Assembly (NCBI GenBank): GCA_004376375.1
Contig: SOJX01000023.1
Location: 36,013 to 100,012, forward strand
From: Planctomycetota bacterium
GTDB taxonomy: Bacteria > Planctomycetota > E44-bin39
Reading direction: 5' to 3'
DNA length: 64,000 bases
Shown: in pieces, positions 1-64,000 of the stretch
Position numbering within the stretch: position 1 is the stretch's first letter
Layout: the number at the start of each line of letters is the position of its first letter
Notes under the pieces: generated by a model
What the model saw: the letters and a program-made list of their open reading frames with translations, nothing else
The model's database searches: none
Told to the model about the DNA's origin: nothing
Program-made: the position numbers and the translations under genes

Positions 1-220
1 GTGATTTCCATCTTTACTCCCTAATATTTCCCTCTTCCCTCAACTCCTCCCCCATCATTTCAATTTTCGATTAACGATTCTCGAATTTCGATTTTTTGCC
101 TGACTCTGCTTTGGAATTATCGCGCCGCAAGCGGCGCCTGCGGTCGACAGACAGGAATGTCTGTCCCACGATCTTATTATTTCTTTTTCCCGGTACTCGG
201 TACTCGGTACTTCTTATTCC

Positions 221-442
221 CTATTTCCGTTTATATATATTCAATCCGATTTTTATTTCTTCGTTCTCGGGGAGGGAAACGTTCCCCGAGGTCGTGGCGA
301 TAATCGTGGTCTTGCCGGATTTGGACGGCCCGAAATCCTTGGCCAGGTCAACCGTGATCGTGAGGATGTCTCCCTCGATTTTCATTTCTACATTCTTCAT
401 GGTTTGCTTCCCCTTATAAAAAGGCCTGATTGCATTGCCCAT
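221..442 (-). CDS. small hypothetical protein (73 aa)
   Basis: Intact ORF with a non-repetitive, hydrophilic sequence (MKIEGDILTITVDL...GPSKSGKTTIIATTSG). I do not recognise a family. The start could instead be an internal Met at residue 15 or 20. Confidence 0.3.
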   Translation of the reverse strand: MGNAIRPFYKGKQTMKNVEMKIEGDILTITVDLAKDFGPSKSGKTTIIATTSGNVSLPENEEIKIGLNIYKRK

Positions 443-515
443 ATTGTACCCTGAAACACCGGGAGTGCAAGAAGAAGGGACAAGGTAATAAGGGATAAGG
501 TAATATGGTCCGAGA

Positions 516-746
516 CTAGGTTGTTTTGAGTCGCTGCATGGGGGTGCGTCTGCCCATTCTGGTGCCGAGCTTGAGCTGCCAGACGCGGCGCAGGTTCATC
601 ATGTCGCGGCGGCCGGCCATGGCCCACGCGCTGGAGGTCGCGGTGTGGCTTGCGCCGTTGCCGCCGGTGAATCCGGTCTGTTCCGTACTCAGGTATGCAT
701 TTATCGCAGAGACAATAGCTGCAATCTTTTTCGAATCAATATCCAT
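516..746 (-). CDS. small hypothetical protein (76 aa)
   Basis: ORF begins MDIDSKKIAAIVSAINAYL. It is bracketed by inverted heptamer arrays (TAAGGGATAAGG at about 475-500, CCTTATTCCCTTATT at about 860-905). Coding status is uncertain in this high-GC context. Confidence 0.25.
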   Translation of the reverse strand: MDIDSKKIAAIVSAINAYLSTEQTGFTGGNGASHTATSSAWAMAGRRDMMNLRRVWQLKLGTRMGRRTPMQRLKTT

Positions 747-888
747 TTTGCCTCTTTGCTTTTAAAACACAAGCGGCTCATGCCGCTCTCAGTGTTTTTT
801 TGCTTACAGAATGTTAACCCATGGCTCGAGTTTTGTCAAGGTTTTTCTGCGCAGGATTGTTCCCTTTGTTCCTTATTCCCTTATTCCC

Positions 889-3066
889 TTATTTCCTTAT
901 TTCCTTGCACGAGCGGTAGATGAATCGAATTTCCTCAATCTTCCACGTGCCCGGTCCAGGGGGCAGATCGAGCCACAGGCTGTCCGCGATGCCGCGCTGA
1001 AAAACTGACTCGACCGGCTCTGAAAAGCGCCCGCTTCCCCCGGATTTATCAATGGAAACCAGGATATCTGAAAGCCTCATCCGCACGCCACGGACGCCCG
1101 GAACTTTCCCGATACCTCTCAGCCTGATACGCACGGGGAAACTCTCGTCAGGTTTCATGCGTAGGGGCAAGGCATGCCTTGCCCCTACAGACAATTCAAT
1201 CTCAACTTTCCACAAGCCGCAGAGCGGGACCGGCCGGTCCAGGAGCAAAGCCGTGCCGCCGCGGCCCGCGCGAAAAACGCCGGGGGAAACTATCTCGACA
1301 TCATGGCTCCGCGGTGAAAACTCTTCACCGGAAACGGTAACGGTTTCGTCGGCGCCGGCATACGCCTTCGCGGCCTCCGGGGTAACGTCTTCAAGCGTCA
1401 TCATGTCCGGATCGTACGCAATAAGGTGTGCGCCGTTCCCGAAGCGCGCGCAATCGTTTTGAAAATCTCCCGGCACGTGTGCGGAACCGGGAAAAAACGT
1501 CCATACATTTGCAGACATGGGAAAACCCGCGTGCGTAACCAGCATCGTCCTGAACCCGACCGCGAACGCCATCGCGCCGTCGACGTGCGGCGGGATATAG
1601 AGAAAATAGTAGCTGCCCGCGGCCGGCCCGGACTCCTTTACCAGCTTCCGCGCTTCACTCTCCAGCGATTTGCAGTGCATGCCCGCTTTCGTCCAGGGCG
1701 TAGTATTCAACTGGAGCATAACGCTCCACGCCAGCACAAGAAACAGTACGGCTGCTTTTCCGGGCGCACCCCGCCTTGCGAGTGCGGCCAGCGCCAGTGC
1801 AAGAATAATGCTGACCCCGAGCGTCGGCATATAGACGTACCTGGCGCAGCTCTGATAGTCGAGGTCCCTCAAGAGATGGAACACGGGCAGGAAGCTGAAC
1901 AGTGTTGCCGCGCCTGCAAAAACCATCAACCGCCAGCGGCGTCTGCGAAGGCAGAGAATTATTCCGAAACCGATAATCCCCGCGCAGATCGCCGAAAGCA
2001 ATATCGCAATAACGGGAATGCTTTCGCCGTACATCGCACGGTTTACCGGCGCCAGCCATGCGCCGAAAATATACCTCGGGTCGGCAAGCGCCCTTTTCAG
2101 CATCGTTATATGTCTTCCGGCGCTCGGGGGAATTGTCCTGTACGCGACAAGTCCCCCCAGGACACAGCATCTGATAATAAAAATGGTAATCACCGTAATC
2201 GAGCCGGCAAACCCAAGCGCCAGCCGCCGCCTGAAAACCTTTTTATTCAACGCCGCGCAAGCGCGGCCGCTAACATCACATGCCGGCAGGAGGATTACCA
2301 GCAGCAGTATGAGCGGCAGGGCCGCAAACCCGTTCTCTTTCGTCATCGGTGCCGTGCACAAAAAGGCCGCGCTGAGGACACACCGCCACCAGCCGCCGTG
2401 CCGCAGATAATTCAGACCGAAAATGAGCGCCAGCAGCGTAAACATCACGGTCATCTGATCGTGTATGCAGGAAGGCCACGCCACGGTCCCGACCGACGCG
2501 GGGTAAAGCAGGAAAAGCAGCCCGGCCAGCGCGGCCTCGATATTCAGGCGGAAAGCTCTCTTCATAAACAGGAATAGAAGCATGGCGCAGAGCGCATGAA
2601 CGACCAGGCTCGTCAGGTGGAATATCACCGGCGTAAAACCGAAAAGGCTGACCATGCAGTACCACTCGAGCCACGCGACGGGACGCCAGTACCCGACCAG
2701 AACCTGCTGCGAAAAAAAATACCCGACGCCCCGGGCACGGTGAACCGCCACGAAATTCTGCACATAGTCGTCGCAGAGGAAGCCGATTCCCAGCGTGCGG
2801 GAAAAAAGCAGAAGCGTTATCACGAAAAATACGGCGCCGACGACGGGAGCGCTAAGTCGGCGCGTCTCGCCCGGCAGCCGTCGTGACTCTTCCGGCATGC
2901 CGCTGCAAAGCGACAGGGCGATTCCAATCACAGCGACAGCAAGGCCCGGATAGTAATTAATCACATATTTCAGAAACCCCGGCAGAGCGGGAAGCTCGTT
3001 CCGGAAGAAACAGGAGACCGAGACGATAACAAACCCGAGAGCCGTGAGCGCGCACCCGGCATACAT
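889..3066 (-). CDS. polytopic membrane protein, GT-C-fold glycosyltransferase-like (YfhO/PMT-like), with a C-terminal extracytoplasmic domain
   Basis: At least 10 predicted TM helices, then a roughly 250-aa soluble C-terminal domain. The track ORF extends to 3603 but overlaps lspA, so the start is taken at the in-frame ATG at 3066 (residue 180 of the track ORF). The stop lies inside a CCTTATT tandem array. Two palindromic repeat copies sit in frame at 2246-2274 and about 1150-1185. Confidence 0.55.
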   Translation of the reverse strand: MYAGCALTALGFVIVSVSCFFRNELPALPGFLKYVINYYPGLAVAVIGIALSLCSGMPEESRRLPGETRRLSAPVVGAVFFVITLLLFSRTLGIGFLCDDYVQNFVAVHRARGVGYFFSQQVLVGYWRPVAWLEWYCMVSLFGFTPVIFHLTSLVVHALCAMLLFLFMKRAFRLNIEAALAGLLFLLYPASVGTVAWPSCIHDQMTVMFTLLALIFGLNYLRHGGWWRCVLSAAFLCTAPMTKENGFAALPLILLLVILLPACDVSGRACAALNKKVFRRRLALGFAGSITVITIFIIRCCVLGGLVAYRTIPPSAGRHITMLKRALADPRYIFGAWLAPVNRAMYGESIPVIAILLSAICAGIIGFGIILCLRRRRWRLMVFAGAATLFSFLPVFHLLRDLDYQSCARYVYMPTLGVSIILALALAALARRGAPGKAAVLFLVLAWSVMLQLNTTPWTKAGMHCKSLESEARKLVKESGPAAGSYYFLYIPPHVDGAMAFAVGFRTMLVTHAGFPMSANVWTFFPGSAHVPGDFQNDCARFGNGAHLIAYDPDMMTLEDVTPEAAKAYAGADETVTVSGEEFSPRSHDVEIVSPGVFRAGRGGTALLLDRPVPLCGLWKVEIELSVGARHALPLRMKPDESFPVRIRLRGIGKVPGVRGVRMRLSDILVSIDKSGGSGRFSEPVESVFQRGIADSLWLDLPPGPGTWKIEEIRFIYRSCKEIRK
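2246..2274. repeat. REP-like element copy located in frame inside the GT-C-like membrane protein gene
   Basis: TTCAACGCCGCGCAAGCGCGGCCGCTAAC on the plus strand encodes VSGRACAAL in the minus-strand CDS. Confidence 0.7.
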
Positions 3067-3134
3067 GACGGCGGGCCGACGAAAGACCTGGGGCAGTCCG
3101 GAATTTTCTTTTGCGTTATCGCTCAAGGTTGACT

Positions 3135-3851
3135 TCAGGATTCCTTCGGGGTCTCGGTTTCCACTTTGCGGGTAAGGAATTGCTTCGCCAGAATAAGCAC
3201 CACTCCGGCGACGATGAAGACGTCCGCCGGGTTGAAGGTCGGCCAGTGCGCGCCCGCCGGCGTACCGCGGACTTTTATCAGCCAATCGGCAAGGCCGGTC
3301 CAGAACTCGACTGAGAAATCGAGAAAGTCGCGGACCGCGTGGTGGAACATCCTGTCCCAGAGGTTCGCCACCGCGCCCGCCCCGATAAGAGAAAGCCCGA
3401 TCTGGTACACGCGCTCGCCGCCCGAAAGCCGGCTCAGAATCCAGATTATCACGCCGACGGCGACAACCGTGAAAACAATCAGGAAAGCCACGTTGGGGAG
3501 CATCCCGAACATCGCACCCGGGTTGAAAGAGAGCTGGACTGTAAAAAACTTTCTGATAACAACACGCCTGGGCGGCCGGACATCTACAACCCGTACGGGC
3601 CACTCCCCGGGGACGAGGGCAACCGGGTGAAGCCCGCTCCCGTACTCTTTTTGAAACATTGATTCAAAGGCTTTGGTATTTTTAACGTAGCCTATCTTGA
3701 ACGGGTCCTCGACGTAGACTATTCGATGGGGAACCGACCGAAACGCCAGCCACTTGCTTCCGAGGTCGATGAAGATGCCCGTAACCACCAGCACGTAAAA
3801 CAACCAGTGCGCCCTGAAATGGCGTGCAAGTTTTATTCGCAACGCTTTCAC
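3135..3851 (-). CDS. lspA: lipoprotein signal peptidase II (LspA), insertion-bearing
   Basis: Conserved LspA motifs NPGAMFG, GAVANLWDR, VRDFLDF and HWPTFNPADVFI, including both catalytic Asp residues. A roughly 70-aa insertion lies between TM1 and the NPGA motif. GTG start overlaps the stop of the upstream paralog (GTGA). Confidence 0.8.
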   Translation of the reverse strand: MKALRIKLARHFRAHWLFYVLVVTGIFIDLGSKWLAFRSVPHRIVYVEDPFKIGYVKNTKAFESMFQKEYGSGLHPVALVPGEWPVRVVDVRPPRRVVIRKFFTVQLSFNPGAMFGMLPNVAFLIVFTVVAVGVIIWILSRLSGGERVYQIGLSLIGAGAVANLWDRMFHHAVRDFLDFSVEFWTGLADWLIKVRGTPAGAHWPTFNPADVFIVAGVVLILAKQFLTRKVETETPKES

Positions 3852-4915
3852 TCTGAAGCCTCCGGCGCCTCTGGTGTCTCCGGTGCCCCTGGTGTCTCCG
3901 GCGGCTCAGGCGGCTTCGGCTTGAGAATACGGGGAAACGGCTCAGGCCCGTCCGGTATTCCCGGCCCATCCGCCTCGCGAGCGGAAGGCGGCGAAAAATC
4001 ACCGTCAGACACTTCAGGACCGTCCCATGTCTGTATTATCTGTTCCCCTGCATCTCCGGCAGCGCCTGTGCCGGATTCCGGAACAGGAGATGTTCCATCC
4101 AACACGGGCTGCGGAACAGCACCACCGGCTTCCCCTTCCGCCGCCATGTGCCCTTCACCGCTTATGACCTGCTTGATAAAGACGGTGAACACCCCGACGC
4201 AGATAAAAATATCGGCCACGTTGAAGGTGGGCCAGTGGCTCTGCCCGATCCATTCCACGCTTTCGAGCCAATTCGCAAGGCCCGGCCAGAACCCTGCGTG
4301 AAAATCCAGGAAGTCGCGCACGGCGTGGAAGTTCAGCCTGTCCCACAGGTTCCCGATCGCGCCGGCGACGATAAGCCCGAGGCTTATATGCATGGCATAC
4401 TGGGTGGGCATTAGGAACTGATGCACGATCCCGAGCATTATGGCAACCGCGACCGATGTGAACAGGATTAGAAACGCGGCCTTTGTCGGGAAAATCCCGA
4501 ACATCGCACCCGGGTTGAACGAACAGCGGACGTTCAGGAAGCCGGGAATCACCGTCCGCATGACATTCTTCTCGTCAACTCCGTCGGGGATACCTGGAAA
4601 ACGGTTTGGTTCATTGCCCCGGGCAGGCACTACGTATGTTTTGCCATCTTCTTTCTTAAGCACATATTCGCGTTGCGGCGGGTCTATAATGCTGAAAACC
4701 AGCTTCTTCGTGCCTATATCGGCGACAATTCCAAAAACAATCACGAAGTAGAAAATCCAGTGAACACGTACGGAACGGGCCATGCGAACCGCAAGCGGAA
4801 GGGATTCTTCCCATTCGGCAGCGCCGTCAACCGTTGAAGGTGGCTCGGATGTGACATCTTCGTGAACAACCGAGTCCGGAGCCGCATTATCTCTCAGTTC
4901 CGGGTTCTCATCCAT
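3848..4915 (-). CDS. lspA: lipoprotein signal peptidase II paralog with acidic N-terminal extension and Pro/Glu-rich C-terminal tail
   Basis: Same motif set as the downstream paralog (NPGAMFG, GNLWDR, VRDFLDF, HWPTFNVADIFI). Extra roughly 45 aa at the N-terminus and a roughly 100-aa low-complexity tail (PEPPETPGAPETPEAPE). Confidence 0.75.
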   Translation of the reverse strand: MDENPELRDNAAPDSVVHEDVTSEPPSTVDGAAEWEESLPLAVRMARSVRVHWIFYFVIVFGIVADIGTKKLVFSIIDPPQREYVLKKEDGKTYVVPARGNEPNRFPGIPDGVDEKNVMRTVIPGFLNVRCSFNPGAMFGIFPTKAAFLILFTSVAVAIMLGIVHQFLMPTQYAMHISLGLIVAGAIGNLWDRLNFHAVRDFLDFHAGFWPGLANWLESVEWIGQSHWPTFNVADIFICVGVFTVFIKQVISGEGHMAAEGEAGGAVPQPVLDGTSPVPESGTGAAGDAGEQIIQTWDGPEVSDGDFSPPSAREADGPGIPDGPEPFPRILKPKPPEPPETPGAPETPEAPEASE

Positions 4916-5034
4916 CTAGTATCTTTTACGCAAATAAGGGGTTCGGGTTTCAAAATATATATATGGTGTTCAGATTATAGCCCGAATTTGCCGATAGCCA
5001 AACAGGATTTGAAGTTTTTTAAGCGTACCGGTGT

Positions 5035-5904
5035 ATGTGCACCGGTATGTCCGGGGAGCGGTTTATGGCTGCCGAAAGCATGGCAAGTCGAATCTTTGTG
5101 GCGCCGATACGGGACAGAATACTGTCGCCCATCGGCTCGTACGTTGGCCGCAGCGTCCACAGCGCCGGCTATACCATGCTTATGACCTGCGAGGCGATTA
5201 TCAAGATCCCGACCCTTCTGAACTGGCGCAATTTCTGCGAGTTCCTGAGGCAGTGCTACCTGGCGGGCATCCAGAGCCTCCCGGTCGTATTCCTCGTCGG
5301 GCTTTTCGTAGGCATGATCCTCTCACTCCAGAGCGGGCTCACGCTCATGCAGTTCGGGCTTGAGCGGTTCATAGCGGAAATCACCGGCGCGGCCTTAACC
5401 CGTGAAATGGGCCCGCTCATGACGGCTATTATTCTTACCGGCCGGGTCGGAAGCTCGATGGCGGCGGAGCTGGGAACCATGTCCGTCTCCGAGGAAATCG
5501 ACGCCCTGCGCATCATGTCGATCAACCCGGTACGCTTCCTCGTCCTCCCGCGGATACTGGCGACGGTAATCATGATGGTGGTCCTTACAGTTTTCGCCAT
5601 CCTGATCGGAATATTCGGCGGTGCATTAATCGGGCAGGCGCAAATCGGAGTATCTTACGACATGTTCTTCAAGGGCGCATTCGACGTAATTACCTACAAA
5701 GACCTTTATTCCGGGCTTACCAAGGCCGCGGTTTTCGGCCTGCTGATTTCGATGATTTCCTGCTCGGAAGGCCTGCGGACCACCGGCGGCGCCGAAGGCG
5801 TCGGACGTGGCACCAGGCGGGCGGTCGTGAACTGCCTGCTTTACATAATCATGTTCAATTACATCATGGACAGCTTTATATTCCTCTTCGTTTATGGACG
5901 CTAA
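5035..5904 (+). CDS. mlaE: ABC transporter permease, MlaE/YrbE family
   Basis: Multi-TM permease with the typical MlaE core (EIDALRIMSINPVRFLVLPR). The real start may be an internal Met at about 5065-5080. A hairpin (ACCGGTG-N6-CACCGGT) overlaps the annotated start. Confidence 0.85.
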   Translation: MCTGMSGERFMAAESMASRIFVAPIRDRILSPIGSYVGRSVHSAGYTMLMTCEAIIKIPTLLNWRNFCEFLRQCYLAGIQSLPVVFLVGLFVGMILSLQSGLTLMQFGLERFIAEITGAALTREMGPLMTAIILTGRVGSSMAAELGTMSVSEEIDALRIMSINPVRFLVLPRILATVIMMVVLTVFAILIGIFGGALIGQAQIGVSYDMFFKGAFDVITYKDLYSGLTKAAVFGLLISMISCSEGLRTTGGAEGVGRGTRRAVVNCLLYIIMFNYIMDSFIFLFVYGR

Positions 5905-6724
5905 CGGAAACATCGTCATAAGCTTCGAGAACGCGTACAAAACGCTTTCCGGGCGCAATGTGCTCGACGGCATGACGTTCGACGTCAGGCGCGGCGAGAC
6001 GTTCGTCATCATCGGACCTTCCGGGATGGGGAAATCGGTCACGCTCAAGCACATGGTCGGCCTGATGCGGCCGGACGACGGCGAAGTCATTATCAGCGAC
6101 GAAGGCGAAGGCGGGCGGGTGAGATACGACGTTTCCCATCTGAAACCAATCCAGCTCGAGCGGCTGCGCGCAATCTTCGGTTACCTTTTCCAGGACGGCG
6201 CCCTCCTCGCCTCGCTCACGGTAGGTGAAAACGTCGCGCTGCCTTTATTCGAGAGGCGATTGCACGTCTTCCGCGAAAAGTACGGCCGCAGAAACGCTGA
6301 AAATAAAATCTGGGAGCGGGTCAGGGAAAAGCTCGGCATGGTCGACATGGTGCACGCCATCGACAACCTGCCGGCCGAGCTCTCGGGCGGTATGAGGAAA
6401 CGCGCGGGACTCGCCCGCGCCATCATACACGAGCCGAAGATAATCCTTTACGACGAGCCGACAAGCGGACTCGACCCCGTGATGGGCACGAACATCAACC
6501 GGCTGATACGACACCTCCAGGAAAAGCTCGGTGTAACAAGCCTGGTCGTCACGCACGATATCGACAGCGCATACTACGTCGGAGACCGCATCGCCATGAT
6601 TAACAGGGGACGCATGGAGCAGATCGGAACGCCGGATGAAATAAAAAACACGACCAATCCCGTCGTAAGACAGTTTATCGAGGGGAATATCGAAGGCCCG
6701 CTTACCGCTGGAAGAAAGCACTAA
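5894..6724 (+). CDS. mlaF: ABC transporter ATP-binding protein, MlaF family
   Basis: Walker A GPSGMGKS, signature LSGGMRKR, Walker B ILYDEPTSGLD. Overlaps the mlaE stop. Confidence 0.9.
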   Translation: MDANGNIVISFENAYKTLSGRNVLDGMTFDVRRGETFVIIGPSGMGKSVTLKHMVGLMRPDDGEVIISDEGEGGRVRYDVSHLKPIQLERLRAIFGYLFQDGALLASLTVGENVALPLFERRLHVFREKYGRRNAENKIWERVREKLGMVDMVHAIDNLPAELSGGMRKRAGLARAIIHEPKIILYDEPTSGLDPVMGTNINRLIRHLQEKLGVTSLVVTHDIDSAYYVGDRIAMINRGRMEQIGTPDEIKNTTNPVVRQFIEGNIEGPLTAGRKH

Positions 6725-6763
6725 AAAAAGAAACAGGGAAACAAGAAAACAGGGGAATAAGTA

Positions 6764-7147
6764 GTGGGGAAAAGTTTTGAAGATCTTGAAGTATGGAAAC
6801 TGGCAAGGAAATTACGGGTGGACATCTATGACATTACGGAGAGCTTTCCATCACGCGAAAAGTATTCTCTTGTGAGTCAAATGCGACGGGCTGTACTCTC
6901 TGTTCCGGGCAATATAGCGGAAGGATACGGCAGATATCACTATAAGGAAAACATTCAGATGTGCAGGATTGCACGAGGCTCTTTGAACGAGTTGATTGAT
7001 TATTTATTCGCATCTGTGGATACAAAATACATTACTCAGGCGGTTTTCGAAACTCTTTACGCACAGGCAAGGGAAGTGGAAAAGGTTCTGAACGGATATA
7101 TAAAGTATTTGCAGAAACAGGCCGGCAAGGAAAAAGAGAAAGAATAA
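6764..7147 (+). CDS. four-helix-bundle protein (TIGR02436, 23S rRNA intervening-sequence protein family)
   Basis: MGKSFEDLEVWKLARKL...FPSREKYSLVSQMRRAVLSVPGNIAEG is characteristic of the family. Inserted between mlaF and mlaD and flanked by inverted AACAAGG/CCTTGTT tandem arms (6725-6760 and 7150-7200). Confidence 0.8.
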   Translation: MGKSFEDLEVWKLARKLRVDIYDITESFPSREKYSLVSQMRRAVLSVPGNIAEGYGRYHYKENIQMCRIARGSLNELIDYLFASVDTKYITQAVFETLYAQAREVEKVLNGYIKYLQKQAGKEKEKE

Positions 7148-7206
7148 GTTCTTTACCTGTTTCCTTGTTGTCTTGTTCCCTTGTTACCTGTTTGAGGACT
7201 ATTATC

Positions 7207-9051
7207 ATGGATGAAAAAAAGCAACAGGATGCGCCGAAAGACCAGGTCGCAATAAGGCGCTCTCAGACACGCCGCGTTAACGCGATTGTCGGCCTAATCA
7301 CCGCGATCGGCGTGGTGGCGCTCCTGTGGTTTACCGTTAGGGTCACCGACGCGACGTTCTTCAAGTCCGGCTACTGGATCAAGGTCCGCTTCGACGAAAT
7401 CATCGGCCTGCAGGAAGGCGACCTCGTGACCTTCTCCGGCATGGTGGTGGGAAAAGTAAAATACATCGATCTCGTGGAAGACAGGGGAAAAACGCGCATC
7501 CAGTTGACCTGCTTTATCGAAGACAAGACACGTAAAAACGTGAAGGGGGAAGAAGAAACCTACCCCATCTACATCCCGGACGATTCCGTTTTCGATATCC
7601 GCTCGTCCAGCCTGCTCGGCGGCGTTACGCTCGTAATCGACCGCGGACAGTCGAAAGTCCCTATTCCTGATACGCGGAATCCTGACAAAATAGAAAAGGA
7701 AGACATTCGAAACGGACTGACTCCAATCTCTCTTGTTAAAGAAATTGAAAGAACCGCGAAATCCGTCGGCGACCTTGCGACGGAAACCAAGCCGTATATA
7801 AAAAACACTCTGCAGAACGTGGAAAACATAACCAGGAATGCCGAGGAATACGTCAAGCGGATGAACGAAGGCCCCGGCCTCCTCCACGGGCTCGCATACG
7901 ACAAGGAAACCTATGTGAAACTACGGTCCACCGTCGATTCGCTCAACAAGTTCGTGGGCAAGCTCGGGGAAAAGACCTCGATAGTCGATAACCTGGACGC
8001 TTCAATCTATAACGTAAAAAAAATCACCGACAACTTTGCCGGCGGCGAAGGGTTTCTCCCCTACCTGATAAGCGACAGATCGAAACCGATGGTCGGCAAG
8101 GTCAATTCAATACTGGACAACGTGAGCATCTTCTCCGCCAGGCTCGCGGCCGACAACAGCTTTATCGCGAGAATACAGGGACCGGAAGGCGAAGCCCTCT
8201 TCCACGATATCAGCGAAATCATAGGGCGTGTGAGGGCCCTCACAAACAACATGGAAAACTCCTCGGTCCACATGCTCCTTTCGGACGAGGGCAAGCTCTA
8301 CGAGGATTTCAAGGATTTCGCGGAGTCGCTGCGGCTTCTGGGACGCCAGGTCACCGGCCGCGGTGTTCCGAAGGACGAGCGTAACTCGATCGCGAGGCTC
8401 CTCACCGACAAGGGCGAACTGTACGACGACGCCATGGTGGGCGTAAAAAGTCTGCGCAAGTTCATGGAGCCGCTTGCGAGGCTTAAAACGAACGTCATCG
8501 TAGGTCATCACTCCTACAACGGTCAGGAACTCGGCGTCACCAGGTTCGGCATCAAGCTGATACCGCGCAGGTCGCGCTACTTCCTCCTCGGCGGCTCCCT
8601 CATGAGCCCGGACAAGAACGGGCCGATAGTCTTCGACGAAGACGATAAGGATAACGGTAAGAGCATTATATTCATAGACCTGCAGGTCGCGCAGCACATC
8701 TGGCTCAACGAAGTCGAGAACAAGCCCGACGACTGGCGCAACGTCATCCTTACCGGCCGCGTTGGCCTTCTCGAAGGCAAGTTCGGCGCGGGCGTCGACC
8801 TCGATTTCTGCAAAAATCTCCGCCTGACAGTCGAGGCGCGCGACTCCCACACCGACCACAAGGACTTCGACGAAAACGTGGAAGGCACGCTCCTGCGCTC
8901 CGAAATTTCATTCAAATTCGCAAAGTACTTCCGCGTCCACGTCGGGGCAGACAACCTTATCGACGACCCAGACTGGTCATTCGGCTTTTCGGTCGAATTT
9001 GAAGACCCCGACATCCGCGCGCTCGTGGCCGTCGCAGGAACCGGGCAATAA
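7207..9051 (+). CDS. mlaD: MCE-domain protein, long MlaD-like with beta-rich C-terminal domain
   Basis: N-terminal TM helix plus MCE domain, a long helical middle, then a C-terminal roughly 170 aa with alternating amphipathic beta-strand patterns (IIFIDLQVAQ, LRLTVEAR, SFGFSVEFE). Start taken at ATG 7207 (MDEKKQQ) rather than the track start at 7165. Confidence 0.8.
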   Translation: MDEKKQQDAPKDQVAIRRSQTRRVNAIVGLITAIGVVALLWFTVRVTDATFFKSGYWIKVRFDEIIGLQEGDLVTFSGMVVGKVKYIDLVEDRGKTRIQLTCFIEDKTRKNVKGEEETYPIYIPDDSVFDIRSSSLLGGVTLVIDRGQSKVPIPDTRNPDKIEKEDIRNGLTPISLVKEIERTAKSVGDLATETKPYIKNTLQNVENITRNAEEYVKRMNEGPGLLHGLAYDKETYVKLRSTVDSLNKFVGKLGEKTSIVDNLDASIYNVKKITDNFAGGEGFLPYLISDRSKPMVGKVNSILDNVSIFSARLAADNSFIARIQGPEGEALFHDISEIIGRVRALTNNMENSSVHMLLSDEGKLYEDFKDFAESLRLLGRQVTGRGVPKDERNSIARLLTDKGELYDDAMVGVKSLRKFMEPLARLKTNVIVGHHSYNGQELGVTRFGIKLIPRRSRYFLLGGSLMSPDKNGPIVFDEDDKDNGKSIIFIDLQVAQHIWLNEVENKPDDWRNVILTGRVGLLEGKFGAGVDLDFCKNLRLTVEARDSHTDHKDFDENVEGTLLRSEISFKFAKYFRVHVGADNLIDDPDWSFGFSVEFEDPDIRALVAVAGTGQ

Positions 9052-9097
9052 AACGCGTCAAACGTCGAACGTCCAACGTCAAACGTAATATTAAATT

Positions 9098-9130
9098 GTA
9101 GGGGCGGGTCTCAGACCCGCCCAATTCTTT
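9098..9130. terminator. GC-rich hairpin between convergent mlaD and lipoprotein genes (putative bidirectional terminator)
   Basis: GGGGCGGGTC-TCA-GACCCGCC stem-loop followed by AATTCTTT. Confidence 0.5.
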
Positions 9131-9145
9131 AACCTTATTCCCTTA

Positions 9146-10189
9146 TCAACTTGTTTCCTTATCCCCTTTTTCGACCGGCGGTTTTTCTTCTTCTTCCGAT
9201 TCGGATTCTTCTTCTACTTTTTCGGGGTCAATACGAAACTCATATAATGCTTTCCTTGCCGCCCGCCTTACACTGCTGTTACTATCTTCAAAATATGCCT
9301 GCTTCAGAGGTTCAATAGCCTTTTTATCACCAGTTGCGCTCAGGCAGTGTGCAGCTTCCCTGCGTACGCCTCCTGCCGGATCGTTCAGTAAAGCATAAAT
9401 TAGAGTCTTCATGTATTTCCTGCGATTCTTCCGGGTATTCTCCCAGAGCATTTCTTCACGCTTTCCAGGGTCTTGTTCATTTTTAAACTCATTCAGCAAC
9501 CTTTCAACTTCATCTTCATATCTTTTCTTCCGGGCTATATCCGTAGCTTCGTCATCTTGTTTAATGTCCAAACCGAACCAGCCACTTAAAAAGTCGGCCA
9601 TTTCAACCAGGCTGAGACCGAGTTCTATTCCTATTCCCACGCTTGCATGGACCGTCAGGTCCAGAAACCTGTCACTGTCTTCTGACCTCCAGTAATCACC
9701 TACCGTTCCCCATAAATCAGTGCTTACATCCAATCCGAGTATACCGCAATTACGCACTACCCATTTTCCATCCCAATCGACAATTTCAACACCGCTGGAG
9801 AACGGAAGGCAACATATTATTACCGTACCCTCAATCACTTCACCTAAGCCATCAAAGCTTGGAGTGTTGGTCGTTGTTGGAAAAGCACTGCTCTTCTCAA
9901 GTGCAAGGGAAGGACCCACTATATTAATAACAGGCAAGCCCAGGACAATAACTTTCTCGTCAACAAAATCGCGGCCAATAAACCCGATTCTTCGCTCCCA
10001 ACTCGCGCCGGCGGAGACATAAAACACGAGGCCCGATGTTCCAGCCGAAACGCCGTACCCATATCCGGCCTTTACCGTAAACATATCCACAAAATCCAGA
10101 CCGCGGTCTTTCAAATATGTCCCCAGCGACGCGCAGCCGGAAAAGGAAACAACAAACAGGAGGAGTAATGGAAAGATAAATCGTAACAT
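9146..10189 (-). CDS. lipoprotein with C-terminal HEAT (PBS-lyase-like) repeats and acidic tail
   Basis: Signal peptide with lipobox FSGC at the chosen ATG (10189). HEAT-like repeats (DPAGGVRREAAHCLSATGD, NSSVRRAARKAL). The track ORF extends upstream through a REP palindrome, so the shorter start is preferred. Confidence 0.6.
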   Translation of the reverse strand: MLRFIFPLLLLFVVSFSGCASLGTYLKDRGLDFVDMFTVKAGYGYGVSAGTSGLVFYVSAGASWERRIGFIGRDFVDEKVIVLGLPVINIVGPSLALEKSSAFPTTTNTPSFDGLGEVIEGTVIICCLPFSSGVEIVDWDGKWVVRNCGILGLDVSTDLWGTVGDYWRSEDSDRFLDLTVHASVGIGIELGLSLVEMADFLSGWFGLDIKQDDEATDIARKKRYEDEVERLLNEFKNEQDPGKREEMLWENTRKNRRKYMKTLIYALLNDPAGGVRREAAHCLSATGDKKAIEPLKQAYFEDSNSSVRRAARKALYEFRIDPEKVEEESESEEEEKPPVEKGDKETS

Positions 10190-10207
10190 TCTGCTACTCA
10201 TAAGGAT

Positions 10208-10271
10208 GTTAGCCGCGCCGCTTGCGGCGCGCGGTTTTCGGCACACCCGCCGCGCAAGCGCGGCGGCTAAC
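10208..10271. repeat. inverted pair of REP-like 29-bp elements upstream of the HEAT lipoprotein gene
   Basis: GTTAGCCGCGCCGCTTGCGGCGCGCGG ... CCGCCGCGCAAGCGCGGCGGCTAAC. Confidence 0.8.
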
Positions 10272-10441
10272 ACTGATTTCAATCAGATTACTTACATTCT
10301 ATGGCCGAATAACAATATTGCAATAAGAACATTCAACCGCCTGTCTTCCGAACCTCTTAACTTCTGAACTTCAACACTTCAGCACTTCAGCACTTCTTAA
10401 CCCCGGCACCCCAGCACCCCAGCACTCCTCCAAATTTCCCC

Positions 10442-10470
10442 TTGACAACAACAATCCATAACAGTATTAT
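10442..10470 (+). promoter_or_regulatory. sigma-70-like promoter upstream of nusA (TTGACA-17-TATTAT)
   Basis: TTGACA at 10442-10447, 17-nt spacer, TATTAT at 10465-10470. A GC-stem hairpin (GCGGGG...CCCCGC) lies in the leader. Confidence 0.5.
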
Positions 10471-10610
10471 AGGAATGTTTGGTAGACACTATAGCGCGTA
10501 TCTGTCAAATAGTGGGTCATGTCCCACTTTTTTATTTGTGCGGGGAAACCAGAGACCCGAAAAGATACAACCCCGCGCGAATGAAGCCGTTAGTGAATTA
10601 CAGGTAGAAT

Positions 10611-12029
10611 ATGAACCAGGATTTACTGCGCCTTGTGGATGTTATTCACAGGGACAAGAACATCGAGAAAGACATCATCTTCAGCGGCATCGAGGCGTGC
10701 CTGCTCTCGGCCGCGCGCAAGAACCTGGGCACCACTGACGATGTCGAAGTAACGATCGACCATGAAAGCGGCGATATCGTTATAACATGTAACGGAACGC
10801 CGCTTGACCCGAAAATGCTGGGCCGAATATCCGCGCTAACCGGCAAGCAGGTCCTCATCCAAAAGATAAAGGAAGCGGAGTCTAACACCATTTTCGAGGA
10901 CTATTCCGTAAAGCTCGGACAGGTCGTTACCGCGCAGGTGCAGCGCTTCGAGGGGCCGAACGTCATTGTAAACCTCGGCAAGACCGAGGGCTTTCTGCCC
11001 CGCAGACAGCAGATTCCGGGCGAAACGTACCAGCCGGGCGAGCGCCTCAAGCTCTTCATCACCGAGGTCAAGAAATCGGGCCAGAGGGTGAAGATAATGC
11101 TTTCGAGGGCGCACGCCGATTTCATACGCGCCCTCTTCGAGATCGAGGTGCCCGAGATAGCCGAGGCGATTATCGAGATCAAATCACTCGCCCGCGAGCC
11201 CGGCTACCGCACAAAGATAGCCGTACGCTCCCTCGACCCGAAGGTTGACTGCGTCGGCGCGTGCGTCGGCGTCCGCGGCGCGAGGATTCGCAGCATCGTC
11301 GACGAGCTCAACGGAGAGAAAATCGACATCATCAAGTGGAGCGATTCGCCGGAAGTGCTCATCATGAACTCTCTCAAGCCGGCGGAGATCGATGCCATTA
11401 CGCTCGACTACGAAAACGGCCGGGCACAGGTTATCGTCGACGAAAGCCAGCTCTCGCTCGCCATCGGGCGGCGCGGGCAGAACGTGCGGCTGGCCGCGAA
11501 ACTTTCCGGCTGGGAGCTCGACATCGTCAGCCCCGATAAAATCGCGGCCGGAGAAGCAATCGACATCGGCCTCATCGACGAGGAAGACCTTAAGAAAAAA
11601 CCGAACAAAAAACTCACGGCCGAGCAGGTCTTCGGCCCGGATAACGACGAGACGCAGGAAACGGACGCGGCGAAAGAGAAAGCTGAAGATACCGAGGCCG
11701 CAACCGAAGACGCGCCCGAAACTGAGGAAGATACCAAGGCGGAAACCGAAGACGCGCCCGGGACTGAGGAAGATACCAAGGCGGAAACCGAAGACGCGCC
11801 CGGGACTGAAGATGATTCAGAACCGGATTCGGCAGAGGATTCCGGTGAGTCGGAAGTAAAATCCGAGACGGACGACCTCGCGCAGTGCGCGGAAAAAGCC
11901 GTTTCGGACGCTGAAGAAGCGGTTCCCGACGACGAAGCGGATGAGACACCGCAGTCGGAAGAACCTGAAAAGGAAACAATTGACGCTCAACCAGAGAGCG
12001 TAACGGACGACGGCGATGAGACGACCTGA
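10611..12029 (+). CDS. nusA: transcription termination/antitermination factor NusA
   Basis: Full-length NusA with S1 and KH regions and an acidic C-terminal tail encoded by a tandem 48-bp DNA repeat (11700-11815). Confidence 0.95.
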   Translation: MNQDLLRLVDVIHRDKNIEKDIIFSGIEACLLSAARKNLGTTDDVEVTIDHESGDIVITCNGTPLDPKMLGRISALTGKQVLIQKIKEAESNTIFEDYSVKLGQVVTAQVQRFEGPNVIVNLGKTEGFLPRRQQIPGETYQPGERLKLFITEVKKSGQRVKIMLSRAHADFIRALFEIEVPEIAEAIIEIKSLAREPGYRTKIAVRSLDPKVDCVGACVGVRGARIRSIVDELNGEKIDIIKWSDSPEVLIMNSLKPAEIDAITLDYENGRAQVIVDESQLSLAIGRRGQNVRLAAKLSGWELDIVSPDKIAAGEAIDIGLIDEEDLKKKPNKKLTAEQVFGPDNDETQETDAAKEKAEDTEAATEDAPETEEDTKAETEDAPGTEEDTKAETEDAPGTEDDSEPDSAEDSGESEVKSETDDLAQCAEKAVSDAEEAVPDDEADETPQSEEPEKETIDAQPESVTDDGDETT

Positions 12030-12123
12030 TCATCTCATTGCCGATACATAAGCACCGGCGCCCCTATTAAAGTGGAGGCGCGCGGCGCTTCCACCGAATG
12101 AATGCTGAAAGGGGCTCCGGAGA

Positions 12124-14760
12124 ATGCGGGTTCGCGAGTTCGCCAAAGAATTCAACGTCACGCCGAAAGAGATCATCGCGCTTCTCGAAGCTGACGGTAT
12201 TACCGGCAAAGTTCCGGCAAGCTCGATGCCGGAAGATTCCATAAAACCCATTCGCGAGAAGGTCACCTCACCCGATTACGCCCCCCTCGTAGAACCCAGG
12301 AAAAGCCGCTCGCGTTCCAGGAAAGCAAAAAAGCCCGAAGGCCCCGCCACCCTGGAGCTATTCGACGAGGACGAGCCGCCGCCTCCTCCGCCGCCCAAAC
12401 CGAAAAAGAAAAAACCGAAAAAAGAAAAGAAAAAACCCGCCGCTGCGGCGACGGCGGTTGCTGAAGCGCCGCCCGGTAAGAAAACAGTAAGTGCCGAGCC
12501 GGGGAAAGCAGCGGCTGCGGCAGGAACAGTCGAAGCGCCGCCCGGGGAAGCGGCGGCTGAAGCCGCAAAAGCTGACGTTGCGACCGTAAAGAAAGTTGAG
12601 AAACAAAAGAAGAAAACCAAAAAGAAACCGAAGACCGTCGAGCGGGACCTGATGCCCGAGCGCGTTATTCCGACGATAGTTTTTCGCCCGCCCAGGCCCG
12701 AGAAACCGGTTGAAGAAAAACCGAAGCGCAAGAAAAAGGACAAGGCCATAGATAAAAGCGCTGAAAAGATAGAAACGCACCGGGTCGCCCGCATCCCGGA
12801 TTTCAAGCAGGGACCGCGGGAAAGCACGGAAAAAACCTCAGCGCCCGCAAAGGGGCGCCGGCGCGAACGCGAGCGCTTCTCCCGCGCACAGATTGCCGAC
12901 CGGCACGACCGGGGCCGTGGCCCGAGGCGAAGACAGAAGTTCGTGATGAAGAGAAGCGCGCCCGTTATCGAATTCAAGCGGCCCGAAGAACTTGAAATAT
13001 CTCTCCCGCTTACGCTGAAAGACCTCTGCCCCAAGATCGGCATCAAGGCGAACGAGATAATACGCGACTACATGATGCAGGGCATGTTCATGACAATCAA
13101 CGACTATCTCGACGAGCTTCAAGTTCTCGAGATAGGCGAGAAATACGGCGTCGACATAAACATTACCAAGGCCCGTGACGAAGAAGACGCGCTTGCCGAG
13201 TACCTGAAAAGCTTTACACGCGACCCGGCAAACAAAATTCCCCGCAACCCCATCATCACGCTGCTCGGTCACGTCGACCACGGCAAGACAACCCTGCTCG
13301 AACGCTTTCTCGACGTCACAGGCCTGGCAGCCGCGGAGGCCGGCGGGATTACGCAGCACATCTCCGCTTTTTATCTTGAACACAGCGAGGGCGATATCAC
13401 ATTCGTCGACACGCCCGGTCACGCCGCTTTCTCGGAAATGCGCGCCCGAGGCGCAAACGTTACCGACCTCGTCGTGCTCGTGGTCGCCGTGGACGACGGC
13501 GTCATGGAGCAAACCAAGGAAGCCATCGCGCACGCGAGAGAAGCCAATGTCCCGATAATAGTCGCGCTCAACAAGGTAGATAAGGCGAATGCAAACGTCA
13601 TGCGCACAAAGCAGCAGCTCGCCGGTCTCGGTCTTTCTCCGCCGGACTGGGGCGGCAATACGGAAATGATAGAAGTCTCGGCTTTGAAGGGGGGGGACGA
13701 AATCAAGACTTTGCTTGAGACTATCGTGCTTGAAACACAGATCATGGAGCTCACAGCCGACCCGACAATCCCCGCGGTCGGCACCGTGCTCGATGCGCAC
13801 CTCGACAGCGAGGTCGGCGTCGTGGCGTCCGTGCTGATAAGCGAGGGAACACTCCACCGCAGCGACATCGCGCTTGCCGGACCGGGTTTCGGAAAGGTCC
13901 GCGCAATGATGGACGTAGGCGGGAAGCCGATTGAGGAAGCAGGACCTTCAATGCCCGCGCGGATGCTCGGACTTTCGGCCGTGCCGTCCGCCGGCGATCG
14001 TCTTAATGTCTGCCCCAACCTCGAAACCGCGAAAAGGACTGCCGAAAACAGGCAAAAGCGGGCGCGCGAAAGCCAGCTGGCCAAGCGCAAGAGGCATATA
14101 ACGCTGGAAGGCCTTTTCGGCGCCATCGAGGCCGGTAAAATCGAGGAACTCAACCTCGTCCTCAAGGCGGACGTCCAGGGCTCGCTCGAGGTGCTCACAA
14201 AAGAGTTCAGCGAGTTGTCCACCGATGAAGTCCGCGTGCGGATAATTCATTCCGGCGTCGGCGGCATCAACCATGCCGACGTCGCGCTCGCCGATGCCTC
14301 GAACGCAATCGTAATCGGCTTCCACGTCGTGCCGGACGACGCGGCCCGCGGCTACTCGGAAGAGCACGGCGTTGAAATGCGTCTTTACCAGGTCATCTAC
14401 CACGCGACGAGCGAACTGAAAGACGCTCTCGAAGGCCTGCTCAAACCGGAAATAGAGGAGGTCGTGGCCGGCCACATCGAAATCCGCCAGGTCTTCCAAG
14501 CCTCTAAAATCGGAAACATCGCCGGCTGCTACGTCAAGGACGGCAAGGTCGCGCGCAACCACCGCGTCCGCCTCATCCGCGACTCGGTGATAATCTACGA
14601 CGGTGAAATCCAGACGCTCAGGCGCTTCAAGGATGACGTGAAAGAAGTGCAGACCGGCTACGAGTGCGGCCTGAAAATAAAGAACTACGACGACATCAAA
14701 ACCAACGACATCATCGAAAGCTATTATACACGCGAAATCGCCCGCACGATCGAAGTCTAA
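12124..14760 (+). CDS. infB: translation initiation factor IF-2
   Basis: G-domain motifs GHVDHGKTTLL, DTPGH and NKVD. Low-complexity Pro/Lys-rich N-terminal region. Confidence 0.95.
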   Translation: MRVREFAKEFNVTPKEIIALLEADGITGKVPASSMPEDSIKPIREKVTSPDYAPLVEPRKSRSRSRKAKKPEGPATLELFDEDEPPPPPPPKPKKKKPKKEKKKPAAAATAVAEAPPGKKTVSAEPGKAAAAAGTVEAPPGEAAAEAAKADVATVKKVEKQKKKTKKKPKTVERDLMPERVIPTIVFRPPRPEKPVEEKPKRKKKDKAIDKSAEKIETHRVARIPDFKQGPRESTEKTSAPAKGRRRERERFSRAQIADRHDRGRGPRRRQKFVMKRSAPVIEFKRPEELEISLPLTLKDLCPKIGIKANEIIRDYMMQGMFMTINDYLDELQVLEIGEKYGVDINITKARDEEDALAEYLKSFTRDPANKIPRNPIITLLGHVDHGKTTLLERFLDVTGLAAAEAGGITQHISAFYLEHSEGDITFVDTPGHAAFSEMRARGANVTDLVVLVVAVDDGVMEQTKEAIAHAREANVPIIVALNKVDKANANVMRTKQQLAGLGLSPPDWGGNTEMIEVSALKGGDEIKTLLETIVLETQIMELTADPTIPAVGTVLDAHLDSEVGVVASVLISEGTLHRSDIALAGPGFGKVRAMMDVGGKPIEEAGPSMPARMLGLSAVPSAGDRLNVCPNLETAKRTAENRQKRARESQLAKRKRHITLEGLFGAIEAGKIEELNLVLKADVQGSLEVLTKEFSELSTDEVRVRIIHSGVGGINHADVALADASNAIVIGFHVVPDDAARGYSEEHGVEMRLYQVIYHATSELKDALEGLLKPEIEEVVAGHIEIRQVFQASKIGNIAGCYVKDGKVARNHRVRLIRDSVIIYDGEIQTLRRFKDDVKEVQTGYECGLKIKNYDDIKTNDIIESYYTREIARTIEV

Positions 14761-14866
14761 AGAAGTACCAAGTACCGAGTACCGGGTACCGAGTGAAGAA
14801 TACCGTGATTATATTCTACTCGATACTCGGTACTCGGTACTTGGTACTTGGTACTTGGTACTTCTT
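14761..14866. repeat. about 100-nt imperfect hairpin built from GGTACTC/GAGTACC heptamer arrays, between infB and the DUF503 gene
   Basis: Left arm GAAGTACCAAGTACCGAGTACCGGGTACCGAGTGAAGAATA. Right arm TATTCTACTCGATACTCGGTACTCGGTACTTGGTACTTGGTACTTGGTACTTC. The right arm overlaps the DUF503 RBS and start. Confidence 0.85.
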
Positions 14867-14867
14867 C

Positions 14868-15149
14868 ATGATACACGGCACCGTCGTTCTGAAATTTTCA
14901 ATCGCTGAGGCCCGCAGCCTCAAGGACAAGCGCCGGGTCCTCAAAAGCATAAAGGACCGCCTGCGCAACAAATTCAACGTTTCGGTCGCCGAGATCGACG
15001 CGCAGGAAATATACCAGAGCGCCGTGCTCGCCGTGGCGATGGTCGGGTCCGACAAGCGGTACGTCGAGGGCGCGCTCTCAAAGGTCGTGAATTTCGTACG
15101 CCTCGCAAAGGGCGCAAGCCTTCTCGACTACGAAACGGAAATCTTCTGA
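14868..15149 (+). CDS. DUF503 family protein (YlxP-like)
   Basis: 93 aa, in the conserved position between infB and rbfA. Start at ATG 14868 lies inside the right arm of a long GGTACTC-repeat hairpin. The track ORF from 14664 runs through the hairpin. Confidence 0.75.
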   Translation: MIHGTVVLKFSIAEARSLKDKRRVLKSIKDRLRNKFNVSVAEIDAQEIYQSAVLAVAMVGSDKRYVEGALSKVVNFVRLAKGASLLDYETEIF

Positions 15150-15234
15150 AGAGGTCGTCCGGTCCTTCGGTCATGTATTTTTATTAAATACTCTTGACCG
15201 ATTGACCGAAGGACCGAGTGACCGAAGGACCATT
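15141..15234. repeat. imperfect hairpin built from GGTCCTTCGGTC/GACCGAAGGACC arrays between the DUF503 gene and rbfA
   Basis: GGTCGTCCGGTCCTTCGGTCA ... TGACCGATTGACCGAAGGACCGAGTGACCGAAGGACC. Confidence 0.8.
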
Positions 15235-15237
15235 CCC

Positions 15238-15621
15238 ATGCGCATCCGCCAGAAAAAAGTCGCCGAGTCGATAAAAAAAGCCGTCGCCGATATTTTCTTG
15301 CGCGACCTGAACGACCCGAGGATACGCCTGGCCACCGTAAACCGCGTGGAGATCAGCGGCGACCTCCAGAACGCAAAGGTATTCGTCTCCATCCTCGGCG
15401 AACCCGCCGAGCAGAGGACCGTGTTCAGAGGCATCGAGTCCGCCAGCGGCTTCATAAGAAACGAGCTGGCGAACAGGGTCTCGCTCCGGTTCGTGCCCAA
15501 CCTGAACTTCATACTCGACCACTCGACCGAGAAGGCCATGGAAATCACTAACCTGATTGACGAGATCTCGGCCGAACGCAGGGAACGCGAAGGCGAAGAT
15601 GAAGATAAGGATGAAGTGTGA
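15238..15621 (+). CDS. rbfA: ribosome-binding factor A
   Basis: RbfA core (KVAESIKKAVADIF...VNRVEISGDLQNAKVFVS). Start at ATG 15238. Acidic tail. Confidence 0.9.
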   Translation: MRIRQKKVAESIKKAVADIFLRDLNDPRIRLATVNRVEISGDLQNAKVFVSILGEPAEQRTVFRGIESASGFIRNELANRVSLRFVPNLNFILDHSTEKAMEITNLIDEISAERREREGEDEDKDEV

Positions 15622-15708
15622 AGTATGAAGGATGAAAAGAAGAATATATTATTAATAATATAATAATTAGCCGCCGAGCTTGCTCGGCGTGTCTTTTGGG
15701 TTAAAATA

Positions 15709-16500
15709 ATGGGCAAACCTTCCTCAAATAACGAAGCAGGTTCCAACGCATCAGCCGCTCCGATTGTGGAGATATTTTCTTCAATCCAGGGCGAAGGCCT
15801 GCGGGCGGGTGAGCGCCACTGCTTCGTCCGGCTCGCCGGATGCAATCGCGCCTGCGCATACTGCGACACTCCCCTGGGTCGTTCGGTTCCGGAAAACGCG
15901 CGGATCGAGCAATACGCAACCAGGCGGGATTTCGAGGAATCCAAAAACCCTCTCACCGCGCAGAACGTACGGAACGCCTGCATGAACCTCGATCTTCCGC
16001 CCGGCTTCCACCATGCCGCAGCCGTCACGGGAGGCGAGCCTCTCCTCCACCCGGATTTCCTCGGCGAACTGCTGCCGCTCCTCAAACAGAACGGCTGGAC
16101 CACGCTGCTCGAAACCAACGGCACGCTGCCCGATGAATTGGCAAGTATTATCGATTCTGTTGACGTCGTATCGATGGATATGAAACTCGAAAGCGCGACG
16201 GAAGAGCCGGCCGGTTTCGATCTCCACGAAAGCTTTCTTGAAATCGCGGCGCAGACGGACGTTTATGTAAAACTGGTTGTAGTAGAAAAAACAACAGAGG
16301 CAGAGCTTGCCGCGGCCGGTAAAATTGTTGCCGGGGTGAATAAGGCGATACCGCTGATTATCCAGCCGTGCACGAAGCCGGACGGCCGCTCTTTCGCCGT
16401 TTCACAGGACAGCCTTGAAAACTTTGCAGCAATATGCCGAAAATACCTCGGCCGGGTTGAAATAATTCCCCAACTCCACCGCCTGCACCGGATTCCGTAA
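15709..16500 (+). CDS. queE: 7-carboxy-7-deazaguanine synthase QueE (radical SAM)
   Basis: CNRACAYCDT cluster motif and overall QueE-like layout. Confidence 0.8.
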   Translation: MGKPSSNNEAGSNASAAPIVEIFSSIQGEGLRAGERHCFVRLAGCNRACAYCDTPLGRSVPENARIEQYATRRDFEESKNPLTAQNVRNACMNLDLPPGFHHAAAVTGGEPLLHPDFLGELLPLLKQNGWTTLLETNGTLPDELASIIDSVDVVSMDMKLESATEEPAGFDLHESFLEIAAQTDVYVKLVVVEKTTEAELAAAGKIVAGVNKAIPLIIQPCTKPDGRSFAVSQDSLENFAAICRKYLGRVEIIPQLHRLHRIP

Positions 16501-16560
16501 GTTTCATAACGCCATGTGCCGTTTACAGTTATCCACAGCATCGGCAGCCGCGTTTTTGTA

Positions 16561-16589
16561 TTGACACTACATACCCCCTTTGCTAGAAT
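16561..16589 (+). promoter_or_regulatory. sigma-70-like promoter upstream of the acyl-CoA dehydrogenase and decarboxylase operon (TTGACA-17-TAGAAT)
   Basis: Consensus -35 and good -10 with 17-nt spacing. Followed by the AGTCGTTAGTG hairpin in the 5-prime UTR. Confidence 0.5.
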
Positions 16590-16591
16590 CC

Positions 16592-16665
16592 GCGCCTGTT
16601 CTCAGTAGTTAGTCGTTAGTGATTAATAATATAGACTAACGACTAACCACTAACCACTAACAACC
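16592..16665. repeat. hairpin of AGTTAGTCGTTAGTG / CACTAACGACTAACC arrays in the 5-prime UTR of the acyl-CoA dehydrogenase gene
   Basis: Inverted arms around an AT-rich loop (TTAATAATATAG). Confidence 0.75.
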
Positions 16666-16676
16666 AGGAGACTGGC

Positions 16677-17876
16677 ATGGTCGATTTTGCGCTTTCCGAA
16701 GAAATGCAGATGGTTCGGGAGACTGCCCGCGATTTTGCGTGGAGCCGAATCTATCCGACCATCGAGGAAGACGAGGAAGCTCACCGCTTCAGGCCCGAAA
16801 TCGTACGCGAGATGGGCGAGCTCGGGTTTTTCGGCACACTTATCGACGAGCAGTACGGGGGCAACCCCGAGCTTGGAATGATGGCCGCCGTCCTCATGTC
16901 CGAGGAAACTGCCCGAGTCTCGGCTTCATGGGGTCTGCCGTTCAACATGCAGATGATCGGCTCTGCGCTCACGATTCAGAACTTCGGCACCGACGCTCAG
17001 AAGGAAAAATACATTCCGCAACTCGTCTCCGGTGAAAAACTGGGCTATTTCGCAATCACCGAACCGAACTCCGGAAGCGACGTTGCTTCGATGGGAACGA
17101 CCGCCTTGAAGAAAGGCGACCGCTACGTACTCAACGGCCAGAAGATGTGGATATCGAACGCACAGGTCGGCGACTACGGCATCACCTTCGCCAAGACCGA
17201 TCCGAACGCGGACAAACCGCACCGCGGCCTGTCGGCCTTCATCACCGAGACAAAGGATGCAAAGGGCGTCGAGGCCAAGGCTATCGAGAGCAAGTTCGGT
17301 CTCTTCTGCGCGCCGACCGGAGAGTTCGCGTTCAGCGATTACGAGGTGCCGGAAGAGAACCTTCTCGGCAAGGAAGGCGACGGCTTCAAGATATGCATGA
17401 CGCTCCTGGGCAATACCCGCCTTTCATGTGCCGCGCGTGCCGTCGGGGTTTCCCGTGCATGTCTGGAAGACTCGACGAAATACGCAAAAGAGCGCACCCA
17501 GTTCGGCAAGCCGATCGCAAGCTTCCAGATGATCCAGGAACAGCTCGCCGAGATGTGGCTCGAGCACGCCGCGGCCGAGCTCCTCGTATGGAAGGCCGCA
17601 TGGAACTATGACCGCATCAAGCGCGAAGGCCTGAAAGAGCGCAACACGATTGCCGTTTCGACGGCGAAGCTTTATTCGGCAACCGCAGCCATGCGCTCGG
17701 CCACGCTTGCCATGAAGATTTTCGGCTCTTACGGCTTCTCGACGGAATACCCCGCGGCGCGGTACCTGCGCGATGCCGCGAGTTACGCCGTGGTCGAAGG
17801 CACGAGCAACATCCAGACCACGATTATCGCTCGCTGGGTAATTGACGAAATGCAAATAACTGGTCCCAAGGCCTAA
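16677..17876 (+). CDS. acyl-CoA dehydrogenase
   Basis: Full ACAD-family protein. Preceded by a consensus-like promoter and a hairpin in the 5-prime UTR. Confidence 0.9.
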   Translation: MVDFALSEEMQMVRETARDFAWSRIYPTIEEDEEAHRFRPEIVREMGELGFFGTLIDEQYGGNPELGMMAAVLMSEETARVSASWGLPFNMQMIGSALTIQNFGTDAQKEKYIPQLVSGEKLGYFAITEPNSGSDVASMGTTALKKGDRYVLNGQKMWISNAQVGDYGITFAKTDPNADKPHRGLSAFITETKDAKGVEAKAIESKFGLFCAPTGEFAFSDYEVPEENLLGKEGDGFKICMTLLGNTRLSCAARAVGVSRACLEDSTKYAKERTQFGKPIASFQMIQEQLAEMWLEHAAAELLVWKAAWNYDRIKREGLKERNTIAVSTAKLYSATAAMRSATLAMKIFGSYGFSTEYPAARYLRDAASYAVVEGTSNIQTTIIARWVIDEMQITGPKA

Positions 17877-17881
17877 AAAAT

Positions 17882-17909
17882 GTAGGGGCACAGCGCGCTG
17901 TGCCCCTAC
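17882..17909 (+). terminator. hairpin TGTAGGGGCACAGCGCGCTGTGCCCCTACA between acyl-CoA dehydrogenase and carboxyltransferase genes
   Basis: Perfect 12-bp stem. Member of the TAGGGGC...GCCCCTA palindrome family. Attenuator or processing-site function is speculative. Confidence 0.4.
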
Positions 17910-17936
17910 AACATATACACCAGCCGGAGATTGAAA

Positions 17937-19496
17937 ATGTCACTCGAAGAAATGAACGAAAAAATCAAGGCCGTCGAGGACCGCCGCGCAGTTATCCACG
18001 CGGGCGGCGGCCCGAAAGCCGTCGAGAAGGTCCACAAGAGCGGAAAGATGACCGCACGCGAGCGGCTCGACTACCTGTACGACGACGGCACCTTCATGGA
18101 GTACGACGTCTTCGCAAAGCACATCGGCCGCGACTACGGCCTCGACAAGAAAGACGTGCCGGCCGACGGCGTCGTCACGGGCTACGGTAAGATCAACGGC
18201 AGGCCCGCATTCTGTTACAGCGAAGACTTCACCGTAATCGCCGGAACATTCGGCGAAATGCACGGACGCAAAATCGGCAAGACCGTCGACCTCGCCCGCG
18301 AAATGGGCGTACCGCTCATCGGCATCAACGACTCCGGCGGCGCCCGTGTCACCGAGGAGATGGGCGCGCTGTCGATGTACGGCCGGCTCTTCTACAGGCA
18401 CGTGCGCACCTCCGGCGTTGTCCCTCAGATCGCGCTGATTATGGGTCCGGTCGCAGGCGGGCAGGCATACTCGCCGGCGCTCATGGACTTCATCTTCATG
18501 GTCCGCAATACAAGCTACATGTTCATTGCCGGACCCCCGCTGGTGAAAGCCGTCGTCTTCGAGGACGTAACCGTCGACGACCTCGGCGGGCCCGACGTCC
18601 ACGCCCGGGTATCGGGCGTAAGCGACCTTACGACCGAAAACGACAAAGACTGCCTCGATAGAACCAAAAGATTGCTTTCGTTTCTACCACTGAACTCAAA
18701 GGAAGACGCCCCTTACATCGAGCCTGAGGACGACCCGGGACGAATCGATGAAGAACTCCGTAAAATCGTCCCGACCGACCCGAACGTGCTATACGACATG
18801 CACGAAGTCATCAACCGCATCGTGGACGGCAGTGATTTCTTCGAGATCAAGCCCGAGTACGCTGCAAACCTTATTATCGGCTTCGCCCGCATGAGCGGAC
18901 ACGTGACCGGCATCGTCGCAAACAACCCGAAAGTCATGGCCGGCTGCCTCGACTTCAAGGCGTCCGACAAGGGCTCCCGTTTTATCCGTTTCTGCAACGC
19001 GTTCAACATACCGCTTCTGAACCTTCAGGACGTGCCCGCATACCTCATCGGCTCCAAGTCGGAGCGCGACGGAATCATCCGCCACGGCGCGAAGATGCTT
19101 TACGCCTACGCCGAGTGCACCGTGCCGCTGGTTACCTGCGTTCTCCGCAAAGCATATGCCGGCGGATACCTTGCGATGTGCTCAAAAGACCTGGGCGCGG
19201 ATTTCCTTTTCGAGCTGCCGACCGGTGAAATATGCCTGATGGGCCCTCCGGGCGCGGTAAATATTCTTTTTAGAAAAGAAATCGCGGCGGCCGACGACCC
19301 GGAGGCCGAGCGCGCAAAGCGCCAGAAAGAGTTCTACGACAAGTTCGTCAACCCGCAGTACTCGGCGGCATTGCAGCATGTTGACGATATCATAGATCCT
19401 GCTATAATGCGGCCGACGTTTATAAAGGCGTTCGACATAATCAGGAACAAGGACGACCGGCTGCCGGACAAAAAATTCGGAATAACGCCCGTTTAG
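17937..19496 (+). CDS. acyl-CoA carboxyltransferase subunit (methylmalonyl-CoA decarboxylase alpha / propionyl-CoA carboxylase beta type)
   Basis: Carboxyltransferase domain pair (GGARVTEEMGALSMYG, AGGAYLAMCSKDLGAD). ATG at 17937 is preferred over the TTG at 17931. Confidence 0.9.
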   Translation: MSLEEMNEKIKAVEDRRAVIHAGGGPKAVEKVHKSGKMTARERLDYLYDDGTFMEYDVFAKHIGRDYGLDKKDVPADGVVTGYGKINGRPAFCYSEDFTVIAGTFGEMHGRKIGKTVDLAREMGVPLIGINDSGGARVTEEMGALSMYGRLFYRHVRTSGVVPQIALIMGPVAGGQAYSPALMDFIFMVRNTSYMFIAGPPLVKAVVFEDVTVDDLGGPDVHARVSGVSDLTTENDKDCLDRTKRLLSFLPLNSKEDAPYIEPEDDPGRIDEELRKIVPTDPNVLYDMHEVINRIVDGSDFFEIKPEYAANLIIGFARMSGHVTGIVANNPKVMAGCLDFKASDKGSRFIRFCNAFNIPLLNLQDVPAYLIGSKSERDGIIRHGAKMLYAYAECTVPLVTCVLRKAYAGGYLAMCSKDLGADFLFELPTGEICLMGPPGAVNILFRKEIAAADDPEAERAKRQKEFYDKFVNPQYSAALQHVDDIIDPAIMRPTFIKAFDIIRNKDDRLPDKKFGITPV

Positions 19497-19510
19497 TGGT
19501 TAGTCGTTTT

Positions 19511-19539
19511 GTTAGCGGCGCCGCTTGCGCGGCGTTGAA
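19511..19539. repeat. REP-like element GTTAGCGGCGCCGCTTGCGCGGCGTTGAA
   Basis: Consensus copy with an internal CGCCGC-TTGC-GCGGCG hairpin. Lies between the carboxyltransferase and gamma-subunit genes. Confidence 0.8.
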
Positions 19540-19560
19540 TAATAAAATCGGATTAAATTC

Positions 19561-19872
19561 ATGTTTCTTGCTGAGACAATCAACATCGACTGGAATTTCG
19601 CAGCCAAGGTTTCCGGTTACGGGTTCGCGGGCGTATTTATCGCCATGAGCGTTCTTGCGCTGGTCATCTGGCTGGTCGGGAAATGCCACAAGGCCTTTGA
19701 TGAAAAACTGAAGGGCAAGGGAGTTCTTGTCGGACTCATTGTATTGTTTGTGCTCGCCGCGCTCATCGCGGCGCATATCGTGACCGAAATGGGGAAGGAA
19801 TCGACCTCATCCCGGTTGGAACAGTCGGAAGTATCCGCAGCCGAACGTCAGGCCGCAATGGAGGACAGTTAG
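19561..19872 (+). CDS. small membrane subunit, OadG-like (gamma) of Na+-translocating decarboxylase
   Basis: 103 aa with an N-proximal TM helix. Positioned between the carboxyltransferase and biotin carrier genes. Confidence 0.5.
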   Translation: MFLAETINIDWNFAAKVSGYGFAGVFIAMSVLALVIWLVGKCHKAFDEKLKGKGVLVGLIVLFVLAALIAAHIVTEMGKESTSSRLEQSEVSAAERQAAMEDS

Positions 19873-19873
19873 C

Positions 19874-20092
19874 ATGGCAACTCAGGTCGTTGCACCTATG
19901 GTGTGTCAGGTAAAGAAGGTTCACGTTGAAGTGGGGGCCCAGGTTCAGGAAAACGATACGCTCGTCACAATCGAGGCGATGAAGGTGGAGATGCCGATCC
20001 CGGCCCCGGTCGCGGGCACGGTCGTGGCGATCCACTGCGCCGAGGGCGACACGGTAGAGGCCGAGACCGTACTTATCGATCTCGACGAGTAA
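19874..20092 (+). CDS. biotin carboxyl carrier (biotinyl domain) subunit
   Basis: Biotinyl-lysine motif EAMKVEM, 72 aa. Confidence 0.85.
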   Translation: MATQVVAPMVCQVKKVHVEVGAQVQENDTLVTIEAMKVEMPIPAPVAGTVVAIHCAEGDTVEAETVLIDLDE

Positions 20093-20185
20093 CCCCGGAA
20101 CTACTGTACTGCATATATCGCGGCGCCGTGGCGGCCGTCACGGCGCCGCGATATAAAAGCAGCCGACCGCTCAAGGAACTTTCGA

Positions 20186-21721
20186 ATGCCCGAGCTTGGC
20201 AAGAAACGCAGACTGCCGCAAACCTGGGTGATTCTTACAAGCATCCTTCTTTTTCTTGCGACGTTGTTCTTCTGCATGCGCGCAGGCGGCGGCGCGCCGG
20301 CCGGCAAACAAACACCCCTCCGCACACGTATCGGCGGTACAATCACCGCGGATGAGACACGCAAAATCCTGAAGAAAACCCGTTTCCACCCGACGCGCGA
20401 TGCCGTAACGCTGGACGAAATCATCGCGTTGGTGGAAGAGACCGGCCTGAAAGTCGAAATTGAAAAGGGGATAAAAACCGACCGCGATCTGAGAATCGGG
20501 AGCAAAGCGCGCAATCTCGAATCAATCCTGAAAGCCGCGGGACACATCGGCCATTTTCGCATGCGGGTTAAAGCCGGCGGTATCGTCATCGAATCGCCCA
20601 GTATCTTCCGCACCGTCGGCCTTCTGCGCCTCACTTTCGGCAACATCATCATGCTGATTATCGGCATGGTTTTCATATACCTCGCGGTTAAAAAAGACAT
20701 GGAGCCTTACGAGCTCCTGCCCATCGGTTTCGGTATTATTCTCGGCAATCTCCCGCTAACCAGACTTATGAGTTTCAGCGGCGCGGAAATCCAGCAGTCC
20801 GGAATTCTTGGCGTGTTTTTCCACTACGGGCTTTACTTTCATAACATTCTGCCGCCGCTGATTTTTCTCGGCCTCGGAGCGATGACCGATTTCGGACCGC
20901 TTATCGCAAACCCGAAAACGCTGATCTTCGGCGCCGCCGCGCAGCTCGGTATTTTTATCGCATTCTGGGGCGCGCTCTTTCTCGGATTCAACATCCACGA
21001 GGCCGCGGCCATAGGAATCATCGGGGGCGCCGACGGTCCCACCACGATCTATACGTCCGCAAAGGTGGCACCCGAAATCCTTGGGATAACGGCAGTCTGC
21101 GCATACACGTACATGGCGCTCGTCGCGATAATCCAGCCGCCCATAATGAAGCTGCTCACGACGAAGGAAGAACGAAAAATCAGAATGAAAATGCTCCGCC
21201 AGGTCTCCAAAGCGGAAAAAATTCTTTTCCCGATTGTCGGCACGTTCGTGATTCTCCTTCTCGTGCCGCTTGCCGCGCCGCTCCTGGGGCTCTTCATGCT
21301 CGGAAACCTGTTCCGCGAGTCCGGCGTCGTCCCCCGCCTCTCCGACGGCGCGCAGAACGAGCTCATGAACATCGTCACCATCTTCCTCATGCTCTGCATC
21401 GGCGCGTGGATGGGCGCGGAAAATATTCTCAAGGTGCGCACGCTCGCCGTGCTCGGGCTCGGCATCATCGCCTTCGCCTTCGGGACCGCGGGCGGTATCC
21501 TGCTCGCCAAGTTCATGAACCTGTTCCTCAAGGAAAAAATAAACCCGCTCGTCGGCTCGGCGGGAGTGTCGGCCGTCCCGATGGCTGCGAGAATCTCCCA
21601 GATAGTCGGCCAGAAGGAAGACCCGCAGAACTTCCTGCTCATGCACGCGATGGGCGCCAACGTCGCCGGCGTTATCGGCTCCGCAGTCGCAGCAGGACTT
21701 TTCCTCTCGCTGTTGACATAG
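20186..21721 (+). CDS. Na+-translocating decarboxylase beta subunit (OadB/MmdB family) with N-terminal extension
   Basis: OadB core runs from [14 protein letters not shown] onward, with [10 protein letters not shown]. An additional roughly 130-aa N-terminal region with one TM helix is not typical. The start is uncertain. Confidence 0.8.
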
Positions 21722-21890
21722 CATCGGTTATTGGTTATTGGTTATTGGTTATTGGTTAAAAATATGGGAAGCACCACGCCGGAAGGCGTGGTGACAATTG
21801 AGCGGGCGGGCTTGCCCGCCGTTAAAACAAAATTCGGGCGGGTCGCCGACCCGCCCAACACATAACGCGCGAAGCTCATTTGATTGGTGG

Positions 21891-21910
21891 GGCAGACATT
21901 CCTGTCTGCC
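21891..21910. repeat. GACAGACA-N4-TGTCTGTC palindrome family member (GGCAGACATTCCTGTCTGCC) adjacent to TAACGCGCGAAGCTC
   Basis: Other copies at 146-165, 23127-23146 and 45289-45310. The TAACGCGCGAAGCTC motif is at 21863-21877 and 45316-45330, and in reverse complement at 49745-49759. Confidence 0.8.
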
Positions 21911-22083
21911 CGCCGCAGGCGAAAGCCTGCGGCGAAACGCGGCGAGCAAGCTCGCCGGCTAATTACTGAGAAAACTCAATATCCATTGTATAAAAAACCG
22001 TTCTTAAAAAAGAAGTGATTCGACACTCGAAAATCGTAAATCGAAAATCACATATCGGCTACAATGAAGGCGCAGGTTGAACT

Positions 22084-22719
22084 ATGACGACAATGTTCGA
22101 GACTTACTACCGTTGCCCCCAGTGCGGCACGGCTTTCCAGAGCACGACCATAGGCTCCTGCGGGCACGCGGACAAATGGTCCGACCTCTGCCCCGACTTC
22201 TGGGGGGCCAGCCCCCGGATGTTTTTCGTCGCCTGCTGCCCCGACTGCGGCTACTGCGACTTCGCAAACGAGTTCGAGGACATGCCGCCCGAAACGGAAA
22301 CCGACGTGACGGACCCGGGGGGCGACATACTCGACCGCTACGTAAAAGCGTACGAACATGCCTTGAGCAGGAAAAAACCGGCGCGCCAGCTCGCCGATTA
22401 CGCGGTCCAGGTCGCGTGGTGCCGCCACGACGAGGATGACGACGCCGACTCGCCCACGCTGAAGAAATACCGCGAGGCAGCCGTCTTTCATTTCGAGGAA
22501 GCGCTGGGCGAGGGAGAGGTCGAAGAAGAGGAAATGCCCACCATTCACTACCTTATCGCCGAGTTCTCCCGCCAGAACGGCGATTTCGAGAAGGCGAAAA
22601 AACACCTCGACAAGATACCCGACGACGCGGGCATTGCCGAGGCAGCGCCCCACCTCCGCAAACATGCTGAAGCTGAAGATTCAGAACCCTACCGCCTGGG
22701 CGAGGAAAAAGCAGATTGA
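22084..22719 (+). CDS. zinc-ribbon-containing hypothetical protein (DUF2225-like)
   Basis: N-terminal CPQCG...CGH and CCPDCGYC motifs followed by a helical acidic domain. Confidence 0.5.
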   Translation: MTTMFETYYRCPQCGTAFQSTTIGSCGHADKWSDLCPDFWGASPRMFFVACCPDCGYCDFANEFEDMPPETETDVTDPGGDILDRYVKAYEHALSRKKPARQLADYAVQVAWCRHDEDDDADSPTLKKYREAAVFHFEEALGEGEVEEEEMPTIHYLIAEFSRQNGDFEKAKKHLDKIPDDAGIAEAAPHLRKHAEAEDSEPYRLGEEKAD

Positions 22720-22721
22720 AG

Positions 22722-22855
22722 AAAGTATGAAGGATGAAGGATAAAGGATGAAATTTATATTTAATAATTCTTAATTCATATTTCAGACTTCACACTTCTG
22801 CCTTCATACTTCAGCCTTCATACTTCATCCTTTCTTTACGGTTCGCGCTCTGAAT
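22722..22855. repeat. long hairpin of AGTATGAAGGATGAAGG / CCTTCATACTTCAT arrays between convergent genes
   Basis: AGTATGAAGGATGAAGGATAAAGGATGAAA ... CTTCATACTTCAGCCTTCATACTTCATCCTTTC around an AT-rich loop. Confidence 0.8.
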
Positions 22856-23099
22856 TTAATCGGTAGACGAAGGCGAGAATCTCCGCGATGACCTGGTAAA
22901 GCTCGTGCGGGATTTCAGTCTCCAGATCGAGCTTTGAAAGGACCGATGCGAGGTCCGCGTCCTCGTGCACAGGCACGCCGGCCTCGCGGGCTATCCGCAT
23001 AATCGCCTCCGCGACTATGCCCTTCCCTTTCGCGACGACGCGGGGGGCGGCGTCGCGTTCGGGCTCGTATCTGAGAGCTACGGCTACCTGTCTTTCCAT
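22836..23099 (-). CDS. FlhB C-terminal-domain-like small protein (YlqH-like)
   Basis: VAVALRYEPERDAAPRVVAKGKG...AEAIMRIAREAGVPVHEDADLA...ELYQVIAEILAFVYRL matches the FlhB/EscU C-terminal fold family. Start at ATG 23099. Confidence 0.75.
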   Translation of the reverse strand: MERQVAVALRYEPERDAAPRVVAKGKGIVAEAIMRIAREAGVPVHEDADLASVLSKLDLETEIPHELYQVIAEILAFVYRLNSEREP

Positions 23100-23182
23100 T
23101 GCGTATACCCGCAAAATAATCGGTACGACAGACATTTCTGTCTGTCGATTGCAGGGGCAAGGCATGCCTTGCCCCTACATTT

Positions 23183-24688
23183 TTACACGATAATATCTAT
23201 CAGTTGCAATCCCTCGGGCCCGCCGAAACCTTCGAGGAAACGCCTCGGCGGCGCTTCCGGGTCGCGCACGGCCGTGCGCACCTCGACCTCGTAACCGAGC
23301 TGCCGGAGCGCGCCCTCGAGAATGTATGCGCGCGTATCGAAAAGCGCCTTCGTCGCCTCGTCATCTACAATGAATCCGACGACGATGTTGCGCCGGTCCA
23401 TCACCACTTCGCCGAGCACGTCGCCGAGATACTCGAGCGACAGATCGATAACCGCCCTGCGCGGGGTTTCGTCATCGCCGGCTTCGCGGCCCCCGCGCCT
23501 GACGTTGAACCGCAGGCGAATGCAATCCTCGGCCGCGCCGAACGCAACGAGAAGCTGGGCGTAGCTGACGTCGTCGAGCGCCGCCGTCGCCGCCGCGTTC
23601 AAAGCCTTGACCGCCGCGAACCTGTCGGAAAGCCGATCGAGCTCTCCGTACGCCCGGGCAAGGGGCTTGAAGATTTCATACCGCGAAATCTCGAATTTCT
23701 CCCGGTCCTGGAGTAATCGGTGCGCGTCTTTCAATTCCGCCGGGCGAAGCTGCTTCAGGAGATTAACCAGGGCATCGCCGTCGGGCTTTTCCGCAATTAT
23801 CGCCGCGCGGACGTCTTTGCCGAGGACAGCCTTTCCCCCCGCTTCGCCTGCTTCCTGACCGGCTTCGGCAATCAGCTTCGCCGCCGCGGCGACAGCCTTG
23901 CCGAGCTCGACGAGCACCGGGTCTGATTTCAGAATGCCGCTTGCTATCGATTCGATCCCGGCCTGGAACGCCCGCGCCTGCTCGACAGCTCCGCCGCGCG
24001 CAAGGTTTGCAAGCTCTCCGGCCGTCCCCGCCTGCTCCAGAGTAACATGCAGGGCGTGAAGCCCGCCCGCAATCTCCTTTACGGCAGCGGTCTGCCCGAG
24101 CCCGGGAAAATGCGCCCGGTCGAGCGCGTTCGCAGCGTTACGCAGAACCCGTGCGGTTTCTCCCACGGGCCGTGCAAGGTCGGCCGCGGCCGCCACCAGG
24201 CGCGGGGTAAGCGGAATATTATTTTTTACCAGATACGCCGCCGCGGTCACCGCGGCGGGGAAATCGACCGGCGCATGCGCCGCAGCCGTTCGGACGGCCT
24301 CGATATTTTCCAGCGTCGCCGACGCGCCCGCGCGGTTGAGCGCTTCTACGATAACCAGGTTTTCGCGCGTCGGCTGCAGCCCCATATCGGCCAGAGCGGT
24401 CATAATCGTCCGCGGCGCGGCCGGCGCAGTCGCGTCGAGGGACGGGGCGACCGGCACAAGCGTAACACCGCCCCCGTCGCGCGGTTCAACGGCAAACTGC
24501 ACAAGTTCGCCTTCGGCGAGCGTGAACGGAACGGTCATTGAAAACGTGGCGCCGAAAAGGTTGACGAGGGGCTGACCGTCGGGCGAAATTCCGACGACGC
24601 GGCCGGTGACGGTCGAACCGATGTAGGCCGCCAGCGTGTCGGGCAGACCGCCCGGAGTTGGTGAAAATCCGAATGCAGATATATCCAT
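23183..24688 (-). CDS. Flg_hook-domain-like protein (FliK-like / YlqG-like), function unknown
   Basis: 501 aa, Ala-rich. The C-terminal segment VIDLSLEYLGDVLGEVVMDRRNIVVGFIVDDEATKALF resembles the hook-length-control C-terminal domain. Immediately upstream of the FlhB-C-like gene. Confidence 0.45.
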   Translation of the reverse strand: MDISAFGFSPTPGGLPDTLAAYIGSTVTGRVVGISPDGQPLVNLFGATFSMTVPFTLAEGELVQFAVEPRDGGGVTLVPVAPSLDATAPAAPRTIMTALADMGLQPTRENLVIVEALNRAGASATLENIEAVRTAAAHAPVDFPAAVTAAAYLVKNNIPLTPRLVAAAADLARPVGETARVLRNAANALDRAHFPGLGQTAAVKEIAGGLHALHVTLEQAGTAGELANLARGGAVEQARAFQAGIESIASGILKSDPVLVELGKAVAAAAKLIAEAGQEAGEAGGKAVLGKDVRAAIIAEKPDGDALVNLLKQLRPAELKDAHRLLQDREKFEISRYEIFKPLARAYGELDRLSDRFAAVKALNAAATAALDDVSYAQLLVAFGAAEDCIRLRFNVRRGGREAGDDETPRRAVIDLSLEYLGDVLGEVVMDRRNIVVGFIVDDEATKALFDTRAYILEGALRQLGYEVEVRTAVRDPEAPPRRFLEGFGGPEGLQLIDIIV

Positions 24689-25164
24689 CAGTCGCGTCCG
24701 CGTTTCATCCGGACCATGTAATCCTTGAAGCCGAAGCGCTCCCAGAATTTCTTCGTCTTTTCATTCAGGACGAGAGCGTTCAACTGAACGGTAACGGCGC
24801 CGTTATTCTCGAGTATCTTGAGCGCGTCCTCGATGAGGGCGGTGCCGAAGCCGAAACTCCGGACTTCCTTTATAACGAAAACGTTTGATATGTAACCGAT
24901 GCGCCTTGTCTTGAAAAACGGCGCATCCGTCACGCTCGAGATGGCAAAACCGAACGGTTTATCTTCCCACGTAATCAGCCTGATAAAGAGGTCGTTGCGC
25001 TTCATCTCGGCAAGGTAGAAATCGCGCGCGCTCCCCTGCCAGTCCGGAGCGGGGGTGAAGTCAGGCTCTATCTCGGATTTTTCCGCAAGGTATTCCCCCA
25101 CGAGGCCGATAAAAACATCTACCCGCTCTTCGGTAAGGTTGGTTATTACGGCTTCTCCCGCCAC
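24688..25164 (-). CDS. GNAT family N-acetyltransferase
   Basis: Acetyl-CoA binding motif RSFGFGTALI and overall GNAT layout. Confidence 0.8.
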   Translation of the reverse strand: MAGEAVITNLTEERVDVFIGLVGEYLAEKSEIEPDFTPAPDWQGSARDFYLAEMKRNDLFIRLITWEDKPFGFAISSVTDAPFFKTRRIGYISNVFVIKEVRSFGFGTALIEDALKILENNGAVTVQLNALVLNEKTKKFWERFGFKDYMVRMKRGRD

Positions 25165-25217
25165 CGTTTTACTCCATTCAGGTAATATCCAATAGTATCA
25201 GGATGAAGCCGCCCCGG

Positions 25218-25300
25218 CAAGCGAAAAGGAAGTGCTGGAGTGCTGGCGTGCTGGAGTGCTGGCGTGCTGGAGTGCTGGGGTGCTGGGGTGCTGGAGTTAG
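25218..25300. repeat. tandem array of nine (A/G)GTGCTGG octamers
   Basis: GTGCTGGAGTGCTGGCGTGCTGG and so on. The same unit appears in reverse complement at 10365-10430 and 40525-40560. Confidence 0.85.
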
Positions 25301-25305
25301 CGGCC

Positions 25306-25381
25306 GTGATTGCGCGGCGTTGATTAATTATGATTAAGACCAACGCGCCGCCGACCACACCCGCCACGCGGCCCCGCTAAC
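25306..25381. repeat. inverted pair of REP-like elements around TTAATTATGATTAAGACC
   Basis: GTTAGCGGCCGTGATTGCGCGGCGTTGA ... CAACGCGCCGCCGACCACACCCGCCACGCGGCCCCGCTAAC. Confidence 0.75.
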
Positions 25382-25411
25382 AAACCCACCAACGGCCAAC
25401 CACTAACGACC

Positions 25412-25447
25412 ATTAAAATACAACGCCCGGGAGCAGAGCTCCCGGGC
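25412..25447 (-). terminator. intrinsic terminator downstream of the LysM-protein gene
   Basis: GCCCGGGAGCAGAGCTCCCGGGC hairpin followed on the minus strand by a U-rich tract (GUUGUAUUUUAAUGG). Confidence 0.6.
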
Positions 25448-25484
25448 AGGTGCACAACACGTAAAGCAGTTACTTCTTCTTCGC

Positions 25485-27257
25485 TTACCAGCTCCGGTAA
25501 GGTTCTCTTTTGACTTCCGAAGCCTTCTTGACAGCCTTCTTCTTTTTCGGCGGCACAAGGATATCCTTCGGCGGCAGCTTGAGCTCCATGCCGATCTTCA
25601 GTATCTGCCCCTTCTTCAGGTTGTTGTACTTCGACAGGGCTTCGTGGTGTATGCCGCTCCCGTACTCTTTCCTGCAGATCACCCACAGGCTGTCACCGGG
25701 CTTTACTTTGTAGATTTTATCCTTCGGCTTCGGCGGCTTTGGTGCTTCCATTTCGGGAAACATCCGCCTCTGCCCGTCGAACTGAATGGGCACCAACGCT
25801 GACGGTCCCCCCCTGTTCTCAATCGCCGGGCCGGCCGGTGCCGCAGCCGGGTTCCAGGACGCGCCGCCGATGGCTGCGCGCTCGGTCTGGCGGATAACAC
25901 CGGTCACGCTGTTATCTTCCCCGGCAACGGTTTGCTCAATCTGCTGCTCCGGCATCTGCGCAAGGTCGGTCTCGCCCGGCGCGTTTGAAAAGAACGCGCG
26001 CGCGCCGAGAACAACCAGGACCAGGAACGCAATCGGCAATGCAACCAGCAGGGCCTGGCGGTAGCGCCGGCTCTTTCCGCGGGTTGAAGAAAGATAGTAT
26101 GCAATCCGGTTTACCGGGGTGGCGCCGGTTTCAACAGCGGCGCCTTTCGTTTCCGCTTGAGTCTCCTTTTCCGGCTCCGGTTTTTCGAGCTCAATAGTCG
26201 GCAGGCCGTCGAAAATCGGGTTGTCCTTGCTCAGGTCGCCGAGGCTGGTGAAGACCGAATCCGACTTGGAGCTGATCTCGGCGGCAGCTTCGGGCACGGC
26301 TTCGGGCGCCGCCGGCCTGGGCGCTTTCCTGGTCTGTATCGTTTCGATAATCGCGGTTATCTTCTTGTTGGCCCGCTCGTCAATCTGTTTCTTGTAACGG
26401 AAAATTTCGCGATCCCTTTCCGCAAGCATATCGCGCAGGCGCATGATTTCGCATTCGGCGTTCATACGCTCGGTCGTGCCGGCCCTGAGATTCCCCATCT
26501 CCATCTTCAGCTCGTCGAGCTCTCTGAGTATCGCAGACTTGGCCTGGGTCTCCATTTTCAGCTTTGATTCGAGCTCGTCCTTTATCCGGCGCTTCTCTTC
26601 GCGCTCCGCCTTGAGAATCTTGCGGGCCGTATCTTCCACCCTCGAACGCGCCTCCGCTTTCAGCCTTGCCTCGCGCTCCGCTCTGAGCTTTTTCTCATAT
26701 TCTTCCTTTATCACTTCCTCCTTCATGCCCGCCTGCTGCAGGGACGGCTCGCTGTTGACGGTATCGCGCAGGATATCATCAGGGAAAGTCGCCGTCCGCT
26801 GCCTGGCAAAAGCCTCGTCGGCCTTCTTCTTTGCAGCCGCACGCCTCGCTTTCGCACGCTCCGCGGCCTCGAACTTCTTCTTCCCGTCCACCGTTTTCGG
26901 CTTCGTTCTGCCCGCGCGTGCGGTGACGAGTCTGTTCTTCAACTTCTCTTCCCTGGGTCTGGGCAAACCATTCGGCGCCGACTCCTCGGGAAGCGGCAGA
27001 TCAGGCACCGTACCTTTCTTCTTCGAGGTCTTCGGCGTCGCGGTCGCCCCGGTTTTCCGCGGCCGGCGGGGCCTGGCCGTTTTTTTCATCTTCCCCGCAC
27101 CGGTCTTGTTGTTGATTTTCTTCCCCCGCCTTTTCTCGAGAATAGCCATTGCAGCGTCGAGAACGCTTTTCCGCTCATCGGCTGTCGCGCGTTCTCTCGG
27201 TTTCTTTCTTGCCGGCTTTCCTTTTTGTTCCGACAAAGCTTTAGTGTCCTGCCCCAC
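25485..27257 (-). CDS. LysM-domain membrane protein with basic N-terminus and long coiled-coil
   Basis: C-terminal LysM (YKVKPGDSLWVICRKEYG...ILKIGMELKLP), one TM helix, and an extended charged coiled-coil region. Confidence 0.65.
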   Translation of the reverse strand: MGQDTKALSEQKGKPARKKPRERATADERKSVLDAAMAILEKRRGKKINNKTGAGKMKKTARPRRPRKTGATATPKTSKKKGTVPDLPLPEESAPNGLPRPREEKLKNRLVTARAGRTKPKTVDGKKKFEAAERAKARRAAAKKKADEAFARQRTATFPDDILRDTVNSEPSLQQAGMKEEVIKEEYEKKLRAEREARLKAEARSRVEDTARKILKAEREEKRRIKDELESKLKMETQAKSAILRELDELKMEMGNLRAGTTERMNAECEIMRLRDMLAERDREIFRYKKQIDERANKKITAIIETIQTRKAPRPAAPEAVPEAAAEISSKSDSVFTSLGDLSKDNPIFDGLPTIELEKPEPEKETQAETKGAAVETGATPVNRIAYYLSSTRGKSRRYRQALLVALPIAFLVLVVLGARAFFSNAPGETDLAQMPEQQIEQTVAGEDNSVTGVIRQTERAAIGGASWNPAAAPAGPAIENRGGPSALVPIQFDGQRRMFPEMEAPKPPKPKDKIYKVKPGDSLWVICRKEYGSGIHHEALSKYNNLKKGQILKIGMELKLPPKDILVPPKKKKAVKKASEVKREPYRSW

Positions 27258-27271
27258 AGTTCATCCTCCTT

Positions 27272-28000
27272 TTATGCTACCAAAGGTTTTATCGTAGTCT
27301 TAGCGGAACCTGCCTTTCCTGCACGAGCCTTCCGGCCCCACGCATGTTCCAAACTAAAAACGGCAGCTCGCCCGTGCCCGGCTGCCTCTGAATTCCTGCT
27401 TTTATCCGTGCCCGAGAAAATCATCGTCCCTGCAGAATCGCATTCCTTGAACGTTCGAAGCGGAACAGAAAAAGGGATGCGGTCAATAAAGCGGTATAAC
27501 CTGAAACGCTCCCGCCTCAGGTCGAGAACCAGCATGACCTGGTTCGGACGGCGGAAATAACATTCATGCGTTACGGCATCAACATGCAGGGGATAAAGCC
27601 CGGTTTTCCTGGCCGCAAACCAGCCAAGCAACTGGCGGCCGCCCATTTTCAACTGGTTTGACTCGAAGGCTTCAAGAAATACGTCTTCACTGAAAAGGGG
27701 TGTGCGGCAAATGCCGTCGTCAGCATCCAGCAATACACTGGATGTAATCGAAAGCAGGTCGTTGCGCCGCCTTTCTTCAAAACGGCCGAGAAGTATGCCG
27801 TAAACAGCTCTGTCAGGCTGCAGGCTTGCAATCCTGTGAATTCTCTGAAGCAGAGGCTCAGAAAGGTAGGCCTGGACCGGGATATGCTGAAGGCGGGTGC
27901 CGGCACAACTGTCGGCACTCCGGTTAGTTATGTTCCTCATTTTCCCCCTCTCGCGGATCGGCAGAGACCGATTCCGAACCGAGAAACATCTTCCTCGCAC
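27272..28000 (-). CDS. hypothetical protein, possibly degenerate MPN/JAB-like
   Basis: Co-directional and adjacent upstream of the LysM gene. GILLGRFEE and LLGWFAARKTG loosely resemble an MPN scaffold lacking the His ligands. Low confidence. Confidence 0.3.
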   Translation of the reverse strand: MRGRCFSVRNRSLPIRERGKMRNITNRSADSCAGTRLQHIPVQAYLSEPLLQRIHRIASLQPDRAVYGILLGRFEERRRNDLLSITSSVLLDADDGICRTPLFSEDVFLEAFESNQLKMGGRQLLGWFAARKTGLYPLHVDAVTHECYFRRPNQVMLVLDLRRERFRLYRFIDRIPFSVPLRTFKECDSAGTMIFSGTDKSRNSEAAGHGRAAVFSLEHAWGRKARAGKAGSAKTTIKPLVA

Positions 28001-28136
28001 TACTTATTTTAGGTCGCCCGGGAGTATGGTCAAGTCAACAGATGTGTTTTTTTATACGCACGACATAACGCAAATGGAAATATATAGTTATAACAAGCAT
28101 ACCCCCGGATGATTTTTCAAATCACATTATTTTCCG

Positions 28137-28310
28137 TGCGCTGTCACAAAAAGTTCACTAATTATTCAGTTATTCAGTTACCCGGTTATTCAGTTATTCA
28201 GTTACCCGGTTATTCAGTTATTCAGTTAAAAATAAAACTGAATAACTGAATTACTGAATTACTGAATAACCAAAATAGCTGATAGCTGATAGCTGAACGC
28301 TGACAGCTCA
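28137..28310. repeat. hairpin of CAGTTATTCAGTTA / TAACTGAATAACTG arrays followed by a TAGCTGA tandem array
   Basis: Inverted arms 28137-28200 and 28215-28265. Then TAGCTGATAGCTGATAGCTGAACGCTGACAGCTCA. Confidence 0.8.
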
Positions 28311-28376
28311 TAATTATCTCTAAATACAAACTTATCGAACCCGAATAACGTCTGATAATAAGTATAAAGTTTTTGC

Positions 28377-28405
28377 TTGACAAGGATTGCAGAAAATGTT
28401 ATAAT
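28377..28405 (+). promoter_or_regulatory. consensus sigma-70 promoter (TTGACA-17-TATAAT) upstream of 28488-28952
   Basis: Perfect -35 and -10 hexamers with 17-nt spacing. A second TTGACA and a GCCGGCAA...TTGCCGGC hairpin sit in the leader. Confidence 0.55.
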
Positions 28406-28487
28406 TCGGTGGAAAATGAGTTGACAGGCCGGCAACGCGGGTCGTTTGCCGGCTGGCTGAACTGTGCGTCCTGAGAGGGAGAAGTAA

Positions 28488-28952
28488 ATGGTCGCGCCTC
28501 TGGCCGAAAATGCGTTCTATTTCAACGGCATAACGTCGCCGGGCAACAGCCCGAACGCAGCCCAGGTGGCGCAGTCTACGCAGACCACACCGGCGACTGC
28601 TGACCGGGTTGAAATCTCCAATGCGGCTGAAGACGTCCTCCGCGCGGCTACGGGAACGCCCAAAACGACTGAAAGCCCGCAAAGCAAGGCATCGACGGCT
28701 GAAAGTGCAAGCAGAATGCCGCCGCAGTCTTCTGTCGCGGCCCAGCAGCAGGTTGCGGACGAGACACGCGAACGGCAGGTGCGAAATATTTCCACAACAT
28801 ACAAGGTTGTCGGTGAATCCGACGACATTCAGTCCAACCTTATCGACCCCATCACCGGCGAAAACTTTTATCAGGCCCCGACCGACCAGACAGTTGTCGT
28901 CGAGGAGCAGGATATCGTCCTGGTCGGCCAGATTTTCGATTCGCTGATGTAG
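28488..28952 (+). CDS. hypothetical secreted/disordered protein, possibly FlgM-like
   Basis: Ser/Thr/Gln-rich N-terminal half and a DRVEISNAAEDVL segment reminiscent of FlgM. Flanked by a consensus promoter upstream and a clean intrinsic terminator downstream. Confidence 0.35.
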   Translation: MVAPLAENAFYFNGITSPGNSPNAAQVAQSTQTTPATADRVEISNAAEDVLRAATGTPKTTESPQSKASTAESASRMPPQSSVAAQQQVADETRERQVRNISTTYKVVGESDDIQSNLIDPITGENFYQAPTDQTVVVEEQDIVLVGQIFDSLM

Positions 28953-28985
28953 AGTTTCGATCACAATTCGCAGAAGCAATATAAA

Positions 28986-29011
28986 CCCGGAACAGGACTC
29001 CGGGTTTTTTT
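28986..29011 (+). terminator. intrinsic terminator downstream of 28488-28952
   Basis: CCCGGAACAGGACTCCGGG stem-loop followed by TTTTTTT. Confidence 0.7.
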
Positions 29012-29134
29012 ACAGCGTTATGAAAGAATTGTAACCGTCATGTCATGATTGCGGGCATATCAAAAAAAACCGTTGCAATCCGGGCTCCGGGTGATAATAT
29101 CGTAACTAATAGAACGCCTACAAACCGGATTTAA

Positions 29135-29821
29135 GTGAGTACTCGTGTGGCAATACTATTACCATGCCCGAAGTGCGGCAAACGCGTAAACCTTCAGAAC
29201 GAGTACGCTGGCAAAAAGTGGAAGTGCGCGGGCTGCAAGCTCAAATTCCGCGTACCGGACCCGAAGAGACACAAGCTCGGTTCCGTTAAATGCACCTGCG
29301 GAAGCATGATCGAGACGTGGGACGTTTTCGCAAAAGAGGGGGTATTCTGCCCGGGGTGCAAAAAAATCTACTCCTCCGGCAAGGCCTCAAAACTGCCGTC
29401 CATAATTCCCGTCGGGGGGAAGAAAAAGAAAGGAAAAGAAAAAAAGAAAAAGAAGGAAAAGAAAAAAGCACGTCCTTCCCCTGCCCCCGAAGTCCTGGAA
29501 ATCCCCGAGCTGGAAGTCGACGACGAAGACCTGCTGCTTAACGTGGAAGAGGAAGTGATAGACGGGGCGGAACTCCTGATCGAAAACGATCTGGAGCTTG
29601 CCGACGAAATCAAACTTGTTGAAAACATCGAGCATGTTGAAAACATCGAGCTTGTTGAAGACATCGAGCATGTTGAAAACATCCAGCTTGTTGAAGAGAT
29701 CGAGCTTGTTTCAGACGAACAGGAAAAGCTCCCGTTTCCCGACCGCCGCAGAGGCGCCCGCAGAAAAGGCGACAGGCGCAAGGGCGACCGCCGCAAAGGC
29801 GGCAGAAGGAAAAGCGAATAA
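29135..29821 (+). CDS. double zinc-ribbon protein with poly-Lys, acidic pentapeptide repeats and Arg-rich tail
   Basis: CPKCG...CAGC and CTCG...CPGC ribbons. Repeats of VENIEH/VEDIEL are encoded by six tandem 15-bp DNA repeats (29610-29710). C-terminal RRKGD repeats. Confidence 0.55.
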   Translation: MSTRVAILLPCPKCGKRVNLQNEYAGKKWKCAGCKLKFRVPDPKRHKLGSVKCTCGSMIETWDVFAKEGVFCPGCKKIYSSGKASKLPSIIPVGGKKKKGKEKKKKKEKKKARPSPAPEVLEIPELEVDDEDLLLNVEEEVIDGAELLIENDLELADEIKLVENIEHVENIELVEDIEHVENIQLVEEIELVSDEQEKLPFPDRRRGARRKGDRRKGDRRKGGRRKSE

Positions 29822-30035
29822 GAATTATGAAGTATGAAGTATGAAGGCTGAAGTATGAAAAAGAATTGTAAATTGAGAATTGTAGATTGAGAATTGCAAA
29901 TTGGAAATTGTCAATACTCAATTTCCAATACTCAATTCGCAAACGGAAAGGACGAATTAAGAATTATTAAATATAAATTTTATCCTTCATCCTTCATACT
30001 TCATACTTCATACTTTATCCTTCATCCTTTGTTTA
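29822..30035. repeat. nested double hairpin: outer ATGAAGTATGAAGG arms, inner AATTGAGAATTGTAGATTGAG arms
   Basis: Outer arms 29825-29855 and 29970-30035. Inner arms 29860-29905 and 29905-29945. Directly upstream of the GH lipoprotein gene. Confidence 0.8.
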
Positions 30036-30047
30036 AAGAGGTGTAAC

Positions 30048-31112
30048 ATGCAAAAACGTCTTCTTCTCCCCGTTCTGCTTGTACTTGTTTTCCTTCTCAG
30101 CACCGGAGCCTGCAAAGACAAGAAAAAGACGCCGTTCTTCCCGATATCGCTGACGGTAACGCCGCTCGACAACCCCACGCTTCCATCACGCGGGTATTTC
30201 ATGGGAATGCTGCCCAATCCGGCGACGGGGTCGGACTATGATATCTCGACCACGCTTGCCGCGCAGTACTGCGACTGGACGCCGATATGGGGCACGCCGT
30301 CGCCTTTCTGGGAAATGGCAACCGACATCGGAGGCGGCTGGGGCGATATCTTCGTCGACCAGTTCTGCCGCGCAAAAGGCATGTTCCCGCTCATGCACTT
30401 GTCGTTCATGGACGCGGGGATGATGCTCGCGCTACCGCCCGAGCTTGCAAGCGCTACGCTCGAGTTGCCTGCATGGCGGACGGCCTACAAGGCGGCGGCG
30501 ATCGCGGTCGTAAAAGCCGGACGGCCCAAGTACTTCTCGGTCGGTAACGAAGTAAACCGCTGGTTCGAGACCTACGGCACGGACCCCGGCAATTCGAACG
30601 GCTTCCAGCATTTCGTAAGCCTGTACGAGGAAGTCTACGACGAGGTAAAGGCCCTCTCCCCCGACACGCAGGTCTTCTGCACATTTGCAAGAGAAATCGT
30701 CGACAACAACTCCGAAGCCGACGTCCTGACCGTACTCAACATGTTCAACTCCGACAAAATGGACATGGTTATGCTGACTACATACCCGTACGCACTCGCG
30801 GGCGTGAACAATGTCAGCGACCTGGCGAATGATTACTACTCGAGCGTTATTCCCGCCGCGTTCCAGTCCAAGCCGTTCGGTTTCAGCGAGGCCTGCTGGA
30901 CATCCCTCGCTCCCTTCGGCGGCGAGCAGGGCCAGGCTGACTTCATAAACGAGGTCGTGACGCGGCTGACCGTGGACCAGTCTCTGTACTTTCAGTTTTT
31001 CGGCTGGCCGTGGCTGCACAACCTCGACGACGTGGTCGGCGCAGGCCTGATTATGAAGGACGGCACGGAGAAACTCGGCTGGCTCGCATGGCAGGCGCTC
31101 GCGGGGTCGTAG
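30048..31112 (+). CDS. lipoprotein, clan GH-A-like glycoside hydrolase
   Basis: Signal peptide plus lipobox STGAC. Candidate acid/base motif VGNEVN and nucleophile context FGFSEACW. Confidence 0.5.
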   Translation: MQKRLLLPVLLVLVFLLSTGACKDKKKTPFFPISLTVTPLDNPTLPSRGYFMGMLPNPATGSDYDISTTLAAQYCDWTPIWGTPSPFWEMATDIGGGWGDIFVDQFCRAKGMFPLMHLSFMDAGMMLALPPELASATLELPAWRTAYKAAAIAVVKAGRPKYFSVGNEVNRWFETYGTDPGNSNGFQHFVSLYEEVYDEVKALSPDTQVFCTFAREIVDNNSEADVLTVLNMFNSDKMDMVMLTTYPYALAGVNNVSDLANDYYSSVIPAAFQSKPFGFSEACWTSLAPFGGEQGQADFINEVVTRLTVDQSLYFQFFGWPWLHNLDDVVGAGLIMKDGTEKLGWLAWQALAGS

Positions 31113-31174
31113 AGCACGGCTATTACGAAACAGGATTTGTCTTTCACTTTCAGTCAAACACTAAAGAACACGCC

Positions 31175-31480
31175 ATGAGAAAACTTGTTATTATATTAGC
31201 GGCAATCGTATCACTCTCACTGCTTGCCGGCTGCACCGATAATCCGTATTCAGAAGGTAAGGCACTCGGCATAAAACATGCCGAAATGATCATCAAGTCA
31301 GGCAAAGTGGACAACGCGGTAATGGAAGCAGACATCAACAAGTATAGTGCAAAATACGAAAACAACGAAATAGCGAAAAGAGCATTCAACAAAGGCTATA
31401 TGGAGGCAATGGAATCCATGATGGGCGAAATGATGAAAGGCATGGAAGAGGCAACGAAAAAGGAAATGATGTCGAAATAA
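31175..31480 (+). CDS. small lipoprotein (101 aa)
   Basis: MRKLVIILAAIVSLSLLAGC lipoprotein signal. The track ORF from 31010 is longer, but ATG 31175 fits the signal peptide. Confidence 0.5.
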   Translation: MRKLVIILAAIVSLSLLAGCTDNPYSEGKALGIKHAEMIIKSGKVDNAVMEADINKYSAKYENNEIAKRAFNKGYMEAMESMMGEMMKGMEEATKKEMMSK

Positions 31481-31546
31481 GGTGAGTAATCCTCCGCCAA
31501 TAATCATGAAACATAAAATCGGGACGGCTCCTGACCCGTTCCAACA

Positions 31547-31575
31547 ACGCGCCGGACATTACCGGCGCGTTTTTA
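31547..31575 (+). terminator. intrinsic terminator downstream of the small lipoprotein gene
   Basis: ACGCGCCGG-ACATT-ACCGGCGCGT stem-loop followed by TTTT. Confidence 0.65.
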
Positions 31576-31595
31576 ATCAATAAAAAGACGAACAT

Positions 31596-32063
31596 TCAGA
31601 ACCGCGACCCGGACAAAACCCACCACAGTAAAAAAAATGTCCAAAACGCAAGCGGAATGCCAACAATGTAAAACAATGCTTGCCCGGACGCCCTTGCAGA
31701 AACCACAATCAGTTTCCTGACACTCGTCGGTCCCCTATCCAGATTCACTCCCCACAGAATCACCGCGCACGACAGAAAAGCGGTTGAATAGAAAACAAGC
31801 AGTGCGAGCAAACTCCATAAATCGGACGAACCCGGAGCGGCAAGAATCACGCAGGCAGAACAGATCAGAGCAAACACTATCATTATCAGCGCTTTTACTG
31901 CACCTTGAGAACGGGGCATATCGTATTGCTTTTTGAAAAAAGACGAAACGCGAAGTAACGAAACCGGTACGCTTATTAAAAGAGCTACAACGAACACTCC
32001 AAGTACAGGGTCCTCTGTGAACCTGTCAAAACGGAAGTAGGAATAACCGAACAGTGTTATCAT
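31596..32063 (-). CDS. integral membrane protein, hypothetical
   Basis: Four predicted TM helices. No recognised family. Confidence 0.45.
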   Translation of the reverse strand: MITLFGYSYFRFDRFTEDPVLGVFVVALLISVPVSLLRVSSFFKKQYDMPRSQGAVKALIMIVFALICSACVILAAPGSSDLWSLLALLVFYSTAFLSCAVILWGVNLDRGPTSVRKLIVVSARASGQALFYIVGIPLAFWTFFLLWWVLSGSRF

Positions 32064-32114
32064 AACATTACAGCGCTCCGTAGCCGGACCGGGCAGCCTT
32101 CCTTCCCGTTCTAC

Positions 32115-32558
32115 TTAGAATGGTTTCGACCACAGGTCTTTAGGCTCCATCCCGTATTTCGGAATGTTCCTGTAAAGAACCGATGTCGGGTCGACCTTGA
32201 GGACCATAAGCTGCGGGTCATCAACGCCGCCGGGGAAAGCGAACGTGAACGCGTCAATCCAGATATCTTCCTTCGCCTCTTTTGTGTCGATCTGCTCCAC
32301 GTTTCCGTAAACCCTCAGGTCCTGCTGCTCGAGCAGATATGCCACGCATATTTTCGGATTATCCGTAAGCTGCTTCACCTTTGCGCTCGACTTATGAGTT
32401 GCAAACCAGAGTGTGAAATCGTCCTCGATTTTCGCGGTGGTCATCACGCGCACATGGGGCGTATCGCCATCGACCGTACCTACATGCACAAGCGGATTCG
32501 CCCGGGCGAACTCCAGGGCTTCATTTCTCATTTCACCTGACATGCTTATTCCTTTCAT
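32115..32558 (-). CDS. pyridoxamine 5-prime-phosphate oxidase-like FMN-binding protein
   Basis: Split-barrel PNPOx-like pattern (VHVGTVDGDTPHVRVM). Confidence 0.7.
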   Translation of the reverse strand: MKGISMSGEMRNEALEFARANPLVHVGTVDGDTPHVRVMTTAKIEDDFTLWFATHKSSAKVKQLTDNPKICVAYLLEQQDLRVYGNVEQIDTKEAKEDIWIDAFTFAFPGGVDDPQLMVLKVDPTSVLYRNIPKYGMEPKDLWSKPF

Positions 32559-32581
32559 CTCAACTTCGAACTTGAGGGATT

Positions 32582-34852
32582 TTACTTAACGCCCCTTATC
32601 GCCGCAAGAACCTTTTCCGGCGTAATCGGCAAATCCCGGATGCGGGCGCCGATGGCGGATTCGACCGCGTTCGCAATCGCGGCCGCCGTCGGGATCAGCC
32701 CGGCCTCGCCGATACCCTTCGCACCGTACGGACCCTCCGGGTCGTCGGTCTCGATAAAAATAAGCTCCATCGGCGGCATGTCGCGTGCCATGACGAGTTT
32801 ATAATCGAGCAGGTTGGGATTGAGCAGTTTGCCGTCCTCGAAAACCATGTCTTCCATCAACGCGTAGCCGATGCCCTGTGCGATACCGCCGTGGAGCTGG
32901 CCCTCGATGCCCTGCCGGTTAATAACTTTTCCGACGTCGTGCGCGGCAACGAACTTCAGAATCTTCACCTTCCCGGTTTCGGGATCGACCTTGACACGGC
33001 ACGCATGCGTCCCGTATGCATAGGTTGACGAAACGTTGCCTTTAAGAGTTTTCATATCCTGCAATTCGTTCGGCGGGTCGTAATAGTAGGTCGCCATCGG
33101 GTGTTTGCCCTGCCGGCGAAAGTGCATCGAGCGAGCGACCTTGTCAACCTTCATCCCGTCTTCGGGCGAGCCGCCTTCGGGATAAAAAACACCTTTCTCG
33201 AAAACAACTTTTCCCGGCTCGATTTTCATCTTCTTCGCGGCAGCCTCGATAAGCTGTTCCTTCACCATCCTGCATGCACGGAGCGTTGCGTTGCCGACGA
33301 TAAACGTAGTGCGCGAGGCATGCACGCCCGCGTCCCACATCCCGTAATCGGTATCGCTGTTCAGAATGGAAATATTTTCAAGCGGCACGCCGAGCTCTTC
33401 CGAGGCGATCATCGCCATCGCGGTGTCGGTCCCCTGCCCTATCTCGGTCGCGCCGGTGATAATCACGACGCGGCCGAAGTCGTCCACCTTGACCGTGACG
33501 CCGGAGCCGTCGGAAAGGTAGATGCGCGCGCCGCCACCGACGTGTATCATGTTCGCAAACCCGACGCCTTCCCACTCCTCGAGCGGTTTGTCGTAATCAA
33601 TCGCCTCGACCGCGGCCTCGGTGCACTCCTTCATGCCGCATGTAGTAATTTTCAGGTCCTGCGGCGTTGTCTCGCCCGGCTCGTTGAAGTTCCGCCTGCG
33701 CAATTCCAGCGGGTCTATACCCGCGACCTTCGCAAGCTCGTCGAGGTTGGACTCTATCGCAAAGGTCGCCTGCGGATTGCCGTAACCGCGAAACGCGCCC
33801 GCGTATGCGTTATTCGTGTAGACCATCTTCGCTTTCATGCGGACGTTTTCGACCTTATAGAGCGAGCTGACCGGGTTCGCCATGATGTGCGGCGTCGTCG
33901 CGCCCCAGGAAGAGTTCGAGCCGTTGTCGAGGACGGCATCGAAAATCCGCGCCGTGAGTTTGCCGTCTTTCGTGCAGCCGTGGGAAACCGTGATAACCGC
34001 GGGCTGGCGGGTTACCGAAGCAATAAACTCTTCCTCGCGGTCGAACGCGATGCGCACGGGCCGCCCCGTTTTCTTTGCAAGCAGGCAAGTAATGATTTCG
34101 TATGGATATGTATCCAGCTTCGAGCCGAACGCGCCGCCGATTACCATCTGCTTGATGCGGATATGCGCGGCCGGGATGCCGAGGACGCGGCCGAGGTCGC
34201 GCTGCATCAGGTGCGGTATCTGCGTCGTCGAATAAACCGTGAGCCGGTCCGGCCCGTCCCACTGCGCGGCCGCGAAACACGGCTCCATGCAGCAGTGGGC
34301 GACGTACTGAAGTCTGTAGGTCGAAGTGACTTTGAAGTCGGCCTCTTCGAGCGCTTTTTCCGGATCGCCGTGAACGAAGTCGTAACGGTGCTTGAGAATA
34401 TTGTCAGGCGCATGCTCGTGGAGCACAGGTGCATTTTCCATGCAGGCGAATTCTATATCGCATACATTCGGCAAATCCTCGTACTCGACTTCGATTGCAT
34501 TAATCGCATCCTCAGCCGTTTCAGGATTCACCGCTGCGACGGCTGCAATCTCGTCGCGGTACGAACAGACCTTTCCTTTTTTGAGCGCAGGGTTATCCTG
34601 GAGAAAACCGAGGTTTTTCACATGCGGGTAAGTCTCGGCCGTGATAACCGCGACGACGCCGGGAATCTTTTCCGCCTTCGATATGTCGATTGTGAAGTTT
34701 GCATGTGCCCGTTTGCTGCGAAGAATTTTCCCCTCGAGCATTCCCGGCAGTCTGAGGTCATGCCCGAAAATCGCCGCCCCCGTCGCCTTCTCGCGCGCAT
34801 CAACCTTCGGCACGCGTTTGCCGATAACGTTGTATTCGTTATTCTCAGTCAT
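32582..34852 (-). CDS. xanthine dehydrogenase family molybdopterin-binding large subunit
   Basis: 756 aa with aldehyde oxidase/xanthine dehydrogenase a/b hammerhead and Moco-binding regions. Confidence 0.9.
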   Translation of the reverse strand: MTENNEYNVIGKRVPKVDAREKATGAAIFGHDLRLPGMLEGKILRSKRAHANFTIDISKAEKIPGVVAVITAETYPHVKNLGFLQDNPALKKGKVCSYRDEIAAVAAVNPETAEDAINAIEVEYEDLPNVCDIEFACMENAPVLHEHAPDNILKHRYDFVHGDPEKALEEADFKVTSTYRLQYVAHCCMEPCFAAAQWDGPDRLTVYSTTQIPHLMQRDLGRVLGIPAAHIRIKQMVIGGAFGSKLDTYPYEIITCLLAKKTGRPVRIAFDREEEFIASVTRQPAVITVSHGCTKDGKLTARIFDAVLDNGSNSSWGATTPHIMANPVSSLYKVENVRMKAKMVYTNNAYAGAFRGYGNPQATFAIESNLDELAKVAGIDPLELRRRNFNEPGETTPQDLKITTCGMKECTEAAVEAIDYDKPLEEWEGVGFANMIHVGGGARIYLSDGSGVTVKVDDFGRVVIITGATEIGQGTDTAMAMIASEELGVPLENISILNSDTDYGMWDAGVHASRTTFIVGNATLRACRMVKEQLIEAAAKKMKIEPGKVVFEKGVFYPEGGSPEDGMKVDKVARSMHFRRQGKHPMATYYYDPPNELQDMKTLKGNVSSTYAYGTHACRVKVDPETGKVKILKFVAAHDVGKVINRQGIEGQLHGGIAQGIGYALMEDMVFEDGKLLNPNLLDYKLVMARDMPPMELIFIETDDPEGPYGAKGIGEAGLIPTAAAIANAVESAIGARIRDLPITPEKVLAAIRGVK

Positions 34853-34856
34853 GATG

Positions 34857-35363
34857 TTATCTCACGCTTGTTTCAACCGCATTCATCTGTTGGGCGGCCG
34901 TAAGAACCGCGTCGACGATTTTTTCGTAGCCGGTGCAGCGGCAGAGGTTGCCTTCGAGTCCGGCGCGGACTTCTTCCGGCGTCGGATCGGGGTTCTGCTT
35001 CAGAAACCAGATCGCCTGCATAATCATCCCCGGCGTGCAGAAACCGCACTGGATCGCGCCGCAGTCGATAAAGGCCTGCTGGACCGGGTGCAGGTCGCCG
35101 TTCGGTCCGCCGATTCCTTCGATTGTCGTCACTTCTTTTCCGTCCGCGTCTACCGCGAGGACGATGCACGAGTTGACCGATGAACCGTCGAGGAAAACGG
35201 TGCACGCGCCGCACTCGCCCTCCCCGCATCCGACGTTTGTGCCGGTCAGGTTGGCGACCTCGCGGATGAAATCAGTAAGATTCATTGTAGCCGACACGGC
35301 AGCCGTATACGGCAGGCCGTTTATCGTTACCGTTATACTTATCATTTCACCTTTTGCCGTCAT
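34857..35363 (-). CDS. (2Fe-2S)-binding small subunit of xanthine dehydrogenase family enzyme
   Basis: CGEGECGACTV and CGFCTPG cluster motifs. Start at ATG 35363 (MTAKGEM). The track ORF extends spuriously upstream. Confidence 0.9.
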   Translation of the reverse strand: MTAKGEMISITVTINGLPYTAAVSATMNLTDFIREVANLTGTNVGCGEGECGACTVFLDGSSVNSCIVLAVDADGKEVTTIEGIGGPNGDLHPVQQAFIDCGAIQCGFCTPGMIMQAIWFLKQNPDPTPEEVRAGLEGNLCRCTGYEKIVDAVLTAAQQMNAVETSVR

Positions 35364-36223
35364 GAAGTTGCTCCGTCGGCGATCTCCTGCAGAGTCCGCC
35401 TGGTGAGTATCTCGACAATATGCCGTCGGTAGTTCGCGGACGCGCGGACGTCGTCTATCGGTTTGCAGGCCTCGCGCGCCTCGACGCCGGCCGCGATAAT
35501 CCGTTCGGGAATAAACGGCTGGCCCTCGAGCACCTCGGCGGCCTCGGGCACGAGCATCGGCACGGGCGCGACCGCGCCGAGGGCGACGCGCGCTTTGCCG
35601 ACTTTTCTCCTGCCCTTGATATACGCGGCGACGGAAACCATCGAGATGTCCATTGCCTCGCGCAAAGTATGGACGCGATAGATGCATCGTGCACCCTTCG
35701 GCATGAGCGGGATTTTTATCCGTGTAAGAATGTTCTCACCCGTCATAACTGTCTCGCCCGGACCGGTGAAAAAATCGGCAAGCGGGATCAACCGTTTTTT
35801 CGGAGGTCCGTGAATTTCAACCTTTGCAGCAAGCACCAAAAGCGGCGGCGCCATGTCGGCCGAAGGCGCTGCGTTTGCCAGGTTGCCGCCGACGGTCGCG
35901 ACGTTGCGCACCTGCGGACTCGCCATGAGCGATGCCGTGTACGGCAGGACGGGAAAATGCTCGGCAAGAATTTCCGAGTTCTGTATCTCGAAAAGTGTGG
36001 TCAGCGCACCGATGGTTACGGTCTTTCCCGTAACGGCAATGCCGCGCAGCTCTTCAACGTCCTTTAAGTTCACAAGCGCGGCCGGCGTTTTCGCGCCTTT
36101 CTTGATCTGGTTCAGAAGGTCGGTCCCGCCGGCGATTATTTTAGCGTTACCGCCGTGCTTCTGAAGAAACTTCAGCGCTTCTTTCACCGTCTTCGGCTTC
36201 ATATATGCGATAGTAGTTTCCAT
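35360..36223 (-). CDS. FAD-binding subunit of xanthine dehydrogenase family enzyme (CoxM-like)
   Basis: FAD-binding PCMH-type domain (AGGTDLL, VGGNLANA). Stop overlaps the small-subunit start. Confidence 0.85.
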   Translation of the reverse strand: METTIAYMKPKTVKEALKFLQKHGGNAKIIAGGTDLLNQIKKGAKTPAALVNLKDVEELRGIAVTGKTVTIGALTTLFEIQNSEILAEHFPVLPYTASLMASPQVRNVATVGGNLANAAPSADMAPPLLVLAAKVEIHGPPKKRLIPLADFFTGPGETVMTGENILTRIKIPLMPKGARCIYRVHTLREAMDISMVSVAAYIKGRRKVGKARVALGAVAPVPMLVPEAAEVLEGQPFIPERIIAAGVEAREACKPIDDVRASANYRRHIVEILTRRTLQEIADGATS

Positions 36224-36263
36224 GGAAACCCCCGCGGATTGTTGGCGGTTTTGAAGGAAAGGT

Positions 36264-36292
36264 ATTTAATCACAGGCAGGGATAAGTGTCAA
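36264..36292 (-). promoter_or_regulatory. candidate promoter on the minus strand for the xanthine-dehydrogenase-family operon (TTGACA-17-TTAAAT)
   Basis: The reverse complement of 36264-36292 reads TTGACACTTATCCCTGCCTGTGATTAAAT. Confidence 0.4.
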
Positions 36293-36363
36293 CAATTATA
36301 ATAGGCCAATGCAGGTCTTCCAGGTTCTTAACTTATAACTTTTAACTTAAAACTTATAACTGA

Positions 36364-37314
36364 TTAGAAGCGCTCGATATGGCCGACGAGGCGCCACCAG
36401 TCGATAATTTCCTCGCGGTGGAAGATCGACGGCGCGTAGTTCCTGTTCAGGGGCTGGAGGCGGATGGTTCCGTTCGGGTCGAAGAAAACCTGGCGGAAGG
36501 TCGGGCGCTCGCCCTCGATTCGGGCGAAGACGAAATCGCGGCTCTTGATTTCGACCTTGGATGCGAACGCGGCGATATCGCCCTCGCGGAACGACGGCGC
36601 CTGGTCCTGCGTCATCGAGTCGCCGATGACGTAGATCGCGAACGCGTGCTTGTCGTCGATGCGCGGCAGGAAGATGTAATCGTCGACCTCGCCGAGCGGC
36701 ACGCCTTCCTTTGCGAACTCGGTCGGGTAGCCGCTCGAAAGAGTATTGATAATCGGGATGCTCTGCCTCTGGACGGGCTCGCCTTCCTCATCGGTCAGTA
36801 TTCGGCCGAGCGTCGAGTCGGCGTGCGCGCGCTGCATCCTGAGCACCTGCTGCTTGAGCGAGTCGATAGTATCCTGCTGCGTCTCGAAGAAATAGGTCGG
36901 TTCGATTTTCAGGACCTTGCAGATCCGCTTTGCAAGCTCGGACGTCATGAAGTCGAGGTTGCCGTTCTCGATCTCGTTTATATAACTTTTTGTCTTGCCG
37001 ACTTTCGACGCGAGCTCCTCGGGCGTGAGGTGCCGCTCGCGGCGGCGCTTCCTTATCAGGCGGCCGATGTTCCTGTTCACCAGCGCGATGTTGATGTCTT
37101 TAAGTTCTTCTTCGTCTTCCTTGAAAAAGAAAGACGGCTTAACGTCGAGCGCTTCGGCGATTTTCGCAAGCGTTTTCGTGTCGATCCGCCGCTGGCCTTT
37201 TTCGAGCCGCGACATCTGGCTCTGCGAAAGGTCGATCTTTTCGGCGAGTTCTTTGCCGGTGACACCCTTCCGCTCGCGAAGAATTTTTATTTCCATGCCG
37301 ATGTTGTGTATCAT
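36364..37314 (-). CDS. transcriptional regulator with two XRE-type HTH domains and a C-terminal LexA/CI-like S24 peptidase domain
   Basis: Two HTH_XRE segments (LRERKGVTGKELAEKIDLSQSQMSRLEKG and RRRERHLTPEELASKVGKTKSYINEIENG) and an S24 motif GDSM with downstream Lys. Confidence 0.7.
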   Translation of the reverse strand: MIHNIGMEIKILRERKGVTGKELAEKIDLSQSQMSRLEKGQRRIDTKTLAKIAEALDVKPSFFFKEDEEELKDINIALVNRNIGRLIRKRRRERHLTPEELASKVGKTKSYINEIENGNLDFMTSELAKRICKVLKIEPTYFFETQQDTIDSLKQQVLRMQRAHADSTLGRILTDEEGEPVQRQSIPIINTLSSGYPTEFAKEGVPLGEVDDYIFLPRIDDKHAFAIYVIGDSMTQDQAPSFREGDIAAFASKVEIKSRDFVFARIEGERPTFRQVFFDPNGTIRLQPLNRNYAPSIFHREEIIDWWRLVGHIERF

Positions 37315-37551
37315 GACAGACTCCGTGCGCGCCTGAGGTATGGTTTTACGCGCCGCCCCCTCGAGTTACGGACTTGCAGTTACGTCATTCCAGAAAGCAG
37401 TATAACACAAATATCGCGTTTCGGCAAGTCCAAAGGTAAATTTTCAACGGAGTTGCAACGTATTGCAATTGCGGGGATTAGAGAAAACACACCAAGGGGG
37501 GAACATTTAAAAGGACGATACCTTTGCCAAAAGCGCAACAACCAGGATTTA

Positions 37552-38313
37552 TTAAAGTTCGGTCTTTTTCAGGATTTCGGAGACCGCTCTCACTGCCGGC
37601 GAATCGGCCGGCAGATCCAGAAGCGAATCGCCGTTCATGTTGGCGGCCATAACCGCTTCGTCGTCCGGTATTCTGCCGAGGTATTCTGCAGACCCGGTTC
37701 CGGTCAGTTTTTCTTCCATCGATTCGGGCACGCCCGCGCCCGCGACGACGTATACGTATTTGAACGTCACGCCGACCTCGCCGAGAATCACGCGGGAGCG
37801 GTCGAGGTTTGCGCGCGCTTTTTTCGACGCGTCGACAATCTGGATTATCGCGTCGACGTCACTGAAGAGTTTGCGGTTGAGATGCTCGAGCCCGCCCGGC
37901 GAATCGACTACGACGTAATCGTAACCGTTGACCAGACCCTCCATAATGCTTCGCAGCGTGTTGTTTGCGCTACAGTAACAGCCGCGGTCCCACTTCGTAC
38001 CGAGCGCGACAAGGTCGAACTTCTTACTTTCGTAAAACTCATTATGAAAGAGGTATTCGACCTGCTCGGTAAATGGAAGGTTTCCGACCGAGTCCGAAAC
38101 TTTTTTCTTTTTTATATCGTAAAGCAGGTCGCTAATGGTCCTGATGCCGGCAGCCTCGAGGTCAACGCCAAGCATCTCGGCCAGTGAAGTGTCGGGGTCG
38201 GCGTCGACGGCAAGGATTCTGCCGCCGCCTTTTTCGGCAAAGTGTTTAATGGCAAGCGCGGCAAAAGTGGACTTGCCGACGCCGCCTCTTCCTGTTACGA
38301 CCATGATGGCCAC
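37552..38313 (-). CDS. CooC-like P-loop ATPase (MinD/ParA superfamily)
   Basis: Deviant Walker A GRGGVGKST. Size and layout match CooC-type maturation ATPases. Confidence 0.7.
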   Translation of the reverse strand: MAIMVVTGRGGVGKSTFAALAIKHFAEKGGGRILAVDADPDTSLAEMLGVDLEAAGIRTISDLLYDIKKKKVSDSVGNLPFTEQVEYLFHNEFYESKKFDLVALGTKWDRGCYCSANNTLRSIMEGLVNGYDYVVVDSPGGLEHLNRKLFSDVDAIIQIVDASKKARANLDRSRVILGEVGVTFKYVYVVAGAGVPESMEEKLTGTGSAEYLGRIPDDEAVMAANMNGDSLLDLPADSPAVRAVSEILKKTEL

Positions 38314-38430
38314 TTATTCCTCCCAGCGCACAACAAACTTGTTAAGTCCAGACGCGGCGACAAGACGACAAGGAGACCCGGCGACAAGGAGACAAGGAGA
38401 AATATTCTATTTTAAGAATTTCAAGGCTCG

Positions 38431-38820
38431 TCATTTTTTGCTTTCCCCTATAATCCAGTCTTCAGGCTTATTAATCATTATTACCAGCTGTGAGCAAACA
38501 TGCTCGTATTTGTTCGACAATTCCGCTGCTATTGCGCTATCAAGATACTTGCATCGGACTGCAATTTCGATCCATGTCTCAGTTTCAGCAGCTTCACTCT
38601 CCGAGTCATTGAGTTTGCTTATGAATGCCGCCTTATACCGCCTTTTCCTCCAGGCCTCTGCAATATTGGCTGCAACTGACCTGGATGATCTGCGTATCTG
38701 ATCGGTTAACGAATATTTCTCTTCAGGTGGAAACTTTTTGGATATCTCAAATATTTCCATTGCCAGTTCAAACGCTGCCTGCCAGACCCTTAGTTCTTTG
38801 AAGTGATTTATTTTCCCCAT
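38431..38820 (-). CDS. four-helix-bundle protein (TIGR02436, 23S rRNA intervening-sequence protein family)
   Basis: MGKINHFKELRVWQAAFELAMEIF...PPEEKYSLTDQIRRSSRSVAANIAEA. Flanked by inverted GACAAGG/CCTTGTC tandem arms (38330-38400 and 38840-38880). Confidence 0.8.
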   Translation of the reverse strand: MGKINHFKELRVWQAAFELAMEIFEISKKFPPEEKYSLTDQIRRSSRSVAANIAEAWRKRRYKAAFISKLNDSESEAAETETWIEIAVRCKYLDSAIAAELSNKYEHVCSQLVIMINKPEDWIIGESKK

Positions 38821-38918
38821 TTTCTCTCCGAAAGCCTTGTTTTATTTTCGCCTTGTCTCCTTGTCTCCTTGTCAACTTGTCTGAGCGCTCAACACATTAT
38901 CGTCCAAACAGGCAGAAC

Positions 38919-39476
38919 TTATCGATTGCCAATCAGCGACATGGCCTCGTTACGGGTCGCGATTTTGTCGCGGAAGATGCCGCGGACGACCGAGGTCACC
39001 GTGCGCGCGCCCGGTTTCTTGACGCCGCGCATGGTCATGCAGAGGTGCTCGGCGTCCATGACGACAATCACGCCCTTCGGGTCCAGGTCGCGCATCAGGG
39101 TGTCGGCAATCTGCGAGGTCAGGCGCTCCTGCACCTGGAGCTTGCGGGCGTGGAACTCGACGACGCGCGCAAGCTTGGAGATGCCGCTTATCGATTCTTT
39201 CGGGATATACGCCACGTGGCAGATTCCGAGAAACGGAATCATGTGATGCTCGCATACGGAATAAAACGGGATGTCCCGCACGAGTATGATTTCGTCGTGC
39301 CGCTCGGCGGGCAGTTTCTTGATAATATCCTCATCCGACTTGCCGATGTTGCCGCAGATCTCGCCGTACATCCTGGCGACACGCTCGGGCGTCTCGGCCA
39401 GGCCGGGCCGCTCGGGGTCGTCGCCGAGGCCATCAATCAGCAGGCGAATCGCTTCTTCGATTTTCTTTTCATCCAT
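38919..39476 (-). CDS. folE: GTP cyclohydrolase I
   Basis: FolE core with the CEHHM motif. Confidence 0.95.
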   Translation of the reverse strand: MDEKKIEEAIRLLIDGLGDDPERPGLAETPERVARMYGEICGNIGKSDEDIIKKLPAERHDEIILVRDIPFYSVCEHHMIPFLGICHVAYIPKESISGISKLARVVEFHARKLQVQERLTSQIADTLMRDLDPKGVIVVMDAEHLCMTMRGVKKPGARTVTSVVRGIFRDKIATRNEAMSLIGNR

Positions 39477-39491
39477 GTGGTTCTCCGCAAG

Positions 39492-40370
39492 TTATTTATC
39501 CAGCAGGCCGAGTTTCCGCATTACCTCGAGCATTGTTTTCTCGTTCTTTTCCAAAAGCGGTACAAGCGGCAGGCGAAGCTCGCCCGTTATCATGCCCATG
39601 CACTTCATCATCGCCTTCACGGGGATCGGGTTCGACTCGATCATCGACATTTTGAAAAGCAGCCAGAGCTCATCGTGGATTTCCCTCGCGCCCGTAAAAT
39701 CGCCCTCGAGCACTTTACGTGCAAGCTCGGCCATCCGCGCAGGCACGACGTTGGCGACGACCGAGATAACGCCTTTCGCGCCGACCGACATGAGCGGAAG
39801 CGTAAGCGCGTCGTCGCCCGAAAGAATCGTGATATCGCAAAGGTTCAGAATCGAGCTCGCCTGCGCAAGCGAGCCGGTCGCCTCTTTCACCGCCACGATG
39901 TTGGGATGCCCGGCAAGCTCGGCAATCGTCTCCGGCGTCATGCTTATTACGCTGCGGCCCGGGATGTTGTAAAGCACGATCGGCAGGTCAACGTCGTCGG
40001 CGATCTTCCTGAAATGCGCGACAAGGCCGGCCTGGGTCGGCTTGTTATAGTACGGCGTGACCTGGAGAGTCGCGTCCGCGCCGACGCTTTTTGAAAACTT
40101 TGTCAGGCTTATTGCCTCGGTGGTATTATTCGACCCCGCGCCCGCGATAACGGGAACGCGCCCGCCTGCGGCCTCGGTCACGGTTGCGATAACTTTTTCA
40201 TGCTCCCCGTGGGAAAGCGTCGGCGATTCGCCGGTAGTGCCGACCGGGACAATCCCATCGGTCCCGTGCTTTATATGAAATTCGACGAGCTCTTTCAGCT
40301 TTTCATAATCCACATCGCCGTTTCTAAACGGCGTTACCAGCGCGACAATCGATCCTTTGAACACATTCAC
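39492..40370 (-). CDS. dapA: 4-hydroxy-tetrahydrodipicolinate synthase
   Basis: DapA motifs GTTGES and the conserved Lys-containing region. Confidence 0.95.
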   Translation of the reverse strand: MNVFKGSIVALVTPFRNGDVDYEKLKELVEFHIKHGTDGIVPVGTTGESPTLSHGEHEKVIATVTEAAGGRVPVIAGAGSNNTTEAISLTKFSKSVGADATLQVTPYYNKPTQAGLVAHFRKIADDVDLPIVLYNIPGRSVISMTPETIAELAGHPNIVAVKEATGSLAQASSILNLCDITILSGDDALTLPLMSVGAKGVISVVANVVPARMAELARKVLEGDFTGAREIHDELWLLFKMSMIESNPIPVKAMMKCMGMITGELRLPLVPLLEKNEKTMLEVMRKLGLLDK

Positions 40371-40374
40371 CTCC

Positions 40375-40470
40375 GGTTATTCGGTTCTTCGGTTACTCGG
40401 TTCTTCGGTTCCTCGGTTATTCGGTTATCCGGTTCTTCGGTTCTTCGGTTCTTCGGTTTTATTTCTTAAG
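40375..40470. repeat. tandem array of about twelve CGGTT(C/A)TT octamers between dapA and pdxJ
   Basis: CGGTTATTCGGTTCTTCGGTTACTCGGTTCTTCGG and so on. Followed by GCGCAGCAAGCTGCGC palindrome, CACTTCAGCACTTCAAC and CATCCTTCATACTTCAT arrays up to 40600. Confidence 0.85.
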
Positions 40471-40587
40471 AAACGCGCAGCAAGCTGCGCCGCTATATAT
40501 ATTATTAAATTATTCCCTCTTAACTTCAGCACTTCAACACCTCAGCACTTCAACACTTCTTAACTTTCATCCTTCATACTTCATCCT

Positions 40588-41322
40588 TCATACTTTCTTC
40601 TCGAATTTATCCAGGAGTTCGCGCATCTCGCGCACGGCCGGGCCGATGCCCGTGAAAATCGCGCGCGCGATAATCGCGAACCCGATGTTGACTTCCTCGA
40701 GCTCGGGAATCGCCGCCACCGGGCCGATGTTATGGTAATCAAGCCCGTGACCGGCGATAACGGCCAGGCCATTTTTCGCGGCAATCTGCGAGCCGAGAAT
40801 CAGGTCGGCCAGCGCTTGTTCCCGCGCAGTGCCGCGGGCGTTGCAGTATATTCCGGTGTGAAGCTCGACGGCCTGCGCGCCGACCTTTGCCGAAGCCTCG
40901 ATCTGCTCCGGCACGGGGTCGATGAACAGCGACACGAAAATCCCGCTGTCCCGAAGCCGCCCGGCCACGGCCTGCACTTTGTCTGCCGAGCCCGCGACGT
41001 CGAGACCGCCTTCGGTCGTCACCTCTTCGCGCCGCTCGGGGACGAGCGTGCATTGATAAGGTTTCACCTCGCATGCGATATCGACGATTTCATCCCACGT
41101 CGCCATTTCAAGGTTGAGGTGCGTCTTCACGGTTTCGCTCATCAGGCGCACGTCGCGGTCGTTGATATGTCGTCGGTCCTCGCGCAGGTGAATAGTTATC
41201 CCGTCGGCACCGTTCATCTCGCAGACGGCCGCGGCCGCCACGGGGTCGGGAAACGGCTCACGCCTCGCCTGCCGCACGGTTGCGACATGGTCTACATTAA
41301 CACCAAGACGAATCATTTTCAC
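40588..41322 (-). CDS. pdxJ: pyridoxine 5-prime-phosphate synthase
   Basis: PdxJ N-terminal signature [15 protein letters not shown]. Confidence 0.95.
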
Positions 41323-41451
41323 CCTCCGTATACGTTGTTCGGTCCGGAAATTATAACACCATGCGCCTGTTTAGCAAAAATCTTTTCAGGAAAAAACGGA
41401 AGAAGAAATTCGTCGTTGAAATGGGAGAGTAAATCATTCATTATATGTTCC

Positions 41452-42162
41452 ATGAAATGGCCCGCTGACTTGGAACTAGTATTGATGCCAGGGCTGGACG
41501 GCACGGGGATAATGTTCGAGCCGTTTCTCAAGGTCCTGGCTCCGGAAATCAGAACAACTGTAATAAGCTATCCCAGCGAAGACAAGCCTCTTTCATATCA
41601 GCAACTTATAAGTCATGCTGAAGGGAAAATCCCAAGAGACAGGCCGATTGTAATTCTTGCAGAATCGTTTTCCGGTCCGATTGCAATCAACCTGCTCGGG
41701 CGCGGCATGCCGAACGTAAAAGGGGCGGTTTTCTGCGCGACTTTTGCCAGGCCGCCTTACCCGTTCCTGCTGGAATTCACAAAACTTCTTCCTCTCGACC
41801 AGCTTTTTCGCCTGCCCATGCCTGATTTTGCACTTGGAAAGTTCTGTTTCGGACCGGACGCTCCCGATTCACTGCCCGCTTTACTTCAGAAAGCTGTCGA
41901 AACTGCAAAGCCGGTCAACATTGCCGCGCGGTTCAAAATGCTGGCCGACATCGACGAGCTTTCAGCGTTGCGTAAAATTAAAATTCCCTGCTGTTATATC
42001 CAGGCATCGGCGGATCATCTCGTCCCGTCCAACTGCATCGAGCCGTTCAGAGAAGCATTGCATGATTTAGTTGTAAGGAAAATAGATGGGCCGCATTTTT
42101 TATTGCAGGTCAAGCCGGCCGAGACACTTGAAGTCATTTACGAATTCGTCAATAACCTGTAG
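41452..42162 (+). CDS. alpha/beta-fold hydrolase
   Basis: 236 aa. Start at ATG 41452 (MKWPADLELVLMPG). The 5-prime part of the track ORF 40732-42162 is antisense to pdxJ and rejected. Confidence 0.65.
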   Translation: MKWPADLELVLMPGLDGTGIMFEPFLKVLAPEIRTTVISYPSEDKPLSYQQLISHAEGKIPRDRPIVILAESFSGPIAINLLGRGMPNVKGAVFCATFARPPYPFLLEFTKLLPLDQLFRLPMPDFALGKFCFGPDAPDSLPALLQKAVETAKPVNIAARFKMLADIDELSALRKIKIPCCYIQASADHLVPSNCIEPFREALHDLVVRKIDGPHFLLQVKPAETLEVIYEFVNNL

Positions 42163-42198
42163 CCTCATAAAAGCTGATTTCAAGGGCCTGCCGAGTAT

Positions 42199-43359
42199 TT
42201 AACTTTTCAGCCGCCGTCTGCGCAGGGCGATAAGGAGGATAATGCCGAGGGCGCAGGCGGCGAGCGAGCCTGCCACAAATCCGCCTCTGTATTCGCGCAT
42301 GAGGTCGGGAAGGTGCCACGCGAAGGAAAGCATCCTGTCGCCGGCTATAAGGTAGACAAACGCGCCGCCGACAAGGAACGGGCCGAACGGAACCTTCGCG
42401 TCGCCCTTGCGGTAGAACAATCGGATGGGCGCGCCGATAAGCGTTGCCGAAAGCACGCCGACCACGAGAATCGAAAACACGCCGATAACGCCGAAAAAAC
42501 CGCCGAGCATCGCCATCAGCTTGACGTCCCCGAAGCCCATCGCCGCAGGCGAAGGCTTACCTGCATCGCCCTCTCCCTCTTCTTCTGAAATTCCAAGCTC
42601 CTTCCGCTCGCGCGCCTCGTCCTGTTCGAGCGTCTTTTTGAATACTGCGCCGCCGAGGATGCCGAGCGACCAGATAATCGCGCCGCCGACGCACATGCCC
42701 ACGATGGAATGCGCAAACGCGGCAACGTTTTCAAAAAGCGGCGTGCCGAGGACGGGCGCGGTCATCTTCTGAAGGCCTGCCGTAAATGAGGGCCAGTTCG
42801 CGTCAAAGACTTTCTCCAGGTACGGCATCGCGGGCGCGTGGAGCGCGGGTATAAGAAAACTTATAATCGGTGCGGCGATTATTCCGGGGATGTCAATCTC
42901 ATCGGGGATAATGCGAAAATCAACGTCGATGAAGAGAATAACAATAAACGCGCCGGTCAGGACGGCCCCGATGAAAAGCATTTCCCATTGCGGGTCGCGC
43001 GGCTGCGAGGCGACAAACCTCCAGGCAAGACACCCGAAGAGGACGGCCGTGAGTAATTCTATCATGGCGTAGCGGATGGAAAACTTCGCCCCGCAGTGCC
43101 GGCACTTCCCCCCGAGAACAAACCAGCTTATTATCGGGATATTGTCGAACCAGAAGATATCTTTTTTACACGCCGTGCAGAACGAATGCTTCGGGCGGAT
43201 AATGGAAAGACAGTTTCTCGGCAGGCGGTAGATGCAGACGTTGAGAAAACTTCCCACCACGGCGCCGAAGATAAACGAGAACGGCACCGACAGCCAGAGC
43301 ATGAACGCGCTCGCCGCCTCGGGTGAATCGACTGTAATATGTATTTGTGAGAGTATCAT
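42199..43359 (-). CDS. prepilin (type IV leader) peptidase, A24 family, with large insertion
   Basis: N-terminal Cys-tetrad region (CxxC...CxxC) and the catalytic-region motif FGDVKLMAMLGGF. At 386 aa it is much longer than typical PilD. Confidence 0.8.
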   Translation of the reverse strand: MILSQIHITVDSPEAASAFMLWLSVPFSFIFGAVVGSFLNVCIYRLPRNCLSIIRPKHSFCTACKKDIFWFDNIPIISWFVLGGKCRHCGAKFSIRYAMIELLTAVLFGCLAWRFVASQPRDPQWEMLFIGAVLTGAFIVILFIDVDFRIIPDEIDIPGIIAAPIISFLIPALHAPAMPYLEKVFDANWPSFTAGLQKMTAPVLGTPLFENVAAFAHSIVGMCVGGAIIWSLGILGGAVFKKTLEQDEARERKELGISEEEGEGDAGKPSPAAMGFGDVKLMAMLGGFFGVIGVFSILVVGVLSATLIGAPIRLFYRKGDAKVPFGPFLVGGAFVYLIAGDRMLSFAWHLPDLMREYRGGFVAGSLAACALGIILLIALRRRRLKS

Positions 43360-43674
43360 ACGTGCATTTCCGGCCCGTTCGGCGGCATGGTAGCACGGTC
43401 CCGCAAAAGCGGCAAGGGGAAAATAGGGTACGGAGCATCAATCGCGTAAGTTCAGACACGGCAATGGGAAGACACGGTGACAAGGAGACACGGAGAAAAG
43501 GAGACACGGAGAAAAAAGATATATTGACGGAAGGACCGAAAGACCGAAGGACCAAAGGACCAATAGACCACTTCACAAAAATGAAAAAAATTCTCGAATC
43601 CGCGTTTGAATCGGTTACAATACCCACTGTAAGGAGTACCCAGCCTGGAAGAATCTTCACCTGAGGGGGATAAC

Positions 43675-44232
43675 ATGGCGACAATCGGGGCCCGCCTGAG
43701 AAACTGGTGGCTCAACCGGTATTACCAGCGGAAATTCAACGAGCTCGGCGGACCGATAAAGTTCCGTGGAACGCCGATAATAAGAAACTCCGGCACGCTG
43801 AAAGCGGGGAAGAAACTATACTTACTTTCATACTGGAAGCCGATCTTTATAATGGTCCGCAGGGGCGGCGTGCTCGAGTTCGGCGACGGGGTGAATATTA
43901 ACCACGGCGTGCACATCGCCGCTTTCAAGAGCATAAAGATCGGACACCAGTGCGGCATCGGCATGGACGTGATGATAATGGACAGCGACTTCCACGAGCT
44001 GGACTCGGAAAAGGGAACAATCGAGGCCGCCGAGGTCGTGCTGGAGGACCACGTCTGGATCGCAAACCGGGCGATCGTGCTGAAGGGAGTGCGCATCGGC
44101 GCCGGGGCCGTCGTCGCGGCGAACTCGGTCGTAACGAAAGACGTGGAGCCCAATATGCTTGTCGCGGGAATCCCCGCGAAGCCGATCAAGAAAGTCAACC
44201 GCAACATGCTGCATCCGGAAGATAAGCTTTAA
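43675..44232 (+). CDS. hexapeptide-repeat (left-handed beta-helix) acetyltransferase
   Basis: Repeated [LIV]-G-x-x-x-x hexapeptides ([17 protein letters not shown]). Confidence 0.8.
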
Positions 44233-45197
44233 TGAAAATCCTTATCGCCGGCGCGTACGACAACGTGCCCCACACGACCGTGAAATTCATGGAAAAGGCT
44301 TTCAGAAGCCTCGGGCACGACGTCGAGATTTTCGATTTCCGCAGGATAAGGAAAGAGCGCGGCGGCTCGGAGATGGAATCGCAAATGCTGGCGACGGTCC
44401 GCGAAACAGAACCGGACACCATGATTCTCATGAAGGGCGAAGACATCAACTTGCGTACTATTATAGCAATAGGAGAACACACGCACGTCTCGCTCAGGTA
44501 TATGGATTCGCCGCTCCCGCGCTGGCTGAGGAAGCTCGCCGCCGCATGCGATTCGACTTTTATCACCGCCGGCGGGCTTGTCGCTGAATTCGAGAAGGCC
44601 GGCGTGAAAAACGTATTCCATCTCTGGGAGGGCGTCGACCCCGAGGTCCACAGGCACTGGGAAACGGATACAGATGATTTCGAATGCGACGTCGCGTTCG
44701 TGGGCGTGAACAAGGCCGGGCGTGACGCGCTTCTCTCCACCGTGATCGAGACCGGCGCGGACGTCGCCGTATACGGCCGCAAATGGCCCGCGGGCTTCCC
44801 GGTCAGAGGCGAGGGAATATATCTGGACGATTTTGCAAAACTCTGCAGCAGGGCGAAAATCGTTCTCGGCATGAACGACAACAACTCTATCGAGAATTAT
44901 TTCTCCGACCGCACGTTCCAGATCCCGGCCTGCCGCGGCTTTCACATTACCAGCCGCGTGCCGGGCATGGAAAACTGGTTCACCGACGGCGGACACCTGG
45001 TATGCTTCGACATAGGGCGCGGACGCGGTAAAAAAAAGTACGCCGACGCGGCGGATAAGGTAAAATACTGGCTCGACCGGCCGGACGAGCGGGTCCGTAT
45101 AGCCGCCGCCGGACAGAAATGGGTCTACGAGCGCTACACCTGGAAAAAAGTGTGCGCCGGGATGACGGGAAAGATAGAAGCTCTGATTTCCTGTTAG
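44232..45197 (+). CDS. glycosyltransferase-like protein (CgeB/DUF3880-like)
   Basis: Soluble GT-B-like layout. Translationally coupled to the upstream acetyltransferase (TAATG overlap). Confidence 0.5.
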   Translation: MKILIAGAYDNVPHTTVKFMEKAFRSLGHDVEIFDFRRIRKERGGSEMESQMLATVRETEPDTMILMKGEDINLRTIIAIGEHTHVSLRYMDSPLPRWLRKLAAACDSTFITAGGLVAEFEKAGVKNVFHLWEGVDPEVHRHWETDTDDFECDVAFVGVNKAGRDALLSTVIETGADVAVYGRKWPAGFPVRGEGIYLDDFAKLCSRAKIVLGMNDNNSIENYFSDRTFQIPACRGFHITSRVPGMENWFTDGGHLVCFDIGRGRGKKKYADAADKVKYWLDRPDERVRIAAAGQKWVYERYTWKKVCAGMTGKIEALISC

Positions 45198-45405
45198 CGG
45201 CCGCGCTTGCGCGGCGCTGAATAAAAAAAGGAAAACAAGGGAACAAGAAAACAAGGAAACAAGGAAGAAAGGAATAAGGAAATGGTAGGACAGACATTCC
45301 TGTCTGTCCATAAGATAACGCGCGAAGCTCCTTAACCCTTGTTGCCTTGTCAACCTGTTACCTTGTCACTTCCCCAGTCAACGCGCCGCAAGCGGCGCCG
45401 CTAAC
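45193..45405. repeat. composite nested palindromic element with no gene inside
   Basis: GTTAGCGGCCGCGCTTGCGCGGCGCTGAA (45193-45221) and its inverted copy (45378-45405) bracket the AACAAGG array (45225-45285), the GGACAGACATTCCTGTCTGTCC palindrome (45289-45310), TAACGCGCGAAGCTC (45316-45330) and the CCTTGTT array (45335-45370). Confidence 0.85.
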
Positions 45406-45426
45406 AAATAAACGCAAAGGGTTTTT

Positions 45427-45933
45427 ATGTTCGACTTCATACGACAATGGAGCTACCGCAGGAAGTTCCACAAGATCGGGCCGGGATCACGATTCAAAGG
45501 AAAAGTTAAAATGCAGGGCACGGGCAAGGTGATCTGCGGCAAGGACTGCCGTTTCGGAGGCCCTGTCACGTTCAAAACGACGCGCAACGGCGTTATCGAG
45601 ATCGGGGACGACAGCCTGTTCTCACCCGCGGTATTCATCGCCGCTGACGAGTCGATTATTATCGAAAAGTACGGCATGATAGGTCCCTACGTGCACATTT
45701 TCGATTCCGACCACGGCATCGGCCGCGACACCCACGTCCGCTGGCAGCCGGTGCACTCGGACCCCGTACGAATATGCGAAGGTGCATGGCTTTGCGCCGG
45801 CGTCATCGTTACCAAAGGCGTTACGATAGGCAAGGGCGCGATAATCGCCGCGGGCGCGGTCGTTACAAAGGATATCCCGGAATGGGCGATTGCAGTCGGA
45901 ATCCCGGCCAGGGTCATAAGATACCGTGAGTGA
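45427..45933 (+). CDS. hexapeptide-repeat acetyltransferase
   Basis: Left-handed beta-helix repeats ([17 protein letters not shown]). Confidence 0.8.
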
Positions 45934-47575
45934 TGACCGAAAGGCATTCACAGCAATCATGATTGCCGGCGCCGCCATCCGGGTGGTCATTGTCGTTCTC
46001 CCCTTTCACTACCTTATGCAGATTTTCCTCCCGGACGACGCTTACTACTATTTCGATATTGCACAAAACATCGCGGCCGGTAACGGCATCACATACGACG
46101 GGCTCGGGCCGACAAACGGGTTCCACCCCTTATGGCTTGCGATACTCGTACCAGTATTCGGAATTCTGCCAAAGCTCGCGGCGGTCCGGGTGGCGGTCGG
46201 GCTCTCGGCTCTGATCGACGTCTTCAACATAGCTCTCGTCGGACGCGCCGCCCGTCAGATAACCGGCAAACCCGCCGCCGCGAATATCGCGGCGTTTATC
46301 TACGCGATAAACGTACCGGTTATTCTGATAGTGATTAATGCGATGGAAAGCGCGCTCCTTGTCGCGTTCATGCTCGGCCTGCTCATCGCCTACCTGGCGT
46401 GGCGGGGGAACTGGACCCTGAAGCGTGCCGTTATCTTCGGGCTGATCGGAGGCGGGCTCATCCTCTCCCGCACGGACGGCGCGATATTCTTCGCAATCGT
46501 CCTGCTGGCCATCCTGATAAGGGAATCCGGGAAGAACCGGATTATGATTCCGGTCATCTCGGGCGTGCTTGCAACTGCCATCGTTGCGCCGTTTCTTATC
46601 TGGAACACGGTAAAGTTCGGAAGCCCGATGCAGGTCTCCGGCAAGGCAATACCGCTCGCCGTACACAGGGAACATAAAGTCCGTTCTGCAGAGCTCGCCG
46701 TACACAGGGAATTTGGTGTCCATCCTACAGAGCCCGGCGTGAAAGTAAGAAGCCCGATCTCCGAGGGAATAAAAAAGGCGCGCAACGCGTTCTTCTCGAA
46801 GATGTTCAGCCTGACCGGCCTGCGCAGGGGCGGCATCTGGCTTTCCGGAGTACTCTTAATCTTTTTTCTGATCATATATATTGTCCAGAAACGCGGAGGC
46901 AACCCTGAACCGACGCCATATTTCAGACACATTGCCGCACTCGGCCTTCCCATGCTCTTCATGCTGCTGCTGGCGGTGATTCACGGCGGTCTAAGATGGT
47001 TTATCATGACGTGGTACTTCGCGGGCGCGGCCGCGATATGGGCGATGTTCCTGGGAATCTCCGCCTACAACCTCCTGTATATAAAAGGCGAACCGCCGCG
47101 CTGGGCGGGGATCATCGCAAGCGTAATAATCGCCCTTCTCCCCGTCGTCGGGCTCGCGGCAAACCCGCCGAAGCTTATAGATGAAAATCCATCCTACGTG
47201 TTTCACAAATTCGTCAGAATACATGTGGACGACGTGCTTCGATCCCGCGACATTCCACCCGATACTCTCATCGGCGCGTTCAACAGCGGTATATTCCGCT
47301 TTTATTCCGATTACTCGTGCGTCAATCTCGACGGCGTGGTAAGCTACAACGCCTTTCGCGCCATTGAAAACAGGACTCTTGACAAGTACATCCGCGACAA
47401 CGAGATTAAATACATAGTCGACCGTAGTATAGATTTCGACCGTTACCGGGACGCGGCCGGTTTGAACATGAAAAGACTGAGGATGGTGCGTGAAATAGAA
47501 GTCGCCGAGAAACGAGACCACTGGACCAGGGAGATTATAAAGGTGAAGCTGGTGCTTTACGAGGTACTGCCGTGA
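45926..47575 (+). CDS. GT-C-fold membrane glycosyltransferase (DDAYYY-motif family)
   Basis: Polytopic membrane protein with a first-loop DDAYYYF motif typical of GT-C enzymes. Internal 17-bp direct repeat at 46650-46700. Confidence 0.6.
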
Positions 47576-48459
47576 GCGGGGAGTTCCTGAAAATCAGGGC
47601 AGGGAAGATGCGCGGATACCTGAATCCGGATTACGATTCGGATGATGTCCGCGAATTCCTCAAAAACCCCGACCGCGCGCTCGTGCGGGGCGCGGAGCTT
47701 CTGAAAGATTCTCCGACAACGACGGCGGCTTTCGTGAAAGTCGGCGTCGGCGGGACGGAGAAGGAATTCCACCTCAAGCGCGCAAACAACAAGGGGTTCC
47801 TCTACTCGCTTGAAAGTCTTGCGAAGAAATCCCGCCCCCTCAGGACGTATAAGAACATCATGAGACTCATGGCCGCGGACATCCCGACCCCGACCCCGGT
47901 CGCAGCGGTCGAGGAAAGGCGCTTTGGAATTCTGAAGCGCAGCTTCCTGATTACCGAGCGCATCACGGGCGGCGCGAACTTCTACTACTGGCTGAAGGCA
48001 AACTTCCGCAACCTGCCCGAGCTGGACAGAATCGCGACGACAAAAGGCTTCGCAGCCTTTGTCCGCAAAATCCACCTCGCCGGAATAACGCACGGCGACC
48101 TGAAATGCTCGAACGTTATTATCCTGCCGGAAGAGCGGCCGTTCAGGTTTTTCATAACCGACCTCGATGCGACACGTTTTTCCAAGAACGGCTGGCCGCT
48201 CGAAGCGGCCGTCACGGAGATCGCCCGGCTCTCGCTTTCGGCTTATGACACGGTTGACGCTGAAGACCGGGAGCGGTTTCTGAAATCGTATTTCGACGAC
48301 GCCTGCGACGCCGACGGGTGGGGCGAGAAAAACCGCTTCCGCCGAATGGCCGCGATTGTCATGAAAAAACACCTTGCACGCCAGCGGCGAAAGAAAAAGT
48401 ATCCCGAAGAATACTTCACCTACTTCGAAACCGGAGCGGGAAAGTGCCCGAGCGACTGA
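47572..48459 (+). CDS. lipopolysaccharide kinase (Kdo/WaaP) family protein
   Basis: Kinase catalytic loop HGDLKCSNVII and a DLD metal-binding region. Confidence 0.7.
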   Translation: MSGEFLKIRAGKMRGYLNPDYDSDDVREFLKNPDRALVRGAELLKDSPTTTAAFVKVGVGGTEKEFHLKRANNKGFLYSLESLAKKSRPLRTYKNIMRLMAADIPTPTPVAAVEERRFGILKRSFLITERITGGANFYYWLKANFRNLPELDRIATTKGFAAFVRKIHLAGITHGDLKCSNVIILPEERPFRFFITDLDATRFSKNGWPLEAAVTEIARLSLSAYDTVDAEDRERFLKSYFDDACDADGWGEKNRFRRMAAIVMKKHLARQRRKKKYPEEYFTYFETGAGKCPSD

Positions 48460-49118
48460 CACGCCGAAACCTCGAAGACCACGTCGAGCGCGTGCTCTGG
48501 AAAGGGCACGGGAGCCGCGCCGACGTGAAGCTCCTCAGGCTCGACGGCGTGCCGTACGTTGTGAAGGACTTCGCGGGCAAGCCGTGGTACACGACGGCGT
48601 TCCTCGGCCCGTGGCTTGTCTCGCGCGAATGCAGGATATACGGCGCGCTTTCCGGCGTCGAGGGCGTGCCGACGCTTATACGAAAAATCGACAGGCTCGC
48701 ATACGTCCTTCAGTACGTTGAAGGCATGCCGCTCAAGGAACACCGCTGGGCCGGACTGCTGCCCGACGAGCTCTACTTCTCTATCGAACGCACCGTGCGC
48801 GAACTCCACCGCCGCGGAGTCGTCCATTTCGACCTGCGCCAGAGACGTAATTACGTCGTAAGCGACGACGCCCGCCGCGCGTACCTTCTGGACTTCGGAA
48901 CAAGCGTGTACTTCGGCAAGAGCGGCATCGCCCGCGACATACTCGTGCCGATGTTCAAAGGCTCGGACCTGGGCGGGCTTCTGAAAATCAAGTGGCGGCT
49001 GTGGCCGCACCTCCTGACGGATGAGGACCGAAGGCAGATCAACCGCAAAAACTTCTGGCGGAAATTCTGGTTTTTCACCCCCACGAGAGAAGACGAATGG
49101 CACACGGCACCAAAGTAA
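48444..49118 (+). CDS. lipopolysaccharide kinase (Kdo/WaaP) family protein, second paralog
   Basis: VHFDLRQRRNYVV catalytic-loop-like segment and a DFG equivalent. Start set at an in-frame GTG overlapping the upstream stop. The track start at 48318 overlaps the previous gene. Confidence 0.6.
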   Translation: MPERLTRRNLEDHVERVLWKGHGSRADVKLLRLDGVPYVVKDFAGKPWYTTAFLGPWLVSRECRIYGALSGVEGVPTLIRKIDRLAYVLQYVEGMPLKEHRWAGLLPDELYFSIERTVRELHRRGVVHFDLRQRRNYVVSDDARRAYLLDFGTSVYFGKSGIARDILVPMFKGSDLGGLLKIKWRLWPHLLTDEDRRQINRKNFWRKFWFFTPTREDEWHTAPK

Positions 49119-49708
49119 TCTATTACGCCCGCAAGCTCGGCGTGTACATTATCATGCTCGTCCTGCTCGCGCTTGCGGTTTTCCAGACGCCGCGCATCGA
49201 CAGCTTCATCGTCGGCGCGGTACTGGCCGCCGTCGGGCTTGCCCTGCGCGTGTGGGCGTGCGGACACCTTTATAAAAACGAAAAACTCGCCTGCACGGGA
49301 CCGTACGCGCACCTGAAGCACCCGCTTTACCTGGGAACTTTTTTCATCGTCTTCGGCCTGCTCTCGCCGATGTTTTTCCATTTCGAAATGACTGCCGACA
49401 ACTTCTTCAAGTTTCCAACCTTCTACCTGGCGATTTTCTGCATCCTGGTTCTTATTATCGTCTACCTGCCCCGTAAGGCGCGCGACGAGCATGAGCGGCT
49501 TGTCAAGCGGTTCGGTGAGCCCTACGTCAAGTGGGACGAAAACGTGCCCAACTACTTCCCCCGCCTGCGCGGTTACGACATGGGCGACAAGGCGCGCTTC
49601 TCGTTCTCACAGATGTTTGTCAACAGCGAGCACTTGACCGTAGCCGCCGTCACGGTCGGATTTATCGTTATTGCCTTCCGCTGGTGGCAAGCACTTTTTA
49701 AGGGATAA
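49097..49708 (+). CDS. isoprenylcysteine carboxyl methyltransferase (ICMT/PEMT) family membrane methyltransferase
   Basis: Multi-TM protein with the C-terminal ICMT-like motif region (HLYKNEKLACTGPYAHLKHPLYLG). Confidence 0.65.
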   Translation: MAHGTKVIYYARKLGVYIIMLVLLALAVFQTPRIDSFIVGAVLAAVGLALRVWACGHLYKNEKLACTGPYAHLKHPLYLGTFFIVFGLLSPMFFHFEMTADNFFKFPTFYLAIFCILVLIIVYLPRKARDEHERLVKRFGEPYVKWDENVPNYFPRLRGYDMGDKARFSFSQMFVNSEHLTVAAVTVGFIVIAFRWWQALFKG

Positions 49709-49888
49709 GGGATAGGGGATAAGGGATAAGGGACAAGTAATAACGAGCTTCGCGCGTTATTAAACAGAAATTCTTCCATATATACACATTCCTGAATTGC
49801 CAAAACAGATACCCGCTACTGAGATTAGGTATTTTATCGGGTATTATATGCCGTTATCGCATTTTTTAGGCAATTATTCATTTTCCAT

Positions 49889-49916
49889 TTGACAATATCT
49901 CAATTATGCGTATAAT
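49889..49916 (+). promoter_or_regulatory. sigma-70-like promoter upstream of the first YfbK-like VWA gene (TTGACA-16-TATAAT)
   Basis: Sits in a 260-bp AT-rich intergenic region. Confidence 0.5.
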
Positions 49917-49971
49917 CCTGATAGAAAGCCTGCGATGTTCAAATTATCGAATTCAAAAAAGGAGAAGTGTT

Positions 49972-51945
49972 ATGACAGCAGGAAAAAAGGAAATCGAGAG
50001 CATTTTCAACAGTAAAGGGAAGCGCAGGTGGATTGGATCATCAGGTGTTTTTCTTTTCTCCATCGGGTTTCACGCCCTTGTTTTGCTCGTCGCAGCGGGA
50101 ATCACGTTCTGCCTGGCGGTGAAGAAAAAGGATATAACTTTTTCTATCAAACGTGAAACCAAGGTGCAGGAGTACGACCCCGAACTCGTGCGCGATATTT
50201 TCAAAAGGCCGAGAGTCCTCGCCGACAGGATTGTAGAAAGACCGATCATAATGCTTGAAGATGAAATCGAAATCACAAAAGACATCCCGCTTGGGACCAG
50301 CTTCGACAGCCTGTCCAACAAACACCTTGAATCCGACTCGATTATCGATGCTTATGGAAGCATCGGCGGCGCTTCCGGCGCCTACGGAGAAAAGGCGCCT
50401 GGCGGAAGTAGTTATTGCATGTGCTGGGGTGCTTGCGGCAGTTGTTCAGCAGAATCAGCCAAAACGCCTGAGGAAAAAGGTCCGCACGCGATTTTCTATC
50501 TGGACAACGGGGAGAATCCGTTCATCGACGCGAGCTGGGACCGCCTCTCCACCTTCGCCATAGACGTTGACACGGCGTCATACACGATAGCGAGAGACTA
50601 TATTAAGAAAGGCGAACTCCCGCCGAAAAAAACCGTCCGCATCGAAGAATTCATTAACTACATGAATTACGAATACACATCCCCCTGGAACAATAATTTT
50701 GCCATCCACCTCGAAGCCGCGCCGTCGAAGTTCGGGAGGGAAGATGCGCACAAACTCCTCAGGGTTGCCATCAAGGGAATGGACCTGACTTCGAGCGAGC
50801 GCAAACCGGCTGTGCTTACGTTCGTCATCGACGTATCGCAGTCGATGAGCGAGGAAAACCGGCTGGTGCTTGTCAAGAAATCGCTCAAACTTCTTCTGGA
50901 CCAGTTGATGGACGGCGACAAGGTCGGGATTGTTATTTACAGCACCGAGGCGACACTTATTACGGAACCGCTTCCGATATCCGAGCGCGAGAAGCTTGTG
51001 AGCGCGATCGAGAGCCTCCAGATCGACTACTGGACCAACCTCGATGCCGGGCTGATGCTGGGTTACGAAATCGCGGAAAGGCATTTCCAGAGGCATGCGA
51101 CCAACCGCATAATCCTCTGCTCCGACGGTGTGCCCACCAGGGGGGAAACTTCTGCGGAAAAAATCCTGGAGAAGGCGAAAAAGTATATCGAAAAAGGAAT
51201 CAACATCTCAACCATAGGTATCGGGACGGGCCACGACGACGAGTTTATGGAAAAACTTGCCGACAAGGGTAACGGAAACTACGTCTACCTGGATACCTGC
51301 AAAGAGGCAGAACGCCTCTTTGCCGACTGCGCGGTCGGCCTTCTGGAGGTTCTCGGCAGCGATATGAAAGTGCAGGTCGATTTCAATCCCGACGTTGTCG
51401 ACTCTTACCGCCTGCTCGGTTACGAGAACCGGAAGATCGCGGACAAGGATTTCAGGAACGATAAAGTCGACGCGGGCGAGATCGGGCCCGGGCATTCCGT
51501 TACCGCGCTCTACGAGCTGAAGCTGCATGACGACGTTGCGGAAGGCATCGTCGCCACCGTTTTCGTCCGCTACAAAGACCCCGAATACCAGGATGAGGTA
51601 AAGGAAATCAAGCAGAGTTTTCCGCTTGCGAGCATAAGGGAGACATTCGAAGACGCCTCGGCCGATTTCCGCCTCGCCGCGGCGACCGCCGAGCTCGCCG
51701 AGGTCCTGAAAGACAGCTTCTTCGCGCGGGAATCCGACCTCGAGCCGGTGGTGGAGCTCACCGAATACCTTGCACACGAGATGTACGACAGGGAAGACGT
51801 TCAGGACCTGGCCAAGCTTGTCAAGAAAGCAAGAGAGGTCCGGACGGATAAGGTTCAAAAGCGCGTCGCTCTTGAGAGAAGCGAAGATAACGTCAGCAGA
51901 ATACCACGCGACAAAAGCGCGATAATAGTCGGCATACCCCGATAA
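49972..51945 (+). CDS. von Willebrand factor A domain protein, YfbK-like (N-terminal TM, VWA, DUF3520-like C-terminus)
   Basis: MIDAS motif DVSQSMS, VWA fold, and a conserved C-terminal domain. Start at ATG 49972 downstream of a TTGACA-16-TATAAT promoter. Confidence 0.8.
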   Translation: MTAGKKEIESIFNSKGKRRWIGSSGVFLFSIGFHALVLLVAAGITFCLAVKKKDITFSIKRETKVQEYDPELVRDIFKRPRVLADRIVERPIIMLEDEIEITKDIPLGTSFDSLSNKHLESDSIIDAYGSIGGASGAYGEKAPGGSSYCMCWGACGSCSAESAKTPEEKGPHAIFYLDNGENPFIDASWDRLSTFAIDVDTASYTIARDYIKKGELPPKKTVRIEEFINYMNYEYTSPWNNNFAIHLEAAPSKFGREDAHKLLRVAIKGMDLTSSERKPAVLTFVIDVSQSMSEENRLVLVKKSLKLLLDQLMDGDKVGIVIYSTEATLITEPLPISEREKLVSAIESLQIDYWTNLDAGLMLGYEIAERHFQRHATNRIILCSDGVPTRGETSAEKILEKAKKYIEKGINISTIGIGTGHDDEFMEKLADKGNGNYVYLDTCKEAERLFADCAVGLLEVLGSDMKVQVDFNPDVVDSYRLLGYENRKIADKDFRNDKVDAGEIGPGHSVTALYELKLHDDVAEGIVATVFVRYKDPEYQDEVKEIKQSFPLASIRETFEDASADFRLAAATAELAEVLKDSFFARESDLEPVVELTEYLAHEMYDREDVQDLAKLVKKAREVRTDKVQKRVALERSEDNVSRIPRDKSAIIVGIPR

Positions 51946-52025
51946 TCAGCCGATTATCCGGCATACAGTCTATGCAGAACTGAAGATTGGACTCAGATTA
52001 TGTTGTTATAAAAAGGAGAAGTGTT

Positions 52026-54017
52026 GTGAAAGAAGGAAAAAGGGAAATTGAAACCAACGCTCTCAGTCAATGTATTCAAAACCGGCTTGGATCGTCGGGT
52101 ATATTCTTTTTCTCTCTCGGGCTCCATGGTTTTCTGATCCTCATTGCCACGGGAATCACTCTCTTTCTGGTTGAAAAGGAAAAAGACATAACACTGACGT
52201 TCAAACGCGAAGCCAGAGAAGAGCAATATGACCCAGAGATCGCGCGCTGGATTTTCAAAACGCCGAGAATCCTCGCAAACCGAATAATTGAAAAACCCAT
52301 ATTAATTTTCGAAGAAGAAGTCGAAATTTCAAGGGACATTACGCGAGGAACAAGTTTCGACAGTCTGGCAAATAAAAACATTAACGCCAGGTCAATTATT
52401 GACGCCTATGGAATGGGAGGAAAAGCAGCCGGCGTTTACGGCCAGCGCTGGGGTAAAGGAGGCGTTATATTATGCGAAGGAGGGTCTCCCGGCAGCTGCG
52501 CATGCTGCATAGGCGGTTGCACGGGTTCACTCGCGCATCCTGAAGACGAAGGGCGAAGCGCCATATTCTTTCTCGACAGCGGCGAAAACCCGTTTATCGA
52601 TACCAGTTGGGACCACCTCTCCACTTTCGCTATAGACGTCGACACTGCCTCATACACGATGGCGAGAAGCTATATTGAAAAAGGCGAACTCCCACCCAAG
52701 AAATCCATCCGCATTGAAGAGTTCATTAACTACATGAACTATGAATACACTTCTCCCTGGAGCGACGTGATAGCGATCCACCTCGAGGCCGCGCCTTCGA
52801 AATTCGGCAGGGAAGACGCGCACAAGCTGATGCGAGTCGCCGTAAAAGGGCTGGAGGCGAATATGGCTGACCGCCGGAACGCTGTTCTCACATATGTTAT
52901 TGACATTTCCGGCTCAATGTCCAGCGCAAACCGCCTGCCGTTAGTAAAGAAATCGCTCAAGCTGCTTCTTGAGCAGTTGACGGACGGCGACAAGGTCGGA
53001 ATTATCGTATACAGTGACGATGCAAAAGTCGTCACCGAACCGCTGCCGATAGCGGAACGCGAGAAGCTAATCAAAACCATCGACAGCCTCGAGACTGAAG
53101 GGTCTACCAACGTAGAGGCTGGGTTGATGCTTGGTTATGAAATGGCGGACAGGCATTTCCGGAAACATGCAATAAACCGCATTATTCTGTGCTCCGACGG
53201 CATCGCCAACACGGGGGAAACGTCTGCGGAAAAAATCCTCCAAAAGGTGAAAACCTACAAGGAGAAAGGCATCTATATTTCAACAATAGGTTTTGGCATC
53301 GATCATAACGACGATCTGATGGAAAAACTGGCTGACAAGGCAGACGGTGTTTACGCGTATATCGATACACCGGACGAGGCAACACGCCTTTTCGTTAACA
53401 ATACAATGGGCATTATGGGCGTCCTCGCGAAGGACATGAAAGTGCAGGTGGACTTCAATCCCGACGTTGTCGACTCTTACCGCCTGCTCGGTTACGAGAA
53501 CCGGAAGATCGCGGACAAGGATTTCAGGAACGATAAAGTCGACGCGGGCGAGATCGGGCCCGGGCATTCCGTTACCGCGCTCTACGAGCTGAAGCTGCAT
53601 GACGACGTTGCGGAAGGCATCGTCGCCACCGTTTTCGTCCGCTACAAAGACCCCGAATACCAGGATGAGGTAAAGGAAATCAAGCAGAGTTTTCCGCTTG
53701 CGAGCATAAGGGAGACATTCGAAGACGCCTCGGCCGATTTCCGCCTCGCCGCGGCGACCGCCGAGCTCGCCGAGGTTCTGAAGGACAGCTTCTTCGCGCG
53801 GGAATCCGATCTCGAGCCTGTGGTGGAGCTTACCGAATACCTTGCACACGAGATGTACGACCGGGAAGAAGTCAAGGAGCTTGCCGGGTTGGTAAAGAAA
53901 GCAAGGAATATCCGGCAGAAGACCATGCAAAAGCGCGTCGCTCTTGAGAGAAGCGAAGACAACGTCAGCAGAATACCGCGCGACAAAAGCGCGGTCATAG
54001 TCGGCCTGCCGAGATAA
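52026..54017 (+). CDS. von Willebrand factor A domain protein, YfbK-like, tandem paralog
   Basis: MIDAS DISGSMS. The C-terminal roughly 175 codons are nearly identical at the DNA level to the upstream paralog (53448-53773 matches 51375-51700). GTG start at 52026. Confidence 0.8.
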   Translation: MKEGKREIETNALSQCIQNRLGSSGIFFFSLGLHGFLILIATGITLFLVEKEKDITLTFKREAREEQYDPEIARWIFKTPRILANRIIEKPILIFEEEVEISRDITRGTSFDSLANKNINARSIIDAYGMGGKAAGVYGQRWGKGGVILCEGGSPGSCACCIGGCTGSLAHPEDEGRSAIFFLDSGENPFIDTSWDHLSTFAIDVDTASYTMARSYIEKGELPPKKSIRIEEFINYMNYEYTSPWSDVIAIHLEAAPSKFGREDAHKLMRVAVKGLEANMADRRNAVLTYVIDISGSMSSANRLPLVKKSLKLLLEQLTDGDKVGIIVYSDDAKVVTEPLPIAEREKLIKTIDSLETEGSTNVEAGLMLGYEMADRHFRKHAINRIILCSDGIANTGETSAEKILQKVKTYKEKGIYISTIGFGIDHNDDLMEKLADKADGVYAYIDTPDEATRLFVNNTMGIMGVLAKDMKVQVDFNPDVVDSYRLLGYENRKIADKDFRNDKVDAGEIGPGHSVTALYELKLHDDVAEGIVATVFVRYKDPEYQDEVKEIKQSFPLASIRETFEDASADFRLAAATAELAEVLKDSFFARESDLEPVVELTEYLAHEMYDREEVKELAGLVKKARNIRQKTMQKRVALERSEDNVSRIPRDKSAVIVGLPR

Positions 54018-54159
54018 AGTATGAAGTATAAAGTATGAAGGATGAAAACAAGAAATACTGAAGTCATTTTGACTTCGGATTGCGGATTGAGAATTAATGT
54101 CAACAGGGGCGCGGCACGCCGCGCCCCTGCAATCCTATTTGTCAATTAATGGACAGCAG

Positions 54160-54963
54160 CTATCTCGGGCCGCCGCCTCCGCGGTCTCCGCCGCCGCCGC
54201 GGTTTCCACCGCCGCCGCGACCGCCACGGCTACTGCGACCGCGTCTGCCGCCGAACATTCCACCCATACCTCCACGACCGCCTTGATTCATTTCCTTGAA
54301 TTTATCATACTGGTCCGGGGTAAGAATTTCCTGCATGGCCAGGTCCATATCCTCGCGTGCCTTCTCCATTAGCGCTCTTCTTTCTTCGCGGGTCATTTGC
54401 TCGTCCTGGTTTCTATTACTCCATATCTCCCGCATCTTCTTACTCATTTCATCCGTGATAGCCTTGACCTTTGCCTTCTGGTCATCGTCCAGTCCCAGGC
54501 GCTCCGCCATCCTGTCGGCGCTGCTGCTGCGATGCCTGTTCATCATGCCGCGCATCAGTTTCTCGGGATTCTTCTGAATCTCCTCTATCACTTTCTCAGC
54601 GAGAGAGGTGGAGCCTTCGCCGTCTCCCGAGTCTGATGCAAGGCCTGACCTTATGTCCTGAATTCCCTCCATCCTGTCTTCCAGACTCGCAACCCGCTCC
54701 TGGAGAGTGTCCACTTTGCCGCCCAGCTTACCGTCAATTTTCGCCAGCGGCCTGTCCGGCTTCATAAGCGCCTTTCTTTCCATCGCCTCGAACCTTGCCT
54801 GATAGTCGCTCTCGAGGTTCTTGATCTTGGCCTCCAGCTTGGCGATCTTCGCGGTATCGCCGGAAGTGCCGGCCTTCTCCTTGCCTGCAGTCGAGATAAA
54901 GGCAATGCCGCCTCCGACTACAGCTGCAATAATAAGGGTCAATACGATTTGTGATGCTTTCAT
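54160..54963 (-). CDS. periplasmic Spy/CpxP-like protein with coiled-coil and Gly/Arg-rich tail
   Basis: Signal/TM at the N-terminus, an LTPDQ (LTxxQ-like) motif, and a C-terminal GGRGGGGNRGGGGDRGGGG tail. Start overlaps the kinase stop. Confidence 0.5.
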   Translation of the reverse strand: MKASQIVLTLIIAAVVGGGIAFISTAGKEKAGTSGDTAKIAKLEAKIKNLESDYQARFEAMERKALMKPDRPLAKIDGKLGGKVDTLQERVASLEDRMEGIQDIRSGLASDSGDGEGSTSLAEKVIEEIQKNPEKLMRGMMNRHRSSSADRMAERLGLDDDQKAKVKAITDEMSKKMREIWSNRNQDEQMTREERRALMEKAREDMDLAMQEILTPDQYDKFKEMNQGGRGGMGGMFGGRRGRSSRGGRGGGGNRGGGGDRGGGGPR

Positions 54964-57116
54964 TTCTCCTCCTTTGTTTTAGGAATATCGGTTTTCCCTT
55001 CTCCGTTTTTCTGCATTCCTTCCAGTCTGTTTCCGCGGTGCACCCCGGGCGGACGCCCGTGTCCGCGCCCGTCTCTGCGGCCCCACCTTCCTCCCCTGGG
55101 GGGAAACATCATACGACGAAAGTCCGGGATTTCCCTGAGGAATTCATCCGCCTCTTCGGGTGTCATATGTTCAAGAAGCTTCGTACGTGTATCCCCGAGC
55201 ATTTCCTGGAGATTCTTACTTCTTTCCCGCCAGTCGTCGGGCGAGTTCTCCGATTGAAAACCCTGGCTGAACACCTTCTCGATACTTTTCACGTGTTCGC
55301 TGAAGACTGCTTTTGCAGCCTCGAGTTTTGTGGAATCCCAGTCGTTTTCCACGGCATACTCGACGATCCTGTCGTCGATTCTCCGGGCAAGCACCTTTAT
55401 GCTTTCCATTATCATTTTGGAGCGTCTTTCACTTTCCTGCTGGCGTCTTTCGGCTTCGCGCTCTTTCAGCGTTTCATCCAAAAGCTGTTTCATCTCTTCT
55501 TTTTTCTTTTTGTCCGTCGTTTTATCGACAACGGGCTTCACGTTATTGAAGACGCTCATCAGGACAGATACCGCGATTACAATCAGTACAACCACGACCA
55601 CGCTGACGGCGGCAATCCACGGGGCGGTTTTCCTGGACGGCTCGACCGGAATAAACTGCGGCACCGATTCCGGAGCGGGCCGTACCGGTTTGGGCACCTC
55701 CGGCACAAACATGTATTTTGCGAGCGCCTCCCTTTCGGCAAACGCGAGAAACACCTTTCTCATGTCCGCTATCAGTTCCGTAACGTCCGGGTAACGCTCG
55801 TCAGGATTCTTTTCCATCATCCTGTAGACGATACGGCATACTTCCGGCGGAATATTGTCGGCCAGCGAATCCAGCGGCGGCGGCGGCGCCTTGGAGTGCT
55901 TTTCATGAAGCTCGGTAAACGAGTCGCCGACAAACGGGGGCCTGCCCGCAAGCATGTGGTAGAAGGTCGCGCCCAGGGAATATATATCGCTCCTTGCGTC
56001 AAGGCGCTCCCCCTCGAACTGCTCGGGCGACATGTACGAAGGAGTCCCGAGCACCGTTCCGGCCGCCGTGACCGCCATATCGGGCGAGGCTTCCCCGCCT
56101 TCAGTATCCGCCTCCGGCAACTCCATCTCGCCCTTGGCGAGGCCGAAATCCGTAACCTTTATCTCGCCGGTCCCGGTAATCATTATGTTGTCGGGCTTCA
56201 GGTCGCGGTGAATCAGTTTCTTCGCGTGCGCCGCTTCGAGGCCCTTTGCGGCGCCCTCGATAATAAGCAGCGCCTGCTCCGAAGAAAACCTGCCTTCCTC
56301 TTTCAGGACTTCGCCGACGCTCTTGCCCTCGATCAGCTGCATTACGATGTAGGAATAGCCGTCTTCCTCACCGGCGTCGTGGACTACGACGACGTTCGGG
56401 TGCTCGAGGCTCGCGGCTGCGCGCGCCTCTCTGAGAAACCGCTGCTTATGGACCTCGCTTATAAGGGCGGGGGTCATAATCTTGACCGCCACCATCTTGC
56501 TCAGGGTAATGTGCCTTGCCCTGTAAACGGCGCCCATGCCGCCTTCGCCGATTTTCTCGATAACCTCGCATGGACCAATCTGCTTTCCGATAAAGCGGGC
56601 ATCAAGGTCCGCCATCGCGTCGGCCATCTCCGGGCTGATGGTTCCCGCAGTCCCCGTGAGTGCCTGGCGGCGCGCCAGAATCTCCTTGAGCCTGCGGCCC
56701 AGGCCCTTGTTCTTTTCCCTCTCCTGCAGGTTCAGGGCGCCCCATACTTCCGCATAGGTAACCTGTTTCTTTTGGGCGGCGTCAAGGCCGAATGCCAGGT
56801 CCGCGAGCAGGTCTTTTTCGCCCTCACCGGACAGCGATTCTTTATAGAGTTTCAGCAGGTTGCCGAGCTGCCTGTCCCGCACGTATTTTCTTTTTGAAAA
56901 CTCTACTGCCAGGGAATGCAGCACGCCCTCAAATTTTTGTGAATCAAGACATTCGAGCAATTGATCCTTGGATATCATTCCTTCCTGGACTGCCGTCGTC
57001 CTCAGGAAAACTTCGGACGTGGTCTCATTTTCCGGATCTTCCAGGCTTATGCCCTCCGAGAGGGCATGCTCCAGCATTTTATCGCTCGTGTCAGATGTAA
57101 AATAATCATCCTGCAT
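54960..57116 (-). CDS. Hanks-type serine/threonine protein kinase, membrane-anchored
   Basis: GEGGMGAVYRA glycine loop, VAVK, HRDLKPDNIM, DFGLA. One TM helix after the kinase domain, then a coiled-coil C-terminal region. ATG 57116 is preferred over TTG 57128. Confidence 0.9.
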   Translation of the reverse strand: MQDDYFTSDTSDKMLEHALSEGISLEDPENETTSEVFLRTTAVQEGMISKDQLLECLDSQKFEGVLHSLAVEFSKRKYVRDRQLGNLLKLYKESLSGEGEKDLLADLAFGLDAAQKKQVTYAEVWGALNLQEREKNKGLGRRLKEILARRQALTGTAGTISPEMADAMADLDARFIGKQIGPCEVIEKIGEGGMGAVYRARHITLSKMVAVKIMTPALISEVHKQRFLREARAAASLEHPNVVVVHDAGEEDGYSYIVMQLIEGKSVGEVLKEEGRFSSEQALLIIEGAAKGLEAAHAKKLIHRDLKPDNIMITGTGEIKVTDFGLAKGEMELPEADTEGGEASPDMAVTAAGTVLGTPSYMSPEQFEGERLDARSDIYSLGATFYHMLAGRPPFVGDSFTELHEKHSKAPPPPLDSLADNIPPEVCRIVYRMMEKNPDERYPDVTELIADMRKVFLAFAEREALAKYMFVPEVPKPVRPAPESVPQFIPVEPSRKTAPWIAAVSVVVVVLIVIAVSVLMSVFNNVKPVVDKTTDKKKKEEMKQLLDETLKEREAERRQQESERRSKMIMESIKVLARRIDDRIVEYAVENDWDSTKLEAAKAVFSEHVKSIEKVFSQGFQSENSPDDWRERSKNLQEMLGDTRTKLLEHMTPEEADEFLREIPDFRRMMFPPRGGRWGRRDGRGHGRPPGVHRGNRLEGMQKNGEGKTDIPKTKEEK

Positions 57117-57200
57117 TTGCCGCCTCAACTCTCTACCTCTATATAGCGAAAAAGGGGGGAACTCCGACAGGAAAAGAAGATTTTTCGGCTTTTATAACCC

Positions 57201-57950
57201 CTATCCCCGGCCCAACATACGCCAGAGGTCGCGGATTTCTTCCTCGATTTCGGACTGTTTTTCGACGTATGCGGCAACTTCTTCCCTAAGCAGAAACCGG
57301 TACCAGCGAAGCGCCTTCTTATAATGGCCTTCGACCTGGCGCACCGAAATGCCCATTTCCCGGGCAATACGATTATTTGCACCGTAGTCCGCAGCCCCGC
57401 CCCGTGCAAACCGCCGCCTGAAAACTTCAAAAGTATCCATGCAGTCACGGTCGGTACACATATCTTTCAGACGTGAAAAAATCGTATTAAGAAGCGAGAT
57501 CGCCCACTGGCGGTTGAACTCTCTCTCAGGCGTGAGCTGATCGCTCGGTTCACAGGCGGGAAACTCCGAGCTTGCCATCTGTTCGATAAACTTCGTTCCT
57601 TTCGGGAAGTCGGTTTTTCCAGCGGCCTGCTGCCCCTCCCTGGACGAAAGGAACCTCGTGACGGACGTCAATAAATAACTTCTGAAACGTCCTTTTGCGG
57701 GATCGGCGCGGCCTACTATATCCACTTCCAGCATTTTCGCAAAAAAGGCCTGGGTGAGGTCCTTTGCCTCCTCGTTGTTTCTGCCCTTCCGGCGGATAAA
57801 GAAATACACGGGCCGCCAGTATCTTTCCAGCAGGAAATCCAGGCGTTTCAGGCGATCTTCGGACGACAGCTCTTTTACGCTCAGGATGTCGGTCCAGGGC
57901 GTCGACATGAAGGCGTATCCGTTTCCGCCGATGTCAGTATCCCGCTTCAT
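57201..57950 (-). CDS. ECF-type RNA polymerase sigma factor
   Basis: Sigma-70 region 2-like (ERYWRPVYFFIRRKGRNNEEAKDLTQAFF) and region 4-like HTH (IAREMGISVRQVEGHYKKALRWYR). Immediately upstream of the kinase. Confidence 0.7.
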   Translation of the reverse strand: MKRDTDIGGNGYAFMSTPWTDILSVKELSSEDRLKRLDFLLERYWRPVYFFIRRKGRNNEEAKDLTQAFFAKMLEVDIVGRADPAKGRFRSYLLTSVTRFLSSREGQQAAGKTDFPKGTKFIEQMASSEFPACEPSDQLTPEREFNRQWAISLLNTIFSRLKDMCTDRDCMDTFEVFRRRFARGGAADYGANNRIAREMGISVRQVEGHYKKALRWYRFLLREEVAAYVEKQSEIEEEIRDLWRMLGRG

Positions 57951-58089
57951 CCGTCACTCCAATTGACGAGAGAAAGTTCCGCCCCGCCCTGCAATACGGG
58001 AAACGATATGGAAATGTTTAAATCACAGGCGGTCCATCCAACGGACCGCCGTCCTGAAACGCGACATTTTTCAAAACATTACTATGGAA

Positions 58090-59622
58090 CTATTTCATAA
58101 GGTTCGGCGGTTTAAGCTGCTTTACTTCGCCGAAGTCCTCGAGCCTGTCCTTGTGCCGGCCGTCGCCTTTTTTCATTTCCTCGATCTTACCTACGACCAC
58201 TACCTTCAAGCCGTCGGGGTTAAGGTATTTTTTCGCCACCTCGAGAACCTTTTCGCGCGTTACCTTCCTGTAGTTGTCCCGGTAATGCTCGTAGTAGTCA
58301 AGCGGGCGCTTATTGTACTCGTTTCCGGCAAGCACCTTCACCTTGGCGTATGCGGACGAGCCCCTGCCGCTGAAGATGCTCGGAAACCGCTCGATATAAA
58401 GGTCTTTTGCGCGCTTGAGCTCTTCCTCGCTGACGAGCTCGGTCCTGATCCTGTTTACCTCCTCCATCACGATGGAAACGGCAAATGCAACGCTTTTGGC
58501 CTTCGTCTGAAACGAACACAGGAACATACCGGTGTATTCCACCGGTATGTCGAACCAGGAGCCCACCGAATAAGCCAGTCCTTCGTCGTTGCGCACGCGG
58601 TTGGGAATCCGGGACATGAACCCGCCGCCGCCGAGAACGGCATTCATAATTCTGACCGTGTAGACGTCCGGGTTGTCTTCGCGGATTCCGACGTGCCCGA
58701 TCCTGACGTATCCCTGGTTTATTTCTTTTTCGAGAAGGAAAACGCCTTTTTTGAACTTTATCTCCACGGCCGGCACTTCGGGGAAATCAACCTTTCCCTG
58801 TTTCCACCCGGAAAACAGTTTTTCAATCTTCTTTATCATCGCGCCGCGCTCGAAATCGCCCGCGACCGCGACGATGCAGTTGTTCGGGTAAAAATATTTC
58901 TTATGGAAAGCGAGAAGGTCATCGCGGGTAATCGAGTTTATCGTCGACTTCTTCGTCACGCGGCCGGCCGGATGGCCGCCGTACAGGAGCTTCCCGGACG
59001 TATCGCCAAGTATGCTGCGGGCCCGGTCGTAACGGTGCCGGAGGCCCTGCAGTGTCTTTTCCCTGTACCTGCGGATCTCGTCCTCAACAAACACCGGGTT
59101 CATCAGCACGTCGGCAAGGACTTTGAGGCCATTGTCGATATCCTCTTTCAGAACGGAAAGGCTCACGGTGCCCGACGTGAACCCGATACGGCTTTCGAGC
59201 CTGCCTGCGAGCTGGGCCATGTAATCGTCGATCTCCTCGCCCGTCATGCTTTTCGTGCCGCCCTTCTTCATAAGGTTCCCGCACGCGGAGGCCAGCCCCG
59301 TCTTCTCTTCGGGCTCGTAAAGCGAACCCGTGCGGACCGTGACTTCCATGTCGAAAGTGGGAAGCTCGCGGTCCTCCGCGATGTAAAGTATCATTCCGTT
59401 TGGCAGCTTTACGCGGTAATCCGACGCCTTCGGCGGATCGAACTTCAGCGGTTTGAACTTGAGCTTTAAAGGATGGTCGGCGATATCCCCCCCGGTTCTA
59501 CCGGCTTTTTCAACGCCTTTTACGGCATCGGCCTTGCCCTTGACCGGCTCCGCGCTGGAACACGAAACAGGCGGAATCGCCAGAGTCACCAGAGCCAGTA
59601 CTATCATGAAACGCTTCAGCAT
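58090..59622 (-). CDS. M16 family peptidase, non-catalytic-type subunit
   Basis: Insulinase fold with lipoprotein-like signal peptide and no HxxEH motif. Confidence 0.8.
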   Translation of the reverse strand: MLKRFMIVLALVTLAIPPVSCSSAEPVKGKADAVKGVEKAGRTGGDIADHPLKLKFKPLKFDPPKASDYRVKLPNGMILYIAEDRELPTFDMEVTVRTGSLYEPEEKTGLASACGNLMKKGGTKSMTGEEIDDYMAQLAGRLESRIGFTSGTVSLSVLKEDIDNGLKVLADVLMNPVFVEDEIRRYREKTLQGLRHRYDRARSILGDTSGKLLYGGHPAGRVTKKSTINSITRDDLLAFHKKYFYPNNCIVAVAGDFERGAMIKKIEKLFSGWKQGKVDFPEVPAVEIKFKKGVFLLEKEINQGYVRIGHVGIREDNPDVYTVRIMNAVLGGGGFMSRIPNRVRNDEGLAYSVGSWFDIPVEYTGMFLCSFQTKAKSVAFAVSIVMEEVNRIRTELVSEEELKRAKDLYIERFPSIFSGRGSSAYAKVKVLAGNEYNKRPLDYYEHYRDNYRKVTREKVLEVAKKYLNPDGLKVVVVGKIEEMKKGDGRHKDRLEDFGEVKQLKPPNLMK

Positions 59623-59689
59623 TGAATCCTCCCCTGTTGACGTATCTGAAGGTTCGGGTGCCGTGGTTCAATCCTCCCGGCGCCCGATT

Positions 59690-61465
59690 CTATCTATCAT
59701 CATCCTCTTCGCCGGAGCCTTCTTCAGAATCACCGACTGTAACAATCCTGGGCCTGAAGGGCAGCATTCCGCCCATTTCATCCATCTTATCCTCTATCAG
59801 TTTCAGTCTTTCTTCGGCGACTTCACGCTCATCGAGTCCGAACCGTCCGACTTCGATATAGATATTTTCGTCATCCATACGGACGCTGACGCCCGCCTGC
59901 TGCGTGCTTATGAACTTTTCCATTCTTCCCATTTGAGTCTCCATCTCGGGCGTACGCGGTACTTCCATAAGCCGTATCGTAAGGTAAGTTTCCAGCACTT
60001 TTTCAGGCTGAGTGATTATGCCGACCGTCCGGTTGGTTTTCACGAAATACTTCTTCGCGACGCGCATTATGTCTTCCTCGGTGACTTTTGCGATCTTCGC
60101 GGGAGACTCGAGCAGGTTCCGCCAGCCGTGCATGCACTCGCCGCCGGCAAGCATGTACGCGAGAAAACCGTTCGAGGCCAGCATCCGTATCACCTGCGCC
60201 CTGATCTGTTTCTTCGCCCTCTCGAGGTCCTTTTTGGGAACGGGTTTGCTTTTTATCTCGTCAATAATTTCATAGATTGCCTCTTCAACCTCTTCGGGCG
60301 AGACTTCGCCCTTCGCCGTGCCGTAAAAGCTGAACGAGCTGGGGAATTTATCCCTGCCGGCGCTGCAGCTGCAGGACGTTGCAAGCTCCCGGTCCCGGAC
60401 TATCTTCTTGTAAAGAGGTCCCGCGTTGCCCGAAAGGACTCTATCAAGCACCTGAAGCGGGTAAATGTCGGGATGTTTGATGGAAGGAGCATGATACGAT
60501 ATCATGACCTGGGGCTGGGTGTCGATTTCACCGTAAACGCGCTTCTCGTAGCGCTGGGGGTGTTCCATCGTCACGACCGGCGGCGGGTCCTCGCCGCGGG
60601 GTATGCGGCCGAAATATTTTTCCGCCAGTTCGAATGCTTCTTCGCTCTTCACGTCGCCGACCAGAACCACCACCGCGTTATTGGGCACGTAATAGGTCTT
60701 CTGGTATTTCAGGGCTTTCTCCAGAGTCATGTTTTCCAGGTCGACCATCCACCCCACTATCGGGTGGGAATAAGGATGAGCGTCATACATCACCGCTTCG
60801 AAGGTTTCATGGAAGAATCCCGTCGGCCTGTTCTCATGGAGCCTGCGCTCTTCCTTGATAACGCCGAGCTCGGCGTAGAACTCCCTGAACACCGAGTTCG
60901 CCATGCGGTCCGACTCGAGCCAGAAAAAAAGCTCCAGCTTGTTCGACGGCACACTAACGACGTAACCGGTATAGTCGGTGCCCGTCATTGCATTCAGTCT
61001 TGTGCCGCCTTTGCGCTGGTAATGCTCCCATATTTCCTCTGAAACAGTTATCTCCTTCTGGGCGACGCGAAGTTCATCCAGTTCCTTCTGAAGCTCTTTC
61101 AGCTTCGCGGCGTTTTTATCAGCGTCAGCTTCCAGGCCGCGCATCTCGAGGACGATTTCATTTATCCGCCTGTTGTACTCGGCGTCCTTTACGGGGTCTT
61201 TTGTGCCGATTATCCCGGTGCCTTTGAACATCATATGCTCGACCAGGTGCGACACGCCCGTAATACCCGGAACCTCGTTGGCCGAGCCCACCTTGAAGAA
61301 AACACGGCAGGCAATCTCCGGCGTCCCGGGGCGCTCCACAACGAGCACTGTCAACCCGTTGTCAAGAATCTTCTCCTTTACGTCAATCTTCAGAACCTCG
61401 TCCTCGGAGTGCGACGCGACGCAGAAAAGGGCTACTCCGATAACTGCAAGAAGAAGCTTTCTCAT
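59690..61465 (-). CDS. M16 family zinc peptidase (HxxEH)
   Basis: Inverted zinc-binding motif HLVEHMMFKGT. Long coiled-coil insertion. Confidence 0.85.
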   Translation of the reverse strand: MRKLLLAVIGVALFCVASHSEDEVLKIDVKEKILDNGLTVLVVERPGTPEIACRVFFKVGSANEVPGITGVSHLVEHMMFKGTGIIGTKDPVKDAEYNRRINEIVLEMRGLEADADKNAAKLKELQKELDELRVAQKEITVSEEIWEHYQRKGGTRLNAMTGTDYTGYVVSVPSNKLELFFWLESDRMANSVFREFYAELGVIKEERRLHENRPTGFFHETFEAVMYDAHPYSHPIVGWMVDLENMTLEKALKYQKTYYVPNNAVVVLVGDVKSEEAFELAEKYFGRIPRGEDPPPVVTMEHPQRYEKRVYGEIDTQPQVMISYHAPSIKHPDIYPLQVLDRVLSGNAGPLYKKIVRDRELATSCSCSAGRDKFPSSFSFYGTAKGEVSPEEVEEAIYEIIDEIKSKPVPKKDLERAKKQIRAQVIRMLASNGFLAYMLAGGECMHGWRNLLESPAKIAKVTEEDIMRVAKKYFVKTNRTVGIITQPEKVLETYLTIRLMEVPRTPEMETQMGRMEKFISTQQAGVSVRMDDENIYIEVGRFGLDEREVAEERLKLIEDKMDEMGGMLPFRPRIVTVGDSEEGSGEEDDDR

Positions 61466-61645
61466 GTTATTTATCTCCCGAACAGCGGTTACCCGTGTTT
61501 ATGGATATTTATACGTACGCGGCGCCCGGATGTTGACGTAAATCCCGGGTTAAACGATTTTTACGCACGCTGCGAAAATATACCCTTATGGCCCGAATAT
61601 GTCACGTTAATTTCGAAAAAACATGGACACAAGGCGGGCATAACT

Positions 61646-63331
61646 TTAAACGTTACGCTCCTCGATCCGAAACAACGCCTGCCGCACGCGGAATAGAACG
61701 TGCTCGTCTTCATCCTCGAACAGCTTCCTCAGTTCGGTTTTTGCATTCTCCGCATCCTGTTCACCGGCAAGGGCGCCGACGGCCAGAGCGCCGGACGAGC
61801 GGACGCGTATCCTTTCATCTTTAAAAAGCTCCAGCAGCAGCGGAACAGCTTCCGAGCAACCGAGCAGTCTTAACGTATTCGCGGCGCGCCCCCTGCCTCC
61901 CTCCGAAAGTCTCGGCCATGCATGTATAATTCTCTGACCCGAATCGGGATTATGAAACTTCCCGAGTGCTTCGGCCGCGTTATCGCACACCAGCATGCTT
62001 GAGTCTTCCAGCGCGTTCCAGATATATGGAAGAGCTTCCTCGTCCCCCGTTTCCGCCAGCGCGGCAACGGCGACAGCGCGCGCATCCGGCTCATTTTCAG
62101 AAAGATAGGGAACAATTATTTCAATCGCTTCCGGCCCGCCTGCCTGCGCTATCGCATATAGCTGGTCTGCAAGATTAATTCCCTTGCGTCGCCAAAGAAG
62201 TTTTTTCATCGCAGGAAGCGCTGCCGGGTCGCCCAGTACCCCGAGTGCCCGATATGCAGCCGCATAGGTTTCATAATCACCGCTTTGAAGCAGTTTTTCC
62301 AGGATTGCCTTTGCATCGGGTGACTTCGTCGCCGCGATTGAAATCATCGCCTCGCCCGCGAGTGTGGGGTGCCTGTCAAGGAAAGGGGTCAGATATTTAA
62401 TATCCTCCGGTTCCGAAATAATCTGAAATGCTCTGATCGATTCCCTGCCCTGCCAGTAGGAGGCCCCGTACTCATCATATAAAAACTGCTCTATGATTCT
62501 TGTCATCATTTCCCGGGTTCCAGCCTTATCAAGCACGTTTGCTGTTATAACCGCATCTTGACTCCACTCTCTTTCAAATCCACTGTAATTCTTTTCAATA
62601 AGTTCAAATGATGATTCACTTCCGATAAGCCGTAACGTTTTCATAATATCGTAAACAGAAAAAATTCTTACATCCTTTCTCCACAGCTCCAGGAGCGGTT
62701 GTTCATCTTTTTCATCCAGTAAACCGCCTATTGCATATATCGCCTCTTTGAAATGCCTGTGCGTGCCTCCCTCGAACAGCCCCGAACCTAGCAGAACTTC
62801 CAGCACGTCCAGTATTGCTGGCGTCGCATCTGACAAAGCCAAATTTCCCAGACCGCGGATAACGCCCAAGTGACCGAAATCAAGCACATCCTTATCCATT
62901 ATGGAAACAAGCTTCGGCAGGTCTTCTTCGTCTCCCACAAGGCCGAGATAATAGGCCGCGCCCGCGCCGAGTCTGTCATTCGATGATTCCAGTTCCGCTC
63001 GGGCCGCTTTCTGCCCTTCACGGTGACGGTCGGGGTCACGATAAGTACGCAGAACTTCATTTACACTTTCGTCGTCCGGAGCATACAGCCTGGCTTTCTG
63101 ATACGCCCAGCGCGCGCAGCAGTAACGGTGGCACAGCTCGAAGGGATGGTAAACTTCATCCCCCTGCGTGCATGAATATAAACCGGAACGCGACAGCAGC
63201 TGCCCCAGCCGCATGTATAACGCGGGATTGTGCGGGTCCAGGCGGATTGCTTCCCGCAGCTCGGATACATTGTTTATATCGGAAGCTGGTGTCATAAGAA
63301 TTATTATACGCCTAATAATACAGACTGGCAA
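61646..63331 (-). CDS. HEAT/TPR-like repeat protein
   Basis: Multiple PBS-lyase HEAT-like repeats (DARAVAVAALAETGDEEALPYIWNALED). Start may be the internal Met at residue 13. Confidence 0.55.
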   Translation of the reverse strand: MPVCIIRRIIILMTPASDINNVSELREAIRLDPHNPALYMRLGQLLSRSGLYSCTQGDEVYHPFELCHRYCCARWAYQKARLYAPDDESVNEVLRTYRDPDRHREGQKAARAELESSNDRLGAGAAYYLGLVGDEEDLPKLVSIMDKDVLDFGHLGVIRGLGNLALSDATPAILDVLEVLLGSGLFEGGTHRHFKEAIYAIGGLLDEKDEQPLLELWRKDVRIFSVYDIMKTLRLIGSESSFELIEKNYSGFEREWSQDAVITANVLDKAGTREMMTRIIEQFLYDEYGASYWQGRESIRAFQIISEPEDIKYLTPFLDRHPTLAGEAMISIAATKSPDAKAILEKLLQSGDYETYAAAYRALGVLGDPAALPAMKKLLWRRKGINLADQLYAIAQAGGPEAIEIIVPYLSENEPDARAVAVAALAETGDEEALPYIWNALEDSSMLVCDNAAEALGKFHNPDSGQRIIHAWPRLSEGGRGRAANTLRLLGCSEAVPLLLELFKDERIRVRSSGALAVGALAGEQDAENAKTELRKLFEDEDEHVLFRVRQALFRIEERNV

Positions 63332-63426
63332 GGCTCGACATTCTTGGGCTCAAACATCTTGCATCGGCAGGTGCAGATGTTATAATGCCCCGCAATCGTC
63401 AATACCTTCCTAAAAGGAGAAAACCG

Positions 63427-64000
63427 ATGATAAGCCGTATCCTTCTTCTCGGACTTGCGGGCTTCGTTCTGTTTTTCGGCACCGGCTGCACGGGCGAGGA
63501 CGAAAACGTCATCGTCATAGGCTTTGCCGGCCCGCTTTCCGGTGGCTCGTCCGCGCAGGGACAGATAATAATCAAGGCCATCCGGATGCACGTCGAGGAA
63601 ATCAACGCAAGGGGCGGCATCAACGGCAAAAAGGTAAAACTGATCGAAATGGACGACGCCTCCAACCAGACGCAGGCGGCCACCGTGGCGACAAAACTCG
63701 CCGGCAACCCCGCGGTTGTCGCCGTCCTCGGACACTTCAACTCCCGCTGCACAAACGCCGGGAAAAACGTCTACGAGCAGGCAAAGGTTCCGCAGTTCAG
63801 CTACGCGTCGACAAACCCGGAAATCTGCATCGGCCACCCGTGGACGTTCCGCAATATCTACAAGGACATCCAGCAGGGCATCAAGCTCGCGCAATATGCC
63901 AAGAAGAACCTCAAGCTCGAGAACGTCGTCGTATTTTTCCAGAAAGACGATTACGGCGAGGGGCTGAAGGATGCCTTCATGAACGAGGCAAAGAACCTGG
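63427..64000 (+). CDS. branched-chain amino acid ABC transporter substrate-binding lipoprotein (LivK family), 5-prime partial
   Basis: Not in the ORF track because the ORF is open at the window end. ATG 63427 has an AAAGGAGAA RBS, lipobox GTGC, and a type-I periplasmic binding fold. Confidence 0.8.
   Translation, partial: MISRILLLGLAGFVLFFGTGCTGEDENVIVIGFAGPLSGGSSAQGQIIIKAIRMHVEEINARGGINGKKVKLIEMDDASNQTQAATVATKLAGNPAVVAVLGHFNSRCTNAGKNVYEQAKVPQFSYASTNPEICIGHPWTFRNIYKDIQQGIKLAQYAKKNLKLENVVVFFQKDDYGEGLKDAFMNEAKNL

What the first reader, a model, noticed from the sequence alone, without database searches (positions are those of the whole stretch)
38314..38918. Second four-helix-bundle cassette, with GACAAGG/CCTTGTC inverted arms, between the CooC-like gene and folE
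A paralogous 129-aa TIGR02436 protein lies on the minus strand in a co-directional gene block. It is flanked by GACAAGACGACAAGGAGACCCGGCGACAAGGAGACAAGGAG on the left and CCTTGTCTCCTTGTCTCCTTGTCAACTTGTC on the right.

The two cassettes share protein family and architecture but use different, related arm units. That is consistent with independent insertions or with arm sequence evolving locally. Two copies in 64 kb implies many copies genome-wide.
Basis: partly seen in the sequence, partly recalled or inferred. Interest (0 to 1): 0.65.

Follow-up and report, generated by a model that had tools for sequence, protein, structure and literature searches.

The report
Mobile four-helix-bundle gene cassette with octamer-repeat arms
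A roughly 600-base selfish gene cassette has inserted between two genes of a biosynthetic operon: it holds one small four-helix-bundle protein gene bracketed by complementary arrays of an 8-base repeat, and the same gene-plus-arms unit turns up in at least eight bacterial phyla without, as far as I could find, having been described as a mobile element.

Summary
ORF 38431-38820(-) encodes a 129-aa PF05635/TIGR02436 protein, flanked by complementary period-8 arrays.

Two syntenic relatives join folE directly to cooC, with gaps of 15 and 9 nt. The ~600 nt here is therefore an insertion. The paralogous cassette at 6764-7147 also has an empty site in a relative.

The arms belong to the mobile unit:
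- The closest homologue (79% aa) sits in an unrelated MoxR-DUF58 operon but has the same GGAGACAAGG-type arms.
- Two contigs of one MAG carry copies 97% identical through the ORF and into the arms, with unrelated flanks.

Among 76 homologous loci from at least eight phyla:
- 60 have three or more GA-NNN-GG units upstream of the gene (controls: 4 of 69).
- The variable triplets match between the two arms of a locus.

The ORF is under purifying selection. No transposase, integrase or reverse transcriptase lies in the window.

My best reading is an intervening-sequence-like selfish cassette living in operons rather than in rRNA. How it moves and what the arms do (RNA stem or DNA/protein-binding array) remain inferred.

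This genome also carries 7-8-nt repeat arrays in nearly every intergenic region, and those arrays are absent from relatives. Copy number genome-wide could not be tested.

The parts
38322..38925 (-). The whole inserted cassette, about 600 nt, relative to the empty folE-cooC junctions of relatives.
   Evidence: Alignment with L085 and L086 loses homology after folE ...ATTGGCAA and regains it at the cooC ribosome-binding region AGGAATAA-GTG. Boundaries are good to a few nt, because the relatives' 9-15-nt spacers are themselves variable.
38884..38918 (-). Outer 5' segment. It is non-repetitive and follows the folE stop codon.
   Evidence: It pairs with 38314-38349 in both the MFE and the centroid fold. 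Duplex energy is -21.8 vs -14.2 +/- 3.1 for shuffles. It contains a weak promoter-like match, 9 of 12.
38835..38883 (-). 5' arm. On the sense strand it reads as a purine-rich period-8 array: CAGACAAGTTGACAAGGAGACAAGGAGACAAGGCGAAAATAAAACAAGG.
   Evidence: The unit fits the family consensus GA-N-R-N-GG-R.
38821..38834 (-). Leader carrying a Shine-Dalgarno-like GGAGAG 5-10 nt before the ATG.
   Evidence: Read directly from the sequence. An SD-like motif lies within -4..-18 of the start in 57 of 78 related loci, against 12% at control positions.
38431..38820 (-). Gene for a 129-aa four-helix-bundle protein (PF05635 / TIGR02436; S23p/Avd superfamily).
   Evidence: HMM matches are. The AlphaFold model has pLDDT 93 with four helices. 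Foldseek finds 2GSC (TM 0.81-0.92), 2RLD and bAvd 4DWL. dN/dS between relatives is 0.03-0.39.
38401..38430 (-). AT-rich spacer between the stop codon and the 3' arm.
   Evidence: Read directly from the sequence.
38349..38400 (-). 3' arm. On the sense strand it reads as a pyrimidine-rich period-8 array: TCTCCTTGTCTCCTTGTCGCCGGGTCTCCTTGTCGTCTTGTCGCCGCGTCTG.
38314..38348 (-). Outer 3' segment. It includes the cooC ribosome-binding site GGGAGGA (38318-38324).
   Evidence: It pairs with the outer 5' segment. The imperfect direct repeat TGTTGTGCGCT (38325-38335) matches TGTTGAGCGCT (38884-38894). Both copies lie inside the insertion, so this is not a target duplication.
6724..7193 (+). Paralogous cassette 1. 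It consists of a 5' arm at 6724-6754 (GAAACAGG type), ORF 6764-7147 (127 aa, PF05635) and a 3' arm at 7158-7193. It sits between MlaF-like and MlaD-like genes.
   Evidence: The empty or differently occupied site in relatives is shown.
45222..45370 (+). Gene-less hairpin whose arms resemble those of cassette 1. It is a possible ORF-less derivative.
   Evidence: The 5' arms align at score 47 (shuffle maximum 29) and the 3' arms at 29 (maximum 24). The corresponding gap is 229 nt here and 24 nt in L086.
43455..43515 (+). Solitary array of the cassette-2 unit type (GACACGG/GACAAGG). It has no complementary partner nearby.
   Evidence: It is 84% identical to 38359-38402 (family D4). The best inverted partner is 1.8 kb away and scores only 21.

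Best explanation
This is an intervening-sequence-like selfish gene cassette. It is a discrete ~600-nt unit made of one expressed four-helix-bundle gene (PF05635/TIGR02436) and two terminal arms. The arms are inverted arrays of a degenerate octamer: on the sense strand GA-N-R-N-GG-R upstream of the gene and its complement downstream. About 30 nt of unique complementary sequence lies outside each arm.

Shown:
- The unit was inserted into the folE-cooC junction of a dapA-folE-cooC operon in this lineage.
- The arms move with the gene.
- The same architecture accompanies this gene subfamily in at least eight phyla and on plasmids.
- The protein is kept by purifying selection.
- The unit encodes no recombinase.

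Inferred:
- Once transcribed as part of the host operon, the arms and outer segments close a long imperfect helix that loops the cassette out. rRNA intervening sequences carry the same gene family and are excised by RNase III. By that analogy, the helix would let the cassette be processed away from the host message, so the insertion is tolerated.
- The last units of the purine-rich 5' array supply the ribosome-binding site of the cassette gene.
- Movement must depend on factors supplied in trans, either a host recombination or replication template-switch at the hairpin-forming arms or an unlinked enzyme.
- Gene-less hairpins with similar arms may be its non-autonomous derivatives.

My confidence in the 'shown' part is about 0.85. 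For the RNA-helix/RNase III role it is about 0.35.
For: Insertion:
- Empty sites exist in two syntenic relatives, with gaps of 15 and 9 nt.
- The second cassette also has an empty site, a 4-nt gap in L091.

The unit includes the arms:
- W2 and L084 are 79% identical in protein and sit in unrelated operons, yet they share GGAGACAAGG/GGAGACCNGG arms and CAGAC...GTCTG termini.
- L066 and L067, two contigs of assembly CAYXCW01, are 97% identical over the ORF. The alignment stays near-identical into the arms, and similarity is lost in the flanks.
- L020 (Okeania) and L021 (Trichodesmium) have ORFs 97% identical, while their distal flanks are unrelated.

Family-wide architecture in 76 loci:
- The own-arm inverted-repeat score has a median of 37, against 21.6 with another locus's arm and 16.6 for shuffles.
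- Lag 8 is the best period in 55 upstream and 52 downstream flanks.
- Three or more GA-NNN-GG units lie upstream in 60 of 76 loci, against 4 of 69 controls.
- The upstream flank is purine-rich in 71 of 76 loci.
- The variable triplets overlap by 0.46 between the arms of a locus, against 0.14 for permuted partners (0 of 1000 permutations reached the observed value).

RNA fold of the cassette: the arms pair in both the MFE and the centroid structure, with a z-score of -3.35.

Protein:
- HMM matches and fold are consistent with the family.
- dN/dS is 0.03-0.39.
- The ORF is AT-richer than its flanks in 72 of 80 loci.
- Homologues are found on 43 plasmids, 15 of them conjugative.

Precedents in the literature:
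- The Coxiella and Leptospira rRNA IVS is a selfish element. It is bordered by complementary sequences, carries an S23p ORF and is excised by RNase III (PMC4990558).
- 23S_rRNA_IVP genes have been found wedged inside cas operons (PMC3936711).
Against: - There is no direct evidence of RNA processing.
- Mismatches between arms show no G.U bias on the sense strand: 112 sense-compatible vs 125 antisense-compatible. Complementarity is therefore not visibly tuned for the sense RNA.
- Within sets of orthologous loci, a locus's own arms pair no better than arms swapped between orthologues (36 vs 33; own better in 11 of 19). There is thus no short-term compensatory signal.
- Co-orientation with neighbouring genes is only 64-66% by a rough gene-calling proxy. 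Many copies therefore cannot depend on read-through from an upstream operon.
- No mobility enzyme was found. None lies within +/-10 kb by precomputed Pfam, and none is among the 29 large ORFs scanned in the rest of the window.
- No target-site duplication was found.
- Repeat arrays of many other unit types fill this genome's intergenic regions without any such gene. The arms are therefore not exclusive to cassettes.
- The 97% pair L066/L067 relies on MAG binning for the 'same genome' claim.
Confidence: 0.6

Rival explanations
1. The arms work on DNA, not RNA. They would be arrays of binding sites, spaced 8 bp apart, for a multimeric protein. That protein could be the cassette's own pentameric four-helix-bundle protein or a host nucleoid protein such as IHF/HU. 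The protein would pair the two ends, as subterminal repeat arrays do in some transposons, so that a trans-acting enzyme or a replication template switch copies or moves the unit.
For: - Each unit has a conserved core (GA..GG-R) and a free 3-nt spacer.
- There is no G.U bias in arm mismatches.
- Arm complementarity is shared at the level of the variable triplet. This fits copying of one arm from the other.
- The solved homologues 2GSC and 2RLD each have five chains, and the literature describes a homopentameric toroid.
- Paired tandem TCTCCGTS octamers in Geobacter metallireducens were interpreted as IHF/HU sites. IS110-family elements sit at fixed distances from the related class 1 octamer sites (GTTGCTYN) (PMC2700814).
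- Co-orientation with host genes is only moderate.
Against: - No binding data exist for any family member on such repeats.
- The polarity (purine-rich array upstream of the gene in 71 of 76 loci) and the SD-like content of the units are explained more simply at the RNA or translation level.
- The only biochemically characterised relative, Avd, works with RNA and a reverse transcriptase. This rests on my own knowledge and on PMC10053308.
Confidence: 0.22
2. The arms are just two of this genome's ubiquitous intergenic tandem-repeat hairpins, a host-level feature such as terminators, RNA stabilisers or regulator sites. On this view the four-helix-bundle gene merely landed inside one.
For: - The window holds about 41 arrays of 7-8-nt units, many of them forming gene-less hairpins.
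- A different small ORF (516-746, -) is bracketed in the same way.
- The MlaF-MlaD junction carries a gene-less (GACCNNNG)n element in close relatives.
- In the related loci, arrays also occur away from the cassette at 0.29 per kb.
Against: - The empty folE-cooC sites in relatives have no hairpin at all.
- The arm type is shared by W2 and L084 in unrelated contexts, and by L066 and L067.
- The unit consensus is family-specific across phyla.
- Array density is about 5.6-fold higher within 300 nt of the cassette than elsewhere in the same loci. This ratio is derived from the counts.
Confidence: 0.1
3. This is an ordinary, vertically inherited small gene of the operon, and its flanking inverted repeats are a local regulatory element or a chance feature.
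For: The gene is co-directional and tightly packed with its neighbours, and the protein is under purifying selection.
Against: - It is absent from both syntenic relatives.
- Its closest homologues lie in unrelated contexts and in other phyla.
- Its G+C is 11 points below the window's.
- None of 500 shuffles reached the arm duplex energy.
Confidence: 0.03
4. This is a remnant or accessory gene (Avd) of a diversity-generating retroelement.
For: There are weak matches to the bAvd-like Pfam family (26.5 bits) and to NCBIfam DivGenRetAVD (24 bits). The fold resembles 4DWL.
Against: - Both scores are below the curated cutoffs (40 and 80).
- No reverse transcriptase is on record within +/-10 kb, and none is among the other large ORFs of the window.
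- There is no template/variable repeat pair in the window.
Confidence: 0.02

Closest known systems
rRNA intervening sequences (IVS) carrying an S23p ORF (Coxiella burnetii, Leptospira, Brucella; PMC4990558)
   Same: The protein family is the same (PF05635). Both are small insertions of 0.4-0.7 kb bordered by complementary sequences that form a long stem with the ORF in the loop. Both have a sporadic, horizontally acquired distribution and encode no recombinase.
   Different: This one lies between protein-coding genes, not in helix 9, 25 or 45 of 23S rRNA. Its stem is built from tandem octamers. The ORF is under purifying selection, whereas the Coxiella ORF is decaying and apparently not translated. 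RNase III excision is shown for IVSs and is only inferred here.
Paired 'class 2 global-regulator binding sites' of Geobacter metallireducens: three tandem TCTCCGTS[Y] repeats on opposite strands, 21 pairs (PMC2700814)
   Same: The octamer is the same as the arm unit of most related cassettes (TCTCCGTG/TCTCCGCG) and close to TCTCCTTG here. The sites are paired in inverted orientation and lie between adjacent genes, including inside operons. They are present in one species and absent from its sister.
   Different: The Geobacter pairs are listed without a gene between them. They were read as IHF/HU sites, and no link to four-helix-bundle genes or to mobility was drawn.
Avd, the accessory protein of diversity-generating retroelements (bAvd, PDB 4DWL)
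   Same: The four-helix-bundle fold is shared (TM 0.75-0.90) and the proteins are distantly homologous.
   Different: There is no reverse transcriptase and no template/variable repeat pair. The HMM scores are below the Avd cutoffs.
Intergenic short tandem repeats of Cyanobacteria, Beggiatoaceae and Bacteroidetes (STRR; TAACTGA heptamers, PMC4679880)
   Same: These are lineage-specific arrays of 7-nt units that lie close to start codons, have a patchy phylogenetic distribution and have no known function. The window has near-relatives of that unit ((AACTGAAT)n and (TAACTTA)n).
   Different: Those repeats are almost all direct, unpaired arrays and are not known to carry a gene or to move as a unit.
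MITEs / REPINs (PMC3116915) and integron gene cassettes (the latter from my own knowledge)
   Same: All are small units with terminal or internal inverted repeats that depend on an enzyme supplied in trans. ORF-less hairpin derivatives exist. Integron cassettes likewise carry a single, usually promoter-less ORF.
   Different: No parent transposase, RAYT or integrase was identified, and no target duplication was found. The arms flank both sides of the ORF rather than forming one attC. The arms are tandem octamers.
23S_rRNA_IVP genes reported inside cas operons (PMC3936711; also listed as CRISPR-associated in PMC10910872)
   Same: The gene family is the same and is found wedged between genes of unrelated operons, for example between cmr3 and cmr2.
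   Different: Those genes were interpreted as functionally CRISPR-associated. Flanking repeats and insertion were not considered.

Membership tests
PF05635 / TIGR02436 four-helix-bundle protein (23S rRNA IVS protein, S23p) | Profile match above the curated cutoff. | tested here: met
   TIGR02436 scores 111 bits (cutoff 24) and PF05635 scores 117.2 bits (cutoff 33.8).
PF05635 / TIGR02436 four-helix-bundle protein (23S rRNA IVS protein, S23p) | Four-helix-bundle fold like Xcc0516 (2GSC) and BT_0352 (2RLD). | tested here: met
   The model has pLDDT 93 with helices at 11-27, 32-58, 63-89 and 95-117. Foldseek matches 2GSC at TM 0.81-0.92 with rmsd 1.3, and 2RLD at TM 0.75-0.86. Sequence hits to both have E about 1e-10.
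PF05635 / TIGR02436 four-helix-bundle protein (23S rRNA IVS protein, S23p) | Conserved motif GxxRxxxSxxxNxxE (PMC3936711). | tested here: met
   R44, S48, N52 and E55 are present and invariant in alignment A1. The first position is Q41 rather than G.
PF05635 / TIGR02436 four-helix-bundle protein (23S rRNA IVS protein, S23p) | Homopentameric toroid. | not testable with these tools
   Only a monomer was modelled. The PDB relatives have five chains each, and the literature describes a pentamer.
rRNA intervening sequence (IVS) element | Located inside a 16S or 23S rRNA gene (helix 9, 25 or 45). | tested here: not met
   No Rfam family, including rRNA, reaches threshold anywhere in the window. The neighbours are folE and cooC.
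rRNA intervening sequence (IVS) element | Bordered by complementary sequences that form a stem with the ORF in the loop. | tested here: met
rRNA intervening sequence (IVS) element | Excised from the primary transcript by RNase III. | not testable with these tools
   This needs transcript-end mapping or an in-vitro RNase III assay.
rRNA intervening sequence (IVS) element | Sporadic presence among close relatives (horizontal acquisition). | tested here: met
   Empty sites are seen in L085, L086 and L091.
Diversity-generating retroelement (Avd component) | Adjacent reverse transcriptase, template/variable repeat pair, and an Avd equivalog score. | tested here: not met
   DivGenRetAVD scores 24 bits against a cutoff of 80. 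No RVT family is on record within +/-10 kb. No reverse transcriptase is found among the other large ORFs. There is no TR/VR-like repeat.
Classical transposon / MITE | Terminal inverted repeats plus a target-site duplication, and a cognate transposase somewhere. | tested here: inconclusive
   Inverted termini are present (CAGAC...GTCTG). No duplication of the target is seen at W2, L066 or L067. No transposase is in the window. The rest of the genome was not available.
Integron gene cassette | A single attC at the 3' end, an array next to intI/attI. | tested here: not met
   Repeats flank both sides of the ORF. No integrase lies within +/-10 kb. The host context is a biosynthetic operon.
Paired tandem-octamer sites of the Geobacter 'class 2' type | Three or more tandem TCTCCGTS-like octamers, paired on opposite strands, between adjacent genes. 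| tested here: met
   The arms here have four to five TCTCCTTG/CGCCGGGT-type units each. Most related loci carry TCTCCGYG units. The Geobacter description comes from PMC2700814. That family is defined only descriptively.

The most novel reading that the evidence does not exclude
The four-helix-bundle genes of this subfamily, together with their octamer arrays, would form a previously unrecognised class of recombinase-less mobile element spread over at least eight phyla.

In this reading the cassette-encoded pentameric protein recognises its own array: one GG-R-GA core every 8 nt, as RNA or single-stranded DNA. This would resemble the way toroidal TRAP reads spaced triplets (my own knowledge). 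The protein-array pair would recruit a trans-acting polymerase, reverse transcriptase or repair pathway to copy the unit.

Gene-less hairpins made of tandem 7-8-mers would be its MITE-like derivatives. On this view they have recently colonised most intergenic regions of this Planctomycetota genome, and they were earlier read as 'global regulator sites' in Geobacter.
Probability: 0.15. Interest if true: 0.85.

Novelty: new variant of a known kind. Interest (0 to 1): 0.68.

Why it matters
PF05635/TIGR02436 is a very large family. A search of 1.84 billion cluster representatives found 13,157 with E <= 1e-3. Its only assigned roles are '23S rRNA IVS protein' and DGR Avd.

If a large subfamily is in fact a self-contained mobile cassette with octamer-array arms, several open points become testable:
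- what the rRNA IVS proteins are for;
- why these genes turn up inside cas and defence operons and have been scored as 'CRISPR-associated';
- what the paired octamer 'global regulator sites' of Geobacter are;
- what the intergenic short tandem repeats of cyanobacteria and other phyla are.

It would also matter for annotation. Many database entries extend the ORF into the 3' arm, producing tails such as SPRVSASPSPR. Insertions of this kind also split operons.

Finally, a mobile element with no recombinase of its own and no target duplication would point to a transposition or copying route that has not been described.

Tried and rejected
1. Strand-specific wobble test. If the stem were selected in the sense RNA, G.U-compatible mismatches should exceed A.C-compatible ones. 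They do not (112 vs 125, p 0.44).

2. Compensatory change among orthologous loci, using seven sets and 19 loci. Own-arm pairing is no better than pairing with an orthologue's arm (36 vs 33). My first impression of covariation in copy number (Nostocales 2/4/3 units by eye) shrank to a weak correlation (rho 0.30, p 0.009).

3. Target-site duplication. None was found at W2, L066 or L067. The 11-nt imperfect repeat next to the W2 arms lies inside the insertion.

4. Arm unit derived from the target. The ancestral spacer AGGACAAGA resembles GACAAGGA, but this is a post-hoc match of about 2% chance (my estimate). L084 shows that the arm type is carried by the cassette.

5. Rfam. No family matched in the window.

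6. Two metagenome scans found nothing: one with the CooC protein and one with a 23-nt cassette pattern. Phage records gave no match.

7. The sigma-70 promoter and terminator scan gave only a weak 9-of-12 promoter-like site after the folE stop. It found no minus-strand terminator between folE and cooC.

8. Literature. I found no paper linking PF05635/TIGR02436 genes to flanking octamer arrays. The library lacks most subscription-journal papers, so absence is not proof.

9. A DGR reading and an integron reading were both rejected on missing components.

10. Co-orientation with neighbours. It is only 64-66% with a crude longest-ORF proxy. This is too noisy to decide whether cassettes depend on host transcription.
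Full report
WHAT IS THERE

Between them lies ORF 38431-38820 on the minus strand. It encodes 129 aa and matches TIGR02436 (111 bits, cutoff 24) and PF05635 '23S rRNA-intervening sequence protein' (117.2 bits, cutoff 33.8).

The neighbours on the same strand are:
- a CooC/CbiA-type P-loop ATPase (37552-38313);
- GTP cyclohydrolase I FolE (38919-39476);
- DapA and PdxJ upstream of these;
- an HTH/S24 repressor downstream.

Both flanks are period-8 tandem arrays, and they form 49-nt arms that are 76% complementary. As an RNA duplex the arms give -57.2 kcal/mol, against -27.0 +/- 4.2 for shuffles (0 of 500 reached that value). The roughly 35-nt unique segments outside the arms are complementary too, with p about 0.02.

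Folding the whole 605 nt in the sense orientation pairs the two ends in both the MFE and the centroid structure, with z = -3.35.

The cassette region has 44% G+C, against 55% for the window. The same arrangement occurs in a JGI metagenome contig, an NCBI MAG (Planctomycetota, GCA_030588815.1) and a Logan assembly.

A paralogue lies at 6764-7147(+). It is 127 aa and 35% identical, and it has GAAACAGG-type arms between MlaF-like and MlaD-like genes.

IT IS AN INSERTION

I searched for orthologues of the CooC-like protein and read their contigs.
- L085 (CooC 91% identical) has folE followed by cooC after 15 nt.
- L086 (69% identical, with full pdxJ-dapA-folE-cooC-HTH synteny) has a 9-nt gap.

Homology with the window stops after folE ...ATTGGCAA and resumes at the cooC ribosome-binding region. 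About 600 nt (38322-38925) is therefore extra here. L086 is the more distant relative and is also empty, so gain in this lineage is the parsimonious reading.

The other cassette behaves likewise. The MlaF-MlaD gap is 4 nt in L091. In L089 and L090 (95% and 90% MlaF identity) the gap is 132 and 116 nt and is filled by a gene-less (GACCNNNG)n array or hairpin. In the window it is about 440 nt and holds the cassette.

THE ARMS BELONG TO THE UNIT

- The closest protein relative is P0002 (79% identical). It lies between MoxR and DUF58 genes on L084, yet it carries the same arm type and the same CAGAC...GTCTG termini. The type is GGAGACCTGGAGACCAGGAGACAAGG... upstream and ...CTTGTCTCCCGGTCTCC... downstream.
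- Two contigs of one MAG assembly (L066, L067) carry copies 97% identical over the ORF. The alignment stays near-identical into both arms, similarity is lost in the flanks, and no target duplication is seen.
- L020 (Okeania) and L021 (Trichodesmium) have ORFs 97% identical with unrelated distal flanks.
- L006 has three tandem 613-nt copies, each including about 38 nt of host sequence.

THE ARCHITECTURE IS FAMILY-WIDE

I fetched 80 genomic loci encoding relatives that are 55-73% identical. They come from Cyanobacteria, Planctomycetota, Acidobacteriota, Nitrospirota, Verrucomicrobiota, Abditibacteriota, Desulfobacterales, Ignavibacteriota and candidate phyla.

Results for the 76 loci with usable flanks:
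- The inverted-repeat score between a locus's own flanks has a median of 37. It is 21.6 with another locus's downstream flank and 16.6 for shuffles. Own flanks score higher in 65 of 76 loci.
- Lag 8 is the strongest period in 55 upstream and 52 downstream flanks.
- The upstream flank is more than 60% purine in 71 of 76 loci.
- Units fitting GA-NNN-GG occur three or more times upstream in 60 of 76 loci, against 4 of 69 control segments. The consensus is GA-N-R-N-GG-R.
- The three variable bases are shared between the two arms of a locus (overlap 0.46 vs 0.14 for permuted partners; 0 of 1000 permutations reached the observed value).
- An SD-like motif lies just before the start codon in 57 of 78 loci, against 12% of control positions.
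- In many loci the 5' array begins within a few bases of the upstream gene's stop codon. I read this by eye. The median distance from that stop codon to the cassette start codon is 65 nt.

Further observations:
- Many database proteins carry odd C-terminal tails such as SPRVSASPSPR. These are read-through into the 3' arm.
- Homologues occur on 43 plasmids, mostly of Nostocales, and 15 of those plasmids are conjugative. None was found in phage records.
- The family has 13,157 50%-identity clusters at E <= 1e-3.

THE PROTEIN

The AlphaFold model is confident (pLDDT 93) and shows four helices. It superposes on Xcc0516 (2GSC, TM 0.81-0.92), on BT_0352 (2RLD) and, more distantly, on the DGR protein bAvd (4DWL).

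dN/dS between related copies is 0.03-0.39. The gene is therefore maintained, unlike the decaying ORF of the Coxiella IVS (PMC4990558).

The ORF is AT-richer than its surroundings in 72 of 80 loci, although its G+C tracks that of the host (r = 0.70).

WHAT IS NOT THERE

- No reverse transcriptase, transposase or integrase lies within +/-10 kb according to precomputed Pfam. None is among the 29 further large ORFs scanned against Pfam, and no RNase III gene is among those 29 either.
- There is no template/variable repeat pair.
- No Rfam family matches.
- There is no minus-strand terminator between folE and cooC. The only promoter-like match is a weak one after the folE stop.

THE WIDER SETTING

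The window holds about 41 arrays of 7-8-nt units, or 0.64 per kb. Nearly all are intergenic, and several unit families recur at distant sites.

About ten arrays form hairpins without a four-helix-bundle gene. One of these, at 45222-45370, has arms resembling those of cassette 1. It fills a gap that is 24 nt in L086. Another pair, at 475-505 / 860-906, brackets an unrelated 76-aa ORF.

The syntenic stretches of L085 and L086 have no such arrays. The related loci from other phyla also carry arrays away from the cassette (0.29 per kb), but the density is about 5.6-fold higher next to it. That ratio is derived from the counts.

HOW IT PROBABLY WORKS

Shown: this is a discrete, promoter-poor, recombinase-less unit that inserts between genes, carries its arms with it and encodes a selected protein.

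Inferred, RNA level: the nearest precedent is the rRNA intervening sequence. That is a selfish insertion with the same gene family in the loop of a long stem, and RNase III removes it from the transcript (PMC4990558). On this analogy the arms form the stem that lets the cassette be cut out of, or insulated from, the host operon's message. The terminal GGAG-containing units would serve translation of the cassette gene.

Three results temper this reading:
- Arm mismatches show no G.U bias.
- Orthologous loci show no extra locus-specific pairing.
- Co-orientation with neighbours is only 64-66%.

Inferred, DNA level (the main rival): a role at the DNA level is a serious alternative. The octamers would be an array of binding sites, for the pentameric product itself or for IHF/HU, that pairs the ends. 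This fits the conserved core with a free spacer. It also fits the earlier description of gene-less paired TCTCCGTS octamers in Geobacter metallireducens as putative IHF/HU sites. In that genome IS110-family insertions lie at fixed distances from the related class 1 octamer sites (PMC2700814). How the unit is copied or moved is unknown.

COMPARISON WITH WHAT IS KNOWN

The protein is a clear member of PF05635/TIGR02436.

The element works like an rRNA IVS but fails that family's defining feature, which is location in rRNA. It is not a DGR, an integron cassette or a classical TIR/TSD transposon.

Reports of these genes inside cas operons (PMC3936711) are what an operon-invading cassette would produce. 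So are reports of them as CRISPR-array-associated (PMC10910872).

In the searchable literature I found no description of the gene-plus-octamer-arm unit or of its mobility. The library is incomplete, so this is a provisional statement.

VERDICT

The family-wide architecture appears to be new, and the mechanism is open. I rate it a new variant of a known kind, with interest 0.68.

Caveats:
- Gene calls in the related loci are a longest-ORF proxy.
- The 'same genome' claim for L066 and L067 rests on binning.
- The copy number in the source genome was not measurable.

Noticed in passing
window-wide; e.g. 14764-14863, 15160-15231, 16600-16661, 22723-22832, 25231-25297, 28162-28270, 29822-30029, 40374-40458: About 41 arrays of 7-8-nt tandem repeats (0.64 per kb) fill most intergenic regions. 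They often start within a few bases of a stop codon, and many are paired as gene-less hairpins.

Unit families recur at distant sites: GAAGTAT/AAGGATG, CAGCACTT/AGTGCTGG, GACCGAAG/CGGTTCTT and AGTACCG.

Syntenic relatives at 69-91% protein identity have none.
   Followed up: partly
window 475-906: Complementary arrays (AAGGGATAAGG... at 475-505; CCTTATTCCC... at 860-906) bracket an unrelated 76-aa ORF (516-746, minus strand) that has no Pfam match. The polarity is the same as in the four-helix-bundle cassettes, with the purine array upstream of the ORF.
   Followed up: partly
window 45222-45370: This is a gene-less hairpin whose arms resemble those of cassette 1. Its loop holds a GC-rich hairpin, GGACAGACATTCCTGTCTGTCC. 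The gap it fills is 229 nt here and 24 nt in relative L086.
   Followed up: partly
L089 1467-1600; L090 1991-2108; L091 4846-4851: The MlaF-MlaD junction that holds cassette 1 in the window is empty in one relative. In two closer relatives it carries a (GACCNNNG)n array or hairpin. The same site has therefore been occupied by different repeat elements within a narrow lineage.
   Followed up: yes
window 28236-28270 and 36329-36361: The arrays (AACTGAAT)n and (TAACTTA)n are close to the TAACTGA heptamer direct repeats described in Beggiatoaceae, Cyanobacteria and Bacteroidetes (PMC4679880).
   Followed up: no
window 10207, 19510, 25295, 45192; also about 9102-9123 and 21836-21856: There are dispersed GC-rich hairpin families: TGTTAGCGGCGCCGCTTGCGCGGCG... 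and GGGCGGGTC..GACCCGCCC. They look like terminators or REP elements and often lie next to repeat arrays.
   Followed up: no
L006 2826-4740: A Desulfobacterales MAG has three tandem 613-nt copies of a cassette. Each is separated by the same ~38 nt of the upstream host gene's 3' end (pattern A-B-A-B-A-B-A). This could be amplification by unequal crossing-over or an assembly effect.
   Followed up: partly
16 of 76 related loci, e.g. L008, L018, L034, L069: A second purine-type array sits between the ORF and the 3' arm. The 3' arm therefore has two alternative pairing partners: a local hairpin or closure around the ORF.
   Followed up: no
L005, L014, L015, L087: Several cassettes lie immediately upstream or downstream of DUF499-type genes. 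L087 is annotated as such. For L005, L014 and L015 I recognised the conserved MAK(L/Q)PWK..WHEV N-terminus by eye, so that assignment is untested. Others lie among PIN, DUF433 or recombinase genes on plasmids. These settings are accessory or defence-like.
   Followed up: no
window 49906-54017: Two tandem paralogous genes (679 and 676 aa; VWA + YfbK_C domains) are 72-79% identical at the DNA level.
   Followed up: no
window 11657-11824 and 29594-29719: There are in-frame coding tandem repeats. A 42-nt unit is repeated 3 times in the C-terminal part of the NusA-like gene. An 18-nt unit is repeated 5 times in ORF 29135-29821, which has no Pfam match.
   Followed up: no

Follow-up and report, generated by a model that had tools for sequence, protein, structure and literature searches.

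Two neighboring genes for YfbK-like VWA proteins, designated here A and B, share an internal block of 323 nt without a single mismatch, and the sequence on both sides of it has strongly diverged. This identity is best explained, with high confidence, by interlocus gene conversion that probably took place more than once. The genes lie in an uncultured lineage of the Planctomycetota; the window is the whole stretch of DNA that was analyzed, 64,000 nt in length.

The gene pair and its identity profile

The pair and its upstream signals are as follows.

49889..49916, + strand, sigma-70-type consensus upstream of gene A (TTGACA, 16 nt spacer, TATAAT; a perfect 12/12)
49939..49971, + strand, leader and RBS, AAAAAGGAGAAGTGTT; 51993-52025 ahead of gene B is homologous
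49972..51945, + strand, gene A, 657-aa ORF, start ATG 49972, stop at 51945, Pfam domains as given below
52026..54017, + strand, gene B, 663-aa ORF, start GTG 52026, stop at 54017, equal to TET38494.1

The product of gene A is TET38493.1, annotated there from ATG 49906, and is also identical to P0002. The start at 49972 was picked by its RBS, by homology with the start of gene B and by the promoter-like site that overlaps the alternative ATG 49906. Matches to vWF_A PF12450 (88.7 bits in A, 85.3 in B), VWA PF00092 (71.8 and 72.5) and YfbK_C PF12034 (128.3 and 133.3) follow each other in this order in both genes, all above the gathering cut-offs of 25, 23.8 and 25, respectively, which makes both genes YfbK-like. 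Two genes of about 660 aa with one architecture had been described from the letters of the DNA alone (the sequence-only reading), and the ORFs and their three domains confirm it. The divergence that it saw in the N-terminal two-thirds is equally real, with the MIDAS motif VIDVSQSMS (DVSQS) in gene A and VIDISGSMS (DISGS) in gene B.

Gene A encodes an N-terminal TM anchor, a disordered Cys-containing linker, the vWF_A N-domain, the VWA domain with an intact MIDAS, and YfbK_C. The MIDAS residues DxSxS, T and D are intact in both genes; in an alignment of homologues two of them, the T of TN(L/V)(D/E)AG and the D of LCSDG, form columns without variation. Since both genes are intact, keep the MIDAS residues and differ from each other with a dN/dS of 0.16-0.30, both are predicted to be functional. 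These values give no evidence of diversifying selection between A and B; the N-terminal and VWA regions, earlier said to diversify, have simply diverged under purifying selection. The predicted topology indicates that both proteins are probably membrane-anchored and face the periplasm. Co-transcription of the pair is probable, because the promoter consensus precedes A and nothing comparable was found upstream of B. The leader with its RBS forms the 5' limit of the duplicated unit, and past the stop codons there is no homology.

The identity profile was taken from a codon alignment of the two genes. Over the 5' part (49972-51357 against 52026-53429) nucleotide identity is 68.7%, with a dN of 0.27 and a dS of 1.31. 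The segments that follow, or that form the end of this part, are listed below.

51283..51357, + strand, 5' divergence island where VWA meets YfbK_C, 32 mismatches in 75 nt, forming the sharp upstream border of the homogenized tract
51358..51795, + strand, extended low-divergence tract, matching 53430-53867 in gene B, 97.5% identical, dS 0.10
51382..51704, + strand, identical block, copy 1, in gene A, 0 mismatches in 323 nt, offset 2072
53454..53776, + strand, identical block, copy 2, in gene B, coding for B residues 477-584
51796..51860, + strand, 3' divergence island, matching 53868-53932 in gene B, 22 mismatches in 65 nt, 66% identity
51861..51942, + strand, terminal segment, matching 53933-54014 in gene B, 8 mismatches in 82 nt, 90% identity

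By BLAST, the block occurs just twice in the window. In a structure model of B, copy 2 covers most of the YfbK_C beta-sandwich and the first helix after it. The low-divergence tract, flanked by the two strongly diverged islands, is probably an older and larger conversion tract; between the end of the block and the end of this tract (51705-51795) there are 6 mismatches in 91 nt, five of them at third positions. The downstream island lies within the last long helix, and many of its changes are non-synonymous. The terminal 82 nt code for a C-terminal extension that A and B have in common and that is missing in a further paralog of the same genome, paralog C; this segment may be a separate older tract.

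The sequence-only reading had placed the repeat at 51375-51700 and 53448-53773. The block is real, while the second range is off by one base and 51375-51381 holds 2 mismatches. That identity would continue with few changes to the stop codons is contradicted by the 3' island. The part said to be homogenized, the C-terminal domain, therefore narrows to the beta-sandwich and the first helices and does not extend over the whole domain.

GC3 is 0.77 in the block and 0.56-0.65 in the 5' parts. The equivalent region of paralog C also has a higher GC3 (0.84 vs 0.79). GC-biased conversion was considered and not adopted: since paralog C rises too, the higher GC3 of the block is no more than suggestive.

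Evidence for conversion and the proposed course of events

Synonymous divergence between A and B is not uniformly low. From 1.31 in the 5' two-thirds it falls to 0 in the 323-nt block and is 0.45 in the gene tail, a contrast in age that is qualitative because dS outside the block is saturated. A uniform recent duplication is ruled out by the 5' value. In 10,000 permutations of codon columns the longest identical run reached at most 59 nt, against 323 nt observed. Where A and B have the same amino acid they use the same codon at 107 of 108 positions in the block, but in the 5' part at only 156 of 278 positions (P about 8e-28). An identical tract inside the genes, with diverged sequence to either side, is what conversion typically leaves behind, whereas a recent whole-gene duplication or an unequal crossover would not; the earlier proposal of gene conversion in the C-terminal YfbK_C (DUF3520) part is upheld.

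The same genome carries at least four YfbK-like paralogs. Paralog C (same MAG, L007) is 72-73% identical to the block at the nucleotide level, with a dS of 0.91-0.96, and paralog D is 70% identical there. Among three-way informative sites of A, B and C, those in the block divide 90:0:0 in favor of A=B, and in several 5' segments the three patterns are near 1:1:1. The best homologue outside the genome is 49% identical, and no orthologous A/B pairs were found in the collections searched. A search of 5.8 billion proteins gave no match between 57% (a same-genome paralog) and 100%; a single-protein scan of genome contigs gave no close relative, and metagenome contigs gave only a 43% match.

On these data A and B are genuine tandem paralogs that were duplicated long ago, as the saturated synonymous sites outside the block imply. 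Later homologous recombination between misaligned copies, of the non-crossover kind, would have overwritten a stretch inside one gene with the corresponding sequence from its neighbor. The exchange may have been intrachromosomal or between sister chromosomes and was presumably RecA-dependent. Its latest tract would measure at least 323 nt, nested in the older tract of about 440 nt at 51358-51795, and the extreme 3' end would represent a further, partly homogenized segment. Because of this nesting and of the 3' segment, conversion probably happened more than once. The difference between 0 mismatches in 323 nt and 6 in 91 nt (Fisher p = 1e-4) suggests nested events within the tract, and the word 'ongoing' in the sequence-only reading stands as a deduction from these nested tracts. 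Genes A and B are indistinguishable as donor and recipient. The homogenized tract coincides with the best-conserved region of the protein, made up of the YfbK_C beta-sandwich with its first helices, and the flanking islands (57-66% identity) would block the extension of heteroduplex. Homogenization that is neutral, a by-product of the higher local similarity, or self-reinforcing is favored over homogenization that is selected.

The main caveat is an artefact of assembly, in which similar copies were collapsed or bubble-popped to one consensus that was threaded twice, or in which the 5' part of A was misjoined; on the indirect evidence this is unlikely. The window is MAG sequence, and copy 1 is interrupted in two further short-read assemblies of this population, in the following zone.

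51434..51606, strand not assigned, assembly break zone in block copy 1, with the ends of three contigs

Contig JAUUWX010000082.1 (NCBI) ends at 51434 and Ga0247413_1530761 (JGI) at 51532, and JAUUWX010000032.1 (NCBI) begins at 51606. The full-length A protein is on record from one contig only and B from two, and the central 73 nt of the copy in A (51533-51605) are attested by the window's own assembly only. Over 12.4 kb the JGI contig differs from the window by a single mismatch (51467 T to G, Val to Gly), which falls within the block. However, contig breaks at just this place are expected from a genuine exact repeat that exceeds the k-mer or read length, and copies that differed would have provided unique k-mers to carry the assemblers through. 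Sequence unique to the 5' part of A extends 53 and 151 nt into the block on independent contigs, and A-specific flanks reach into it by 151 nt on the left side and by 99 nt on the right side; 249 of these 250 positions are equal to copy 2. JAUUWX010000032.1 alone holds 99 nt of the block, the distinct tail of A, the spacer and the whole of B with its copy of the block, and so by itself proves a second 3' end upstream of B. The graph U-R-M-R-D has one Eulerian path only, the tandem arrangement. Proteins A and B are encoded on one contig of 139,246 bp under consecutive NCBI accessions. Even a few hidden SNPs would leave more than 98% identity against a background of 69%, which would still need conversion.

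Replacement of the segment by another route, either a double crossover with another strain or an unassembled paralog or a chimera from unequal crossover that was duplicated again, is very improbable. The number of YfbK-like paralogs in the genome speaks for it, and the near-equal A/B/C site patterns in several 5' segments suggest a complex mosaic history. Against it, C and D, the further paralogs known, reach no more than about 73% and 70% identity in the block and were rejected as donors, and identical copies 2 kb apart are each the other's simplest donor. Unequal crossover would homogenize everything on one side of the breakpoint rather than an internal patch.

Selection on the nucleotide sequence itself, for an embedded RNA, an internal regulatory element or antisense genes, is the least credible account. 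Antisense ORFs of 216 aa (51208-51858 and 53280-53930) do overlap both copies of the block, but by their coordinates they are codon-aligned shadow ORFs, in a frame whose stops depend on rare codons of the sense strand (TTA, CTA or TCA), and they were ruled out as real genes. A terminator-like hairpin lies inside the block on the minus strand; such matches are only modestly above shuffled sequences (11 vs 6.2 +/- 2.6), and Rfam gave no match in the block even at E <= 1. Synonymous sites of the region vary freely in paralogs C and D and in six other tandem YfbK-like pairs from other phyla, whose longest identical runs are only 11-31 nt and whose equivalent region is 63-78% identical. Across three Poribacteria genomes, copies a and b each form an orthologous lineage that evolves separately from the other. 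Constraint at the nucleotide level was excluded because the dS of paralog C is about 0.9 across the block and the six tandem pairs show nothing alike; these pairs and the Poribacteria comparison likewise rule out nucleotide conservation intrinsic to the family. We know of no constraint that holds 323 nt invariant at every third position.

Genomic neighborhood and related systems

A second gene cluster lies beyond gene B.

57950-54160, - strand, ECF sigma / Ser-Thr kinase / 267-aa gene cluster (ORFs and Pfam)

The pair had been placed directly upstream of this cluster as an ECF, kinase and Spy-like operon. The cluster is real and lies on the opposite strand, but the arrangement is convergent, tail to tail and not promoter to promoter, and support for 'Spy-like' in the 267-aa gene is limited to sub-threshold LTXXQ and DUF4890 matches. 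The ECF-kinase operon is not conserved beside the homologues whose neighborhoods were examined (P0004 and P0014), and no functional link between it and the A/B pair was found. Membership in known anti-phage defense systems was considered and rejected, as neither A nor B matches any PADLOC model; only the neighboring kinase matches generic kinase models (PD-T4-6).

In anti-sigma factors of the ECF289 type, VWA and DUF3520 form a fusion (Casas-Pastor et al. 2021, PMC7826278). Similarly, A and B have an extracytoplasmic VWA-DUF3520 module and an ECF sigma gene nearby. In contrast to ECF289, they have only about 22 cytoplasmic residues before the TM helix, and the neighboring ECF operon is convergent and kinase-associated. 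Assignment to this type was rejected on the short N-terminus, on the opposite strand of the ECF operon and on the lack of any zf-HC2 or RskA match in A and B. Paralog D lies directly downstream of an ECF sigma and zf-HC2 anti-sigma pair.

A and B share the three-domain core of the E. coli YfbK family (PF12450, VWA and PF12034). In paralogs A, B and C the lipoprotein signal is replaced by a TM helix at the N-terminus together with about 140 residues of disordered linker; the signal sequence of paralog D, read by eye, looks lipoprotein-like. To our knowledge, the function of the YfbK family is not established experimentally. The top Foldseek matches of the modelled protein are 8s05, 5a8j, 6fpy and 4fx5 (E 1e-17 to 1e-19). 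Its structural neighbors are ArnB/VWA2 of Sulfolobus, the Sec23/24 core and the inter-alpha-inhibitor heavy chain, in which a VWA domain is followed by a beta-sandwich and helices; at 15-17% sequence identity and TM-scores of 0.3-0.5 this is a resemblance at the level of the fold, and function is not transferable.

Bacterial examples of interlocus conversion or concerted evolution include tufA/tufB of Salmonella and babA/babB and sabA/sabB of Helicobacter pylori. As in known bacterial cases, a segment would have been non-reciprocally homogenized between paralogs of one genome, with synonymous differences erased, diverged sequence at the bounds and the genes left intact. The present pair differs in belonging to a new family (YfbK-like VWA) and a new lineage, and in a tract of only 0.3-0.45 kb within genes otherwise saturated at synonymous sites. 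Variation by cassettes of the pilE/pilS kind was rejected; each gene is a full-length ORF that has an RBS of its own and keeps its motifs intact, and the window holds no third copy of the block. In mammalian TLR1/TLR6, conversion is reportedly restricted to one part of the gene. This pair is eukaryotic and has a known shared partner, TLR2, in which it differs from A and B. Published work describes gene conversion as a limit on the divergence of the tandem paralogs TLR1 and TLR6 (PMC2077338), and includes a prokaryote-wide survey of gene conversion between paralogs (PMC6053082) and conversion hotspots in Mycobacterium tuberculosis (PMC12046097, PMC13061034).

Significance for the lineage and the family

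It is unlikely that selection holds the beta-sandwich and helix module identical because both paralogs dock on a shared partner or hetero-oligomerize through it. The diverged VWA/MIDAS faces and Cys-rich linkers would then bind different ligands ('two sensors, one adaptor'). If true, recurrent conversion would be a mechanism of co-evolution, and the pair might feed the neighboring ECF-kinase pathway. Under the favored explanation, gene conversion without such selection, the case is a known and ordinary process in a new family, with no new mechanism or system.

What the pair provides is a clean and statistically unambiguous short internal conversion tract between old tandem paralogs in an uncultured lineage of Planctomycetota. 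For the assembly and annotation of MAGs it is a caution, since this repeat splits two further assemblies of the population, in which one gene is hidden as a result. Phylogenies of YfbK and DUF3520 call for similar care, as mosaic paralogs would mislead trees. For the widespread YfbK-like family, the finding points to the YfbK_C beta-sandwich as its most constrained part.

Divergence profile of the tandem genes

The window matches the NCBI proteins of a 139,246-bp contig from a Planctomycetota MAG. It carries two tandem YfbK-like VWA genes on the same strand, A (49972-51945, 657 aa) and B (52026-54017, 663 aa). The duplicated unit reaches from about 33 nt ahead of the start codons to the stop codons, and no homology was found between the A and B sequences 3' of the stops. 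A codon alignment was used to compare the segments, with the following results.

Segments of A compared with B
49972-51357 (+), 5' part: 68.7% nucleotide identity, dN 0.27, dS 1.31
51283-51357 (+), 5' divergence island: 32/75 mismatches
51358-51381 (+), segment directly 5' of the block: 5/24 mismatches
51382-51704 (+), identical block, equal to B 53454-53776: 0/323 mismatches
51705-51795 (+), segment 3' of the block: 6/91 mismatches, five at third positions
51796-51860 (+), 3' divergence island: 22/65 mismatches
51861-51942 (+), terminal segment: 8/82 mismatches

The sequence-only reading had claimed an identical block shared by A and B, and this was confirmed, although its second range was one base off. 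The same reading let the identity run on with few changes to the stops, which the strongly diverged 65-nt island at 51796-51860 contradicts. The identical run of 323 nt compares with a longest run of 59 nt among 10,000 codon-column permutations. Where A and B share the amino acid, the codon is identical at 107/108 positions in the block versus 156/278 in the 5' part (P ~8e-28). Synonymous divergence is not uniformly low, with dS 1.31 in the 5' part. The proposed diversification of the VWA and N-terminal regions was not borne out; the 5'-part dN/dS of 0.16-0.30 indicates ordinary purifying selection, without demonstrable diversification.

Probable gene conversion and its alternatives

The block is very probably the product of interlocus gene conversion. 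The earlier claim that conversion homogenised the C-terminal region is supported in the form of an internal patch, with saturated dS outside the block and variation among the paralog controls. The main alternative, an assembly artefact that overstates the identity of the block, is very unlikely. Another assembly from this population, GCA_030588815.1, is split within this region, and three contig ends fall within copy A of the block.

Contig ends in copy A
51434, end of JAUUWX010000082.1 (GCA_030588815.1)
51532, end of JGI contig Ga0247413_1530761 (sample 3300022538)
51606, start of JAUUWX010000032.1 (GCA_030588815.1), from there 100% identical to the window

As assemblers stop where k-mers are truly ambiguous, these breaks support a real exact repeat. 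JAUUWX010000032.1 alone carries the 3' end of a second gene, with its own diverged tail, 5' of an intact B, and in the other two contigs A-specific 5' sequence extends 53 nt and 151 nt into the block. Over 12.4 kb the JGI contig differs from the window by a single mismatch, T to G at 51467, which replaces a Val conserved across the family (in NDKVDAGE) with Gly. It may reflect a SNP specific to copy A, variation between strains or an error at the contig end. This difference lies in the block and points to assembly of the copy A block from its own reads. In favor of an artefact, the central 73 nt of copy A are attested by the window assembly alone.

Nucleotide-level constraint on the block was excluded by paralog, tandem-pair, Rfam and antisense-ORF controls; the block has no Rfam matches, and the 216-aa antisense ORFs across it occupy a codon-aligned shadow frame. 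Unequal crossover predicts homogenization of the whole side past the breakpoint, whereas the patch of A/B identity lies inside the genes. Saturated synonymous divergence outside the block rules out a recent whole-gene duplication.

The paralog controls come from the same MAG (GCA_030588815.1), which encodes at least four YfbK-like paralogs, including C and D.

Further paralogs of the MAG
L007 395-2494, paralog C (P0003/TET35387.1): 699 aa
L010 6001-7698, paralog D (P0005/TET32727.1): 565 aa

Paralog C has a TM anchor, as A and B do, together with a long Pro-rich insert. D carries a signal resembling that of lipoproteins and lies directly 3' of three genes, for an ECF sigma, for an anti-sigma of the zf-HC2 type and for a 172-aa protein. 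Identity across the block is 72% for C (dS 0.91-0.96) and 70% for D. Three-way informative sites among A, B and C are 90:0:0 for A=B in the block and nearly equal in several 5' segments. At 50130-50319 (A residues ~54-116) A=C sites (30) exceed A=B sites (25), and at 50320-50472 and 51100-51356 the three patterns are about equal. Such patterns could stem from a more ancient mosaic history of A, B and C, or from saturation.

Across GTDB species representatives a profile search yielded 79 loci, and further loci gathered beforehand brought the set to 86. Same-strand tandem YfbK-like pairs occur at 7/86 loci. In six of the seven the identity is even throughout, at about 60%, and the longest identical run of each measures 11-31 nt. 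The a and b copies of three Poribacteria genomes form independent orthologous lineages. A tandem pair on Poribacteria chromosome OZ244829.1 (3365-5395 and 5715-7610 of locus L046) shows mosaic divergence, with 96% amino acid identity and dS 0.07-0.45 across 60-codon windows in the core, and 59% identity and dS 0.5-1.1 in the N-terminal linker. This is possibly a second conversion case in the family.

Within the A/B tract, mismatches number 0/323 in the block and 6/91 in the segment 3' of it (Fisher p = 1e-4). Taken with the 90% identity of the terminal segment, this difference suggests nested tracts of unequal age and hence repeated conversion. The tract coincides with the stretch most conserved in the family, and low-identity islands flank it on both sides. 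Homology-dependent heteroduplex extension would yield a tract confined to a conserved part between such islands. Since the location fits, neutral, self-reinforcing conversion is sufficient to explain the tract; selection for a module common to A and B is possible.

Expression, neighborhood and protein architecture

Gene A starts with ATG at 49972 and gene B with GTG at 52026, each behind a common leader and RBS, AAAAAGGAGAAGTGTT. A perfect (12/12) sigma-70-type consensus, TTGACA-16 nt-TATAAT, lies 5' of A at 49889-49916. NCBI TET38493.1 (679 aa) starts at an alternative ATG at 49906; because the promoter-like site overlaps that ATG, 49972 was taken as the start of A, and the annotated protein is probably 22 codons too long. 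Co-transcription of A and B is likely, as B starts 80 nt past the A stop and no comparable promoter-like site was found ahead of it.

Genes downstream of B
57950-57201 (-), ECF sigma
57128-54960 (-), Ser/Thr kinase
54963-54160 (-), 267-aa protein

These genes, previously described as an ECF sigma, kinase and Spy-like operon beside the pair, are indeed minus-strand neighbors, but their orientation is convergent with B, toward its 3' end, and the matches that bear on the Spy-like label of the 267-aa protein, to LTXXQ and DUF4890, are all below threshold. A 142-nt spacer separates the converging genes. It contains two hairpins, a GC-rich one of 11-12 bp and one richer in AT (54104-54129, 54060-54076), which are plausible terminators of both transcription units, and a weak STnc40 Rfam match (E 0.43), probably due to chance. 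The tail of the 267-aa protein is long and Gly/Arg-rich (GGRGGMGG...GGGGDRGGGGPR), and RG-rich sequence also occurs at the C-terminus of the kinase. PADLOC PD-T4-6 models match this kinase, probably through generic kinase homology.

Two consecutive kinase-like genes (47572-49118) lie 5' of A. The first (47572-48459) encodes a Kdo/WaaP-family kinase; the second overlaps its end and encodes a 224-266-aa protein with no Pfam matches. They are followed by a gene for a 203-aa multi-TM protein (stop at 49708). A GGGATAA-like heptamer tandem repeat of about five units (49699-49733) partly overlaps the 3' end of this gene and enters the spacer 5' of the A promoter.

A and B both far exceed the Pfam thresholds for vWF_A (PF12450), VWA (PF00092) and YfbK_C (PF12034, formerly DUF3520), and have no defence-system matches. 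The AlphaFold model of B has a mean pLDDT of 72.7, with values >80 for most of residues 190-640.

Predicted architecture of B (AlphaFold model)
N-terminal, TM helix
Residues 51-187, disordered linker with a Cys-rich patch
Residues 198-275, vWF_A N-domain
Residues 286-464, VWA domain
Residues 468-557, beta-sandwich
Residues 570-648, three helices

The closest solved folds are ArnB/VWA2 (Sec23/24-core-like), inter-alpha-inhibitor heavy chain 1 and a Catenulispora VWA protein. The Cys-rich linker patches differ between A (~50440-50480, SSYCMCWGACGSCS) and B (~52490-52560, ILCEGGSPGSCACCIGGCTGS) and are lacking in C; a role in metal binding or disulfide formation is possible.

Two homologues from elsewhere (P0004, P0014) are single-copy, with unrelated neighborhoods. 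ECF289 anti-sigma factors include VWA-DUF3520 modules like that of A and B (PMC7826278), whereas A and B have no anti-sigma domain; the ECF-kinase neighborhood is therefore treated as context, its functional tie to the pair being unproven.

Parallels

Interlocus gene conversion between bacterial paralogs is already well described, with tuf and the bab/sab genes of Helicobacter pylori as examples. Accounts include a prokaryote survey (PMC6053082) and reports of examples in Mycobacterium tuberculosis (PMC12046097, PMC13061034). In a similar case, TLR1/TLR6 are described as tandem paralogs whose divergence is limited by conversion (PMC2077338). As a kind of process the A/B case is not new, but within the YfbK-like family and this lineage it is novel, and it is unusually clean.
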